This document shows, in pieces, positions 1-64,000 of a DNA stretch of 64,000 nucleotides; the stretch's first letter is position 1, and every line of letters begins with the position of its first letter. Below the pieces are notes generated by a model. The model saw only the letters and a list, made by a program, of their open reading frames with translations. It made no database searches and was not told the origin of the DNA. The stretch lies in IMG/VR virus record IMGVR_UViG_3300017917_002466, positions 62,001 to 126,000 of that record. The stretch is one strand, 5' to 3'. Made by a program: the position numbers and the translations under genes.

Positions 1-81
1 ATTCAAAGATTTTTTAATGTACTTGGATGGGGAAATATTGAAATTGAAGAAAATACTTTGTCAGACTTTATTCAGTTTTAG
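1..81 (+). CDS. 3' end of a gene, probably family B DNA polymerase (gp43-like) C-terminus (partial)
   Basis: Frame 1 reads IQRFFNVLGWGNIEIEENTLSDFIQF*, resembling gp43 C-termini; lies upstream of uvsX as in T4-like genomes. Confidence 0.4.
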   Translation: MQRFFNVLGWGNIEIEENTLSDFIQF

Positions 82-92
82 CTGAAAACCCC

Positions 93-121
93 TTGACAAA
101 ATCTAATGAAAATGTTATCTT
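93..121 (+). promoter_or_regulatory. sigma70-type promoter
   Basis: TTGACA-N17-TATCTT with extended TG. Confidence 0.7.
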
Positions 122-152
122 TAAAGAAATACATTACCATCAAGGAGGTATT

Positions 153-1301
153 ATGCGATCATTATATGATATAATAATTAAAGATAAGGAAACCAAAGAC
201 AGTCCACCACTTTCTTCTTATTTGTTTACAGAAGATGAAAAGATTGAGTTTCTTTCAACTAACGTAATTTCGCTTAATCTTCTTTTTAGTGGAAGAGTTG
301 ACGGTGGAATCCCTAAGGGAAGGATTTCAATGATTTCAGCCCCGTCAATGCTTGGTAAGTCTTTCATTGCATATGGACTTGTTAAGAACGCACAAAAGAA
401 GGGGATGCAGGTTTGTATCATTGATACTGAGAGAGCCTTTAGCTTCCAGTTCGCACAAGCTATCGGAATTGATATTAGTCCAGATAAACTTGTTGTTCTT
501 CAAGAAAATGGAATCGAAGAAGTGTCTGGTATGATTATGACAATCTGTAACGAAATTCCAAAGAATGAAAGAAAAGATGTTCTTTTCATTATTGATAGCT
601 GGGGTTCTTTGGTCACTTCCAAAACACTTAATAATGCACTTGTCGGAAACGATGCCGCAGACTTTACAATTCCAAAGAAGAAAAACAATCTTGCCAATAT
701 CATTCTTAATACCAAAGCAACCTATTTCATTGCCAACCATGTTTATGATAACGTCGGTGGAATGGGAGATACTTTGAGTGTGCCTGGTGGAAGAAAAATC
801 GTATTTAATAGCGAATGTGTTATCTTAGGAAGAAGCCGAGCAAAGGAAAAGAAGTCTGCATCAGACCCAACAATTGTCGGTCATATTATTACAGCTGAAA
901 CATACAAGTCAAGATGGTCTAAGGAAAAGTCTAAGCTTCAGTTTAGAATTAAGGTAGATGGTGGTTTAGATATTTTCTATGGTATACTTGATGATGCACT
1001 TGAAGCAGGAGTTGTAGATTCCCCAGCCGCTGGTTCGTTCCGTAGACCAATTATTAATAAGAACGAAAAGATTAAAGAAGCAAATATTTACAATTCAGAA
1101 TTTTGGCTTCCAATTTTTAAGGAAACCGATTTCAAGAAGTGGCTTGAAGCAAAGTATACATTTAGCAGTCCTTTGGATATTTCCAAAGAATCGGATATTT
1201 TGAACATGCTAAATGGAGAACCAATAGTAGAAAATCTATTAGAAGAAAAGAAGGAAGAAAATACAGAAGAAAAGAAAACTTCATCCAAAAAGAAAAAATA
1301 A
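153..1301 (+). CDS. uvsX: UvsX RecA-like recombinase
   Basis: GGIPKGRI, Walker A APSMLGKS, IIDTERA, IIDSWG; ATG at 153 follows GGAGG SD. Confidence 0.9.
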   Translation: MRSLYDIIIKDKETKDSPPLSSYLFTEDEKIEFLSTNVISLNLLFSGRVDGGIPKGRISMISAPSMLGKSFIAYGLVKNAQKKGMQVCIIDTERAFSFQFAQAIGIDISPDKLVVLQENGIEEVSGMIMTICNEIPKNERKDVLFIIDSWGSLVTSKTLNNALVGNDAADFTIPKKKNNLANIILNTKATYFIANHVYDNVGGMGDTLSVPGGRKIVFNSECVILGRSRAKEKKSASDPTIVGHIITAETYKSRWSKEKSKLQFRIKVDGGLDIFYGILDDALEAGVVDSPAAGSFRRPIINKNEKIKEANIYNSEFWLPIFKETDFKKWLEAKYTFSSPLDISKESDILNMLNGEPIVENLLEEKKEENTEEKKTSSKKKK

Positions 1302-2720
1302 ATGGATATTATATTTTTTGAAAAAGTTCTAATTAAGTTCTTGTTTATTGATGAAAAGATTAGGGACAAGGTAATTCCATTCCTTGTCCCTGAAATCTTT
1401 GAAGATCACAAGAACATCCAATTGATTAAGTCAATACTTTCTATTCTTGAAAGGTTTGAGCATTTTCCTTCTATTTCAGAAATGAAGCTTGAACTCAATA
1501 ATGAGGAAGTATTCAATCGTCTTATTGAAATAAAGGAAATGGATATTAATGAGTACAAAAAGGAATTCCTTTTAGAACAGATTGAAGAATTTATCAGAAA
1601 TAAGATGGTTCACAATGTCAATGTTGAGATTGTTATGAGTCTTAATAGTGAAGATAATGAATCTCTTAAACAGGCACCAGATAAACTAAGAGAAGCAATT
1701 GCTTTTAGTTTTGACACAAAAGTTGGACTTGACCTTTTTGATGAAGAAGAAAGATTGTATAATCATCTTCATAATAAAGATAGAGTAATTCCAACAAGTA
1801 TCACACAGTTCAATAGACTTATTGAAGGTGGTTTCCACGAGAAATCTTTGACTTTGTTTATGGCAGAAACCAACCTTGGTAAGTCTCTCATTATGACTTC
1901 TCTTGGAGTAGACTGTATTTTAAGGAACAAAAATGTTCTTTATGTCTCTTGTGAAATGTCAGAAGAAAAGATTTCTGAGCGTGTAATGTCAAATATGTTT
2001 GATATTGCAACAGAAGACTTGAAACTTTTGACAAGAAGTAAGTTCCACGAAAAGTTTGAATCAATTAAAAAGCAGGTCAAAAATAAGTTTGTTATCAAGG
2101 AATATCCAACTAAGTCTATCAGTGTAAATCATATTCGTAACTTGGTCAAGGAACTTAAGGTAAGAAAGAAGTTTGTACCAGACATCATCTTCGTTGACTA
2201 TCTTGGTATTATGAACCCTATCTACCGAAACAAGGGAGATAACACATACCTTGAAGTTAAGAGGATTTCAGAAGAACTTCGTGCCGTTGCTGTAGAACTT
2301 GGTCTTCCAATTGTATCCGCAGTTCAAACTAACCGAGGCGGATTTGGAGACGCTGAAATTGAGCTTACAGACATTTCTGACTCTATTGGAACAGCTGCAA
2401 CAGCTGATATAATTATCGGAGTGACTCAATCAGAAGAGTTCAGAAAAATGGGTAAGTTTAATTGGATTATCTTAAAAAACAGATACGGACTGAATAAACA
2501 TACATTCCCTGTTAATGTGGATTATTACAAAATGCGAATATTTGAAGATGCTAATGCACCAACTACTGAAACAGCGGCATCGATTTCTAAGATTCCACCA
2601 AGCGAAAAAGATAAGCAAAAACAAGTTGATAGTACTGTTCAAGACGTGAAGGATATTTTGAATAAAGACTTAAAAGATAAATTTGATAAAATGATTGGTA
2701 AATTTGACGATATTGAATAA
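1302..2720 (+). CDS. gp41: DnaB-like replicative helicase (gp41)
   Basis: AETNLGKS Walker A, IFVDYLGIM, SAVQTNR, IILKNRYG. Confidence 0.93.
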   Translation: MDIIFFEKVLIKFLFIDEKIRDKVIPFLVPEIFEDHKNIQLIKSILSILERFEHFPSISEMKLELNNEEVFNRLIEIKEMDINEYKKEFLLEQIEEFIRNKMVHNVNVEIVMSLNSEDNESLKQAPDKLREAIAFSFDTKVGLDLFDEEERLYNHLHNKDRVIPTSITQFNRLIEGGFHEKSLTLFMAETNLGKSLIMTSLGVDCILRNKNVLYVSCEMSEEKISERVMSNMFDIATEDLKLLTRSKFHEKFESIKKQVKNKFVIKEYPTKSISVNHIRNLVKELKVRKKFVPDIIFVDYLGIMNPIYRNKGDNTYLEVKRISEELRAVAVELGLPIVSAVQTNRGGFGDAEIELTDISDSIGTAATADIIIGVTQSEEFRKMGKFNWIILKNRYGLNKHTFPVNVDYYKMRIFEDANAPTTETAASISKIPPSEKDKQKQVDSTVQDVKDILNKDLKDKFDKMIGKFDDIE

Positions 2721-2732
2721 GGAGTTTAAAAA

Positions 2733-3113
2733 ATGTCAAAACACAAAATAGTTTTTGAAAAAGACGAAGAAAAAACCAATGAACAAGAATTTATTAATGA
2801 TATTCAAAAGACCGAGTTCTTTGATTGGTTAAATAAAAATGGTTATTCATTTGAAGATATTAAAGAAATTCTTGATGGCAAAAGAATAAGCGCAGAAGAG
2901 CAAAGTCATTTTAATATTACTCTAAGAAGAGCCAAGAAAGAAATTAATATTAGCTTAACTGAAATAATTGTATATCTTGAAGAATTTTTTGTTAAGTTTA
3001 AGAAAATTCTTACTATTTTAGACGGAGAAACCAAATTTGAGTTGAAGAAAGAACTTTCATCTAACTACAAAATAAAGTTGGATAAAAACAGTTTAAGTCA
3101 AATATTAGGATAG
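2733..3113 (+). CDS. Hypothetical, possibly gp33-like late transcription coactivator
   Basis: Size and position in gp33-gp59-gp32 synteny; sequence similarity weak. Confidence 0.4.
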   Translation: MSKHKIVFEKDEEKTNEQEFINDIQKTEFFDWLNKNGYSFEDIKEILDGKRISAEEQSHFNITLRRAKKEINISLTEIIVYLEEFFVKFKKILTILDGETKFELKKELSSNYKIKLDKNSLSQILG

Positions 3114-3115
3114 TT

Positions 3116-3715
3116 ATGGAAAAGTCAACGTTGATGGTATATTCTGTTATTCAGAATGTTTATACTTTTGTTCAAAGAGATAAAGATATTGATTTATTCA
3201 AAAAAGTATATTATATAAAATTTCAAAAAGCTCCAAAGTTGTTTTTTGAAAATTCTAAACGAATTTATAGTGAAATAGAAAACGGATATTACACATATCA
3301 CGAGCTTGCTATATTTGTGTTATATCGTTGTATGATGGGAGAAAAGAAAATTAATTGGTATGGAATTAGACAGAAGACAGTTAGAGAGGCAATGAAACTT
3401 TTTACAGTTCAAAGACTAAATGAAGACTTAAAAATTATCAAACAAATACATAAAGAACTTAACTTTAAAAGAGGACTTAAAGAATACTTTGAGATCAAAG
3501 AAGATGGTACAAATATTGCTTATATCTTGACAAAAAAAGAAAGGATTTCCCCGATATTTTTTATCAGAAATTTTGATAAAGCCTTGACAAACCAAAATGA
3601 AAATGTTATAATTAATACAAGTAGAGAGTACAAGCAATTCCAAAGAATTGCCAAAAAAATAAAAGAAACCTTAAAAGGAGATTCGTTAGATGAACAAGCA
3701 GAAATTCAAGATTGA
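3116..3715 (+). CDS. Probable gp59-like helicase loader
   Basis: Basic ~200 aa protein immediately before gp32 (T4 synteny). Confidence 0.55.
   Translation: MEKSTLMVYSVIQNVYTFVQRDKDIDLFKKVYYIKFQKAPKLFFENSKRIYSEIENGYYTYHELAIFVLYRCMMGEKKINWYGIRQKTVREAMKLFTVQRLNEDLKIIKQIHKELNFKRGLKEYFEIKEDGTNIAYILTKKERISPIFFIRNFDKALTNQNENVIINTSREYKQFQRIAKKIKETLKGDSLDEQAEIQD
3584..3612 (+). promoter_or_regulatory. sigma70-type promoter for gp32
   Basis: TTGACA-N17-TATAAT with extended TG. Confidence 0.8.
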
Positions 3716-4595
3716 TTGGTCAAAAGCAATGGACAAAATTCGTGAACAGAGTGACAAGAAGGGAGGAAATGGCTTCAAGGACGAAAGAATTTATTATCCT
3801 CAGTTCAATGAAAACGGAACCGCTCAGGCTATCATTCGTTTTCTTCCTTCTCCTGACACTGATATTCCTTATGTTAGTGTTTACACACACTCTATCAAAG
3901 GACCAGGAGGATGGTATATTGAAAATTGTCCAACAACTTTGAAAAAGGAATGCCCGGTTTGTAAGGCCAACTCTGCAATTTGGGACTCTGACCCAGATAC
4001 AGCAAGGTCAAGAAAGAGAAAGCAGAATTATTTTTCCAATATTCTTGTTATCAAAGACCCGCTTAATCCAGAGAATGAAGGCAAAGTCTTCATTTACAAG
4101 TATGGAAAAAAAGTTCACGACAAGATTATGGAAAGACTTCAGCCAGGTACAGACTCTATTGAAGAGCCCGTAATGATCTTTGACTATTACGATGGAGCAG
4201 ACTTCAAGCTCATTATTAAGAGGGTCAAGGTTGGAAGCGTATCAATGCCAAACTATGACAGTTGTGGATTTGATAAGCCTTCACCAGTCGGAACAGACGA
4301 AGAAATTGAGAAGATCAGTAAGTCTCTTTATGGACTTTCTGAGTTTGCCGCCGAAAGTACTTTCAAGAGCTATGATGAGCTTGAGAGTAAGTTTGACAGA
4401 GTTATGGGAAGTAGTGGTTCTGCTCCAAGAGAATCAGCACCAAGACAGTCAAGCGCACCGGCACAGGCATCAAGTAAGCCGGCCCAAGCAAAGGCTGAGC
4501 CAACTACAAAGACTGCCGATGCGACAGTGTTTGCAGGAAATGACGATGAGTTCTTCAATGATCTTCAAAATGAAGATGAAGGCGAAGATAAGTAA
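3690..4595 (+). CDS. gp32: Single-stranded DNA-binding protein (gp32)
   Basis: AIIRFLP, GGWYIENCPTT, CPVC, GKVFIYKYGKK, NYDSC, acidic tail. Confidence 0.95.
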   Translation: MNKQKFKIDWSKAMDKIREQSDKKGGNGFKDERIYYPQFNENGTAQAIIRFLPSPDTDIPYVSVYTHSIKGPGGWYIENCPTTLKKECPVCKANSAIWDSDPDTARSRKRKQNYFSNILVIKDPLNPENEGKVFIYKYGKKVHDKIMERLQPGTDSIEEPVMIFDYYDGADFKLIIKRVKVGSVSMPNYDSCGFDKPSPVGTDEEIEKISKSLYGLSEFAAESTFKSYDELESKFDRVMGSSGSAPRESAPRQSSAPAQASSKPAQAKAEPTTKTADATVFAGNDDEFFNDLQNEDEGEDK

Positions 4596-4625
4596 TTGTT
4601 AGTAGACGAGTGTTCATGTTTGGAC

Positions 4626-4660
4626 AATAGGGGAGTGGAGAAACCTTACTCCCCTATTTT
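4626..4660 (+). terminator. Rho-independent terminator
   Basis: AATAGGGGAGT/ACTCCCCTATT hairpin plus T tract after gp32. Confidence 0.8.
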
Positions 4661-4683
4661 ATTCAGGACTTAAGCATAAAAAA

Positions 4684-4789
4684 CATAAATACTCATAGGA
4701 TGTGTTGGGACAGAGGCCGTACACCTTTTTTCGCCCTAACGAAATTACCAACCATCTCTTACCGTCAACCTTTAGGGAGGTATCTTATG
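4684..4789 (+). promoter_or_regulatory. Late promoter variant plus conserved HEG leader RNA, copy 1
   Basis: CATAAATA; P1-GACAG-P2-TT-P3-TTA-P1'; P3 loop CCCTAA complementary to TTAGGG in the SD hairpin. Confidence 0.85.
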
Positions 4790-5506
4790 AGTATTATTTA
4801 CAAAATAACTAATTTAATTAACGGAAAGATTTACATTGGTCAACATTATACATCAGCAGATGATGGTTATTTGGGTTCTGGTAAATGGATTAAAAGAGCC
4901 ATTAAAAAGTACGGTAAAGAAAACTTCATACGTGAAACAATTGAGTTTTGTACTTCTGCTAATGTAGACGAAAAAGAAGTTTACTGGGTTAATAAGTTGG
5001 GTGCTACTAATCCTAAAGTTGGATATAATATTGATAAAGGCGGAACTGGTCGTTCACCAGGCTATAAACATTCAAAAGAAACCAAAGAAAAACTCAGACA
5101 AATTAATCTCCAAAGAGAAATAAAACCAGAATGGATAGAAAAATTTAAAAAAGTTAGAAAAGGATATAAACACAAAGAAAAAACTAAAAATAAAATATCT
5201 ATTAAACACAAAGGAATTAAACATTCAGAAGAAACTAAGAAATTATTGAGTTTAGTTTTTAAAGGTTTAACTAAAAAGAAATGGACTAAAAAACGAAAAG
5301 AACAAAGAATTAAAGAAACTATAGAAAACAATAAGTCAAAATCAAAATTTTCATACATTTTATCAAATAATGAAGACTTTTGGCAGTTAAATAAAAAACA
5401 AAGATTTATTATCAAAAGACAATTTCAACGTAAAAATACTGACATAATTGTTTATAAAGGTATAACTATTGAAAGGCATCTTAAAAATGAAAACTTTTCA
5501 AATTGA
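4787..5506 (+). CDS. Free-standing GIY-YIG homing endonuclease
   Basis: IIYKITNLINGKIYIGQH, YLGSG, NUMOD3-like KHSEETK repeats. Confidence 0.92.
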   Translation: MSIIYKITNLINGKIYIGQHYTSADDGYLGSGKWIKRAIKKYGKENFIRETIEFCTSANVDEKEVYWVNKLGATNPKVGYNIDKGGTGRSPGYKHSKETKEKLRQINLQREIKPEWIEKFKKVRKGYKHKEKTKNKISIKHKGIKHSEETKKLLSLVFKGLTKKKWTKKRKEQRIKETIENNKSKSKFSYILSNNEDFWQLNKKQRFIIKRQFQRKNTDIIVYKGITIERHLKNENFSN

Positions 5507-6476
5507 AAATAATATTGCTCTTGAAAGACAAATAAGACTAATATTAAGTAGTTTTAATAACGTTACTTATGAAGATAATTATTATCAATTTAGATGTAAT
5601 GTATGTGGCGATAGTAAAAAATCTAAATCTAAAAAAAGAGCTTATATATTAAAAAATAAGCAACCATATATGATGTATTGCCACAACTGTTTTTATAATA
5701 AGCCCGTTTTTATATGGATGAAAGAATTTTTTCCATCTTATTATAAAAGTTATATTAGCGAAATTTTAACAAATAAACAAAAGGCAAAACCTTTGCCAAA
5801 GATAGAGAATCCAAAGGTAAGAAAGAAGTACGAAGAAAAAGAACAGACTAAGTTTTTTATTCCAATACAGAAGGGAATTACACCACTTTTTGCGAAGGCA
5901 ATTAGAACTTGTATTGACAGAAAAATACCAGAAGAAGTTTGGAGTAAGTGGTTTGTTGCAATAGGTGGTAATTATAATAATCGACTGATAATACCATTCT
6001 TTGACAAATTCGGAAAAATATATTATTATCAAGGAAGAGCACTTTTTGACTATATACAACCAAAGTATCTCTCCCGCAAAGGAGATTTCAATAGCATCTA
6101 CAACTACTTCTTGGTTGACAAAGACAAGCCAGTTGTCATACTTGAAGGGCCAATTGATAGTATCTTCGTAGAGAATTCAATTGCACTAACAGGAGTCAAG
6201 ACCGAGGATAAGAAGCTATCGGAATTTCCACACAAGAGATACCTGATTGACTTTGATGCGACGACCGAGGAAACTAAAAAGAAGACTGTAGAGCTTCTTG
6301 GAAAAGGTGAGTATGTATTCTGTTGGAAGAAGTTTATGAAAGCATTCAATCTTCCAATGAAAGATAAGTGGGATATTAATGACGTTTGTATTCATTTGAA
6401 TAGAGGAAAGTTTGCTTATAGTGAGTTAGAACCTTTCTTTACCAATTCACTTTTTGATAAGGTATTTTTTATATGA
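5487..6476 (+). CDS. gp61: DNA primase (gp61)
   Basis: Zn finger RCNVCGDS..CHNC, RLIIPF, QGR, TOPRIM EGPIDS, DIND. Confidence 0.93.
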   Translation: MKTFQIENNIALERQIRLILSSFNNVTYEDNYYQFRCNVCGDSKKSKSKKRAYILKNKQPYMMYCHNCFYNKPVFIWMKEFFPSYYKSYISEILTNKQKAKPLPKIENPKVRKKYEEKEQTKFFIPIQKGITPLFAKAIRTCIDRKIPEEVWSKWFVAIGGNYNNRLIIPFFDKFGKIYYYQGRALFDYIQPKYLSRKGDFNSIYNYFLVDKDKPVVILEGPIDSIFVENSIALTGVKTEDKKLSEFPHKRYLIDFDATTEETKKKTVELLGKGEYVFCWKKFMKAFNLPMKDKWDINDVCIHLNRGKFAYSELEPFFTNSLFDKVFFI

Positions 6477-6664
6477 CCAAAGAACAAAAAGATTTTATTC
6501 AAGCCCTTTTATCTGAAGTGTATGTAAGAAATAAAGAAGGATTAAATACGTTACGAAAAAATGACGATAATCCTTTAGCAGAAGCCGAATATCTTACGAG
6601 AATGAAATTCATTGAGGAAACGTATAAAGAGGTTGAAAGGTATGGTAAGATGGAAAGTCAATAA
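6473..6664 (+). CDS. Hypothetical protein
   Basis: Coupled ORF in operon. Confidence 0.55.
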   Translation: MTKEQKDFIQALLSEVYVRNKEGLNTLRKNDDNPLAEAEYLTRMKFIEETYKEVERYGKMESQ

Positions 6665-6998
6665 GAACGAAAAGGATAATTATGCAAAGCTCAAAAATAT
6701 GACCGATATTTTGAGCCATAAAGAAAGTATCCTTAGAGAGTTCAAAGAAGATGCTCGTCAACGTCTTGATGAGTGGTTTGAAAAACTTGAAAGTGAAAAA
6801 ATCTTTAACTGGTCAGGTTGGTTTGGTTTTTTTGGTTTAATCGCTCTTCCATTAGTAAGAAGAACTTTTCCAACTTTATTTGCAAACCAGATAGTTGGTG
6901 TTCAGGCTATGTCATCACCAGTTGGCCTTGCATATGCTCTGAGAGTATGTTATAATACCAATGACGAGGATGGTTTAAGTGCCAAAAATAACGTATAA
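6642..6998 (+). CDS. Small protein carrying a gp23 major-capsid N-terminal motif
   Basis: LPLVRRTFPTLFANQIVGVQAMSSPVGLAYALR matches the gp23-type LVRR..P.L.A..I.GVQPM..P.GL segment. Confidence 0.7.
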   Translation: MVRWKVNKNEKDNYAKLKNMTDILSHKESILREFKEDARQRLDEWFEKLESEKIFNWSGWFGFFGLIALPLVRRTFPTLFANQIVGVQAMSSPVGLAYALRVCYNTNDEDGLSAKNNV

Positions 6999-7572
6999 CG
7001 GAATTGACTTTGATTCAGAGGAAGAAAGACTTTTCTATCTTTACCTTGAAGAACTCAAGGCAAATGGATTTGTAAAAGACTATGATTTTCACGTAAAAAG
7101 TTTTGTTTTATCAGAACCAGTAAAATATAACTGGATAAAGAAAATCAAAACTAAACAAAAACAAATGGAAAGTACTTTGTTACAGGGTCATATCTATACA
7201 CCCGATTATTGGATTGAATGGACTCCAAAGGCTCTTGGAATCTTCTACTTTGGTGCTTTTGATGAAGAAAATAAGATGGATGAAATACCATTTATCAACA
7301 ATATTGGTAGTGATGGGAATTATGCAGGAACATATGTTGAAGTTAAACCTTCTTTTGATATGAATAATATGCAGAGGCTATTCGCAATCAATCAAAAGTG
7401 GATGTATCAAGAGTATGGGATATATGTTCAAAAGATAATACCGATAGGTAAACCAAACTGTCTGTTTGCTAAAACATTCGTACCGCAAGAAGCAATGCTA
7501 ACAGCTAAAACAAAACAACCTAAAAAATATAAATTTGAAACTAAATCTCTTGAGGAATTTTTGAAAACATGA
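6979..7572 (+). CDS. PD-(D/E)XK nuclease-like protein (DUF1064-like)
   Basis: GIDFDSEEE, YTPDY, YVEVK. Confidence 0.6.
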   Translation: MPKITYNGIDFDSEEERLFYLYLEELKANGFVKDYDFHVKSFVLSEPVKYNWIKKIKTKQKQMESTLLQGHIYTPDYWIEWTPKALGIFYFGAFDEENKMDEIPFINNIGSDGNYAGTYVEVKPSFDMNNMQRLFAINQKWMYQEYGIYVQKIIPIGKPNCLFAKTFVPQEAMLTAKTKQPKKYKFETKSLEEFLKT

Positions 7573-7582
7573 TGATAATTTA

Positions 7583-7690
7583 TATAAATAATCATAAGAT
7601 AGATTGGGACAGCTTCGACGGAAGTTTTCTATCCACATTAGAATTACCAATCAATCTCTTACTAATAACCTTATGTGGAGGTATCTTATG
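7583..7690 (+). promoter_or_regulatory. Late promoter plus HEG leader RNA, copy 2
   Basis: TATAAATA; same fold; loop TCCACAT pairs ATGTGGA overlapping the SD. Confidence 0.87.
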
Positions 7691-8542
7691 AGTATTATTT
7701 ACAAAACTACTAATCTAATCAACGGTAAAATTTATGTTGGACAACATAATACATCAGCAGATGATGGTTATTTGGGTTCTGGATTAAAGATTATAAAAGC
7801 TATAAAGAAATATGGCAAAGAAAATTTTAAAAGAGAAATTCTTGAATATTGTACTTCTGCTAATATTGATGAAAAAGAAATTTTTTGGGTTAATAAATTA
7901 GATTCTACAAATCCAGAAGTTGGTTATAATTTAGATTCTGGTGGTACAGGTTCTTTTAGAACAAGAACACAAGATTTTAAAAATAAAATAAGACAAATTA
8001 ATAAAAATATAGGAAAATGGAAAGGTGAAAATAATCCCATGTTTGGAATTAAAAGATGTGGAAAAGAAAATCCAAATTTTGGTAACAAATGGAACGCAGA
8101 TCAAAAACAAAAAATGAGTGTAATTCATAAAGGTAAAAAAATTTCAGAAGAACAAAAAGAAAAACAAAGACAAAGTATGTTAGGTAAAGTTAAAAGCGAA
8201 GAATCCAAAAGAAAACAAAGTCGGTCAATGATTGGAAAAAACATTGGAAAAAACATTGGAAAAATACGAAGTAAAGAATTCAAAGAAAATTTAAGTAAAA
8301 AATTAAAAGGAAAAAAATACTCAGAAGAACATAAACAAAAAATAAGTTTAGCTAAACAAGGTTATAATAATCCTTCGGCTAAATGGATATATGTATTATC
8401 TAATGGAATGAATTTTTATGAATATTTTTCTAAAAAAGAAAGACATAATATTAAAGAAACATTTAGAAGAAAAAAAGTTTTGGAGATTGAATATAAAAAT
8501 GTTATAATACATAAAACAATCAAGGAGGTTGTAAATGATTAA
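7688..8542 (+). CDS. Free-standing GIY-YIG homing endonuclease
   Basis: IIYKTTNLINGKIYVGQH, YLGSG, GENNPMFG NUMOD3-like repeats. Confidence 0.92.
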   Translation: MSIIYKTTNLINGKIYVGQHNTSADDGYLGSGLKIIKAIKKYGKENFKREILEYCTSANIDEKEIFWVNKLDSTNPEVGYNLDSGGTGSFRTRTQDFKNKIRQINKNIGKWKGENNPMFGIKRCGKENPNFGNKWNADQKQKMSVIHKGKKISEEQKEKQRQSMLGKVKSEESKRKQSRSMIGKNIGKNIGKIRSKEFKENLSKKLKGKKYSEEHKQKISLAKQGYNNPSAKWIYVLSNGMNFYEYFSKKERHNIKETFRRKKVLEIEYKNVIIHKTIKEVVND

Positions 8543-9460
8543 AAGTTCATTATCAGAATTATTTTCGGTTGAAGACCAACAAAAAATTGAAACGAGTCAA
8601 AATAAAATATTAATTTTCGATGGACATAATTTAGCATATAGAACGCTCTTTTCGGCTATCTTTATGAATCCTCAAGATAACGAAAAGTTTTTTTTTTTTG
8701 GAGGCACTTATTTCTAAATAGCTTCTTCAACACCATTGTTAAGTTCAATCCTTCTAAAGTTATCTTGGCGTTTGATACAAAAGGAAGTTGGCGATATAGG
8801 ATTTTCCCAGAGTATAAATCAAATAGAAAAGATGCAAGAGATAAGGCTGTAGTTAACTTTGAGAAGTTCTTTCCAATCTTTGAGGAATTCCGTAGAGACA
8901 TCAAAGAAACTTTTTCATCAATTTATGTTATGGATTATCCACACGCCGAAGCTGATGATATTATTGCTGTACTCTGTCGTGGACAGTTCAAAGAAAATCA
9001 GAATGTCATTGTTTCTACCGATAAAGATTTGCACCAACTTCTGACCGAGAAGAACAACCAACAGTTTGACCCAATCAATAATAAAATCGTTTCTTGTATA
9101 AATCCTCGGAGGGAGCTTGATCTTAAAATCATCACCGGAGATAAGAGTGATGCTATTCCTTCAATCAAGCCAAGAATAGGTCTTGCAACTGCCGAAGGAA
9201 TACTTAAGCAAGGAATTGAAGATTTCTTGGAAGAAGAAGGCAACGAACAATATAAAGATAACTACACGCGAAACTGTGTGCTTATTGATTTCAATTTTAT
9301 TCCAAAGGATTTGGCGGATGGTATAATAAATACCTATTGTACATATCAGATCGGAGCAATAGAAAGTTCCAAGATAATGAACTTTTTCTCTAAAAACCGT
9401 TTAAGTAAGATGATGGATGAGTGGCAAAACTTTGGACCACTTATTAAGTCATTAAAATAG
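8535..9460 (+). CDS. rnh: RNase H / 5'-3' flap exonuclease, split by a frameshift in a T12 run
   Basis: ILIFDGHNLAYR (8535-8717) continues as WRHLFLNSFF..LAFD..WR..YK.NR..EADDII..STDKD..GDKSD after a -1 shift at 8688-8699. Confidence 0.85.
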
Positions 9461-9472
9461 GATGTTAAAATA

Positions 9473-9578
9473 TATAAATACTCATAGATACTTTGAGACA
9501 GCGGATCATTACCGTTTCCTATCCAAGTTAGGATTATCAAAGCATCTCTTACAATAACCTTACTTGGAGGTATCTATG
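9473..9578 (+). promoter_or_regulatory. Late promoter plus HEG leader RNA, copy 3
   Basis: TATAAATA; same fold; loop TCCAAGT pairs ACTTGGA. Confidence 0.87.
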
Positions 9579-10274
9579 AGTATTATAATTTACAAATCAA
9601 CAAATATTGGTGAAAATCCAGAAAACGGTAAAAGTTATATTGGGTTTACTAAACAAAATTTGAATAAACGTAAAAGACAGCATTTAAATGCCGTTAAAAA
9701 TCATAGCAAATATATTTTTCATCAAGCTATTGACCGTTGGGGATTTGAAAGTTTTTCTTGGAAAATTATAGCAATTGTTGAAAATTCTTTAAAAGAAACA
9801 ACAGAAGTTAAAGCAATAAAAGTTTATAATACTCTAACACCAAATGGTTATAATAGTACAACTGGCGGTGAAGGTGGATTTGAAATGATCGATAAAATAA
9901 AAACAAAAATAAGTAATTCTATACGTGGTGAAAAACATCCCATGTTTGGTAAACATTTTTCACAAAAATCTAAAGAGAAAATGTTTAATGCACAAATTGG
10001 TAAAAAAAATCATTTTTATGGTAAAAAACATTCAATTGAAACAAAAAAGAAAATGAGTGAATCTCAAAGGAAACTTAATAAAGACATATATGGTGAAAAA
10101 AATCCTTTTAATAAATATCATTATTATTGTTCTAATAATAAAAATTATTGGAAAGATTTTACTATAAATGAAAGAACAAGTATTTGTGCAAAATTTAGAA
10201 AAGAAAATAAAGATATAATTATTTACAAAAGTATAATAATTATAAGAAAATTAAAAAATGAAAGAATTTTATAA
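9576..10274 (+). CDS. Free-standing GIY-YIG homing endonuclease
   Basis: IIYKSTN..GKSYIGFT..RKRQH, GYNSTTGG, GEKHPMFGK repeats. Confidence 0.9.
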   Translation: MSIIIYKSTNIGENPENGKSYIGFTKQNLNKRKRQHLNAVKNHSKYIFHQAIDRWGFESFSWKIIAIVENSLKETTEVKAIKVYNTLTPNGYNSTTGGEGGFEMIDKIKTKISNSIRGEKHPMFGKHFSQKSKEKMFNAQIGKKNHFYGKKHSIETKKKMSESQRKLNKDIYGEKNPFNKYHYYCSNNKNYWKDFTINERTSICAKFRKENKDIIIYKSIIIIRKLKNERIL

Positions 10275-10710
10275 TGGAGAATATCAGGTTGTCAATAAAC
10301 AAAAATATATTGGTGAAAAAAATCCAAGATATAGAAGTTCATGGGAATGTAGATTTTGTTACTTTTTGGATTTTCAACCAAAAGTTATTCTTTGGGGATA
10401 TGAATGTTTAGTTATCGAATATTTTAATGTTATAGATAAAAAAATACATCGGTATTATCCAGATTTTTATTTTGAAAAACTAGAACAAGATAACTCAATA
10501 AGTAAGTTTGTGGTAGAAGTTAAACCAGCGAATCAGACTGTTCCACCAAAACCACCAAAAAACGGAAATAAAAAAGCACAAAAAAGATATATTTATGAAG
10601 CTCACGAATATGTAAAAAATAAATGTAAATGGGAATCTTCTGAAGAATTTTGTAAAAAACGAGGATTAAAATTTAAAGTCATAACCGAAAATGAACTTTT
10701 TAATAGATAA
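10258..10710 (+). CDS. gp4-like head completion nuclease (TnsA-type)
   Basis: YRSSWE, HRYYPDF, VVEVKP, NKCKW..FKVITE. Confidence 0.8.
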   Translation: MKEFYNGEYQVVNKQKYIGEKNPRYRSSWECRFCYFLDFQPKVILWGYECLVIEYFNVIDKKIHRYYPDFYFEKLEQDNSISKFVVEVKPANQTVPPKPPKNGNKKAQKRYIYEAHEYVKNKCKWESSEEFCKKRGLKFKVITENELFNR

Positions 10711-10725
10711 TTAGGAGAATGACAA

Positions 10726-13700
10726 ATGAATCAATACACTTATAAAGAAGCCTACGATCAAACCTTGAGTTATTTTAACGGAGACGAACTTGCAACCGGA
10801 GTGTTTATTGAAAAATATGCACTTAGAGACAAAGAAGGAAATTTACTTGAAAGCAATCCTTCAATGATGTTTAGAAGAATAGCCAAAGAATTTGCGAGAA
10901 TAGAAAAAGGCAAATTTAAGAACCCACTCACCGAAGACCAAATCTTTGAACTTTTTGACCATTTTAAGTACATAGTTCCAGCAGGAAGCCCTCTTTTTGG
11001 TATTGGAAATGAATTCCAAATTATCAGTCTCTCCAATTGCTTCTTCTGTGAAATCCCAGAAGATAGCTACTCGGCTATTCTAAAGGTTGACGAACAGTTC
11101 GTCAATATCTGCAAACGTAGAGGTGGAGTAGGTGTTTGTTTGGACAAATTAAGACCAGAAGGGGTTCAGACCAACAACGCTGCTAGAACCTCCACTGGCA
11201 TAATACCTTTCTTAGAAAGATACTCCAATACAATCAGAGAAGTAGGTCAAGAAGGAAGAAGGGGAGCAGGAATCGCCATTCTTTCAGTTCATCACCCACA
11301 GATTTTAGATTTCGCTACTGTAAAGAACGATGATAAAAAAGTTACTGGACTTAACATTTCTGTTAAGCTTTCAAATGAATTTATGGAAGCTGTTGATAAA
11401 GATACTGAGTATGAAATTCGTTTCCCAGTTGATTACAAAGAAAGGAATGTAAAGCCAATAATCTCCAAAATGGTTAAAGCCAGAGAAGTTTGGAATACCA
11501 TCATTAAGTCGGCTCACAATAGAGGAGAACCGGGTTTGCTTATGTGGGATAATATCACAAGAGAAACTCCAGCCGATGCATACGAAGAATTTGCGAGCAA
11601 GGGGTGTAACCCTTCATTAAGAAAGGGAACCTTAGTTTTAACTAAAGAAGGCCCACGAGAAATTCAAGACTTAGAAAATAAATTTTTTGAAGTATATAAT
11701 TTAGAAGGTAAATATTCTAAAGCAAAATGCAAACTTTCTGGTAAAAATCAAATACTATATGAAGTTTGTTTGAATACTGGAATGATTTATCATTGTACGG
11801 CCGAACATAGATGGGCTACTCGCCGAGGAGAATTAACAACTTTACAAATTCGACCGGGTGATAAATTACCAACTCTTCGAAAAAAAGATATTTTCAATGG
11901 AAATTTGGGCGATTTTGATGATGGATTTTTAATTGGTTGGTTTATTGGGGATGGCTGGAAAGTTATTAGAAAAGATACTAATAGAAATCAATATGGTTTA
12001 ATTTGTTCAGAAAAAGATTTTAATTCCGGTATTGGAAAAGAATTAATAAGAATTCTTCAAGAAAAAACTGGATATAAAGGAGAATTTCATAAAAGGGAAA
12101 GAAAAAATTCAACGTGGTATGAATTAAATACTTGTAATTTAAAAATAGATAATTATTTCAACAAATTTTATAATCCTGATAAAATTAATGGAATTAATAA
12201 AAAGTTAATTTGTGAATCTTCTGAAATTTTTATTAAAGGCTTAATTAATGGTTATTTGTCTTCTGATGGAAACATTTATAAAAATAAAAGAATTTCTTTT
12301 TCATCTTCAATTAAATATAAAAAACTTTTATTAGATATTTCTGAAATTTTGGGATTTTTTGGAATTAAAACAACATTAAAATATATTCCACCAAGAAAAA
12401 TAATTTTTCCAAACGGTAAAGATTATAACAAAAAATATGAAAGATATGATTTGGTTATTAATGACTTATATTCTAAAAAACATTTTGCTACTTTATTTCA
12501 AAGCAAAATTGATTATAAAAATCAAAAATTAGAGGACATTAAAAAATTAAACTATAAACAAAACGTAAAACCAATAGACTATATTTTGGTTAAAAAAGTA
12601 ACTAAAACATCTGTACAAGAAAATGTTTGGGATATAGAAGTATTTGATAAAGATAATTGTTTTTCATTAAGCCATTGTATAACTCATAATTGTAGCGAGT
12701 TGAATCTTAGCGTACTTGATAGTTGTAGGTTAATATCTTTGAACCTTTTCTCATTCGTGGATAATCCTTTTACAACCAAAGCAAAGTTCAATTATGAAAA
12801 GCTTTCAGAAGTTACAATGATAGCACAGAGACTTATGGACGATTTGGTTGATCTTGAGTCTGAAAAGGTTCAGAAAATAATTGATAAAGTTAAGAAAGAC
12901 CCAGAGCCAATGAAAATCAAGAAAGATGAGATTGAACTTTGGGAAACTATAAAAAAGAATAACGATGAAGGTCGCAGAACAGGATTAGGATTTATGGGGT
13001 TGGCAGACGTGTTTGCCGCTTTAGGAATGAAGTATGGAGAAGAAGATTCTATTAGAAAAGTTGAAAAAATCTCCAAAACTATCAAACTTGCAGCATATCG
13101 TTCTTCAGTTGAAATGGCTAAGGAACTTGGTCATTTTAAGTGTTATGATGCAAAGAAAGAAGAAAATCATCCCTTTATCAAGAGAATTGCAAAAGAAGAC
13201 GAACATCTTTACAAAGATATGAGAAAGTATGGAAGAAGAAATGTTGCTCTATTAACAGTTCCTCCTACGGGTAGTATTTCAATAGAAGCCGGAGTTTCTT
13301 CTGGTATTGAGCCTTTGTTTGAAATTTCTTATACTCGCAGAAAGAAAATAAATGACTCTACTAATGAAAGATCAGATTTTACAGATGTAAGTGGAGATAA
13401 GTGGCAAGAGTTTAAAGTATTCCATAATAGAGTAAAGGAATGGATGGAAGTTACTGGAGAAAAGAATGCTGAGAAGTCTCCTTGGTTTGGTTCTTGTGCC
13501 AATGACATAAACTGGGTAAACAGAGTAAAGCTTCAAGGAACTATTCAAAAGCATATCTGTCACTCCATTTCATCAACTATCAATCTTCCGAAAGATGTTT
13601 CAGTTGAATCAGTCGCAAAGATTTATGAAACTGCTTGGAAAGAAGGTTTGAAAGGAATTACTGTCTATCGTGATGGTTGTAGGTCTGGTGTGCTTGTTAA

Positions 13701-14229
13701 GAAAGACGATTGTAATAGGGAAGCTCCTAAGCGTCCAAAAGAACTTCCTTGTGAAATATATCATACCAATATCACAAAGAAGCTTGACAAAGTTAGAACT
13801 TTCAAATATATGGTTATGATTGGCATTATGGAAGACGCGCCATACGAAATCTTTGCTATTGAAAACGGCCAGTACAAACATACCAAAGGAAAGGTTATCA
13901 AGATTAAGAGAGGTCATTATGACTTGGAGTTTGAAAATGGTGAGAAAGTAGAAAATTTTACCAAGGATACAACTGATAATGAAGACTCATTAACAAGAAT
14001 GGTTTCTACATCTTTGAGACATAAAGTTCCAATTCACTTTATTTGTGAGCAGCTAAACAAAGTTGAAGGAGAAATGTTCTGTTTTTCCAAGTCTATCGCA
14101 AGAGCCTTAAAGAAGTACATTAAAGATGGAACTAAGTCAGGAGAAGATTGTCAGAATTGTGGAGCAAGATTAGTTTATGAAAACGGATGCTTCACCTGTA
14201 AATCTTGTGGATTTTCAAAATGTGGTTGA
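10726..14229 (+). CDS. nrdJ: Class II (adenosylcobalamin) ribonucleotide reductase with intein
   Basis: LSNCF, GGVG, GEPG, NP/CSE split by intein, RRTGLG, VPPTGSIS, GITVYRDG, C-terminal Cys pairs. Confidence 0.9.
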   Translation: MNQYTYKEAYDQTLSYFNGDELATGVFIEKYALRDKEGNLLESNPSMMFRRIAKEFARIEKGKFKNPLTEDQIFELFDHFKYIVPAGSPLFGIGNEFQIISLSNCFFCEIPEDSYSAILKVDEQFVNICKRRGGVGVCLDKLRPEGVQTNNAARTSTGIIPFLERYSNTIREVGQEGRRGAGIAILSVHHPQILDFATVKNDDKKVTGLNISVKLSNEFMEAVDKDTEYEIRFPVDYKERNVKPIISKMVKAREVWNTIIKSAHNRGEPGLLMWDNITRETPADAYEEFASKGCNPSLRKGTLVLTKEGPREIQDLENKFFEVYNLEGKYSKAKCKLSGKNQILYEVCLNTGMIYHCTAEHRWATRRGELTTLQIRPGDKLPTLRKKDIFNGNLGDFDDGFLIGWFIGDGWKVIRKDTNRNQYGLICSEKDFNSGIGKELIRILQEKTGYKGEFHKRERKNSTWYELNTCNLKIDNYFNKFYNPDKINGINKKLICESSEIFIKGLINGYLSSDGNIYKNKRISFSSSIKYKKLLLDISEILGFFGIKTTLKYIPPRKIIFPNGKDYNKKYERYDLVINDLYSKKHFATLFQSKIDYKNQKLEDIKKLNYKQNVKPIDYILVKKVTKTSVQENVWDIEVFDKDNCFSLSHCITHNCSELNLSVLDSCRLISLNLFSFVDNPFTTKAKFNYEKLSEVTMIAQRLMDDLVDLESEKVQKIIDKVKKDPEPMKIKKDEIELWETIKKNNDEGRRTGLGFMGLADVFAALGMKYGEEDSIRKVEKISKTIKLAAYRSSVEMAKELGHFKCYDAKKEENHPFIKRIAKEDEHLYKDMRKYGRRNVALLTVPPTGSISIEAGVSSGIEPLFEISYTRRKKINDSTNERSDFTDVSGDKWQEFKVFHNRVKEWMEVTGEKNAEKSPWFGSCANDINWVNRVKLQGTIQKHICHSISSTINLPKDVSVESVAKIYETAWKEGLKGITVYRDGCRSGVLVKKDDCNREAPKRPKELPCEIYHTNITKKLDKVRTFKYMVMIGIMEDAPYEIFAIENGQYKHTKGKVIKIKRGHYDLEFENGEKVENFTKDTTDNEDSLTRMVSTSLRHKVPIHFICEQLNKVEGEMFCFSKSIARALKKYIKDGTKSGEDCQNCGARLVYENGCFTCKSCGFSKCG
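11614..12690 (+). mobile_element. LAGLIDADG intein (359 aa, Ser1) in the RNR active-site NPC motif
   Basis: CNP|SLRKGTLVLT..GFLIGWFIGDG..GYLSSDG..VWDIEV..ITHN|CSE. Confidence 0.9.
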
Positions 14230-14254
14230 CAAGTTGAATTGAAAATGTTATCAT
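14226..14254 (+). promoter_or_regulatory. sigma70-type promoter
   Basis: TTGACA-N17-TATCAT with extended TG. Confidence 0.7.
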
Positions 14255-14284
14255 ATTTGGGTAACCTATTGAAAGGAGTTTATT

Positions 14285-14596
14285 ATGTTTAAAATCCAAT
14301 TGAAAGATGATTCAGTTCAAATGAGTAAAGAATATTTTATTGATTTTTTAAAGCAATTAAATATTGTTTACTCTGTTAAAAAGAATACTGTAATAATTAA
14401 AACCGCCGAAGAAATTGATGATGAAAGATTTTCCGTTCCTCTTGAACTAGAGGAAAAAGAACTCCTTCATCTTATGTCAATGGCTCATGCAAAAAATCTT
14501 TCTTTCAATGATTTCTGCAACAAAGTTCTTTGTGAAGAAATTGAAAAGCTTGAACAAGCTCAAAAGTCTAAGAAGACAAAGAAAACCAAGAAATGA
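14285..14596 (+). CDS. Hypothetical protein
   Basis: ORF with GGAG SD. Confidence 0.65.
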   Translation: MFKIQLKDDSVQMSKEYFIDFLKQLNIVYSVKKNTVIIKTAEEIDDERFSVPLELEEKELLHLMSMAHAKNLSFNDFCNKVLCEEIEKLEQAQKSKKTKKTKK

Positions 14597-15081
14597 ATTT
14601 TGACGATTATTATATGAACATGGCTTACCTTGTTGCCATGAAAAGCAAGGATGAGTCAACTCATATCGGAGCGGTTGTTGTAGGTTCCGATAACGAGGTG
14701 CGTTCAGTAGGCTACAATAGTTATCCAAGAGGAATTAATGATAACTTACCAGAGAGGCAAGTTCGTCCCGAAAAGTATTTTTGGTTTGAACATGCCGAAA
14801 GAAACGCTGTGTACAATGCTACTCTTTTAGGAACTTCGCTTAAAGGTTGTAGAATGTATACTAATGGAATTCCTTGTATGGATTGTGCAAGAGCAATAGT
14901 TCAAGCAGGTATTAAAGAAGTTATCATTGATAAAAAGTGGGATGATAATAACGATGATATTTGGATTGAAAACGCCAAAAGAACCAAAATCCTATTTCAA
15001 GAAACCGGAGTTAGTCTTCGTTTTTGGGAAGGAGAACTGGTTTGTATCAAAAGGTTCAAAAGGGGAAAGGTGTTTGAATGA
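14593..15081 (+). CDS. dCMP deaminase
   Basis: GYNSYPRG, HAERNA, PCMDCARAI. Confidence 0.9.
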   Translation: MNFDDYYMNMAYLVAMKSKDESTHIGAVVVGSDNEVRSVGYNSYPRGINDNLPERQVRPEKYFWFEHAERNAVYNATLLGTSLKGCRMYTNGIPCMDCARAIVQAGIKEVIIDKKWDDNNDDIWIENAKRTKILFQETGVSLRFWEGELVCIKRFKRGKVFE

Positions 15082-15617
15082 TAATTGAAACTAATGAAAT
15101 CTTTGGTTTTGTTTCGGCTTTTAGAGCTTTAAGACTTCCATTCAAGGGGAAAAGCAAAAGCGATTCTGAAACAAATTCCTTTTGTGATGCAGAAGGATTT
15201 AGTATTATTTTACATTCTGAAATTTCAATTGGACCTAAAGATTTAGCGATTCTCAGAAGTCTTATCAAAAACGGTGACGAACACGCTAAAGTAGTCCGTG
15301 GAATAATCGTATCATGTTCAATAGTTGCTCCTCGCTACTGGTGGCAAGAAATGGATACCTATAGAATAGGACATGAGAGATTGGCTTCGGAGTCAACAAT
15401 GCATGTTGAAGCAAAAGGATTGACAGGAGAAGAACTTCAAAGAGCAAAATCAGAAATTAAAGAAGGTTTAGAACAAGAACGTATTGACGAGTTTTCATAT
15501 CAAACACTAAGAAGAATATACTTTCAGCGCAAATCTCATAGACTTCCTGAATGGAAGATTTTCATTGAATGGATAAAGACTCTTCCATTGGCAAAAGAAC
15601 TTATTTTTATAGAGTAA
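15078..15617 (+). CDS. Phage ThyX-like protein (remote flavin-dependent thymidylate synthase fold)
   Basis: IGPKDL..HAK..APRYWWQEMDTYRIG..SESTMH family signature; sits beside dCMP deaminase. Confidence 0.45.
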   Translation: MIIETNEIFGFVSAFRALRLPFKGKSKSDSETNSFCDAEGFSIILHSEISIGPKDLAILRSLIKNGDEHAKVVRGIIVSCSIVAPRYWWQEMDTYRIGHERLASESTMHVEAKGLTGEELQRAKSEIKEGLEQERIDEFSYQTLRRIYFQRKSHRLPEWKIFIEWIKTLPLAKELIFIE

Positions 15618-15632
15618 TAAGGAGATATTAAA

Positions 15633-16001
15633 ATGGAATTCAAAGATTATCAGAAGCTAGCCTCACAGACAGCTATTTACCTTGATAAGTTCAAAATGAT
15701 TTATGAGAGACTTCCAGAACCAGTTATGAAGTATCTTGGACTTTCATATACTGCAAACGGACTTGGAGAAGTTGGAGAGATTCAAGGTAAAGTCAAAAAG
15801 ATTCTTCGTGACCAAGCCGGTAATATCACTGATGCAAACCGAGAAGACTTGAAGAAGGAACTTGGTGATGTAATGTGGTATGTCGCGGCTATGTGTACTG
15901 AACTTGGTCTTTCAATGGATGATGTAGCTCAGGCCAATATTGATAAACTGTTTGACAGAAAGCTAAGAAATAAGATCACAGGATCAGGAGACAACCGATA
16001 A
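15633..16001 (+). CDS. MazG-like NTP pyrophosphohydrolase
   Basis: GEVGE..KELGDVMWY..NIDKL. Confidence 0.88.
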   Translation: MEFKDYQKLASQTAIYLDKFKMIYERLPEPVMKYLGLSYTANGLGEVGEIQGKVKKILRDQAGNITDANREDLKKELGDVMWYVAAMCTELGLSMDDVAQANIDKLFDRKLRNKITGSGDNR

Positions 16002-16040
16002 AGACTCTTAAATACAAAGTCAAAATTTCAATCTAAAAAT

Positions 16041-16069
16041 TTGACAAAATAGAAAGAAAATGATATAAT
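16041..16069 (+). promoter_or_regulatory. sigma70-type promoter
   Basis: TTGACA-N17-TATAAT with extended TG. Confidence 0.8.
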
Positions 16070-16100
16070 AATAGAAACAACTTTAACAAGGAGTATTTGT

Positions 16101-16802
16101 ATGGCAAAAGTACAGTATAATGCCGAACTGTTTGACCTTCTAAAAGACCTCACTTCAATCAACATTAATGTTGTTTTTGAAAAGGACGACAAAAGCAATA
16201 TCATTATCAGAAGGGCTGATAGTGAATCAACAATTGCGTATCAGTTGAAGGCTCCAAAGAGCTTCTTTGATTTTGAAGAAGAACAGATTGCCTTTTATAA
16301 CTATCCTGAATTCTATCAGTACTTTAAGGCATTTTCACAACCTGAAATGTCAATTGATGAAAAGAAGATTTTGCTCGTTGAGGGAAGTTCTAAAACTGAA
16401 TATCTTCTTTCAAATCCAGAAAGTATCCCAGCCGGTCCGAAGTCAATTAACTTTAAAGACCCAGATGTGAAAATAAATCTTTCATCTTCAGAGTTAGATG
16501 ATCTATTAAAAATGATCGGACTCATCAACTCCAAGAAAGCACAAGTCTATGGAAATGGCCAGAGCATTACTTTCAAGGTATTCAACAGTCTTCACGATAA
16601 TACTTTTGAAAAGACTTTCAAAGTTGAGAATCTTTCAAAGACAAAGGAAGAAATTGACTTTGTAATGTTCTCTGATACTTTCAAGAATCTCCCCCCAAAG
16701 AGAGATTACGTCATTGAAATTAAAGCTCAAGGATTTATCAAGATTTCCCTTGTTGACGAAAAAGTAAGTCTTGATATTTTCACCGGCCGGGTTAAAAACT
16801 AA
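16101..16802 (+). CDS. gp45: Sliding clamp (gp45)
   Basis: LKDLTSININVVF..FYNYPEF, ~230 aa, next to clamp loader. Confidence 0.75.
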   Translation: MAKVQYNAELFDLLKDLTSININVVFEKDDKSNIIIRRADSESTIAYQLKAPKSFFDFEEEQIAFYNYPEFYQYFKAFSQPEMSIDEKKILLVEGSSKTEYLLSNPESIPAGPKSINFKDPDVKINLSSSELDDLLKMIGLINSKKAQVYGNGQSITFKVFNSLHDNTFEKTFKVENLSKTKEEIDFVMFSDTFKNLPPKRDYVIEIKAQGFIKISLVDEKVSLDIFTGRVKN

Positions 16803-16820
16803 TAAGGAGAGGATTAACAA

Positions 16821-17555
16821 ATGGAAGAAGTAAAGAAGGAAATTGAACAGACTGCTGAAGTCAAGGAAGTTATTACAGTTGATGAAAATGTTAATGCCAC
16901 CCCAGAGGAAAATCACGTCATAGAGACCGAATCCTCAGATGATGAGTTTGAGTCACAAGAAGGTTTGTGGACTGGGAATACTAAGTATGACGTTCCTGAC
17001 AATGCAGATAAGTTTGTTGATACCAAGGATGGTACAGTTGTTGATAAGGAAGACCTTACTCCTTTTCAGATGATTAAGGCTGTAGCCAAACAGAATAACC
17101 ATAATATTAAAGACCCTGATAAGGGTTGTAGAAAATGTTATGGTAGGGGATATGAAGGAATGGATTCTGAAACAAAGATGCCAATTCCTTGTAGATGCCT
17201 ATTCAGAGGAAAGACCGAAAAAGAAAAAGAAGCTGATATGATGTATGATATGAAAAACAATCCTGGTAAATTAACTGGCTTACAGAAGCGAAGAGTTGCC
17301 AAAGCATTATTTAAACAATTTAAGATTCAGAGAAAAATCATTAATAGACAAAAAATGAATCCTAAATCAGAAAAAACTGAAATAACCGAAGAACAGAAGA
17401 AGTCATACATTGCCAACATTTTGAAGGTCTACGAAGAAACAATGTCTTTAAAGAAGACTGCTCAGAAGGTTAACATTACTTTAACGGAACTCAAGAAAAT
17501 TGTAAAGGAAAGCCGTTCAAAGGTTGAAAAATTGAAAACAAAGGAAAATGAATAA
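16821..17555 (+). CDS. Hypothetical protein with CxxCxGxG..PCxC zinc finger
   Basis: GCRKCYGRG..IPCRC. Confidence 0.7.
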   Translation: MEEVKKEIEQTAEVKEVITVDENVNATPEENHVIETESSDDEFESQEGLWTGNTKYDVPDNADKFVDTKDGTVVDKEDLTPFQMIKAVAKQNNHNIKDPDKGCRKCYGRGYEGMDSETKMPIPCRCLFRGKTEKEKEADMMYDMKNNPGKLTGLQKRRVAKALFKQFKIQRKIINRQKMNPKSEKTEITEEQKKSYIANILKVYEETMSLKKTAQKVNITLTELKKIVKESRSKVEKLKTKENE

Positions 17556-17574
17556 CTATAAAGGTTGGACTTTC

Positions 17575-17680
17575 AAAAATGTCCAACCTTTATGACTCTT
17601 TCTTTTACCTTTTATAACTTGGTATATTTTAGATGAGTTTATACCAAGATTGGAGTTTAGAAATGCTTGAAAAAACAAAC
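17575..17680 (-). pseudogene. Relic of a HEG C-terminal HTH domain
   Basis: Minus strand reads NSNLGINSSKIYQVIKGKRKSHKGWTF. Confidence 0.6.
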
Positions 17681-18637
17681 GAGAATAAAGCAAAAAAACA
17701 GAAAAGATTTTCTCTTTGGGTCGAGCGCTACCGCCCAATTACAGTAAGTCAGATTATTCTTCCCAAAGAAGTCAAAGCTTTTTTCCTGAAGCTTGTTGAA
17801 GAAAAGGAGGTTCCGAATCTCCTTCTTTATTCTTCAAGCCCCGGTGTCGGTAAGACGACAATGGCAAAGGCTTTGGTTAATGATATTAAGTCTGATTATA
17901 TCTATATCAATATGTCGTTGGAGAGCGGTATTGATACTTTGAGGAATCGTATTTCTAAATTCGCAACTTCATACTCAATGTTTGGAGAAAACGAAGGCGG
18001 AAAGAAAATTTGTATATTGGACGAGTTTGACGGTTCAACCCCGGCTCTCCAAGCAGCTATGAGAGGATTTATGGAAGAGTTTCAGGATAGCTGCCGATTC
18101 GTTCTCACCTGTAACTATATCACCAAAATCATAGAACCCTTGAAGTCAAGATGTCAACAGATTGATTTCAATATGATGGACATAAAGTCTCAAGAACAAT
18201 GTAAACCACTTATTATAAGTAGACTTTTGGGAATATTGAAGAATGAAAAGGTTGATTTTAAAAACGAAACCATTCAGAAGATTGTTGATACTTTCTATCC
18301 AGATGTTCGTAGAATGATTAATCTTCTTCAGCAATATTCCAAAAATAATGGTATAATTGATGGTGGTATTTTTGATGTTGAAAAGGTGGATACTGAATTC
18401 TATCAGATGATTTTGAATAAGAAACTCACCGACGCAAGAAGGTATGTCATTGAACGTAATTACAACTTTGATGAAATGTACAGAAACCTTTTTGATAATA
18501 TGGTTCCTATGCTTGATAAGCCAAAACAAGCACAGGCTATTTTAGTTATAGCCGAATATGCTTTTCGTTCAGTTCACGTTTTGGACAAAGAAATAAACTT
18601 CACAGCCTGTTTAATAGAATTAATGTCAATTTTATAG
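17663..18637 (+). CDS. gp44: Clamp loader ATPase subunit (gp44)
   Basis: LWVERYRP, PGVGKTT, ILDEFD, SRC. Confidence 0.93.
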   Translation: MLEKTNENKAKKQKRFSLWVERYRPITVSQIILPKEVKAFFLKLVEEKEVPNLLLYSSSPGVGKTTMAKALVNDIKSDYIYINMSLESGIDTLRNRISKFATSYSMFGENEGGKKICILDEFDGSTPALQAAMRGFMEEFQDSCRFVLTCNYITKIIEPLKSRCQQIDFNMMDIKSQEQCKPLIISRLLGILKNEKVDFKNETIQKIVDTFYPDVRRMINLLQQYSKNNGIIDGGIFDVEKVDTEFYQMILNKKLTDARRYVIERNYNFDEMYRNLFDNMVPMLDKPKQAQAILVIAEYAFRSVHVLDKEINFTACLIELMSIL

Positions 18638-18641
18638 AAAA

Positions 18642-18851
18642 TTGTTTAACAAAGGAGATTTTATGATGACAGATCAAGAAAAAATTGATTTAAAAAATGA
18701 AATTGAAAAAGCAGAAAAGACTTTAAAATTAATGGAACAAAATGCTGAAAAAATTAAAATAGAAGATCGAGATGGTTCTTATTGGAGAATTTTAAAAGCA
18801 AACGAAAGTTTTGAAAAACATATTGAATATATGAAGAATTTGTTAAAATAG
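18642..18851 (+). CDS. Hypothetical protein
   Basis: Small ORF; GGAG SD before internal ATG. Confidence 0.55.
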   Translation: MFNKGDFMMTDQEKIDLKNEIEKAEKTLKLMEQNAEKIKIEDRDGSYWRILKANESFEKHIEYMKNLLK

Positions 18852-18862
18852 GAGAAAAGTAA

Positions 18863-19639
18863 ATGGCTAATATCAAATGCATTGTACCAAGACTTAATAA
18901 TCAAAAGTTTCAAATATTTACAGAACCATCTATGAAAAAGATAAGTTCACAAGTACTTCAAATTTTTGATAAAGACCCTACTAAACCTGAAAATATATTT
19001 AAAAAGTATAATGCTGGTATTGAAGCAGTTATACAAAATGGTCTTGAAGATGGGGATATTGTAATTTTCTTACACGAGGACGTTGGTATTATAGACAACC
19101 TTTTTCGAGAAAAAATTGAACTTCTTTTTCAAGAAAAAAATGATGTTGCTATTGTCGGAATAGCTGGTGCTGTTGAAATTACTGAACGTCTAGGCTGGTG
19201 GATGACAACTCCAGATAAAATGAGAGGCCATTTAATACAGGGGAAAGCTGATGGTGGTCAAGGAGAAGGATTTCATTTACAAAAAGGCCCTATAGGATAT
19301 TTTGATGACTTAGTAGCTATAGATGGTTGTATGATGATAACTCAAGGAAGATTTATTAAAGAAGGCTTAAGATTTGACGATCAGACTTTTACTTCTGGTA
19401 ACGATTTTTATGATATAGATTTTGGACTGAAGGCTTTAGAAATGGGATATAAAATTTCTGTAGCTGATATTCTTATTTTTCATCAATCTTCTGGTATGGG
19501 AGTCTTTAATGAAGCTTGGAAAAATAATGGAAAAATATTAATTGAAAAATGGACGAGTAAAGGTTATAAATTACCATTTACGAGAGATCAGTTTAAAATG
19601 AAAGAAGTTAATAACGAAATCGTGGAGATTAACATATGA
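18863..19639 (+). CDS. GT-A fold glycosyltransferase (family 2-like)
   Basis: IFLHEDV, VGIAG, AIDG, FYDIDF, IFHQS. Confidence 0.75.
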   Translation: MANIKCIVPRLNNQKFQIFTEPSMKKISSQVLQIFDKDPTKPENIFKKYNAGIEAVIQNGLEDGDIVIFLHEDVGIIDNLFREKIELLFQEKNDVAIVGIAGAVEITERLGWWMTTPDKMRGHLIQGKADGGQGEGFHLQKGPIGYFDDLVAIDGCMMITQGRFIKEGLRFDDQTFTSGNDFYDIDFGLKALEMGYKISVADILIFHQSSGMGVFNEAWKNNGKILIEKWTSKGYKLPFTRDQFKMKEVNNEIVEINI

Positions 19640-19854
19640 AAAGTATATCAGGTATCTTCAATAAGAAATATGCTTGGGAAATCAATGGGCTTTACAAAAT
19701 AAGAAAGTTTAAAGAGGGGATTGATTTCTTTGAATTCTATTGTAAGCTAGATTTATACAAAGAAGATCATAAACCATCTTTTCAGTTATGGTTTGAGATT
19801 TTCAATTTTTTGGTATTGGATATTCACATTTATAATATGTTTCACTTAGAATAA
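19636..19854 (+). CDS. Hypothetical protein
   Basis: Coupled ORF. Confidence 0.5.
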   Translation: MKSISGIFNKKYAWEINGLYKIRKFKEGIDFFEFYCKLDLYKEDHKPSFQLWFEIFNFLVLDIHIYNMFHLE

Positions 19855-19912
19855 TAAGTTTATTTATATAAATACTCATAAGATGTGTACAGAATATTAA
19901 AGGAAAAAAATA

Positions 19913-20458
19913 ATGGATAAAATATTTGAGATTGCACTTAAAATGACTTTACAATTTGAAGGCGGATATTCAAATAATCCTAAAGACCCTGGTGGAGAAA
20001 CAAATAAAGGAATTATTAAAGCTATTTATGACTCTTATAGAAAATCTAAAAAACTTCCTTTTCAATCTGTTAAAAATATAACTGATGATGAAGTAAAAGA
20101 AATCTATTATAATAACTATTGGTTAAAAGCTTCTTGTGATAAAATCCCCGATAAAGTAGCAGTTATTCATTTTGATACTGCTGTAAATTGTGGAGTCGGT
20201 CAAGCTAATAAATTTCTTCAAAGATGTTTGAGAGTTGTTAGTGATGGGGTAATAGGAAATAAAACTATTGAAGAAATGAAAAAAGTTAAAGATAAAATTG
20301 GGCTTACTGAATTCGTCAAAAATTATTTAACAATGAGAAAAAACTATTATACTTTAATTTCAGAAAAAAATACTAATCTTAAAGTCTTTCTAAAAGGTTG
20401 GAATAATAGAATTGCTTTATTAGAAACATCAGTCAATCAAGACACTTTTTATTGTTAA
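19913..20458 (+). CDS. Glycoside hydrolase family 108 lysozyme (endolysin)
   Basis: EGGYSNNPKDPGGETNKGI, FDTAVNCG, FLKGWNNRI; late promoter at 19867. Confidence 0.9.
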   Translation: MDKIFEIALKMTLQFEGGYSNNPKDPGGETNKGIIKAIYDSYRKSKKLPFQSVKNITDDEVKEIYYNNYWLKASCDKIPDKVAVIHFDTAVNCGVGQANKFLQRCLRVVSDGVIGNKTIEEMKKVKDKIGLTEFVKNYLTMRKNYYTLISEKNTNLKVFLKGWNNRIALLETSVNQDTFYC

Positions 20459-20468
20459 GGAGGAAATC

Positions 20469-20711
20469 ATGAATTGGATACAGAAAACAGCAGTTAAGGT
20501 TGTATGGCCAATGGTAAAGAAGTTTCTTCTTGAACATATCAAGAGCGAAGAGTCACAGAAGAAGTATGTAGATATTATTAATAGGAAACTTGATATTCCT
20601 AATCTTTCAGAGGAAGCCGAGACAAAGCTTCTTAATCAAGTTTATGACGCAGGTCAAGAAGCCTTAGTTGAAATCATCAATAATTTTGATGTTGAAAAGT
20701 TGGATAAATAA
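20469..20711 (+). CDS. Hypothetical protein
   Basis: Strong GGAGG SD. Confidence 0.65.
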   Translation: MNWIQKTAVKVVWPMVKKFLLEHIKSEESQKKYVDIINRKLDIPNLSEEAETKLLNQVYDAGQEALVEIINNFDVEKLDK

Positions 20712-21209
20712 ATGTTAAAGTTAATTGGATATTGGTCTGAAACCAATAATCATATTGATAAATTGAGAAAAGAATTATCAAAACGTCTCCCCGAAGGATA
20801 CGGGGAGATGTATTTGAATAGCTTTAAAAATGACCCACCAAGACCTCCTTCACCATATATTCATCCTTCTATAATAGTTGACAAGCAATTCTGGAAATGT
20901 TATAATAAAGATAAGGTTATAAAGTATTTACAAGAAGGTAAAATAGTAAATCAATATAGAGGATATTCTGGTTGTCGTTTATGTAAACAGACTCTTGGTA
21001 CTTGTGAAAAAACTGATGGCATTTGGTGTTGGCCTGATAAAATGGAACATTATATTGAAAAACACGATGTAAAGCTTCCATCGGTATTTTTAGAATATTT
21101 GGAAGAAAAAGAATTTGAAATAGGCGAAATAGAAGTTGAAAGAATTGAAGAAATTGACGAAACCTTTTGGAAGGAATGGTGTAAATGCCAGAACTATTTG
21201 ACTATTTGA
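20712..21209 (+). CDS. Hypothetical protein
   Basis: YRGYSGCRLC..WCWP..HYIEKH conserved-looking motif. Confidence 0.65.
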   Translation: MLKLIGYWSETNNHIDKLRKELSKRLPEGYGEMYLNSFKNDPPRPPSPYIHPSIIVDKQFWKCYNKDKVIKYLQEGKIVNQYRGYSGCRLCKQTLGTCEKTDGIWCWPDKMEHYIEKHDVKLPSVFLEYLEEKEFEIGEIEVERIEEIDETFWKEWCKCQNYLTI

Positions 21210-21589
21210 AAGCATTAACCGAAAGAAACGAATTTCTTGATTTTGATAATGAAGAAGTCAGTAAAGACTATCAGCCATTTATGATTAATAGGTTTGTATC
21301 AATGGCTGAAGTCTTTACGCAAGTCGTTAATGAAATCAACCGATATTCTGATATTCCAAAAGAAACTCATTTTCGTTATTTATTTTCAGTTCTGCCAAAG
21401 AGAAGGCAGTTCTTTAAGTACATCAAAAAGAAGAAAGATTTGACTCAAGATGAAAAGTTAATCATCGCCCATTATTTTGAAGTTGGTCTTACAGATGCAG
21501 AAAGATACATTCAAATGCTTGACGAAAACCAAATAAAAGAGATTTTAGACATTCATCGTTACGGAAAAAATAGTTTAGCAGGTATATAA
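21185..21589 (+). CDS. gp62: Clamp loader small subunit (gp62)
   Basis: LFDYLKAL..YQPFMINRFVS. Confidence 0.8.
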   Translation: MPELFDYLKALTERNEFLDFDNEEVSKDYQPFMINRFVSMAEVFTQVVNEINRYSDIPKETHFRYLFSVLPKRRQFFKYIKKKKDLTQDEKLIIAHYFEVGLTDAERYIQMLDENQIKEILDIHRYGKNSLAGI

Positions 21590-21613
21590 ATACTTCCAAC
21601 AAAGGAGGTATTC

Positions 21614-22174
21614 ATGTACTATAAACCACCAAAAACGGATAATAAAGATCAATGGGTTCCAATCGTAGTGAAAAGTAAAGATTGGTTGGTTGGATATATA
21701 AGCGGAATACAAATGATTGAATCAATCATTTCAAACTCCCTTGAAGAAAATGGAATGGAAATTGACTTTCGTGGATTAGAATTATGCTTAGACAGTTCCC
21801 GATTTAATGATATAATGGAAGATGGAAAAAGAGAGTCTGAATGTACCACTAAAGAAATTAAAAAGTATTATGAAAGGATAATTGACCAAAAAATAGATAT
21901 GATTAAAGAACAACACCCCGACAATGAGCAAGTTTTTGAAAATTATTTTTTAGAAGTAGAGTGTTCTTGTGGGTTAGGAATTTTCTTGTTTAAAACATCA
22001 AAAGAAGTTCCAGAAAAACAATTTAGATGTTCAATATGTGGAAGAGTGGTTATAGATTATACTGAAAAAAATGATGAAGAATTTCAATACGAAGGTAATG
22101 CTTCAAATAGAGTCCAACTAATCGCAGAAGAATTATCTAAAAAAATGGAAAAAGAAGATGACGACGAAGATTAA
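21614..22174 (+). CDS. Hypothetical protein with CxC..CxxC
   Basis: SD and late promoter upstream. Confidence 0.65.
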   Translation: MYYKPPKTDNKDQWVPIVVKSKDWLVGYISGIQMIESIISNSLEENGMEIDFRGLELCLDSSRFNDIMEDGKRESECTTKEIKKYYERIIDQKIDMIKEQHPDNEQVFENYFLEVECSCGLGIFLFKTSKEVPEKQFRCSICGRVVIDYTEKNDEEFQYEGNASNRVQLIAEELSKKMEKEDDDED

Positions 22175-22197
22175 ATTTAAAACATAAGGAGAGTTTT

Positions 22198-22368
22198 ATG
22201 GTTATTCCAAAGAAAGTGAAATGTGTACATTGTAGTTCAGTAGTTGAACAAAACGGTTCTTGTTCGTGTGGAAAAGTTAAGGTCACTAATGGAACCATCA
22301 CCGAAGGAAGTTTAGGAAAAGACTACGTTGATGTTTCTGCCCAGATTCTTAATGAATCAGTTGCCTAA
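22198..22368 (+). CDS. Small Cys-rich protein (56 aa, not in ORF track)
   Basis: MVIPKKVKCVHC..CSCG; AAGGAG SD. Confidence 0.6.
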   Translation: MVIPKKVKCVHCSSVVEQNGSCSCGKVKVTNGTITEGSLGKDYVDVSAQILNESVA

Positions 22369-22393
22369 TTAACAAGTTCATTCGGAGGTTGAT

Positions 22394-23098
22394 ATGAAAA
22401 AAGTCGTGTTGATGAGCGGAAAAATCCACTGTGGAAAAAATCAATTCGCCCAGTTTCTCAAAGAAGAATTCAGGAATAAAGGTCTAAAGGTTTCCGAAGA
22501 CCTTTTTGCACGTTCTCTTAAAGACGGATGCAAAGAAGACTTTCGTAAGTTGACTAATGTCTTAGAAAGCATCTGTGAAGAAGTTAAATCCAAGATTGGA
22601 CTTTTTGTTGACCAAAGAGCCCATATGTTGAGCCCAAATATTGTCAAGGATATTGACAATTCTCTAGATAAGCTCAAGATTAAAGACGAGAACTGGTACG
22701 AAGACAAGACCGATATTACTCGTAATATTCTTCAGCTTTATGGTACTGAAATTTTCCGTAAAAGAGTAGACGAGAATTGGTGGGTCAAGCAGGTAAGGAA
22801 CCGATGTATCGCCTCAAACGACGATGTTATCATTGTCACAGACTGTAGGTTCCCAAATGAAATTACCGAAATGTTGTGTGATGATTATGAAACTGTAGTC
22901 ATTAGAATTAATAGAGATATAAATACTAATGAACAGATATCATCTCACGATTCTGAAACAGCCCTTAATAATTGGGAAATGTGGAACTATATTATTAACA
23001 ATAATGGTAATTTACAAACTTTAAAAGAATCAGCAAAAACAGTATGTGAAGATATACTACAAGAAAAATATGATTCTAACTACTTATTTAATAATTAA
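22394..23098 (+). CDS. Deoxynucleoside monophosphate kinase (gp1-like)
   Basis: SGKIHCGKN, RNILQLYGTE, TDCRFPNE, HDSE. Confidence 0.85.
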   Translation: MKKVVLMSGKIHCGKNQFAQFLKEEFRNKGLKVSEDLFARSLKDGCKEDFRKLTNVLESICEEVKSKIGLFVDQRAHMLSPNIVKDIDNSLDKLKIKDENWYEDKTDITRNILQLYGTEIFRKRVDENWWVKQVRNRCIASNDDVIIVTDCRFPNEITEMLCDDYETVVIRINRDINTNEQISSHDSETALNNWEMWNYIINNNGNLQTLKESAKTVCEDILQEKYDSNYLFNN

Positions 23099-23771
23099 TA
23101 TTAATGGAAGAACTTTTTCTTATTGGAAAAATAAAGGTTATATTATTCCAACATATAAAGATAAATTTGGACGAATAAGAGTTCAAAGAAATACTAAAAT
23201 AGAAGTCAAAGTTTCTGATTTGCCAAAAGGAAGTCATATTAAAGTTCTTTGTAAGTGTGATAATTGTGGAAAAGAAAGAATATTAAAATTTGCACAATAT
23301 AATCCAATATGTAAAAGTTGTAATTTACATTCTTATCAAAAAGACTTAAATCCAAATTGGAAAAATGGTTTTCCGAAATGTAAAATTTGTGGTTCAATAT
23401 TAAAAGACCGAAGGTCAAGTTTTTGTGTTGATTGTCTTTGGAAACAACAAGTTGGTTCAAAGCATCCAAAATATAACCACAAATTAACTGAAAAAGAAAG
23501 AAAATTATCTCATAATCGTGGTCTTAATTCAAAAAATTATTTTTGGAAAAAAGAAGTTCTACAAAGAGATAACCATACTTGTCAAAAATGTAGTTCAAAA
23601 GAATATCTTCAAGTTCATCATATTGACAATTTTAACGAAAATATTCAAAGACGTTATGATATAAATAATGGTATAACGCTTTGTAAGAAATGTCATAAAT
23701 TAATTCATAAAATTTTTGGAAATAAAACCAATACAAACCACTTAGAAAAATTTCTTTCAAAAATAATATAA
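23070..23771 (+). CDS. HNH homing endonuclease
   Basis: RDNHTCQKC..VHHI..NGITLCKKCHKLIH. Confidence 0.88.
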   Translation: MILTTYLIININGRTFSYWKNKGYIIPTYKDKFGRIRVQRNTKIEVKVSDLPKGSHIKVLCKCDNCGKERILKFAQYNPICKSCNLHSYQKDLNPNWKNGFPKCKICGSILKDRRSSFCVDCLWKQQVGSKHPKYNHKLTEKERKLSHNRGLNSKNYFWKKEVLQRDNHTCQKCSSKEYLQVHHIDNFNENIQRRYDINNGITLCKKCHKLIHKIFGNKTNTNHLEKFLSKII

Positions 23772-23783
23772 GGAGAGGGAAAT

Positions 23784-24182
23784 ATGGGAGCTTTTAAAGA
23801 TTTCGTAAACCAGAAGCTAAATGAAGAAGCCAAAAAGGTTTCAAGCAATCTTCTAAAGAACATCATAGACGTTCTCAAAGAGTACATCGCAACAGAGTAC
23901 GATTTGACAGAAGACGAGAAGATGCAGATTATCAATAATATGCAGATTGGAGTAGAAGAGCATGACAAGGGTATCTTGAAGAAAGGCCCTCGCTTTATTG
24001 CTACTTCAAACTATGATGAAGGTGAAGGAAAGTCAGTTCCAGTCGAAATCGTTATTGAGATTGTAACCGACAAGATTGGCCAGAAGCAAGAAGTTGCTCC
24101 AGCCGAAGAACCATCAGTACCAGATGAAGTTGCTGATGAAGGTGGAGAAGAAAGCACTGAGGGCAGTGGAGAGGAAGAGTAA
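23784..24182 (+). CDS. Hypothetical acidic protein
   Basis: ORF with SD. Confidence 0.65.
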   Translation: MGAFKDFVNQKLNEEAKKVSSNLLKNIIDVLKEYIATEYDLTEDEKMQIINNMQIGVEEHDKGILKKGPRFIATSNYDEGEGKSVPVEIVIEIVTDKIGQKQEVAPAEEPSVPDEVADEGGEESTEGSGEEE

Positions 24183-24185
24183 TTC

Positions 24186-24548
24186 GTGATCAAACTTAAT
24201 TTTTTAAACGAATACTATGGTTCAAAAAAACCTATTGAATCTCTTGAAGTTAATGAACTCTTAGAAATTTTAAAAAATTTTAAAAAAAGAGAAATTCAAA
24301 AACATAAAAATAATGAAAAATTTCAAACAACTAAGATAGATAAAGCTATTGAAACTACAAGTAAGCTTAATTTAAAAGGAATTTCTCTTTTAACTAAATG
24401 GATAGATATATTAAAAGAAAATGGATATTGGGAAGATAGTGACCCAATGATAGAACTTTCTAATAGATATGGCTCACAAGTTTTTGATATATATATTAAA
24501 CATAGCTCGGAAGTCCCTGTATTTATAAGAAAGGGAGTGGATTTCTAA
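24186..24548 (+). CDS. Hypothetical protein
   Basis: ORF in operon. Confidence 0.5.
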   Translation: MIKLNFLNEYYGSKKPIESLEVNELLEILKNFKKREIQKHKNNEKFQTTKIDKAIETTSKLNLKGISLLTKWIDILKENGYWEDSDPMIELSNRYGSQVFDIYIKHSSEVPVFIRKGVDF

Positions 24549-24761
24549 ATGTCAATCTTCAATGATATTGAAAAGGATATAATGTACGAAGTACTTCAAA
24601 AATGTGCTATAGATTATGCAAAGATTCACGGAGAAGATGAAAAAAATGAAGATGTAATCCTTATTAATAAGTTTCTTGAAAATATTACAAGATTTGACCT
24701 TGTAGAAGCCATTGTAGACAAACTAAAAGAAAAAGGTTACCAAATTTCTCAAAAGACTTGA
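24549..24761 (+). CDS. Hypothetical protein
   Basis: ORF in operon. Confidence 0.55.
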   Translation: MSIFNDIEKDIMYEVLQKCAIDYAKIHGEDEKNEDVILINKFLENITRFDLVEAIVDKLKEKGYQISQKT

Positions 24762-24907
24762 CAGACTTAGGAAAATGATATATATTAGATGAATATAGAT
24801 TTAAAAAAAATACCTATTAAGCTTCCAATCTTGAAGATAGATGGAGAAGAAATCAAAATTTTGGGCTTATTTAAAATCAAATATAAGAAAAAATTTTTAA
24901 AAAAACC

Positions 24908-24936
24908 TTGACAAACTCGTGAAAATATGTTATATT
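24908..24936 (+). promoter_or_regulatory. sigma70-type promoter of the tRNA array
   Basis: TTGACA-N17-TATATT; a similar promoter lies at 24758-24786. Confidence 0.75.
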
Positions 24937-24991
24937 AAGAAGGTCGATGAAAAAAGGTCAGAAACTATAAATAGTAATAGAAAGAAATAAT

Positions 24992-25068
24992 AGCGGGAGG
25001 CTAGGCCCAGTGGTCTGGAAAGTCTCATAAGCTTTCAACCTACGTGCAACTCGTAGTCCACGCAACCA
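24992..25068 (+). tRNA. tRNA-Met(CAT), atypical acceptor with 1:72 mismatch and bulge
   Basis: aaagt-ctCATaa-gcttt; T arm; CCA. Confidence 0.7.
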
Positions 25069-25084
25069 AATAAAGGAAAACATT

Positions 25085-25210
25085 ATGAAAAACATTATCT
25101 GTAAACAGCAACTCTCAAAGCATGAAGCAAGTTATATTGCCATGCCTGAATTATGCTCTTGGTTTAATGCCAATAATACAGATAGACCAGGAGCAAAAAG
25201 GGAAACCTGA
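25085..25210 (+). CDS. 41-aa putative leader peptide
   Basis: AAGGA SD; MKNIICKQQLSKHEASYIAMPELCSWFNANNTDRPGAKRET; ends 24 nt before a terminator. Confidence 0.55.
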   Translation: MKNIICKQQLSKHEASYIAMPELCSWFNANNTDRPGAKRET

Positions 25211-25233
25211 CTAATAATTTATCTTTAGGATAA

Positions 25234-25273
25234 AAAGGGAGTTGGGTAAAAACAACCGACTCCCTTTCTTTTT
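25234..25273 (+). terminator. Rho-independent terminator/attenuator before the tRNA array
   Basis: AAAGGGAGTTGG/CCGACTCCCTTT hairpin plus T tract. Confidence 0.8.
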
Positions 25274-25281
25274 GTACTGAT

Positions 25282-25293
25282 GATCTTTGACAA
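25282..25293 (+). promoter_or_regulatory. boxA-like antitermination sequence
   Basis: GATCTTTGACAA resembles rrn boxA GCTCTTTAACAA; no -10 at promoter spacing. Confidence 0.55.
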
Positions 25294-25394
25294 TTCGGGA
25301 ATTGATAAGCACTTTGTTGTGAAAAACACAACTAAAATGTAATTCTAAGCGACACCTGCTTTAAGTGGTGTGACAATATGAGAGAATATATTTT

Positions 25395-25468
25395 GCCCCC
25401 AAAGCATTAAGGTGATGCACTTGGCTCTTAACCAAGAGAAGAAGGTTCAATACCTTTTGGGGGTACCA
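25395..25468 (+). tRNA. tRNA-Lys(CTT)
   Basis: cttgg-ctCTTaa-ccaag; CCA. Confidence 0.9.
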
Positions 25469-25476
25469 AATTTTTT

Positions 25477-25562
25477 GGCGCGGATGGTAAGTGGTTGAAA
25501 TCAAACGGCTGTAACCCGTTCGCCTCACGGCTATGTAGGTTAAAATCCTACCCGCGTCACCA
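25477..25562 (+). tRNA. tRNA-Tyr(GTA)
   Basis: aacgg-ctGTAac-ccgtt; long variable arm; CCA. Confidence 0.9.
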
Positions 25563-25570
25563 AATTATAT

Positions 25571-25644
25571 AGGCTATTGGTGTAATAGAAACACATTTCT
25601 CTCCAAAAGAAAAGACAAGGGAGCATAACCTTTATAGCCTGCCA
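25571..25644 (+). tRNA. tRNA-Trp(CCA)
   Basis: tttct-ctCCAaa-agaaa; CCA. Confidence 0.85.
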
Positions 25645-25651
25645 ATTTTTT

Positions 25652-25726
25652 GCTTCCAAGGTGTTAAGGTTGCATTTCCGTCTTTTAAGCGGTAGGGTCT
25701 TGGTTCAAGTCCAAGTGGAAGCACCA
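25652..25726 (+). tRNA. tRNA-Lys(TTT)
   Basis: ctTTTaa loop; CCA. Confidence 0.88.
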
Positions 25727-25733
25727 AGTTTGT

Positions 25734-25810
25734 GGAACTGTAGCATAATTGGCTAGTGCACCACATTGTCAATGTGGGTTATGCGGGTTCAAATCCCGTC
25801 GGTTCCGCCA
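25734..25810 (+). tRNA. tRNA-Asp(GTC)
   Basis: ccaca-ttGTCaa-tgtgg; CCA. Confidence 0.9.
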
Positions 25811-25818
25811 TAAGTTAC

Positions 25819-25902
25819 ACCCTCGTCGCCTAGTGGTAATGGCACCAGACTTTTAATCTGACGAGCGCAAGCTCTTCACAGGTTCAAATCCTGTCGGGGG
25901 TA
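25819..25902 (+). tRNA. tRNA-Lys(TTT) with long variable arm
   Basis: caga-ctTTTaa-tctg; gagc-gcaa-gctc extra arm; no encoded CCA. Confidence 0.75.
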
Positions 25903-25914
25903 CTAAAAAGTTAT

Positions 25915-26001
25915 TCCAGAGTATGCAAACTGACAGGGCGGCTTGACTGTTAATCAAGTGTGGGAAACCATCTGTAGGTTTAAATCCTACCTCTGGAGCC
26001 A
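25915..26001 (+). tRNA. tRNA-Asn(GTT) with long variable arm
   Basis: cttga-ctGTTaa-tcaag; tgg-gaaa-cca extra arm; G73; CCA. Confidence 0.78.
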
Positions 26002-26036
26002 AATATTAACATTTACGGAATAATAAAAAGATATAA

Positions 26037-26112
26037 GGGTCTGTAGCTACAATGATAGAGCGCGAGCCCGTTAAGCTCGGAGATGTCAGTTTAACTCTGA
26101 CCGGACCCTCCA
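26037..26112 (+). tRNA. tRNA-Asn(GTT)
   Basis: cgagc-ccGTTaa-gctcg; CCA. Confidence 0.8.
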
Positions 26113-26118
26113 AATCAA

Positions 26119-26193
26119 GCAGTGTAGGCAGATCGGCTATGCGTCACTCTTCCAAAGTGAATCTGGTGAGTTCAACTCTCGCACACTGCACCA
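26119..26193 (+). tRNA. tRNA-Gly(TCC)
   Basis: tcact-ctTCCaa-agtga; CCA. Confidence 0.88.
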
Positions 26194-26200
26194 AAATTTC

Positions 26201-26274
26201 GGGGGTTTCTTCTAGTGGAAAGAAAACTGTCTCTGAAGCAGATAACGGTGGTTCAATTCCATCAACCCTCGCCA
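26201..26274 (+). tRNA. tRNA-Gln(CTG)
   Basis: ctCTGaa loop; CCA. Confidence 0.85.
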
Positions 26275-26292
26275 AAAAGTTTTTAGAAGAAA

Positions 26293-26454
26293 GCTGGGAA
26301 ACAGAGGTTCAAATCCTCTACTGAAGTTGATTTATAGAAGTATGCTGAATTTACTGGCAGGTAAATATAAGCAGAAAATATAAATCCTTTACAAATCAAA
26401 GCCTGCCAGCCGAGATAAGTAAAGTTCAGTTCATCTAGTGGGAGAATACCTGGC
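26293..26454 (+). ncRNA. Circularly permuted tRNA-like RNA with long internal hairpin
   Basis: T arm first, D arm last; ACTGAA/TTCAGT and GCTGGG/CCTGGC helices close a cloverleaf. Confidence 0.5.
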
Positions 26455-26461
26455 GTATTAT

Positions 26462-26536
26462 GGTGGTATTGGTGTAGTAGAAGCATCTGATCCTGTGAAG
26501 ATCAAGGGTTCGGAGCATATCCGAAATATCACCCCA
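26462..26536 (+). tRNA. tRNA-His(GTG)
   Basis: tgatc-ctGTGaa-gatca; G-1, C73; CCA. Confidence 0.88.
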
Positions 26537-26544
26537 AAATTTAT

Positions 26545-26633
26545 TAGGAAGTAGGCCCGTAATTGGTAGCGGTCTTGTTCTGGAAACAAGTGGCAATATG
26601 CTCCTGGGAGTTCGAGTCTCCCCTTCCTAACCA
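26545..26633 (+). tRNA. Class II tRNA, Ser(GGA) or Pro(TGG), anticodon register ambiguous
   Basis: cttgt-tctggaa-acaag; long variable arm; CCA. Confidence 0.65.
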
Positions 26634-26641
26634 AGAATTAT

Positions 26642-26716
26642 GCCGCCGTAGCCAAGTAGAAGGTGATGCCTCTGCAAAAGGTAATCTTTGGGGCGCAACT
26701 CCCCACGGTGGCTCCA
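26642..26716 (+). tRNA. tRNA-Cys(GCA)
   Basis: ctGCAaa loop; U73; CCA. Confidence 0.88.
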
Positions 26717-26793
26717 AATTATTTTCACCAATCTGTGATTTTTTATCATCAAAAGATATAAATACCTCTGATGGGTAAACCAAAAGAGGATTT

Positions 26794-27423
26794 ATGGACT
26801 TAGAAAATAAAAGATACCAATATCTAAAAGACTGGAGAAAAAGAACTAAGCAAAGAATGGTTGATGCTTTTGATGGAAAATGTGGAATTTGTGGATATAA
26901 TAAATGTAAAGAAGCATTAGAATTTCATCATATTGATCCAACAAAAAAAGATTTTACTATTTCAAAAAACAAATTTAACAATTGGGAAAAATTAGTTAAA
27001 GAATTAAAAAAATGTATCTGTATTTGTTCAAATTGTCATAAAGAAATTCATAATGAAATAATTAAAATTCCAATTGATGTTAAAAAATTTAATGAAAATT
27101 ATAATGAATATAGAGTAGAAAAAGAAATTAATTATATTGAATGTCCAGTTTGTAAAAAATTAATGGAAGATACACGTAATTATTGTTCGATGGATTGTTT
27201 TAATAAGATTAGAGAAAAAGTAGATTGGAAAATATTTGATTTAAATAAAATGATTTTAACATCATCTATTTTAGAAATTTCTAAAATAGTTGGAGTTTCA
27301 AATACATCTATTCAAAAAAGACTAAAAAAATTAAATCTTCCTTTTAAAAGAAAAGATATTTTAAAATATAAAATGGATGCTGGCGTGGCTGGTAGTGACG
27401 GTTTGTCTGATAAACAAATGTAG
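26794..27423 (+). CDS. HNH endonuclease inside the tRNA array
   Basis: CGICGY..LEFHHIDP..CSNCHKEIH; late promoter and SD hairpin upstream. Confidence 0.87.
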   Translation: MDLENKRYQYLKDWRKRTKQRMVDAFDGKCGICGYNKCKEALEFHHIDPTKKDFTISKNKFNNWEKLVKELKKCICICSNCHKEIHNEIIKIPIDVKKFNENYNEYRVEKEINYIECPVCKKLMEDTRNYCSMDCFNKIREKVDWKIFDLNKMILTSSILEISKIVGVSNTSIQKRLKKLNLPFKRKDILKYKMDAGVAGSDGLSDKQM

Positions 27424-27451
27424 CGAAGTTCGATTCTTCGGGCATCCACCA
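27375..27451 (+). tRNA. tRNA-Ile(GAT)
   Basis: tttgt-ctGATaa-acaaa; CCA; overlaps the HNH 3' end. Confidence 0.82.
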
Positions 27452-27457
27452 AATTGT

Positions 27458-27540
27458 ACCTTGAGCGTAAAGTCGTACATGGCAGAACTCCGGACTCTGC
27501 TGTTATGTAAAACGTGGTGAAAATCCCATCCAAGGTGCCA
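27458..27540 (+). tRNA. Atypical tRNA-Arg(CCG)
   Basis: ctCCGga loop; non-canonical D and T arms; CCA. Confidence 0.55.
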
Positions 27541-27546
27541 AATTAT

Positions 27547-27622
27547 GCCGCTTGAGCAAGTGTGGTCATTGCATCAGTTTGAAGAACTGACTAACACGGT
27601 TCGATTCCGTGGGGCGGCACCA
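27547..27622 (+). tRNA. tRNA-Phe(GAA)
   Basis: tcagt-ttGAAga-actga; CCA. Confidence 0.9.
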
Positions 27623-27729
27623 AGTTTTTATAAATACAAGTAGAAGTTTGGTCCTCAAAAGAAAGATTCAATTTAACCAAAAAGTTACTGAACAAGGAGA
27701 AATCTATTGAAAATACTTAAACCAGGAAC

Positions 27730-27948
27730 ATGAATACAAAAAACCGTTTTGATTTTTTGTTATGTTATTTGGGTAGACACAACTGGAAGAACGAAAGACC
27801 TAAACCTTTATTAACAATGTTCGGTTTAATTATTACATTTGAGAAATATAGATATTGTCAAAGGTGCTTAAAAAGACAAATCTGGGAAGACATTTACGGT
27901 GATTTAAATAAGATTGGAGAATGGATAGACTGTAAAAAGAATTCATAG
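27730..27948 (+). CDS. Hypothetical small protein
   Basis: ORF between tRNAs; C..GRHNW..CQRC. Confidence 0.4.
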   Translation: MNTKNRFDFLLCYLGRHNWKNERPKPLLTMFGLIITFEKYRYCQRCLKRQIWEDIYGDLNKIGEWIDCKKNS

Positions 27949-28020
27949 TGGTGTAGAATAATGTAGTTCCCCTCGTTTTCAGCGAGAAATGTGCGGGTTC
28001 AAGTCTCGTCGCCACTACCA
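27947..28020 (+). tRNA. tRNA-Glu(TTC)
   Basis: ctcg-ttTTCag-cgag; CCA. Confidence 0.8.
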
Positions 28021-28027
28021 AATTTAT

Positions 28028-28103
28028 GCTCCCATCGTCTAACGGTTTAGGATGCCAGATTTTCAATCTGAGAACGTGAGTTCAACTCTCACTGGGAGTA
28101 CCA
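28028..28103 (+). tRNA. tRNA-Glu(TTC)
   Basis: caga-ttTTCaa-tctg; CCA. Confidence 0.88.
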
Positions 28104-28109
28104 AGTTAT

Positions 28110-28185
28110 GCCGTTCAAGCAATTGAAGTCAATGCGCTTGCCTGAAGAGCAAGATAATCCGGGGCAGTACCGGGGGGCGGCACCA
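28110..28185 (+). tRNA. tRNA-Phe(GAA)
   Basis: cttgc-ctGAAga-gcaag; CCA. Confidence 0.82.
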
Positions 28186-28221
28186 CGGAAAATGCGGGGT
28201 CGAATCCCGTCACCACTACCA
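28186..28221 (+). pseudogene. Orphan 3' half of tRNA-Glu
   Basis: gaaaatgcggggtcgaatcccgtcaccactacca resembles the 3' half of 27947-28020. Confidence 0.7.
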
Positions 28222-28255
28222 AATTACCGAAGGACATAATTTTATAAATATAAGT

Positions 28256-28582
28256 ATGAAATGCTTATTTTTACATAAAGGATGTCCATATAATTATAAT
28301 CAACATAACTTACAACATTCTTATGGTTGGATAAGTCCAGATGGTATTTTTTATGGTTGTGAAAAATATGAGCATATAAAAAGATCAGAGTTCTTACTAC
28401 CTAATTATCCAAATTCGGAAGCTAAATTAGAATATGACAGATGGATAAAAGTTTCAGAAGAATTAAATGATAAAATAATATGTTTTGGAAAAGTTACACA
28501 AGCACAAATAGATATATTATCAGATTGGTGTATTGTGCATTGCTTTAAATTTCCACACGAATATATCGATAATTTTCTATAA
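28256..28582 (+). CDS. Hypothetical protein
   Basis: GWISPDG..C..YEH motif; late promoter upstream. Confidence 0.6.
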   Translation: MKCLFLHKGCPYNYNQHNLQHSYGWISPDGIFYGCEKYEHIKRSEFLLPNYPNSEAKLEYDRWIKVSEELNDKIICFGKVTQAQIDILSDWCIVHCFKFPHEYIDNFL

Positions 28583-28635
28583 CATAGTTCATAAATACCA
28601 TTGATGCTATTTACGACATCAACGGGGGAAATAGA

Positions 28636-28815
28636 TTGGAAATTATTTTAGTTTTATCCATAGCAGTATTTTTAGCAAGTGGACTAAGTTTTTATTTTGG
28701 AATGTTGTTTGAAGGATTGAGATGGTCTGAAAAAACAAATATTAACGGAAAAATAATATCTTTTATGGGTAATCAATATAAAGTAACAAAAATACTTTTA
28801 AAACCAAAAGAATAG
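28636..28815 (+). CDS. Small membrane protein (TTG start, not in ORF track)
   Basis: MEIILVLSIAVFLASGLSFYFGMLF; G-rich SD. Confidence 0.45.
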   Translation: MEIILVLSIAVFLASGLSFYFGMLFEGLRWSEKTNINGKIISFMGNQYKVTKILLKPKE

Positions 28816-28836
28816 GACGATTAAAAATTTTAAAAT

Positions 28837-28912
28837 CGGGATGTGGCGCAGCGAGTAGCGCGCTCGCTTTGGGAGCGAGTGGTCGCCGGGGCGGAGCCGG
28901 CCATCCCGACCA
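28837..28912 (+). tRNA. tRNA-Pro(TGG)
   Basis: ctcgc-ttTGGga-gcgag; CCA. Confidence 0.88.
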
Positions 28913-28928
28913 AGTTTCAAAAATTCTA

Positions 28929-28985
28929 AAGGATGAGTTCAGCAATCAAAAATTCTTATTAAAAAAGAAAACAAGTTCATCCTGT
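28929..28985 (+). ncRNA. Y-RNA-like element 1
   Basis: AAGGATGAGTTCAGCAA..TTCATCCTGT; inner ttctt-attaaaa-aagaa hairpin. Confidence 0.75.
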
Positions 28986-28993
28986 GAATCAAT

Positions 28994-29080
28994 GGAAGGT
29001 TAGAGCGTAATTAGTAGCGTGTCGGTCTTGAAAACCGAACCCGAAAGGGCCTGGGGATGCGATTTCCTCACCTTCCGCCA
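28994..29080 (+). tRNA. tRNA-Ser(TGA)
   Basis: tcggt-ctTGAaa-accga; long arm; G73; CCA. Confidence 0.88.
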
Positions 29081-29086
29081 ATTTTT

Positions 29087-29161
29087 GGGGGATTAGTTTA
29101 TTCAGGAAAACATAAGCCTTGCAAGCTTAAAAGCCCGGAGCGTAGCCGGGATTCTCCACCA
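29087..29161 (+). tRNA. tRNA-Ala(TGC)
   Basis: ctTGCaa loop; G3:U70; CCA. Confidence 0.9.
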
Positions 29162-29167
29162 AATTAT

Positions 29168-29242
29168 ACCAAGTGGCAGGTCAGCATCTGAGGACGTCTC
29201 ATAAGCGTTCTGAATAGGGGTCAGCACCCTAACTTGGTACCA
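29168..29242 (+). tRNA. tRNA-Met(CAT)
   Basis: gacgt-ctCATaa-gcgtt; CCA. Confidence 0.8.
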
Positions 29243-29256
29243 AAGGAGTAACTTAT

Positions 29257-29564
29257 ATGCCAAAAGCCACAAAGGAAAATCAACCTTAACAGTTGTAGGT
29301 GAAACTGAAGATGGTAAGAAAGTTGTCAGAGGATTGTTTTTAATAAGCACTTCAATAACTGGATTACCTTTAGAAGATTGCTTAGAAATTTTGAAAAAGA
29401 ATAATCTTGTGGTAGATTGGATAGACTTTATAGAAGATGCTATCAAGTATAAATGGAAGATGGAAAGAACATTGATAAAGATAGAAACATCAGTTGAAGA
29501 AGTTTACGGAAAAGAATATTGTCAAGAAGTAATGAAAAGAATTAAAGGATGGGTTCAGCAATAA
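29257..29564 (+). pseudogene. Hypothetical protein with frameshift near its start
   Basis: SD GGAG plus ATG at 29257 is out of frame with the open KSHKGKSTLTVVGETEDGKKVVRGLFLIS.. frame. Confidence 0.5.
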
Positions 29565-29664
29565 AAATCCATTACAAGGCGCGTGTCGGTGGTTCGATTC
29601 CATCCGCTCCCACATTACTGGAGTGTAGCTCAGTTGGTAGAGCAGCAAAAAAAAGTCCATCCTG
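29545..29664 (+). ncRNA. Y-RNA-like element 2 enclosing a circularly permuted tRNA-Val (YrlA-like)
   Basis: AAGGATGGGTTCAGCAA..TCCATCCTG around T arm, loop-closed acceptor stem and D arm. Confidence 0.85.
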
Positions 29665-29678
29665 AATTTATGTAAAAT

Positions 29679-29757
29679 GCCAAGTTCGCATAGCGGTCGA
29701 TTGCGCCTCTCTTGTAAGGAGGAATTACCGGGGGTTCGACTCCCTCACTTGGCTCCA
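29679..29757 (+). tRNA. tRNA-Thr(TGT)
   Basis: ctTGTaa loop; CCA. Confidence 0.88.
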
Positions 29758-29770
29758 GACTATAAAACAG

Positions 29771-29831
29771 AAGACTGGTTCCAGCAAACCAAAACTATTT
29801 GCTTGTTAAGCAAACAAAGTAATCCAGTCTG
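29771..29831 (+). ncRNA. Y-RNA-like element 3
   Basis: AAGACTGGTTCCAGCAA..CCAGTCTG; inner tttgc-ttGTTaa-gcaaa anticodon-like hairpin. Confidence 0.75.
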
Positions 29832-29860
29832 AGTTTAAATTTTTTAAAAAATAATAAATC

Positions 29861-29950
29861 GGTAAAATGGGCGAGTGGTTTATGCCAGCACACTGCTAAC
29901 GTGCCGGGCCCTAAAAAGCTCCACAGGTTCGAATCCTGTTTTTACCGCCA
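29861..29950 (+). tRNA. tRNA-Ser(GCT)
   Basis: ctGCTaa loop; long arm; G73; CCA. Confidence 0.9.
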
Positions 29951-29957
29951 AATAAAC

Positions 29958-30034
29958 GCACCCATAGTTCAGATAGCAAGAATACGTTCTTGGTAAGAAT
30001 GAGGCGGTTGGTGCAAGTCCAACTGGGTGCTCCA
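29958..30034 (+). tRNA. tRNA-Thr(GGT)
   Basis: cgttc-ttGGTaa-gaatg; CCA. Confidence 0.88.
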
Positions 30035-30037
30035 TAT

Positions 30038-30111
30038 GCCACTATAGCTTAATGTAAAGCCTTCGCCTCGTAAGCGAAAAGATTTCATTTCAAATATGAA
30101 TAGTGGCTCCA
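30038..30111 (+). tRNA. tRNA-Thr(CGT)
   Basis: ttcgc-ctCGTaa-gcgaa; CCA. Confidence 0.85.
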
Positions 30112-30120
30112 AAGATAAAT

Positions 30121-30199
30121 ACCTGTGTATCTCACCAGTCTTCTAAACTGTGTAAGAGTAATTGGATTAATGTGGGTTCAAGTCCCATCACAGGTTCCA
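30121..30199 (+). tRNA. D-armless tRNA-like RNA, anticodon TCT
   Basis: Perfect acceptor ACCTGTG/CACAGGT, T arm and CCA; no D arm; ~20-nt variable region. Confidence 0.65.
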
Positions 30200-30227
30200 C
30201 CTGACAATCAAGGAGAAATATCATATA

Positions 30228-30431
30228 ATGAAACGTAGAGATTTTCTAGGATTTACAATAGCATCCTTACTCTTAGTAGGATGTGCAGCTAGCCCAAATA
30301 TTATATATTATGTTGAGTCAGAGAAAGAAGTTGAATCGATGAGAAAACGATTAGAAGAAAGGGGTGAAAAAGTAGTTGATGTGAAGTTTGATAAAATAAG
30401 TAATTTGTATATCATTAAAATTAAAAAATAA
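30228..30431 (+). CDS. Small putative Tat-signal lipoprotein
   Basis: MKRRDFL..LLLVGC. Confidence 0.6.
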   Translation: MKRRDFLGFTIASLLLVGCAASPNIIYYVESEKEVESMRKRLEERGEKVVDVKFDKISNLYIIKIKK

Positions 30432-30445
30432 TTTAAGAAAGAAAA

Positions 30446-30922
30446 ATGAATAAGCAAAATACTAATAAACTTATAAAAAAACATAGATATATGTTTGATG
30501 AATTATTCAGAAGCCGATTAATCAAAAAAGAACAAGATAGATTGGCAGATGAATTTTCAGAAGCTAAAATTGAAGACGATGAAATAAAAATTGCTCAAAT
30601 AATGGAAGAACAAAGACAAGTTGGTTCTTATTATCCAATAGCCTTTGGTTTTGAATGTGGTGATGGATGGTATAAACTTCTTGATGATTTAATGACAGAA
30701 ATTGAAAAAATAGATACAGAAAAGAAGGTTGAAGTTCATCAAGTAAAAGAAAAATCTGGTGGATTAAGATTTTATGCCGAGAATACTTCAAATGAAATAG
30801 AAGATATTATCAGCCGATATATGGATAGATCATATCAAACTTGTGAAATTTGTGGGCAACCAGGAAAAACAAACAAAAAAGGATGGTTGAGAACGGCTTG
30901 TAAGGAACACGAAAGAAATTAA
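30446..30922 (+). CDS. Conserved phage hypothetical protein
   Basis: FECGDGW..QVKEKSGGLRFY..CEICG. Confidence 0.75.
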   Translation: MNKQNTNKLIKKHRYMFDELFRSRLIKKEQDRLADEFSEAKIEDDEIKIAQIMEEQRQVGSYYPIAFGFECGDGWYKLLDDLMTEIEKIDTEKKVEVHQVKEKSGGLRFYAENTSNEIEDIISRYMDRSYQTCEICGQPGKTNKKGWLRTACKEHERN

Positions 30923-30930
30923 GAGATTAA

Positions 30931-31016
30931 GCGGTCGTGGAGGAATGGCAGACTCACAAGGCTAAGAACCTTGTGGAAGAAATTCCGTGAGGGTTCAACT
31001 CCCTCCGACCGCACCA
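30931..31016 (+). tRNA. tRNA-Leu(AAG)
   Basis: acaagg-ctAAGaa-ccttgt; long arm; A73; CCA. Confidence 0.82.
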
Positions 31017-31105
31017 AATAAAAATATCAAAGAAGCTTTGGAAAAATTAAAACTTACATATAATGGTGGAAATTTCGTAAGAGCAAAGAAAATATTAAAT
31101 GATAT

Positions 31106-31182
31106 GCTGGGGTAGCCCAATTGGTAGAGGCGATTTGTTTAGAGCGAATATGTTGTGGGTTCGAATCCCATCTCCAGTACCA
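31106..31182 (+). tRNA. tRNA-Leu(TAG), short variable loop
   Basis: atttg-ttTAGag-cgaat; CCA. Confidence 0.82.
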
Positions 31183-31190
31183 AGATTTAA

Positions 31191-31265
31191 GCAGTGTTGG
31201 CCTAATAGTTGGGCGCTAGCCTTCCAAGCTGGTTCAAGTGGGAGCGTTACCCACACACTGCTCCA
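31191..31265 (+). tRNA. tRNA-Gly(TCC)
   Basis: ctagc-ctTCCaa-gctgg; CCA. Confidence 0.82.
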
Positions 31266-31272
31266 AGTTTAT

Positions 31273-31366
31273 GCTAAGATGGTGGAATGGAAAGACACGG
31301 TAGCTTCAGAAGCTACTGAGAACCTTGCTAGTTCTCGTGTAGGTTCGAATCCTGCTCTTAGCACCA
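31273..31366 (+). tRNA. tRNA-Leu(CAG)
   Basis: gtagc-ttCAGaa-gctac; long arm; CCA. Confidence 0.9.
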
Positions 31367-31374
31367 GAAATTAA

Positions 31375-31449
31375 GCTCTTGTAGTGTAACGTATAGCACG
31401 AGTCGCGTCGAACGATTTAGTGAGGGTTAGATTCCTTCCAAGAGCGCCA
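31375..31449 (+). tRNA. tRNA-Arg(TCG), G at position 33
   Basis: agtcg-cgTCGaa-cgatt; CCA. Confidence 0.65.
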
Positions 31450-31453
31450 ATAC

Positions 31454-31525
31454 ACTTCCTTAGTGAAAAGGAAATAATATTACCCTACGAAGGTAAAGTT
31501 GATGGTTCAAATCCATCAGGAAGTA
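31454..31525 (+). tRNA. tRNA-Arg(ACG)
   Basis: ttacc-ctACGaa-ggtaa; no encoded CCA. Confidence 0.82.
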
Positions 31526-31529
31526 TATT

Positions 31530-31667
31530 TTTATAATGTAACTCTCTATGACAATTAGCACAAACAAGAATACATTTATCTAGTTCTTTTTGAAAAATAT
31601 CCCAAATTCTATATTTGGCCTTTGAAAGAGAGAATTCTTTTTTATTCTGGTCTAAAAGGTGTACCAA
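31530..31667 (-). pseudogene. HNH endonuclease relic
   Basis: HLLDQNKKEFSLS..ELDKCILVCANCHRELH, paralogous to 26794-27423. Confidence 0.75.
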
Positions 31668-31684
31668 AAAATTATGGAGAAATT

Positions 31685-32074
31685 ATGAATAAATTTAAAA
31701 GTGTAGTTATTAGATCAGCAGAAAATAATATTCACAATAAACAACTAAGAAAAAGAGTTGAATATAGTCTTTCCGCTGACTTTGAATATATACCCAGAGA
31801 AATTGTTGTTTTGATAATTGTCAATGGTAAATATTATTTGAAAAGTAAAAAGGGTGATTATGTAGATGATAAAACTAAAGTTAATGTAGATGCTTTGATT
31901 TATAATAATATTTACTATGCTTATATTTTGGAAAAGCAAAAAAATAAATCAATTACTTTTAAAAAAAAAGAAGACGTTAAAGACAAGAATAAGTATAAAA
32001 ATAAAAATGCCATCGCATTGATTCCTAAAAAATGGATTGAAGATGGAACTATTGTTCTTGATAAAAAAGTATGA
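31685..32074 (+). CDS. Hypothetical protein
   Basis: GGAG SD before ATG 31685. Confidence 0.55.
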   Translation: MNKFKSVVIRSAENNIHNKQLRKRVEYSLSADFEYIPREIVVLIIVNGKYYLKSKKGDYVDDKTKVNVDALIYNNIYYAYILEKQKNKSITFKKKEDVKDKNKYKNKNAIALIPKKWIEDGTIVLDKKV

Positions 32075-32075
32075 T

Positions 32076-32149
32076 GCTCCTATCAGCTAACGGTAGGCTT
32101 CCAAACCTTCAATCTGAGAATTAAGTTTCAACTTCCCATAGGAGTACCA
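32076..32149 (+). pseudogene. Degenerate tRNA-Glu(TTC)
   Basis: Similar to 28028-28103, but the T and anticodon stems are disrupted. Confidence 0.65.
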
Positions 32150-32156
32150 AGTTTAT

Positions 32157-32233
32157 GCGCCTGTAATTCAGTAGAATAGAATAATGGTTTTCTAAACCAT
32201 AAGTCACAGGTTTGAATCCTGTCAGGCGTACCA
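32157..32233 (+). tRNA. tRNA-Arg(TCT)
   Basis: atggt-ttTCTaa-accat; CCA. Confidence 0.88.
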
Positions 32234-32241
32234 AATAACAT

Positions 32242-32316
32242 ACAGCTATAGTACAATGGATAGTGCACTAGTTTCCTAAACCTGAAATTCTGGTTCGATT
32301 CCAGATAGCTGTACCA
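32242..32316 (+). tRNA. tRNA-Arg(CCT)
   Basis: ttCCTaa loop; CCA. Confidence 0.8.
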
Positions 32317-32337
32317 AATTTTATCTCTTTTTATCAT

Positions 32338-32422
32338 AGGAGCCAAGGCAACTGGTTGTGGCCGCCAGTCTTATAAGCTGGGAAACTAAACGAGGTGGGT
32401 TCAATTCCCACGGCTCCTACCA
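32338..32422 (+). tRNA. tRNA-Ile(TAT)
   Basis: ccagt-ctTATaa-gctgg; enlarged variable region; CCA. Confidence 0.8.
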
Positions 32423-32459
32423 AAAATATAAATATTTTCAAATATACAATGGAGGGTGA

Positions 32460-32669
32460 ATGGCACACATCTGCGAATTTTTTCCTTGTCATAAACTAAT
32501 TGATGGGTTTAATTGTAAAAATTGTTATTGCCCACTTTATGACCATACCGATTGTCAACATTTTGGTGGGGAACCTAAATTTCTTTACTCAAAAGGGGAG
32601 AAAATAAAAGACTGTTCAGATTGTATTCTCCCTCATAAGCCAGACTTTAAAATACAAACAAGATATTGA
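32460..32669 (+). CDS. Cysteine-rich small domain protein
   Basis: [24 protein letters not shown]. Confidence 0.7.
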
Positions 32670-32694
32670 CATTTTACAAGGATGATATTATATT
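32666..32694 (+). promoter_or_regulatory. sigma70-type promoter
   Basis: TTGACA-N17-TATATT. Confidence 0.7.
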
Positions 32695-32702
32695 AATAAT
32701 AT

Positions 32703-32778
32703 GCCTGTTTCTTCTAGTGGTATAGGAAGTTTGCCTTACAAGCAGAAAACGATGGTTCGATTCCATCAATAGGCACCA
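32703..32778 (+). tRNA. tRNA-Val(TAC)
   Basis: ctTACaa loop; CCA. Confidence 0.88.
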
Positions 32779-32785
32779 AATATTT

Positions 32786-32856
32786 ACTCGTTTAGTTCAA
32801 CGGAAGAATATCTGTTTGACGTACAGAAGACAATAGTTCAACTCTATTAACGAGTA
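32786..32856 (+). tRNA. tRNA-Val(GAC)
   Basis: tctgt-ttGACgt-acaga; no encoded CCA. Confidence 0.82.
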
Positions 32857-32917
32857 TAAAAACAAATTATGATTCGTTAAATTATGGTAATGGACAAAAA
32901 ACTAAACATAAAAATAA

Positions 32918-32991
32918 GCGGAAGTAGTTCAACGGTAGAATGCGACTTTGCCAAGGTTGAGACAGGAGTTCAACTCTCCTTTTCCGCACCA
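32918..32991 (+). tRNA. tRNA-Gly(GCC)
   Basis: ttGCCaa loop; CCA. Confidence 0.88.
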
Positions 32992-32997
32992 AATTAC

Positions 32998-33074
32998 TGG
33001 GGTGTTGCCTAATGGATCAAGGCGCGGGTCTTTGAAGCCTGTCCGTGAAGGTTCAATTCCTTCCACCCCAACCA
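32998..33074 (+). tRNA. tRNA-Gln(TTG)
   Basis: ctTTGaa loop; U1:A72; CCA. Confidence 0.88.
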
Positions 33075-33130
33075 GATAAACATAAATATTAATATAGGAT
33101 TTGATTTTGAACATTTTAAAGGAGGTTTGT

Positions 33131-33433
33131 ATGAAGATGGTTCCGTTGTACAATAAGTTGATTGTTGAACTTCTTCCCGAAGAGTCCGAAAAGAGATCAG
33201 CAACAGGTTTAATTCTTCCGGGAAAAATTTCTCCGTATTACAGGGGAAAGGTGACTGGTGTTGGTAAAGGTCATTATCAAAATGCTCAAAGAATTCCAAT
33301 GGATGTTAAGGAAGGAGATATTGTAGTCTTCTTAAAGAACTGTGGAATGGGAATTGAGTTTGATAACGGAAATAACCCAACAAAGCTTATTTTGGATGAT
33401 ACAAATATTTACGCAGTAGAGGAAAACGACTAA
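33131..33433 (+). CDS. groES: GroES co-chaperonin
   Basis: PLYNKLIV..SATGLILP..GKVTGVGKG..DVKEGDIV. Confidence 0.9.
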   Translation: MKMVPLYNKLIVELLPEESEKRSATGLILPGKISPYYRGKVTGVGKGHYQNAQRIPMDVKEGDIVVFLKNCGMGIEFDNGNNPTKLILDDTNIYAVEEND

Positions 33434-33489
33434 ATTGTCACAGCCAAACTGGGAATTTTAGATCAAAAATAAAAAAATTGTATATAAAT

Positions 33490-33573
33490 GCTCTGGTGGT
33501 GGAATTGGTATACACATCACGCTTAAGACGTGATGCCCGTAAGGGATTGGGGGTTCAACTCCCCCCCAGAGTA
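33490..33573 (+). tRNA. tRNA-Leu(TAA)
   Basis: tcacg-ctTAAga-cgtga; long arm. Confidence 0.9.
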
Positions 33574-33583
33574 CTAAATTAAT

Positions 33584-33663
33584 GCTCCGGTAGCCCAACT
33601 TTGGTAGAGGCCGTAAGCTCAAACCTTACGTTAGTGTGGGTCCGAATCCCATCCGGAGTACCA
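33584..33663 (+). tRNA. tRNA-Leu(CAA), short variable loop
   Basis: gtaag-ctCAAac-cttac; CCA. Confidence 0.82.
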
Positions 33664-33683
33664 CAAATTTAAGGGGAGACTTT

Positions 33684-33950
33684 ATGCATCCTCACAACCG
33701 CAGAGAAAGAGAACTTATCGGAAGACTAAAAGGAATCAAAAGAGCAAAAGGATACTGGAACGATTTCAAATGGGAGCAAGATAAAAAGAAAGTTGAAGAT
33801 TTGCTTAAAAGTAATGCACAGATAAGACAAGATACAACTAAGCTTTGTTCTTGTGCGATGTGCGGAAATCCAAGAAATAAACTTAACGAAAAAACAAGAC
33901 AAGAAGTAAAAGACGAAGAATTTGTAGAATCGGAAATGGAAAACCTGTAG
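33684..33950 (+). CDS. Hypothetical protein
   Basis: CSCAMCGNPR motif; SD. Confidence 0.7.
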   Translation: MHPHNRRERELIGRLKGIKRAKGYWNDFKWEQDKKKVEDLLKSNAQIRQDTTKLCSCAMCGNPRNKLNEKTRQEVKDEEFVESEMENL

Positions 33951-34008
33951 AGGATATTTTAATTGAAAAATCGTCAGGTAAAATGTACCCTTCCGCCAAA
34001 GGAAACAG

Positions 34009-34341
34009 ATGCAAACGTCGTACTTTGCAATCTCATATAGTTTACCAAACGCAATATCCATTGCGGCCAAGTCACCAGACTTTTATACCGGCCGAGTTTA
34101 TCTTCCCCTCGCACCTACTTGGGATATTTTTTCAGAATACCAAAAGAACCACGATATTCACATTTATACTGAAAGATATATCTGTGAAATTCTCGCACCA
34201 TTAGATGCCCAACAACTCTTTGACGATCTTGGTAGATATTCAATCTTACTTTGTTGGGAAGCACCAGACAAATTTTGTCATAGAAGAATCGTAGCTAAAT
34301 GGCTAGAAGATTCACTAGGAGTTAAAATACCAGAACTCTAA
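34009..34341 (+). CDS. DUF488-like protein
   Basis: TSYF..LAPTW..LLCWE..CHRRIVAKWL. Confidence 0.7.
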   Translation: MQTSYFAISYSLPNAISIAAKSPDFYTGRVYLPLAPTWDIFSEYQKNHDIHIYTERYICEILAPLDAQQLFDDLGRYSILLCWEAPDKFCHRRIVAKWLEDSLGVKIPEL

Positions 34342-34353
34342 CAGGAGGTTTCT

Positions 34354-34515
34354 ATGAACACTTTCGGTAATATCTCAGTCGGTACAAAATTCATTTTCAA
34401 GGGAAGATTTTATACCAAGATAGATTCAACGACTGGAGTTTCAATACAAGCCAACTTAGAGAAAGTACATTTTTTTGCCGGGAGTGAAACAATAGAGGTT
34501 GACAATCAGAGTTGA
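34354..34515 (+). CDS. Small hypothetical protein (53 aa, not in ORF track)
   Basis: GGAGG SD; resembles 57877-58101 (F..I..G..F...G..Y.K). Confidence 0.55.
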   Translation: MNTFGNISVGTKFIFKGRFYTKIDSTTGVSIQANLEKVHFFAGSETIEVDNQS

Positions 34516-34527
34516 AAATATTATATT
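34499..34527 (+). promoter_or_regulatory. sigma70-type promoter
   Basis: TTGACA-N17-TATATT. Confidence 0.7.
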
Positions 34528-34558
34528 AATAGTGATGTTCAATTGATGGAGGTTTATA

Positions 34559-35476
34559 ATGGACGATAAGTTTTTCAAAGCTTGTGTGAATGATATTGTT
34601 CTTGGAAGTAATGTAGAAGTTTTAGCCAAGTTTCCAAATGAATGTTTGGACTTGACGGTGACTTCTCCACCATATGACGGAATCAGAAACTATAACAACA
34701 AGCTTGACACAAATCAACCGCTTATCGGAAGTTATTCATTTCCATTTGAGGAATTAGCCAAACAACTATTCCGAACTACCAAAATAGGTGGAGTAGTTGT
34801 TTGGAATGTGGCTGACCAGACTGTAGAAGGTTTTGATGGTGGAACGACAGAAACTGGTAACTCTTTCAGAATGGCTCTTTACTTTCAGCAGATCGGTTTC
34901 AATATTCACGATACGATGATTTACAAGAAGCCGGGCGTAAGATTCCCTGACAAGACCAGATACCATCAGACATTTGAGTATATGTTTATCTTGTCAAAGG
35001 GAAAACCAAAAGCAATACATTTTATCTGTGACAAAGAAAACAAGAGCTATGACCCTCATAAGTTCTGGGCAAAGGAAAGGAACAAGAGGGAAAAGGAAGA
35101 TGGATATACAGTTTGTGATACCTTCACAAAGACCGTTGAAAAGATGGGAAGAAGGCATAATGTTTGGGAAATTAATCCTGAGCAATCTTGCGGAAGCGAT
35201 GTAACAGAATGGAACTGGCATCCAGCCATTTTTCCATCAAAGCTTGCAAGAGATCATATCACGTCTTGGTCAAACGAAGGAGACATTGTTCTTGATCCTT
35301 TTTCTGGCTCAGGAACAACAGCAATACAAGCAAAGATTCTCAAAAGAAACTATATTGGTATAGAAATCAATCAAGAATATGTTGAGAAGTCTAAGAAAAG
35401 AGTTGAGAGTTATTCAACGGCTGACAATCAGATTGCCGATAAAGATGGAGTCCTCACTGACTTCATTCAATTCTAA
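34559..35476 (+). CDS. Beta-class N4/N6 DNA methyltransferase
   Basis: TSPPY, HPAIFP, VLDPFSGSGTT. Confidence 0.92.
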   Translation: MDDKFFKACVNDIVLGSNVEVLAKFPNECLDLTVTSPPYDGIRNYNNKLDTNQPLIGSYSFPFEELAKQLFRTTKIGGVVVWNVADQTVEGFDGGTTETGNSFRMALYFQQIGFNIHDTMIYKKPGVRFPDKTRYHQTFEYMFILSKGKPKAIHFICDKENKSYDPHKFWAKERNKREKEDGYTVCDTFTKTVEKMGRRHNVWEINPEQSCGSDVTEWNWHPAIFPSKLARDHITSWSNEGDIVLDPFSGSGTTAIQAKILKRNYIGIEINQEYVEKSKKRVESYSTADNQIADKDGVLTDFIQF

Positions 35477-35554
35477 TTGCCGAATTGTGAGTGGGTTAGA
35501 AAGTATAAATAATTACGAGCCATCATCTAATCAACTCATCAAAAGAGGCAAACA

Positions 35555-36952
35555 GTGCTAACAGATTTTGTAAAGAAGAAAGAAGACAACAAGATAAATG
35601 TTGTTACTTTGACGGAAAAGAATCCAGCCGATTCTGATGGTTTATATCCATCAGCCAAGAAACTTAAGTATGCTTGTGAAAGACGAGGTTTTCCTTTCAT
35701 ACCAATTTTGATTCCGGGTGCTTCTTATGTTTCTGAAATTGACTGGCATAATCCAAATATAGTAATCAGAAATGTCAAGACTAAAAAGATAATTGAGCTT
35801 CCACCAGAGAATACAGTAGTAATCATTAGAGGCTCTGTTATCAACGATCATAACATTTCCTCAATGCTTACTTATATGGAAGCGAAAGGTTTATTTGTAA
35901 TAAACAACAAAGAATCAATTCAACTTTGTGCAAACAAGTTTAATACCACAGTTAAACTTATGACAGGTGGAGTTCCGGTTCCAAGAACTTGTTTGATTAA
36001 CAATATTAAGGAACTAGACGAAGCATTAGAAAAGATTGGTGGTCAATTCCCGATTGTCTTAAAGACACTAAGAGGTAGTGCAGGTATCGGCGTAAGCCGA
36101 GTTGACTCCAGAGAAAGCTTGAATGGAGTGTTGCAGGCTCTTTGGAAGCATCGTGCGCAGCTTTTGATACAAGAGTTTCTTGAATGTGATTTTGACGTAA
36201 GAACGATTGTAATGGATGGTAAAGTTGTTTCGTGTATGAGAAGGAATAAGATTGGTGGAGACTTTAGAAGTAACTTCTCACTCGGTGGAACAGTTGAGCC
36301 GTACAAACTTACAAAGGAAGAAGAAAGGGTTGTATTAGATTCTGCTAGACTTTGTGGAACATTCTTCTGTGGTGTAGACCATATGGTTGTTAAAGGAAAG
36401 CCATTGGTCATTGAGGTCAATGCATCACCCGGAAGTAAAGGAATGGAAAAGGCAACAGGAAACAATATAATTGAAATTCTATTAGATTACATAGCAAATA
36501 AGAATAATTGGAAAAAACCAAATACTGAAATTGGATATTTAGAAAAGGTTGAGTTTCCTGAAATTGGAATTAAACTTGATGCAACATCAGATACCGGAAA
36601 CGGAATGTACAATGTTCTTGATGCAACAGAAATTAAGCTTATCGGTGACGTTGTATCATTTAAAACTGGTGGTAAGAAAGTAGTTAAGAAGTTGCAGGGA
36701 GTTGTTGATGTTCAAGTTGGTGGAATGAGAGACTACACAGAAAAAAGGCCAATAGTTAAGTTTGATATTAAGATGAAGAATTTTGAAAAGAAAGAAGTAG
36801 TATTCACACTTGACGAAAGACCAAAGAATTTGTCACCGATTTTATTGTCAAGAGAATTTTTAGCAGATTTAGGAGTAACAGTTAACCCACGTTTGAAGTT
36901 CACCCTTGGAGAAGGCGTTAACTTCAAAGATTTTAGAGAAATGTTTTTATAA
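35555..36952 (+). CDS. rimK: RimK-family ATP-grasp ligase fused to a retropepsin-like putative protease domain
   Basis: CANKF, PIVLKT..GSAGIGV, IQEF, FRSN, EVNASPG; C-terminal DTGNG. Confidence 0.82.
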   Translation: MLTDFVKKKEDNKINVVTLTEKNPADSDGLYPSAKKLKYACERRGFPFIPILIPGASYVSEIDWHNPNIVIRNVKTKKIIELPPENTVVIIRGSVINDHNISSMLTYMEAKGLFVINNKESIQLCANKFNTTVKLMTGGVPVPRTCLINNIKELDEALEKIGGQFPIVLKTLRGSAGIGVSRVDSRESLNGVLQALWKHRAQLLIQEFLECDFDVRTIVMDGKVVSCMRRNKIGGDFRSNFSLGGTVEPYKLTKEEERVVLDSARLCGTFFCGVDHMVVKGKPLVIEVNASPGSKGMEKATGNNIIEILLDYIANKNNWKKPNTEIGYLEKVEFPEIGIKLDATSDTGNGMYNVLDATEIKLIGDVVSFKTGGKKVVKKLQGVVDVQVGGMRDYTEKRPIVKFDIKMKNFEKKEVVFTLDERPKNLSPILLSREFLADLGVTVNPRLKFTLGEGVNFKDFREMFL

Positions 36953-36986
36953 AAGAAAGAAAATGGAAAGAAATGGAGAAAATGTT

Positions 36987-37625
36987 ATGAGTCAAGAATG
37001 TCTTAAATTAAATTCTGCATATATGCCAGTTGACATTATCGACTGGGAAGAAGCCGTAACCCTTTGGACGGCGAAGAAGGCCGAAATTGTTTCCACTTAT
37101 GAAGACAGATTGCTTCACACTGGAAACAGATTCACCAAGCCAGAATTTGGTGCTGCTGAGCGTTTTATGCGAGCAACCTATGACCACAACCTAGAGTCTT
37201 GGAAGACCGTAATTGAAATGCCGGCTGTTATCAGACTCTTTGAGTTCATTGCTCCAAAGAGGCATATTAAGTTCTTTGAATCTTTTACTCGCCAGAATGT
37301 TTATGAAAGAGACGGTGGAAAGTGTATGTACTGCGGTCAAGAAGTTTCTCGCAATAAATTTACATTTGACCACGTAATTCCTAAATCACGCGGAGGACAT
37401 ACTAATTGGAATAATATAGTATGCTGTTGTTTAAAGTGTAACTCAAAAAAGGATAACAGAACTCCAGAAGAAGCTGGTATGAGGCTTATCAAGAAGCCGT
37501 TTGCCCCTGTTATTGCCGATAACTTCAACTCTGGTATGATTAAGAGACTGAAAGGAATATCTAGAATCTTTAATAACCAGAAATGGCTATCGTACGTGTA
37601 TTGGAACGTTGAACTGAAGGATTAG
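36987..37625 (+). CDS. HNH endonuclease (McrA-like)
   Basis: RDGGKCMYCG..TFDHVIPKSRGG..CNSKK. Confidence 0.88.
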   Translation: MSQECLKLNSAYMPVDIIDWEEAVTLWTAKKAEIVSTYEDRLLHTGNRFTKPEFGAAERFMRATYDHNLESWKTVIEMPAVIRLFEFIAPKRHIKFFESFTRQNVYERDGGKCMYCGQEVSRNKFTFDHVIPKSRGGHTNWNNIVCCCLKCNSKKDNRTPEEAGMRLIKKPFAPVIADNFNSGMIKRLKGISRIFNNQKWLSYVYWNVELKD

Positions 37626-37632
37626 GTTACAG

Positions 37633-37680
37633 GGAGCTATAAAAAGCTCCCTTAATCTTATTTTCCTCTTTTTCTTGTTT
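37633..37680 (+). terminator. Probable terminator
   Basis: GGGAGCT/AGCTCCC hairpin followed by T-rich sequence. Confidence 0.55.
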
Positions 37681-37715
37681 ACATATTCGGCAAGTTTTTA
37701 ACATAATATAACTCC

Positions 37716-37792
37716 TATAAATAATGTGAAGAGACAGCCACTCTATAACTCCAGTGGTTGGTTAGGTATCTCACTACCTAACCTTATCTCTT
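37716..37792 (+). ncRNA. Orphan variant of the HEG leader RNA core
   Basis: TATAAATA then AGA-GACAG-P2-TT-P3-TTA-TCTCTT; no SD hairpin or HEG. Confidence 0.6.
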
Positions 37793-37848
37793 ATTAGTAT
37801 TTATATAAATACATATAAAGATTTATATTTATTAAATAAGGATTAAGA

Positions 37849-38835
37849 ATGTACACTTTCGCACAACACTATTATCTTCAAGAAAAGCTTTCATCAGACA
37901 TTAGAAGGGCTCTTACAGCTAATCTTTTCAAAAAAAGAAAAGTTGGAGTTGATCTTGGTCGTGGAAAATATAAAATCGTTATAGAAGCTGAAGCAAGAAT
38001 TTTTGCTGAAGTTTTAGATAGTCTTCAAAGCGGTGCTAAAGCTTTTTTTACAGGTCAAAAAGAGAAAAGAGCCTTATTTGGATTTAAAAAGAAAGGAGGA
38101 TATGGATTATCCGCAACTCTTAAAAAGCTTTCTGGAACTGATATTAAAGGAGTTTACGAAGGTGAAATTGATAGTGGAGAAAATAAAATCCAAGGTAATC
38201 CAATTTCTTCCCTTGTCTTTGAAGTTCAGAATGGTGCAAAGATTGCCTTTATAACCACAGAAGAAGACGAAAATATTAGATATTATATTTCTACAAATAC
38301 AAAAGGAAATGATTTTTTCCGTGAAAATCTTGGAACTACTCTCGAACAAATTCGTGCTGAATCTATTGCAAAAGGAATAAACATAGATTTAAAGAAAAAA
38401 TCTAAAAGTGAAGAAAAACCTTTTAAAAAAGAACCAACAGAAGAATATCCAGAAGATGAAGAAGAACCAGAAGAAAATGAATATGGAATAATGGATATTT
38501 CATTAAAAGATATGAATAATATTGAAAGTGACTGGGGCGACGGTAAAAAAGGTTTAATTAAAGGTGGTTCATATGAATTTAAAAATAAATTCAAAAAAGA
38601 AAGACGAGAAAACTTTGGATTTAATAATAATTATGATGGATATAAATACTTTGACAGTGTAGGAAATGCTGTTTATCTTATTGATATGGGTGATGGTAAA
38701 AATGCGTCCATTGGTTTTAAAGATAAATCTTCTTATAATTGGGCAAAAAGAATCGGATTGTTAAATATTTGGAAACTTGGATCAATTGATTCGAGAATAC
38801 ATTGGGAAAACGGAAATATAGAAAATTTACCATAA
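37849..38835 (+). CDS. Hypothetical late protein
   Basis: Long ORF after TATAAATA. Confidence 0.75.
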   Translation: MYTFAQHYYLQEKLSSDIRRALTANLFKKRKVGVDLGRGKYKIVIEAEARIFAEVLDSLQSGAKAFFTGQKEKRALFGFKKKGGYGLSATLKKLSGTDIKGVYEGEIDSGENKIQGNPISSLVFEVQNGAKIAFITTEEDENIRYYISTNTKGNDFFRENLGTTLEQIRAESIAKGINIDLKKKSKSEEKPFKKEPTEEYPEDEEEPEENEYGIMDISLKDMNNIESDWGDGKKGLIKGGSYEFKNKFKKERRENFGFNNNYDGYKYFDSVGNAVYLIDMGDGKNASIGFKDKSSYNWAKRIGLLNIWKLGSIDSRIHWENGNIENLP

Positions 38836-38850
38836 TTGGAGTAAGTATCT

Positions 38851-40134
38851 ATGAATTTCAGTAATCATTATTTTAGAGAAGAACAAGTTAATGAAAAATT
38901 AAGTGATATTATTAGTAAAGGGCCAACTGGTGCAATTAAAGCAGTTACTCAAAGAGCCGGTCAGGGTGCTCTTAATGTTTTAAGAGGCGCGACTGGTAGA
39001 ATGAAGACTGCTGTTTTTGAACCAGGTTGGTTAAAAGTTCTTAGACCAACTAATCAAGCAAATTATAAGAAATCTATTGATATTTACTCTAATTGGAAAA
39101 ATAAAAAAACTAAGCTAGGTCCTAAGCAAAACTTTTCAGTTGTTGATGTTAAAAATGGTAAACTTGGAACATATAGTAAAGATGATTTTATTGATTTACT
39201 TGGAAGATATGATGCAAAAGTTAAATCAACTGAAATTAATATGGATGCAAATATCCCCCCAAGAATTACTGTCTATATGTTAAGTAATAAAGGAAAAGTT
39301 ATTTTCTTTGATTTACCAGTTGGTGAAGATGGTAAGAAAAGATATTATGCAATGGGATTAGATAATAAAGCAGAACGTGCATTTACATTAATTCACGGAA
39401 TGCGTTTTGAAGATTTTATTATGGACCCAAGCGAAGAAGCCGACACAGGAGACAAAGAAGAACCAAAGACTGCCGCAAAAAGAGGAACTTTAAAATTCAA
39501 ATATGAAGTTCCACCAGATCAATATAAAAAGCTTATTCCAAAAGCCCCGATTAAGTTAGCAGCTTCTTATGAATATCCAAGCCTTCTTGATATTTTTGAA
39601 GAAGACGTTTTACATGAGAAAGCATTAGAAGTTGATGGAAAGAAAGCCGTTATGACAAAGAACGGAGAATGGTATAGACTTACTGCAAAAGGTAAAAAAC
39701 CATATAATACGCCTATTAGTACTTTCAAAGATAATCTTATAGCAGTTAATTCAAAAGGTGAACCAGATGAAGCACTTCAAGGTGAACTTGATAAAGAAAT
39801 AGCAAAGTATAAAGAAGCCGAGGGAGATCGGGGAACAGAAGATAAGAAAGATACTACTGTTGGAAATGAAGAAGGCTCTCTTTATGCAGATTTAAAAGAT
39901 GAAATTGATATAAATAATCCACCTTCCAAAGTTAAACCAAGTCAAATAACTAAAAATGGTTGGAGATTTATGCTTAAAAATGGTGGAATAGTTTTCATTT
40001 ATCAAACCACCGACGATAAGAATATGATAGGTTTTGACGATAAGGCAAAAAAAGTTGTTGATGCAAAAGACCTTATTAATAAATATAAGCTAAAAATTTC
40101 AAAAGAAACCCCAGAAACAGAATCACCGGAGTAA
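38851..40134 (+). CDS. Hypothetical late protein
   Basis: Long ORF; N-terminus similar in style to 37849. Confidence 0.75.
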   Translation: MNFSNHYFREEQVNEKLSDIISKGPTGAIKAVTQRAGQGALNVLRGATGRMKTAVFEPGWLKVLRPTNQANYKKSIDIYSNWKNKKTKLGPKQNFSVVDVKNGKLGTYSKDDFIDLLGRYDAKVKSTEINMDANIPPRITVYMLSNKGKVIFFDLPVGEDGKKRYYAMGLDNKAERAFTLIHGMRFEDFIMDPSEEADTGDKEEPKTAAKRGTLKFKYEVPPDQYKKLIPKAPIKLAASYEYPSLLDIFEEDVLHEKALEVDGKKAVMTKNGEWYRLTAKGKKPYNTPISTFKDNLIAVNSKGEPDEALQGELDKEIAKYKEAEGDRGTEDKKDTTVGNEEGSLYADLKDEIDINNPPSKVKPSQITKNGWRFMLKNGGIVFIYQTTDDKNMIGFDDKAKKVVDAKDLINKYKLKISKETPETESPE

Positions 40135-40137
40135 AAT

Positions 40138-40497
40138 ATGGAAAACAATTGGAGAAATAACTATTACAATAAGGCCAACGATCTTTTTGAAAGATTGATG
40201 GATGAACAACCAGAAGATGCTCCGGCCGAAGTTCCAGAAGCTGGTACTGAAGAAGTTCCTGCCGAGGAAACTACTCCAAAGGAAGAAGAAAAAGGCAAAG
40301 ATAGTAAAATTGAAATATATTACAACAATCTTAATAAAGAGACTCAAGATGTTCTTATGAATGCATTGAGAGAATCTCTTAATGCAACTGAAGATGATAA
40401 AATTACTACTGAAAAAATTGAAGAAACATTATCAAAAACTCCATTAGTAACTTTAATAGCAGATGAACTTGTAAGAAAACTTAAAATAGAGGTTTAA
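40138..40497 (+). CDS. Hypothetical acidic protein
   Basis: ORF in operon. Confidence 0.65.
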   Translation: MENNWRNNYYNKANDLFERLMDEQPEDAPAEVPEAGTEEVPAEETTPKEEEKGKDSKIEIYYNNLNKETQDVLMNALRESLNATEDDKITTEKIEETLSKTPLVTLIADELVRKLKIEV

Positions 40498-40502
40498 GAA
40501 AT

Positions 40503-41006
40503 ATGTCATTAACTAAAGTTCACTCAGATGATAAATACGATTATTATTTAAGTCCAGCTTTTGGAAATAATCAAGCTTTATATAATATTGTTCCAAAAGG
40601 ATCGAAACCCCCAACAGGTGGTTATAGAAATATGCAATACATAGAAAACATTAAACATGCTAAATTTCCAGAAAGATATCAACCAACATCTCATGGAATG
40701 TCTAATTTATATACAAAAAAGGAGAATAAAATGTCAGAAAATAAAATAAAAAATACATATATGGATAAAGCTAATTATATTCTTGCTAAAGAAGATTATG
40801 AAATGGATGATGAAAACGATATTGGCGTCGAAACCGCTAAGTCAATTCTTTCAACATACATTGATAGATGTGTAGAAGAAGGCACTAAAGAACTAGGTGA
40901 CGAGTATGGTTTGGACGATGTAGAAGGAAGTTATGAGATTGTCCAAGGAGAGATTGAGAGAATCGCTGGACAGCTTCAGAATTATTTGAAGAAGGGAGTT
41001 CAATAA
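40503..41006 (+). CDS. Hypothetical protein
   Basis: ORF; possible internal in-frame start with SD. Confidence 0.6.
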   Translation: MSLTKVHSDDKYDYYLSPAFGNNQALYNIVPKGSKPPTGGYRNMQYIENIKHAKFPERYQPTSHGMSNLYTKKENKMSENKIKNTYMDKANYILAKEDYEMDDENDIGVETAKSILSTYIDRCVEEGTKELGDEYGLDDVEGSYEIVQGEIERIAGQLQNYLKKGVQ

Positions 41007-41009
41007 GAC

Positions 41010-41038
41010 TTGACATCTTTCCGGTAAAATGATATAAT
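41010..41038 (+). promoter_or_regulatory. sigma70-type promoter (followed by a TATAAATA late promoter)
   Basis: TTGACA-N17-TATAAT with extended TG. Confidence 0.8.
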
Positions 41039-41135
41039 TTGTATAAATAGATTTTAGAGAAGGTTCACAGGCGGAACCTTAACCGAGGCATCTTAGGAGC
41101 CTCACAAACATAATAACCATTTAAGGAGGTTAAGT

Positions 41136-41570
41136 ATGAACTACCTAACAACTCGCTCGCATGATTTACCATCACTTTTTAACGACCTATTTTTCAGAGA
41201 CTTTTTTGGCGATGATTTTTTTAGCCCGCTTCCTGCATTGAAGAAAATTGATTATCCTGTTGACATTTATGAAACGGAAGAAGGCTTGAATCTTGATATT
41301 GCCGCTGTTGGACTTGATAAGCCAGATGTGAAAATAGACATTAAGGATGATGTTCTTACTATTTCACACGCAAAAGAAGCCTCTACTGAAAAAGAAGGGA
41401 AGTATGCCTATCGTGGCATCACCCAGAAATCTTTCAAGTTGGCTTGGCGTATCAATGAGAAGTTTGATTTAACAAAGACCAAAGCTTCTCTTGAAAAGGG
41501 ACTTTTGAAAATCACTATTCCTGTGGCACCTGAAAAGAAAGCCAAAGAAATAGAAGTTCAGATTCAATAA
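41136..41570 (+). CDS. Hsp20 small heat-shock protein
   Basis: YPVDIYET..AAVG..RGI..F..A.LEKGLLKITIP. Confidence 0.92.
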   Translation: MNYLTTRSHDLPSLFNDLFFRDFFGDDFFSPLPALKKIDYPVDIYETEEGLNLDIAAVGLDKPDVKIDIKDDVLTISHAKEASTEKEGKYAYRGITQKSFKLAWRINEKFDLTKTKASLEKGLLKITIPVAPEKKAKEIEVQIQ

Positions 41571-41678
41571 ATTGTACTGTTCCGCCTGTGAATTTTTTTG
41601 AAAAAAAGACCTTGACAGACTCGTTGAAAGAATATATTAGATGCATAGATGAAAAAGTTCTTTGACAAATGATTCCAG

Positions 41679-41815
41679 AAGAGTAGGTTCTGCAATCAAA
41701 ATAATACTTAAAGGAAGTCCCAATGTCATAGCCGGGGACACAAAATAATCGGTTGTGGTGGACTTTTATTAATTGAGAAAGTTAGTTCTAAAAGAAATAA
41801 TCTGACTACTCTGGG
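41679..41815 (+). ncRNA. Y-RNA-like element 4
   Basis: AAGAGTAGGTTCTGCAA..CTACTCTG. Confidence 0.7.
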
Positions 41816-41835
41816 AATTACTAAATTATGGCTTA

Positions 41836-41969
41836 AAGGATGGGTTCGGCAAACCAAAATAGCCCGAAAGGGCATCAAGGTAGCCGTCAATAAAAGGCGG
41901 CGGAGAGGAAGTTAAACTTGCAAAGGCTTCCCTCTCTAAAATAAAAAAGAAACCTTTCTAACATCCTGT
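41836..41969 (+). ncRNA. Y-RNA-like element 5
   Basis: AAGGATGGGTTCGGCAA..CATCCTGT; GAAA-tetraloop and other inner hairpins. Confidence 0.75.
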
Positions 41970-41995
41970 AGCTTATTCTTTGACAAACGCATCTA

Positions 41996-42134
41996 AAGGA
42001 TGAATTCGGCAACCAAATTTGATGCGAAAGCATCACTATAACAGGTTATAAGCTGCGACACCGAAAGGTGACCAGATACTAACCAAGGTTTTTTGGAGAC
42101 TTTTCCCTAAATAAAAATCTTTCAAGCATCCTGT
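41996..42134 (+). ncRNA. Y-RNA-like element 6
   Basis: AAGGATGAATTCGGCAA..CATCCTGT; two GAAA tetraloop hairpins. Confidence 0.75.
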
Positions 42135-42152
42135 GATGTTTTCAAAAAGACC

Positions 42153-42181
42153 TTGACAAACTTGTGAGAAGATATTATATT
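42153..42181 (+). promoter_or_regulatory. sigma70-type promoter within the ncRNA array
   Basis: TTGACA-N17-TATATT. Confidence 0.7.
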
Positions 42182-42229
42182 AAGAAAGAGGGCAGAAAAT
42201 TTCGGTAAAATGATATATACATATTCGGG

Positions 42230-42321
42230 AAGGATAGATTCAGCAAACTAAAAGGAAAATAGCTCGCAAGAGCTTATTTGGTTCAAATCCAAAAACGTCG
42301 CAAGACGAAAAACTATCCTGT
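42230..42321 (+). ncRNA. Y-RNA-like element 7
   Basis: AAGGATAGATTCAGCAA..CTATCCTGT; two GCAA tetraloops flanking a tttgg-TTCAAAT-ccaaa T-arm mimic. Confidence 0.78.
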
Positions 42322-42341
42322 GACCTACAAGATAATAAATG

Positions 42342-42401
42342 AAGGGTGAGTTCAGCAACTCAAAAACAAACAACTCATAATTGTTAAAAAGTTCACCCTG
42401 T
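42342..42401 (+). ncRNA. Y-RNA-like element 8
   Basis: AAGGGTGAGTTCAGCAA..TTCACCCTGT; aacaa-ctCATaa-ttgtt anticodon mimic. Confidence 0.78.
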
Positions 42402-42434
42402 TTTTTCTACAGTTCGGATTGAAAGAAAGTTTTG

Positions 42435-42486
42435 AAGGTTGGATTCCGCAATTAAAATCCATAATTAGGAAAAAAGACCAACCTGT
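42435..42486 (+). ncRNA. Y-RNA-like element 9
   Basis: AAGGTTGGATTCCGCAA..CCAACCTGT. Confidence 0.75.
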
Positions 42487-42513
42487 AACCTTTAATGTTT
42501 AGGAGGCCCGCAA

Positions 42514-51227: not shown

Positions 51228-51983
51228 AGAACAATTCTGTCTATCAACATAATCTTGTATACGATTAGTTGCGATTTTATGATAATTTTTTGAAATCTCA
51301 AAACCGATAAAATTTCTTTTAAGTTTAGCACAAACAAGTCCAGTTGTTCCAGAACCACTAAAAGGGTCTAAAACAGTGTCACCAATCCAGGTCAAAAGCT
51401 TTATAGCTTTATAAGGAATATCTTCACTAAAGCAAACTTTAGTTAATGGCTGTGTTTCTGCTCGGTAACTCCAAACCCCTGAAGTATACTCAACAAATTC
51501 TTCTTTAGTTAAATCGGTTTTTCCTTTTTCTAATTTTTTAGGAATTTCTTTATAAGATAAAATAACACATTCTTCAGCATTATGGCAGTATGGCATTGAA
51601 GGAGACATCCAGCTTCCCCATGCTGTAAACTTAGCTCTTTGAGTTGCTATTTCATTCAATCTAATTATTCCACTCCAATTAAAACCTATTAAATCCATTA
51701 TTTGCCAATAATGAGAAGCAATAAAAACTCTTTGATGATTTTTTGCTTTCATGTTCACTTCAAAAGGAACATTGATAGCAATACGACCATCGGGCTTCAA
51801 AACACGATAGCATTCGGATAGCCACTTCCGGACCCAAGTAAAGTATTCATTCTTCGGAATATTATCATTCCAAGAGTCATATTCTATTGAAACATTGTAA
51901 GGTGGAGAAGTACAAATCAAGTCAATAGAATTATCTTCAAGAGTTTTGAAGCCATCAAGGATGTCACAGTTTAGTATTTTCAT
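51207..51983 (-). CDS. Beta-class N4/N6 DNA methyltransferase
   Basis: CTSPPY, VLDPFSGSGTT. Confidence 0.9.
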   Translation of the reverse strand: MKILNCDILDGFKTLEDNSIDLICTSPPYNVSIEYDSWNDNIPKNEYFTWVRKWLSECYRVLKPDGRIAINVPFEVNMKAKNHQRVFIASHYWQIMDLIGFNWSGIIRLNEIATQRAKFTAWGSWMSPSMPYCHNAEECVILSYKEIPKKLEKGKTDLTKEEFVEYTSGVWSYRAETQPLTKVCFSEDIPYKAIKLLTWIGDTVLDPFSGSGTTGLVCAKLKRNFIGFEISKNYHKIATNRIQDYVDRQNCSLRDMIF

Positions 51984-52278
51984 TCAAATTTCCTTTTGTC
52001 AAATCTTCAATTTCTTTTTGAATTTTGAAATCATCAATTATGGCATCAACACATTCTTCTTTTGTTTTATGAAACCATATCCAATTTCCAACTTTAAAAT
52101 TTTGTGATTTCATCATTTCAGTATCATTTGCATTACTTATTTTAATTTGATTTTCGTGTCTATAAACGTAATACTTTGTTCCATCAATATCATCGGTTAC
52201 TATTCCTTCATTTTCTTGAAGAATATAACCAAAAGTTCTAGCAAAAATTCTTAAAGATTGTTGTATATCCATCACCAC
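51964..52278 (-). CDS. Hypothetical protein
   Basis: Coupled ORF. Confidence 0.55.
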   Translation of the reverse strand: MVMDIQQSLRIFARTFGYILQENEGIVTDDIDGTKYYVYRHENQIKISNANDTEMMKSQNFKVGNWIWFHKTKEECVDAIIDDFKIQKEIEDLTKGNLNENTKL

Positions 52279-52472
52279 TCCTTATAATCCGAAAGATCAA
52301 TTTCTTCTCCACAGGCACACTTAACTTTTATTATTGTACCAAGTCCTGTTGGAGTAAAACTGAAAGTCAATCTTCCACCAATAGCACCACAGTCCTCTTT
52401 CAGTTTACATTTGTGGTTTTTATCCCAAATAGCAAACTGTTCATCCATATCTTCATCTAAAGCAAATATCAT
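52272..52472 (-). CDS. Conserved small phage protein
   Basis: GAIGGRLTFSFTPTGLGTIIKVKC.CG. Confidence 0.7.
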   Translation of the reverse strand: MIFALDEDMDEQFAIWDKNHKCKLKEDCGAIGGRLTFSFTPTGLGTIIKVKCACGEEIDLSDYKEW

Positions 52473-53506
52473 AGATTTACCCTCGTCTTACTTTCTTCCC
52501 ATCCTTGCTGGGTTATTTCAAGGAACTTTACACTTCTCTTGAATTCTTTCCAGTTACGACAACCCGCATAGTAAGCAACAGCAGATTGAAGATTGCCAAG
52601 GATATTATTTACCACTTCTTCAGTTTCTCCGGTATATGGAATCAGACCAGATACTCCTTCAATTGAAACAACAGACTTCTTACTCTTGAGTTTCTCATTG
52701 GCTTCCTTTGAAGCCATTCCACTATATCTGACAAACTTCTGACCATCAACTTCAACCTTTGCTCCATTGGAAAGACTAGTTGCAGCCAACATCTTTCCAA
52801 GCATGACCAAATCTGCTCCTGCGGCCATGGCTTTACAAATATCTCCTGAACTTTCTATTCCACCATCCGCAACGATACAGGCTTCATCCTTAACACTCGC
52901 ACAATCCATTACCGAAGTTAGTGTCGGAATACCAAACCCCGTATTCAAACGAGTCGAACAGATACTTCCTCCACCAATACCAACCCTTATGAAGTTTGCA
53001 CCAGCTTCTTGAAGCCTACGGAATCCACTCCTAGTAGCAACATTACCGGCCATAATATTCGACCAATTTGCAGCTTTTATATACTTGACAGTATCAACTG
53101 TCGATTTAGTATCACCATTGGCAACATCAACAAGAAAACTAAAGACATTACCAGTCCTGGCACGGTAGTCGATTAGTTTATCAATCCAATCCTTCCACTT
53201 AGCCACATTACCAACCGATACAAAACACCTCAATTCATTTTGAATATCACAGTCCTCAAAGAACTTAATCTGTTCTTCTGGTGAGTTGAACCAACGATGA
53301 ATCGTGGTTGGGCATCTAAGTCTATCCATGAACTTAATCAAATCCACAGAACATACCTTATCCATAGGAGCATTGATTATCGGATAAACACCTGCGAGGC
53401 AACCACAATCTACTTTAATATCCGCATCGCTCAAATGTTCAAGCTCAGAACAACGAGGACAAAGAAGAACATCATTGTAACTAAGGACTCTACGAATATC
53501 GTTCAT
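52469..53506 (-). CDS. IMP dehydrogenase / GMP reductase family enzyme (no CBS domain)
   Basis: INAPMD, GNVAT, RVGIGGGSICSTR, ADGGI, YSGMAS. Confidence 0.9.
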   Translation of the reverse strand: MNDIRRVLSYNDVLLCPRCSELEHLSDADIKVDCGCLAGVYPIINAPMDKVCSVDLIKFMDRLRCPTTIHRWFNSPEEQIKFFEDCDIQNELRCFVSVGNVAKWKDWIDKLIDYRARTGNVFSFLVDVANGDTKSTVDTVKYIKAANWSNIMAGNVATRSGFRRLQEAGANFIRVGIGGGSICSTRLNTGFGIPTLTSVMDCASVKDEACIVADGGIESSGDICKAMAAGADLVMLGKMLAATSLSNGAKVEVDGQKFVRYSGMASKEANEKLKSKKSVVSIEGVSGLIPYTGETEEVVNNILGNLQSAVAYYAGCRNWKEFKRSVKFLEITQQGWEESKTRVNL

Positions 53507-53916
53507 GCTAGCTCCTTCTCGTATGGAAAATGAATCCACCCTGTATTTTCTTCAACAAAAATATCCGGAAACACTCTACATTTTTTATGCTTAAACAAAG
53601 TTGCAACTACTATGTCCATATTCTTTCTAATAGAAATTAAGTCAATAATAGTCTTACCTGTATCAACAAGGTCGTCTACGATAAGAACAGTTCCATCTTT
53701 ACCATCCATAAAGTTGCTTAGAATGGGAACTTCTAAAGAATGAGATATGATAACTGCCGGAATCAAACCTCCCCTTGGAACACCATACACATAATCAATC
53801 TTTTTGCCAGATTCTTTAATTAGAACAATAAGCTTCAAAATCATCAGAATATAATCATTCCAAGTAAGCTTCATTTGTACGTTTGAACTAAAGGTTCTTT
53901 CAGTTGATTCATTCAT
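53503..53916 (-). CDS. Purine phosphoribosyltransferase (Gpt-like)
   Basis: GVPRGGLIPA, LIVDDLVDTGKT, WIHFPYE. Confidence 0.85.
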   Translation of the reverse strand: MNESTERTFSSNVQMKLTWNDYILMILKLIVLIKESGKKIDYVYGVPRGGLIPAVIISHSLEVPILSNFMDGKDGTVLIVDDLVDTGKTIIDLISIRKNMDIVVATLFKHKKCRVFPDIFVEENTGWIHFPYEKELA

Positions 53917-54533
53917 ATGCAAACTTCCTCAGTAGTAAATTTGATATTCTTTATTCGGGTTTGGACTTTACCCATTACGATTGTCTTTTGAATTTTACCA
54001 ATTAAATTATTTGGAGCAAACAACTGAATACCTGTACTAGTTACACAATTATTGCGCCAATTTGCAGACTTCAAAATGCCACAATTGACAGAATAGAAAA
54101 ATCCTTTTATCAACCCACGATTTCTTGAACGATTTGAAATCACTCTATCATTATCAAGCTTATAACCAACTAAAATATAATTGCCACATTTCTTATAAGG
54201 ATTTTTAATCGTTGTTCCAGTTCCACAAAATACAAGACTCTTTTGCTTATTTTCTTTAGTGGTCTTCATTTCAAAACGGGTTCCGTCAATAAGAAAGTCA
54301 GCATCATGCTCTTGAATAATCTGACAAGGAATCTTTCTACTCTTGCAGACTTTAAAGAAAACCATTTCAAAGAAGTTTCCAACTCCAGAATGATTCTTTT
54401 GAAAAGCCTCTCCAACATCATACCCCATACTACTTGACCAGTACAAGGGAATGTGGGATTCTTTTTGAAATGTATTAACCAGTTCTTCTGCAAAACTACG
54501 ACTTGTAATTTGATTGAAATATCTTTTTCTCAC
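53913..54533 (-). CDS. Hypothetical PD-(D/E)XK-like nuclease
   Basis: DADFLIDGTRFEMKTT. Confidence 0.5.
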   Translation of the reverse strand: MRKRYFNQITSRSFAEELVNTFQKESHIPLYWSSSMGYDVGEAFQKNHSGVGNFFEMVFFKVCKSRKIPCQIIQEHDADFLIDGTRFEMKTTKENKQKSLVFCGTGTTIKNPYKKCGNYILVGYKLDNDRVISNRSRNRGLIKGFFYSVNCGILKSANWRNNCVTSTGIQLFAPNNLIGKIQKTIVMGKVQTRIKNIKFTTEEVCI

Positions 54534-55567
54534 TTGAACTCGGTGCCTCCTTTACGAGTAAGATACTGGTCAAAAACATATTTGAGTATAACTCTTCCAA
54601 CTTTAGCATCAAATCTTTCAAGTACTGGTTTGATAACAACACCTTCCATAATGTTGTCTGCACCGGCAATCTGAGATTTACTATTGCTAAATTTCATAAC
54701 TTCAGACATAGAAAAAGGACCACGATAAAGAACTGGTACAACATCAACATTGAAGCGACCACAAGTTCCAATCATTGCAGGATAGTCCATATACTTTGCA
54801 CCAACACGAATATCAAAGCAACGATAACCAAAATCTCCCTGTTTGAATCCATAATGCAAGTCCTGAATCCAACCAAAGATTTCACCAAACATAATGACCG
54901 GCAAGTTCCCATTTTCATTGGAAACAGTTTTGACAAGCTCTTTCATATTATCACTAAAAACACTCCACCAACGGCTCTGAGCATTTTCTTTCTTCCTCAT
55001 AGTATGAGAACCAACCATAAACTCGCCACCAATATAAGCACATCTATGATTCGCTCCGTGGAGCTTCTCAGTCATAACAACATCCTCACCTTCAAGAATG
55101 ATGTTAGGAAAATTCCTCATATTCTGAATGTCGGTGTACTTCTCCAATAGAACGTGAGGTCTTTCGGCATCTTCATTGTTGAAGATAGGCGGTGGTTCCC
55201 ACTTAGTAACTCCAAATCCTTCTGTCAGGTCAGTACCTTCACCAAAGTTCCTCTTGTCAAAAGGAGGCGGGTAGATATAGTCTTCTCCCTTATCCTTATT
55301 CCAAAGTAGCCCATAAGATGGCTCACCACGAAGCTTAGCAGCACAAACCCTTCCATTATGAAGATATTTGGTTACTCCAATAGCTTCAGAAAGCCTTTCG
55401 GGAAGAACCGAATCAAGAGGAAAGTAAACAACAAGTTCGCCGGCTTTGAATTCGCCTTTACGAACTACAGTCTGCCATCCTTTGACAATAGCAAGTTCAA
55501 GAGCATCAGCATTTGGATGCACTTTGATTTCATCAATCTTTACAACTTCAACCTTTAGTTCAGACAT
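54530..55567 (-). CDS. ATP-dependent RNA ligase (DRB0094/Rnl5 family)
   Basis: N-terminal HPNAD.LE OB-like domain; EKLHGAN, FGEIFG, EGVVIKP, LKYV. Confidence 0.88.
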   Translation of the reverse strand: MSELKVEVVKIDEIKVHPNADALELAIVKGWQTVVRKGEFKAGELVVYFPLDSVLPERLSEAIGVTKYLHNGRVCAAKLRGEPSYGLLWNKDKGEDYIYPPPFDKRNFGEGTDLTEGFGVTKWEPPPIFNNEDAERPHVLLEKYTDIQNMRNFPNIILEGEDVVMTEKLHGANHRCAYIGGEFMVGSHTMRKKENAQSRWWSVFSDNMKELVKTVSNENGNLPVIMFGEIFGWIQDLHYGFKQGDFGYRCFDIRVGAKYMDYPAMIGTCGRFNVDVVPVLYRGPFSMSEVMKFSNSKSQIAGADNIMEGVVIKPVLERFDAKVGRVILKYVFDQYLTRKGGTEFK

Positions 55568-56747
55568 TTACCTTCTCCATTTTACAGTTTTTGATTACAG
55601 TATTTTTTACACCACGAAATTCCCCGTGGTCTTTAACAGTTCCAGTTATCTTAACAGTGTCTCCCTTTTCTTCTTCAAAATCTTTAGAAGTCCACCAGTT
55701 AAGAACATTGCCATTCTTATCAATCATTTCAACAAGCCGAGTAAATCCCCAGCTTGTTTCCATTGCACGAATATTGTTTATCTTAACTTCAGTGACTATC
55801 CTTTCTCCAATTTCTCCAACGTGATTACTGTTGATAGGAACTTCAGCAGCCTTTCCAAATCCCTCAACATTCTTCATATAGTCAAAGACAGCCCAAGCAA
55901 GATAACCATGTTGTGGCCGATACATTTCAAAAGCCACACAAACATTATTCGTGAATGTATCTTGATTCTTCTTGCCTTTCCAGTAATCAACCATCTTCTG
56001 GTAATCAAACTTCTCAGCAAGCTTAATAACATTACCAAATTCACTTCTAATATTGTCAACATAACTAACTGAATTCAGATTCAAAGAAAGGTCCATGTAA
56101 TGGTCAGCTTCAGAAGTTGTTCCACCACCACGTATATAATGGCCATCCCGTGTGATGATGCCATAACAGAGCTTACAGAAAGTTTCCTTATTGAAAGGAT
56201 GAGACTTCTTCCAATACAAGTCAGTCAAACCTCTAAGGAAACCATCAACATCACCATTTGAGAAAAACGAAAAAAGATTGCAAATCTTATTAGTTACATC
56301 AATCCCAAAATATTCTTTGGAACAAGTGCTGGCGATCATCAACTCTTCACCAGTTGACTTCCTGAATAGATGTACTGTCTTCCTAAAACGGTGAGTTTCA
56401 CAGTGGTCGCATCTGAAAGCAGCTTTGAAATAAGGAGAGAAGTCTTCTTCAATCATTGAGAAGACTTGGTTTTCTTTTTCGTCACCAATCTCTTTCTTCA
56501 ATGTTGCAACGTACTCGTAACCCTTCCACTTGATAACCGGCACCTTAACAGTAATATCATAAACGCAAACAGTCACCGGATACGTCAGACCGATTGTAGA
56601 AGTTTTCATAACTTCTTTTTCGGTCTTAGTCCAAGTGACTAGAGTGGAATATTTCTTATTGAATTTCTGAGCTAACTTTTCAAGTTCCTTAATGATGGAT
56701 GCATCCATATCATAAGGACTCTCAATCGTAAACTTTGAAGAATTCAT
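55560..56747 (-). CDS. Hypothetical protein with C-terminal OB-like fold
   Basis: CDHC..R; HVGEIGER..ITGTVKDH.EFRG. Confidence 0.75.
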   Translation of the reverse strand: MNSSKFTIESPYDMDASIIKELEKLAQKFNKKYSTLVTWTKTEKEVMKTSTIGLTYPVTVCVYDITVKVPVIKWKGYEYVATLKKEIGDEKENQVFSMIEEDFSPYFKAAFRCDHCETHRFRKTVHLFRKSTGEELMIASTCSKEYFGIDVTNKICNLFSFFSNGDVDGFLRGLTDLYWKKSHPFNKETFCKLCYGIITRDGHYIRGGGTTSEADHYMDLSLNLNSVSYVDNIRSEFGNVIKLAEKFDYQKMVDYWKGKKNQDTFTNNVCVAFEMYRPQHGYLAWAVFDYMKNVEGFGKAAEVPINSNHVGEIGERIVTEVKINNIRAMETSWGFTRLVEMIDKNGNVLNWWTSKDFEEEKGDTVKITGTVKDHGEFRGVKNTVIKNCKMEKVNV

Positions 56748-56764
56748 TCTTACCTCCTGTTTAT

Positions 56765-56793
56765 AATATAATACAAAGGAGACAAAAAGTCAA
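56765..56793 (-). promoter_or_regulatory. sigma70-type promoter
   Basis: TTGACT-N17-TATATT on minus strand. Confidence 0.65.
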
Positions 56794-56795
56794 GA

Positions 56796-56996
56796 TCATT
56801 CTTTTTCAGAACAGGGGACTTGTTTACCAAGAGAGTCTAAAATTGGAGTTATAGTATCTTCACCAACAACGGGCTGAACAAAATCACTTTTTTCCCCAGA
56901 AAAAGCATTATATTTAATAAGAGGGATTGTAAATAAACCGAATACTAAAATCAAAATTAATCCCACAAGTAAAGAAGTAATTGTTTCGCCTTTCAT
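56796..56996 (-). CDS. Small membrane protein
   Basis: Hydrophobic N-terminus. Confidence 0.55.
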   Translation of the reverse strand: MKGETITSLLVGLILILVFGLFTIPLIKYNAFSGEKSDFVQPVVGEDTITPILDSLGKQVPCSEKE

Positions 56997-57265
56997 TCAT
57001 CAACTCTTTCAATGATATTTTTAACACTTTCAAAAAATTCATGAGCTAACTCTTCAAATGGTCTTTCTGAAAGATTGATTTCATCCACGGCTTTAGTAAT
57101 TGCATTTTTAAGTTCATCATATTTTTCTTTCCAATGAATCATTCTAGACTTAGCCGCGTTTAAATCGTCCTTCAAATCCTTACACTCATCACAAGGCATT
57201 TCTTCAGCTATCTTTCTAATTGATGATATAATATTACCCATTTCTGGATGTTTAGATATTTCCAT
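56993..57265 (-). CDS. Hypothetical protein
   Basis: Coupled ORF. Confidence 0.55.
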   Translation of the reverse strand: MEISKHPEMGNIISSIRKIAEEMPCDECKDLKDDLNAAKSRMIHWKEKYDELKNAITKAVDEINLSERPFEELAHEFFESVKNIIERVDE

Positions 57266-57371
57266 TTATTGCCTCATTTAATTTTTAAAATATTCTTTTA
57301 AATTATCAATAGTTAATTCAATAAGTAATTGATTTAGTAAAAATAATAAAAACAAAATTTTTAAAATCTTT

Positions 57372-57920
57372 TTAATTAATATCATACTGTTCAATATTTT
57401 TTCTTATTTTTGCAATAAGTTTAAACTGCTGAGGAGTTAAAGGTCTTTCATATTCCTCTAACCCGTCCATAATAAATTTAGTTTCAGAAGCATATTTCTG
57501 AACGAATGAAGGGTTGGCCATTACAAAATCTGAGACATTGGTAAGTCTGTCGGCAAGCTTTATTGTTAATGCATCGGAAGACATAGTATTCATCTTATTA
57601 AGAAGAAATTGCCCTTTCTTAGATTTATCCAAATCAGTTGGGTTAGTAAGTTCCTTGACAAGAGAAGCTACGGATTGTCCAAATATTTCTTGAAGTTCTT
57701 CTAATGAAACACCACTATCCTCAACAACATCGTGAAGCCAAGCAGCAGCAACCATTTCCGAACTACCACCAACTTGGTCAACGATTCCAGCAACCATTGC
57801 TGGATGTGTAATATAAGGAATTTTACCAAACTTCCTAAACTGACCTTCGTGTTTGAAAGTGGCGAATTCCTTAGCCTTATTTACTAGTTCTTTCCCTGAC
57901 AAAAAATTCTTTAGACTCAT
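57372..57920 (-). CDS. HD-domain small alarmone hydrolase-like protein (Mesh1/SpoT-HD)
   Basis: HEGQFRK..PYITHP..AAWLHDVVED..ELT..IKLADRLTN. Confidence 0.85.
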   Translation of the reverse strand: MSLKNFLSGKELVNKAKEFATFKHEGQFRKFGKIPYITHPAMVAGIVDQVGGSSEMVAAAWLHDVVEDSGVSLEELQEIFGQSVASLVKELTNPTDLDKSKKGQFLLNKMNTMSSDALTIKLADRLTNVSDFVMANPSFVQKYASETKFIMDGLEEYERPLTPQQFKLIAKIRKNIEQYDIN

Positions 57921-58101
57921 TTATTATTTCTACCTCTGCGTTGTTTCCAAAAAATGTAAAAACACCAAATTGACTCAAACCAATACAATAACTTTTATTT
58001 TGTATACTTTGACTAGACCATTTGTCATTAACCTTCTTATACCAAACACCTTTCTTAATAAAAGAAGTTCCTTTTTCCAATTCGCCAATTTTGGTCTTCA
58101 T
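57877..58101 (-). CDS. Hypothetical protein
   Basis: Small ORF. Confidence 0.5.
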   Translation of the reverse strand: MKTKIGELEKGTSFIKKGVWYKKVNDKWSSQSIQNKSYCIGLSQFGVFTFFGNNAEVEIINESKEFFVRERTSK

Positions 58102-58115
58102 AAATTAACCCACTT

Positions 58116-58778
58116 TTATTTATAAGTTAAACTGTACTCTTTAAAAAACTTCTTTATCTCTTGTGGAATTTGAATTCGTGGATACTTTCTCCATCCAAGC
58201 ACATCGAGAATCTTTTTACGACTGGTCGTTGCAAGATAAGCCTGTATTTCATCTTCAACAACAATTTGGTCATATCCTAATGAAGTCAAAGAATAAAAAG
58301 CATCATCATACAAGTTTTTTGACAGTTTATGAATTAGCTGACGCATCCTTACTTGATAACCCGCATCAAAGTACCAGAAGGCATGTGCAGTTTCGTGTTC
58401 AATAGTTTCCTTATTAGTCTTTCCTTTACAGGCCCCAATAATATAGAACCTTCCTTCAAAATTCGGAATCAGATTGCGAATAGAAGAAACAAGAAGATTT
58501 TCCTTGGCACTCATACTATACTTAAAATGTTCTATGAATGATTTGAATACTGAAGAAGGAATATTGAATCCACTCCAATCCGTAAAATAAGTAAAATTGC
58601 CTTTATCTTCTGCATAAGTGTCCATATATTCTTCAAGAGAAAAGTATTTACCACAAATATTCTCATAAGAAGACTCATAGAACTCTTGTGGGCGTAAGAA
58701 CATTGAGCAAAGAGAATACTGAGAATCAGCTTCTACAAGAATGATACCTTTACGAATTTGTGTAAATGAGTAGTTCAT
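58116..58778 (-). CDS. Hypothetical protein with HExxH motif
   Basis: IEHETAHA..DEIQAY. Confidence 0.7.
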   Translation of the reverse strand: MNYSFTQIRKGIILVEADSQYSLCSMFLRPQEFYESSYENICGKYFSLEEYMDTYAEDKGNFTYFTDWSGFNIPSSVFKSFIEHFKYSMSAKENLLVSSIRNLIPNFEGRFYIIGACKGKTNKETIEHETAHAFWYFDAGYQVRMRQLIHKLSKNLYDDAFYSLTSLGYDQIVVEDEIQAYLATTSRKKILDVLGWRKYPRIQIPQEIKKFFKEYSLTYK

Positions 58779-58816
58779 TTTGGATTATGCTTTTTTAGAG
58801 AATATAGTTCTCTCAT

Positions 58817-59287
58817 CTACCAAGACCTTTCAACGGTTTCATCGGGCAGAGGAACCCAGTCAGGATCATAATTCGGGTCAATAACATACAGTGGTGGATT
58901 TGTAACAGGCATTCCCCACTGATTCGGGGAGAACCGTATCGCAATTTTATTCGAGTCTTTCATCAATTCAATCTGAACTTCTTCGGACTTATCACGAATG
59001 AAGATTGGTCCTTCTGAGCTTCGGACTCTGGATATCTTTTGATTCAGACGATGGGTTGCTTGTATGACAGCAGGCGTAACCTTCTTTTCTTTGGTTACCT
59101 TTGGAGTAGGATTATTGGTATTACCAAGATACTTTACAAGGGTAGCATGTACCGTTTGTACAGACATACCCAATTCATCAGCTACCCTTTTCTTATCCTG
59201 AGCGGTAAGAGTGACCTTTCCTTGGTCATAAAGAGTACGAACAACTTCAGCCTTAGAACCGTATTCTTTGTTCCAATATGTAAACAT
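58817..59287 (-). CDS. Hypothetical, possible HTH protein
   Basis: RVADELGMSVQTVH. Confidence 0.65.
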   Translation of the reverse strand: MFTYWNKEYGSKAEVVRTLYDQGKVTLTAQDKKRVADELGMSVQTVHATLVKYLGNTNNPTPKVTKEKKVTPAVIQATHRLNQKISRVRSSEGPIFIRDKSEEVQIELMKDSNKIAIRFSPNQWGMPVTNPPLYVIDPNYDPDWVPLPDETVERSW

Positions 59288-59307
59288 ATTAACTCCTTTC
59301 TTCTTAT

Positions 59308-59336
59308 AATATAATACAAGAAAAAAGGTTTGTCAA
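59308..59336 (-). promoter_or_regulatory. sigma70-type promoter
   Basis: TTGACA-N17-TATATT on minus strand. Confidence 0.7.
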
Positions 59337-59355
59337 GGAAAATGATTTGTAGCTG

Positions 59356-59643
59356 TTATACTATTTTTTTGGATACGTCTTCTGCCTTCTGCATCAACTT
59401 TCTTGTGGCAACATGACCAACAATCAATTCAAGGCTAAGCTTGCCAGATTCAATGGCATCAACCAACATCTTATAAAATGGCGTTGTTCCCATTGACCTC
59501 TCTATATTGACATACTTTGATGCTTCATCAGACCTCATACAAGCATAGCCTTGTTTCTCAAGCCATGCTCTGACCTCGTCTTCACCAATTTGTTTAAGTA
59601 AAGACTCGCTGTCAAAAGAAACATTCATTGAAACTAATGACAT
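59356..59643 (-). CDS. Hypothetical protein
   Basis: ORF with SD. Confidence 0.6.
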   Translation of the reverse strand: MSLVSMNVSFDSESLLKQIGEDEVRAWLEKQGYACMRSDEASKYVNIERSMGTTPFYKMLVDAIESGKLSLELIVGHVATRKLMQKAEDVSKKIV

Positions 59644-59654
59644 AAGTATTCTCC

Positions 59655-60296
59655 TTACTGTGGAATGTTCACGATTTGTTTGCTAATATCAATAGTCTCC
59701 AGTTCGTCCAAACACACAAAAGTACAACCATCAATGTTCTTTCTCCACGACATATGGTGGTGAGCAAAGAACCAGTACGACGGCTTTCTCGACAGAAACA
59801 TTTCATCCAAAGCCTGCGAAGTCCTTGTAGGAATTATTCGACCCGGATGAAGGTAGTTGAGAATGAAGGTTGGACAGTCGTGCGAACAAACGATTTCTGG
59901 CTCAACTTCCTTATATTTATTAATAGCATCACAAAGTTCTTTCTGTGAAAGTTGTTCATTCCTCCACCACGAAACATTCTCAGTTCTCCAATTTTGGTCA
60001 ATCGACCAAGCTCCACCGACGAAGAAAAGCTTATTAAAGATTCTACCGATAAAGCTTCCTTCTAGAATACCATAGTCACCCGCATAGTTTTTATGTTTAC
60101 AAGAAACATTCGGATTATCGTGATTGCCTCTTAACCAATAATGTTTTCCTGAAATATCGTTTAAAATAAGTTCCTGACTTTCCGGAAATCCTACTCCCAT
60201 ATCACCAAGTTGCAGTGAAAAATTGGGATTTAATTTTTTTAAAATATTTCTATAATTTTCAAATAATCCATGCACATCACCAATTAAAAGAAACAT
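59655..60296 (-). CDS. Calcineurin-like metallophosphoesterase
   Basis: GDVHG, LGDMG, GNHD, SHDCP, AHHH. Confidence 0.88.
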   Translation of the reverse strand: MFLLIGDVHGLFENYRNILKKLNPNFSLQLGDMGVGFPESQELILNDISGKHYWLRGNHDNPNVSCKHKNYAGDYGILEGSFIGRIFNKLFFVGGAWSIDQNWRTENVSWWRNEQLSQKELCDAINKYKEVEPEIVCSHDCPTFILNYLHPGRIIPTRTSQALDEMFLSRKPSYWFFAHHHMSWRKNIDGCTFVCLDELETIDISKQIVNIPQ

Positions 60297-60303
60297 AATT
60301 ACC

Positions 60304-60570
60304 TCACATATTTTTGATAAAGTCGTCCACAGACTGAATCTGACCCAACATAATTTGCAAGTTCAAAATGTCGTCCTTTTGAATCACTTTTTCCCGATTC
60401 GTCTTAGGAAGATCGAAGTGCTTTATTTGATTACTTTCACCACGTATAATTTTTTCGTTGCGATTGACCGTTCTTTCAAACATTCGCTTCGCTTCGTCAA
60501 TGTTCTGTTGACACCACTCGTTTAAGTCATCCGGCAATCTATTTGCACCAAAATTTTTCATATCTTCCAT
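60304..60570 (-). CDS. Hypothetical protein
   Basis: ORF after promoter. Confidence 0.6.
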   Translation of the reverse strand: MEDMKNFGANRLPDDLNEWCQQNIDEAKRMFERTVNRNEKIIRGESNQIKHFDLPKTNREKVIQKDDILNLQIMLGQIQSVDDFIKNM

Positions 60571-60593
60571 CCTTTTCGTTACTGTCTAACAAT

Positions 60594-60622
60594 AATATAA
60601 TACATTGTGGGCAAAATGTCAA
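60594..60622 (-). promoter_or_regulatory. sigma70-type promoter
   Basis: TTGACA-N17-TATATT on minus strand. Confidence 0.7.
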
Positions 60623-60671
60623 GGAGTAATATCATAAATATTTATGTAACGAGAGAACAATTAAATGAGTT

Positions 60672-64000: not shown

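What the first reader, a model, noticed from the sequence alone, without database searches (positions are those of the whole stretch)
29545..29664. YrlA-like RNA: the Y-like stem encloses a circularly permuted tRNA-Val
Seen, inside AGGATGGG/TCCATCCT: TTACAA-GGCGC (anticodon remnant UAC), T arm GGTGG-TTCGATT-CCATC, acceptor 3' strand CGCTCCC, a 7-nt loop ACATTAC, acceptor 5' strand TGGAGTG, and D arm GCTC-AGTTGGTA-GAGC. Established: bacterial YrlA Y RNAs have this topology, with a Ro60-binding stem plus a permuted tRNA-like domain with a loop-closed acceptor stem. This is the strongest internal evidence that the repeated motif is a Ro-binding module. The near-intact Val sequence suggests recent capture of a real tRNA gene.
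Basis: partly seen in the sequence, partly recalled or inferred. Interest (0 to 1): 0.85.

Follow-up and report, generated by a model that had tools for sequence, protein, structure and literature searches.

The report
Phage tRNA-mimic Y RNA, new handle
Inside this jumbo phage's tRNA gene cluster lies a small RNA gene folded like a tRNA turned inside out, carrying the same "handle" as eight sibling RNAs, and it most likely docks onto the phage's Ro60-like protein; the same RNA family occurs unannotated in hundreds of cultured phages.

Summary

The core interpretation holds. This is a Y-RNA-like gene whose terminal stem encloses a circularly permuted tRNA-like domain: T arm, loop-closed acceptor stem and D arm.

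- Syntenic orthologues in two related 250-kb phages, and about 12 further viral contigs, keep all helices through compensatory changes. The tRNA 15-48 Levitt pair covaries as well.
- The handle is a 7-bp stem followed by YC-N-GCAA. It recurs nine times in the window, all on the + strand: three in the tRNA array and six directly upstream of gene 42514-43986.
- That gene's product is Pfam DUF2828+DUF7788, not TROVE. Its predicted structure nevertheless matches Ro60 over its full length.
- The same handle lies beside DUF2828 genes in Felix O1-like, Listeria, Campylobacter, Stenotrophomonas and cluster-L mycobacterium phages.

Two claims are not supported. There is no sign of recent capture of a tRNA-Val, because the UUACAA is absent from the orthologues. 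It is also not a member of Rfam YrlA: it scores 33.8 bits against a cut-off of 69 and has no GNCGAA motif.

Verdict: a real, conserved, unannotated sister family of YrlA-type Y RNAs. Expression and protein binding remain untested.

The parts
29546..29664 (+). The finding: a tRNA-mimic Y-like RNA gene, comprising handle and permuted tRNA-like domain.
   Evidence: Model R2 scores it 110 bits, but it was in the training set. Model R1, the handle model built without it, scores 36.6 bits, E 4e-6. Rfam YrlA gives a partial match of 33.8 bits. Orthologues are L007:5984-6106 and L009:3193-3327.
29546..29553 (+). Handle 5' strand AGGAUGGG. It pairs with 29656-29663.
   Evidence: Pairs covary across copies and phages (GGAUGG, GGGUGA, GGUUGG, GAGUAG, GACCGU ...).
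29554..29561 (+). Conserved unpaired motif UUCAGCAA (family consensus YC-N-GCAA). Proposed protein-contact site.
   Evidence: C, G, C and A are invariant in 14 handle copies from 6 phages. The motif is present in all nine window copies.
29562..29587 (+). Variable 5' linker. It contains UUACAA (29572-77), GGCGC (29578-82, the position of tRNA 39-43) and the variable loop GUGUC with C48 at 29587.
   Evidence: UUACAA is not conserved in orthologues. The anticodon-like helix has 2 of 5 pairs here against usually 4 of 5 in relatives. C48 covaries with G15.
29588..29604 (+). T arm GGUGG-UUCGAUU-CCAUC.
   Evidence: 3 of 5 pairs show double changes, and 98.7% of cells are paired.
29605..29625 (+). Acceptor stem closed by a 7-nt loop (CGCUCCC-ACAUUAC-UGGAGUG). 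There is no CCA.
   Evidence: All 8 aligned pairs show compensatory changes. L007 has CCUUUCC/GGGAAGG and L009 has UCCCCCG/CGGGGGA.
29626..29643 (+). U8 and A9 followed by the D arm GCUC-AGUUGGUA-GAGC, with A14, G15 and G18G19.
   Evidence: Matches the D arm of the YrlA consensus. The 15-48 pair covaries as CG 10, UA 4.
29644..29663 (+). A-rich 3' linker (29644-29655) and handle 3' strand UCCAUCCU (29656-29663), followed by a conserved G at 29664.
28930..28984 (+). Short sibling Y-like RNA (handle plus small loop) in the tRNA array.
   Evidence: R1 60.4 bits, E 1e-11.
29772..29831 (+). Short sibling Y-like RNA in the tRNA array (stem AGACUGG/CCAGUCU, motif UCCAGCAA).
   Evidence: R1 51.5 bits.
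41680..41813 (+). Sibling copy 0 upstream of the Ro-like gene (AGAGUAG/CUACUCU, UUCUGCAA).
   Evidence: R1 26.1 bits, E 1e-3.
41837..41968 (+). Sibling copy 1, with a long inner domain of GNRA-capped hairpins. Its stem has only 5 pairs.
   Evidence: R1 18.1 bits, E 0.076; sequence.
41997..42133 (+). Sibling copy 2, with a long inner domain. Its stem has only 5 pairs.
   Evidence: R1 17 bits, E 0.13.
42231..42320 (+). Sibling copy 3. Its inner domain includes a T-arm-like hairpin UUGGUUCAAAUCCAA.
   Evidence: R1 44.6 bits.
42343..42400 (+). Sibling copy 4 (GGGUGA/UCACCC).
   Evidence: R1 54.6 bits.
42436..42485 (+). Sibling copy 5 (GGUUGG/CCAACC), 28 nt upstream of the start codon of the Ro-like gene.
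   Evidence: R1 49.7 bits.
42514..43986 (+). Ro60-like ring plus vWA protein (Pfam DUF2828 + DUF7788). Proposed binding partner.
   Evidence: Pfam. AF2 pLDDT 90.9. The top 7 Foldseek PDB hits are all Ro60. The MIDAS residues D278, S280, S282 and T366 are invariant.
25395..33663 (+). tRNA array of at least 35 genes, all on the + strand, that hosts the element. A strong promoter-like site lies at 24908-24936.
48222..49541 (-). RtcB RNA ligase. Context: RNA repair.
   Evidence: Pfam RtcB, 7e-59. Also conserved near the gene in relatives.
54530..55567 (-). RNA ligase (RNA_ligase plus PHA02142 OB domain). Context: RNA repair.

Best explanation
The element is a gene for a structured non-coding RNA of the Y-RNA type. 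Its 5' and 3' ends pair into a 7-8 bp stem, followed by a conserved single-stranded YC-N-GCAA and an A-rich opposite strand. I call this module the 'handle'.

The handle encloses a tRNA-like domain in permuted order: variable loop, T arm, loop-closed acceptor stem and D arm. That domain can form the tRNA elbow, because G18G19, the T loop and the 15-48 pair are all present.

Proposed mechanism, all of it inferred:
1. The RNA is transcribed with the tRNA array and cut out of the precursor.
2. The handle docks on the phage's Ro60-like DUF2828-vWA protein, as Y RNA stems dock on Ro60.
3. The tRNA mimic then brings a tRNA-recognising factor to the ring, or occupies it. Candidates are a processing or repair enzyme, or a host nuclease that attacks tRNA.
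4. The eight sibling RNAs carry the same handle with other inner domains. The protein would therefore be loaded with a set of adaptors.
5. The likely biological role is RNA quality control, RNA repair or counter-defence during infection.

Shown here: the fold, the covariation, the strand, the paralogy, the genomic association with DUF2828 genes and the Ro60 fold of the protein. Inferred: expression, processing, binding and biological role.
For: - Structure: in 15 elements from different viral contigs, 92% of cells are paired against 35-49% with slid partners. 18 of 25 pairs show double changes, and 0 of 500 shuffles reach any measure. The 15-48 pair covaries as CG 10, UA 4.
- Synteny: orthologues sit in the tRNA arrays of two related 250-kb phages, with compensatory stems.
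- Handle: nine copies in the window, all on the + strand. Six are packed into the 943-nt gap directly upstream of the Ro-like gene.
- Independent association: loci retrieved by the RNA pattern alone (L011, L018, L034/L038, L041) carry a DUF2828 homologue directly adjacent on the same strand.
- Handle hits lie immediately beside DUF2828 genes in E. coli phage SUSP1, Stenotrophomonas DLP_6, Listeria LP-048, Campylobacter NCTC12673 and mycobacteriophage Crossroads.
- Control: seven tandem-tRNA loci (58 kb) give 0 handle hits, against 17 in the true loci.
- Protein: Ro60 fold over the full length with an intact MIDAS.
- Context: RtcB and an RNA ligase lie nearby.
- Literature: YrlA RNAs have this topology next to Ro60 genes (PMC4201824). 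The Felix O1-like homologue Bas63 gp130 is Ro60-like and counters the Ppl defence, and its authors guessed that nearby 'tRNA genes' might be Y RNAs (bioRxiv 10.1101/2024.10.10.617714).
Against: - There is no expression, processing or binding data. The protein link is guilt by association.
- This copy lies 12.9 kb from the gene, not beside it.
- The handle motif differs from the Ro60-binding GGUCCGA / GNCGAA motif, and the protein is not detectably TROVE by sequence, so transferring the Ro60 binding mode is an analogy.
- The MFE z-score is unremarkable (-0.96).
- The anticodon-like helix is degenerate in this copy, at 2 of 5 pairs.
- Conservation of the T loop, D loop and UUCAGCA in alignment A3 was partly imposed by the retrieval pattern.
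- The 5' handle overlaps the last six codons of ORF 29334-29564, which has a weak PHROG hit.
Confidence: 0.72

Rival explanations
1. It is debris of the tRNA array. The 3' half of one tRNA and the 5' half of the next, or of a tandem duplicate, were left after deletions and have no function of their own. This is the 'dimeric tRNA' false positive that Chen et al. warn about.
For: It lies in a dense tRNA array where neighbouring genes are 3-9 nt apart. Tandem tRNAs do score with my model R2, for example window 32163-32286 at 33.8 bits. Un-permuted joins of the two halves are called tRNA by ARAGORN in 28 of 136 constructs.
Against: - The two 'acceptor strands' are complementary to each other and stay so through compensatory changes in all 8 aligned pairs across phages.
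- There is no CCA, although the array's tRNAs encode CCA.
- The enclosing handle is shared with eight non-tRNA siblings.
- Syntenic orthologues are conserved in relatives with 72-74% protein identity.
Confidence: 0.03
2. It is a circularly permuted tRNA-Val gene that matures into a working tRNA. The outer stem would be cut, the ends ligated (for example by the phage RtcB) and the acceptor loop opened, as with the permuted tRNA genes of Cyanidioschyzon merolae.
For: AUUACAA-GGCGC looks like an anticodon loop plus 3' stem strand of tRNA-Val(UAC). Some joins give an ARAGORN call of tRNA-Val(tac). The phage encodes RtcB.
Against: - The 5' strand of the anticodon stem is missing; only 2 of 5 pairs are possible.
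- Orthologues have no anticodon-loop-like sequence at that place.
- There is no CCA.
- The phage already has tRNA-Val(UAC) at 32703-32778.
- The outer stem plus YC-N-GCAA is shared with RNAs that have no tRNA parts.
Confidence: 0.03
3. The shared stem plus YC-N-GCAA is not a protein handle for the Ro-like protein. It would instead be a processing or punctuation signal (RNase III or RNase E site, or a terminator/antiterminator) for tRNA-array and neighbouring transcripts, or the binding site of some other factor.
For: Copies flank tRNAs and sit between promoter-like sites. No binding data exist. The motif differs from known Ro60-binding motifs.
Against: - The handle tracks the DUF2828 gene, not tRNA arrays. 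It lies next to the gene in Crossroads, where no tRNA is annotated in the 11-kb stretch fetched.
- In DLP_6 it also lies next to the gene, and the only tRNA in the stretch is about 1 kb upstream.
- It is absent from control tRNA arrays.
- Six copies are stacked in front of the gene, 8.9 kb from the array.
- The enclosed domains are themselves conserved, structured RNAs.
Confidence: 0.15
4. It is simply a member of the known YrlA family (Rfam RF02553), bound by an ordinary Ro60 orthologue.
For: The Rfam YrlA model aligns to the T arm, acceptor and D arm core. The topology is the same, and the partner has the Ro60 fold.
Against: - It scores 33.8 bits against a gathering score of 69, and only model positions 24-84 of 114 align.
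- Crossroads scores 21.6 bits.
- No GNCGAA or CGAA motif is present.
- The partner is Pfam DUF2828/DUF7788 and is not found by sequence searches against Ro60.
Confidence: 0.07

Closest known systems
YrlA (Y RNA-like A; Rfam RF02553; Chen et al. 2014, PMC4201824)
   Same: - A terminal protein-binding region encloses a tRNA-like domain in the same permuted order: variable region, T arm, loop-closed acceptor stem, D arm.
- The 15-48 Levitt pair covaries.
- It is encoded on the same strand as a Ro60-fold gene, and often several Y RNAs occur per locus.
- It is associated with RtcB.
   Different: - The handle is a covarying 7-bp stem plus YC-N-GCAA instead of GNCGAAN0-1G.
- It scores below the Rfam threshold.
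- The partner is DUF2828/DUF7788 rather than TROVE by sequence.
- This copy sits inside a phage tRNA array 12.9 kb from the gene.
- Up to nine handle-bearing RNAs occur per genome.
- The family is essentially restricted to phages. The same pattern gave 3 hits in 596 Gb of cellular genomes against 31 in viral contigs.
Thermus phage phiLo Ro60 with Yrl1/Yrl2 (PMC12135203)
   Same: A phage-encoded Ro60-fold protein has Y-like RNA genes directly upstream. The architecture is stem, internal loop, stem.
   Different: phiLo has a recognisable Ro60 homologue and a CGAA motif, and no tRNA-like domain is described. In phiLo binding was shown by EMSA and cryo-EM; here nothing has been tested.
Bas63 gp130 (Felix O1-like phage; PhageMaP preprint 10.1101/2024.10.10.617714)
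   Same: It appears to be the same protein family. gp130 is Ro60-like by structure and lies just upstream of the tRNA cluster, as does the DUF2828 gene of the Felix O1-like phage SUSP1 studied here. Its authors speculated that some downstream 'tRNA genes' are Y RNAs. In SUSP1 I find four handle-bearing RNAs there, one of them tRNA-like.
   Different: The preprint identified no RNA. I did not fetch Bas63 itself. gp130 has a phenotype (it counters the Ppl defence) that has not been tested for this window's phage.
Metazoan and Deinococcus Y RNAs (Yrn1)
   Same: The design is modular. The paired 5' and 3' ends carry the Ro-binding site, and a variable inner module tethers or gates.
   Different: There is no sequence similarity. 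The conserved motif and its partner differ. Yrn1 has its T and D elements in the other orientation (PMC4201824).
Permuted tRNA genes (Cyanidioschyzon merolae) and two-piece tmRNA genes
   Same: The 3' half (T arm, acceptor 3' strand) is encoded upstream of the 5' half (acceptor 5' strand, D arm).
   Different: There is no anticodon arm, no CCA and no tag reading frame. ARAGORN calls neither a tRNA nor a tmRNA here. Weak Rfam tmRNA matches (19 bits) only reflect the T arm.

Membership tests
Y RNA (functional class: non-coding RNA partner of a Ro60-fold protein) | Encoded near, and on the same strand as, a Ro60-family gene. | tested here: met
   It is on the same strand, 12.9 kb upstream. Six siblings with the same handle abut the gene. 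In other phages tRNA-like members abut the gene.
Y RNA (functional class: non-coding RNA partner of a Ro60-fold protein) | The 5' and 3' ends pair into a stem that carries a conserved protein-binding site. | tested here: met
   A covarying 7-bp stem with the adjacent invariant C-N-GCA. That this is the binding site is an inference.
Y RNA (functional class: non-coding RNA partner of a Ro60-fold protein) | Physically bound by the Ro60-family protein. | not testable with these tools
   Needs RIP/CLIP or EMSA.
YrlA (Rfam RF02553) | Reaches the Rfam gathering score (69 bits) over the whole model. | tested here: not met
   33.8 bits, model positions 24-84 of 114. No hit at gathering in the whole window.
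YrlA (Rfam RF02553) | tRNA-like domain with T arm, loop-closed acceptor stem and D arm in permuted order, with tRNA tertiary-contact nucleotides. | tested here: met
   U8, A14, G15-C48, G18G19, G53-C61 and the UUCGAUU loop are all present.
YrlA (Rfam RF02553) | GNCGAAN0-1G motif near the 5' end (Chen et al. 2014). | tested here: not met
   No GNCGAA or CGAA in 29540-29670. UUCAGCAA is there instead.
YrlA (Rfam RF02553) | Partner protein annotated as a TROVE-domain Ro60 orthologue. | tested here: not met
   Pfam gives DUF2828 and DUF7788 only. phmmer and profile searches of the PDB miss Ro60. Similarity to Ro60 is seen only at the fold level.
YrlA (Rfam RF02553) | Carries tRNA-type modifications, or is a substrate of tRNA enzymes (TruB, DusA, RNase P). 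| not testable with these tools
   Needs modification mapping or enzyme assays.
tRNA (genuine or permuted gene) | Complete cloverleaf with anticodon arm, and a 3' end with CCA or a discriminator. | tested here: not met
   Not called by ARAGORN or by the Rfam tRNA model. Anticodon-stem equivalent has 2 of 5 pairs. No CCA. The anticodon-like UUACAA is absent from orthologues.
Two-piece (permuted) tmRNA | tRNA-like acceptor/T domain plus a tag reading frame and pseudoknots, as detected by ARAGORN or Rfam. | tested here: not met
   No tmRNA call. beta_tmRNA scores 19.4 bits against a gathering score of 84.
Ro60 / TROVE protein family (for the proposed partner, 42514-43986) | Ring of HEAT-like repeats followed by a vWA domain with a MIDAS. 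| tested here: met
   AF2 model with pLDDT 90.9 and pTM 0.90. Foldseek hits to Ro60 at TM 0.60 over about 580 columns, E 6e-9. D278-x-S280-x-S282 and T366 are invariant.
Ro60 / TROVE protein family (for the proposed partner, 42514-43986) | Sequence membership (Pfam TROVE PF05731). | tested here: not met
   No TROVE hit at E <= 0.01. NCBIfam gives nothing.

The most novel reading that the evidence does not exclude
DUF2828-type Ro-like proteins occur in about 700 sequenced phages, including Felix O1-like, Listeria A511-like, Campylobacter and cluster-L mycobacterium phages. They may work with their own, so far undescribed, family of modular Y RNAs. These RNAs share a handle (7-bp stem plus YC-N-GCAA) joined to interchangeable inner domains, one of which is a full tRNA mimic. 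The resulting RNP would be a phage counter-defence or RNA-repair device, and the RNAs would be required for phenotypes such as the Ppl-counter activity of Bas63 gp130.
Probability: 0.5. Interest if true: 0.85.

Novelty: new variant of a known kind. Interest (0 to 1): 0.72.

Why it matters
Ro60 and Y RNA particles are known from animals to bacteria, but what the tRNA-like domain of bacterial Y RNAs does is still open.

This finding gives a large, sequence-divergent branch of Ro60-fold proteins in phages a concrete set of candidate RNA partners. It defines a handle that can be mutated and exact gene coordinates that can be deleted.

The same RNAs are present but unannotated in genetically tractable phages. 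A 226-nt SUSP1 segment holding two of these RNAs is conserved in 248 records of Felix O1-like phages (Escherichia, Salmonella, Shigella and Citrobacter). There it is mostly annotated as nothing, as small 'hypothetical proteins' or occasionally as a tRNA.

A homologous protein already has a defence-related phenotype. The question of how a Ro-like RNP and a tRNA mimic help a phage therefore becomes directly testable. The finding also corrects annotation, because these loci are neither tRNAs nor small ORFs.

Tried and rejected
- Thermodynamic significance: the MFE z-score is -0.96, which is not informative.
- Rfam at gathering thresholds gives only tRNAs in the window. Permissive Rfam scans of 41500-42600 and of the SUSP1 array find no family for the handle RNAs.
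- Sequence-level link of the protein to Ro60: phmmer, a 38-sequence profile against the PDB, and NCBIfam all found nothing. Only the fold comparison worked.
- Extending the handle helix by three more pairs (UU with AR) gave 57-71% pairing and no covariation, so I dropped it.
- tRNA-Val identity and donor: the best similarities to the window's tRNAs are weak and not specific to Val, and the ARAGORN anticodon depends on where the halves are joined.
- AGGATGGG as a word is not enriched: 37 matches against 30 expected. The repeat is a structure, not a word.
- The search for related loci with the single protein returned only the source contig and one fragment. Relatives had to be reached through the protein database and contig look-ups.
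- Supplementary tables of Chen et al. 2014 and the 2020 Annual Review were not available. I therefore could not check which 22 phages they scored.
- I did not fetch a TROVE-type phage locus to view the full Rfam YrlA consensus. The comparison of handle motifs rests on the motif as described in PMC4201824.

Full report
**What is at the coordinates.** The window is low in G+C (34%) and phage-like. Its source contig is IMGVR_UViG_3300017917_002466, 253,664 bp. It carries an array of at least 35 tRNA genes at 25395-33663, all on the + strand.

- outer stem AGGATGGG (29546-53) with TCCATCCT (29656-63)
- T arm, 29588-29604
- acceptor 3' strand, 7-nt loop and acceptor 5' strand, 29605-29625
- D arm, 29628-29643

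The minimum-free-energy fold reproduces exactly this arrangement. Its z-score is only -0.96, so stability alone proves nothing. Rfam's YrlA model aligns to the T arm, closed acceptor and D arm core at 33.8 bits. That is far below the gathering score of 69 and covers only model positions 24-84 of 114.

**The handle is a repeated module.** The stem is followed by UUCAGCAA. The same arrangement occurs nine times in the window, all on the + strand: a 7-bp stem whose sequence varies but stays complementary, one nucleotide, YC-N-GCAA, an A-rich 3' side, and the complementary strand followed by G.
- Three copies lie in the tRNA array: 28930-28984, the finding itself, and 29772-29831.
- Six copies fill the 943-nt gap between an HSP20 gene and gene 42514-43986.

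I built a covariance model from 14 short copies taken from six phages, leaving out the finding. It recovers the finding at 36.6 bits (E 4e-6) and the long copies at E 1e-3 to 0.13. The only minus-strand hit is weak (E 0.52).

The inner domains differ. They include short loops and GNRA-capped hairpins. One copy (42231-42320) has a T-arm-like hairpin. Only the finding has the full tRNA-like domain.

**Comparative evidence.** Two related phages carry syntenic orthologues of the finding in their tRNA arrays. They are on contigs of 253 kb and 264 kb, with Ro-like proteins 74% and 72% identical. The orthologues are L007:5984-6106 and L009:3193-3327.

Their stems show compensatory changes:
- outer stem AGAAUGGG/UCCAUUCU and AGGAUGU/GCAUCCU
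- acceptor CCUUUCC/GGGAAGG and UCCCCCG/CGGGGGA

A pattern scan of viral contigs gave 31 loci. About 15 of these are non-redundant true elements, and the rest are tandem tRNAs.

On the 15-sequence alignment, RNAalifold predicts the outer stem, T stem, acceptor stem and D stem. The pair counts are as follows:
- 92% of cells are paired, against 35-49% with slid partners.
- 18 of 25 pairs show changes on both sides.
- None of 500 shuffles reaches any measure.
- The tertiary 15-48 Levitt pair covaries as C-G in 10, U-A in 4 and U-G in 1.

One caveat applies. The retrieval pattern fixed UUCAGCA and parts of the T and D loops, so conservation there is by construction. The stems were free to vary.

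G-U pairs in the stems fix the strand as +.

A short anticodon-like helix usually has 4 of 5 pairs in relatives (67% paired in register against 24-44% slid). In the window copy it is degenerate, at 2 of 5.

**The partner protein.** Gene 42514-43986 matches Pfam DUF2828 and DUF7788, not TROVE. Neither sequence nor profile searches find Ro60. An AlphaFold model (pLDDT 90.9) has Ro60 structures as its seven best PDB matches: E 6e-9 to 4e-7, TM 0.60, full length. Isolated vWA domains follow. The MIDAS residues are invariant.

The family occurs in 694 phage records. Cluster-L mycobacteriophages annotate it 'Ro-like RNA binding protein'.

**Association of RNA and protein.**
- Loci found by the RNA pattern alone (L011, L018, L034/L038, L041) turn out to carry a DUF2828 homologue of 30-37% identity directly adjacent on the same strand.
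- In E. coli phage SUSP1 the gene is followed by a tRNA array holding three short handle RNAs and one 119-nt tRNA-like one.
- In mycobacteriophage Crossroads a tRNA-like member (51 bits) lies just 3' of the gene.
- In Listeria LP-048, Campylobacter NCTC12673 and Stenotrophomonas DLP_6, handle hits lie in the gap just 5' of the gene.
- Seven control loci with tandem tRNAs (58 kb) give no handle hit, against 17 in the true loci.
- The same RNA pattern gives only 3 loci in 596 Gb of cellular genomes. One of them, a Lentisphaeria MAG contig, has two strong hits.
- RtcB and an RNA ligase lie within 12 kb in the window and in its relatives.

**What it most likely does.** By analogy with Ro60 and Y RNA, I propose the following sequence:
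1. The RNA is made with the tRNA-array transcript and excised.
2. The handle docks on the Ro-like ring.
3. The tRNA mimic recruits or occupies a tRNA-recognising factor.
4. The siblings act as alternative adaptors.

Shown here are the fold, the covariation, the strand, the paralogy, the genomic linkage and the protein fold. Expression, processing, binding and biological role are inferred.

A preprint reports that the Ro60-like gp130 of the Felix O1-like phage Bas63 counters the Ppl defence. Its authors guessed that some neighbouring 'tRNA genes' might be Y RNAs, without identifying any. That fits these results and offers a phenotype to test.

**Rivals.**
- tRNA debris or a dimeric-tRNA artefact, the caveat raised in PMC4201824, is excluded by the compensatory changes in the closed acceptor stem and by the shared handle.
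- A functional permuted tRNA-Val is contradicted in four ways. The anticodon-stem strand is missing. There is no CCA. UUACAA is absent from orthologues. An intact tRNA-Val(UAC) already exists at 32703.
- A pure processing signal is unlikely, because the handle follows the DUF2828 gene rather than tRNA arrays.
- Plain membership of Rfam YrlA fails on score, motif and partner family.

**Comparison with the known, and novelty.** The element works like YrlA (Chen et al. 2014). It also resembles the Y-like RNAs of Thermus phage phiLo (PMC12135203). It differs in four ways:
- It has a different conserved handle.
- It has a sequence-divergent partner family.
- It reaches up to nine copies per genome.
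- It lives inside phage tRNA arrays.

I found no description of RNA partners for DUF2828 proteins in the searchable literature and no Rfam family for them. A 226-nt SUSP1 segment holding two of these RNAs is conserved in 248 phage records. There it is largely unannotated or called 'hypothetical protein' or tRNA.

I therefore rate it a new variant of a known kind.

Noticed in passing
window 46207-46280 (-): A suppressor-type tRNA with anticodon CTA, labelled tRNA-Pyl by ARAGORN and scoring 55.8 bits with the Rfam tRNA model. It lies on the opposite strand from the tRNA array and hints at TAG read-through or recoding in part of this phage's genes.
   Followed up: no
window 25571-25641, 26037-26109, 30121-30196 (+): Three further tRNA-model hits from Rfam (49, 47 and 32 bits) that ARAGORN did not call. 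The array is therefore larger than 35 genes, or it contains degenerate tRNAs.
   Followed up: no
window 42231-42320 (+): Sibling Y-like RNA whose inner domain has two GCAA-capped hairpins and a T-arm-like hairpin UUGGUUCAAAUCCAA. This is reminiscent of YrlB, which keeps only a T arm.
   Followed up: partly
window 29334-29564 (+): A 76-codon ORF (PHROG 22967, E 2e-5) whose last six codons (K G W V Q Q stop) overlap the 5' handle strand and UUCAGCAA. The orthologous site in L007 has a tRNA-Met instead of this ORF, so the RNA does not depend on it.
   Followed up: partly
L008 19249-20162: A close relative of L007 keeps the Y-like RNAs in its tRNA array. At the place where L007 has the Ro-like gene it shows a TnpB-like (Cas12f1-like_TNB) gene. 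This may be an insertion or a replacement at the locus.
   Followed up: no
L050 1880-1996 and 2216-2329 (Lentisphaeria MAG contig, 293 kb): Two strong tRNA-like Y RNA hits (102 and 85 bits) in a contig binned as a bacterial genome. It may be a jumbo phage or prophage binned with the MAG.
   Followed up: no
L046 (Listeria phage LP-048, NC_024359) 1-11440: The order is the same as in the window: tRNA array, then handle RNAs, then the DUF2828 gene. RtcB, a 'tRNA amidotransferase' and an RNA ligase follow downstream. The record also annotates a 'tRNA-OTHER' at locus 3298-3372.
   Followed up: partly
window 41612-41645 and 42153-42181 (+): Near-consensus sigma-70-like promoters (TTGACA-17-TATATT) sit in front of groups of Y-like RNA genes. 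The scan tool reported the second site; I saw the first only by eye.
   Followed up: partly
window 41136-41570 (+): An HSP20 (alpha-crystallin) gene lies immediately upstream of the Y RNA cluster. This neighbourhood is conserved in both related phages (L003, L005).
   Followed up: no
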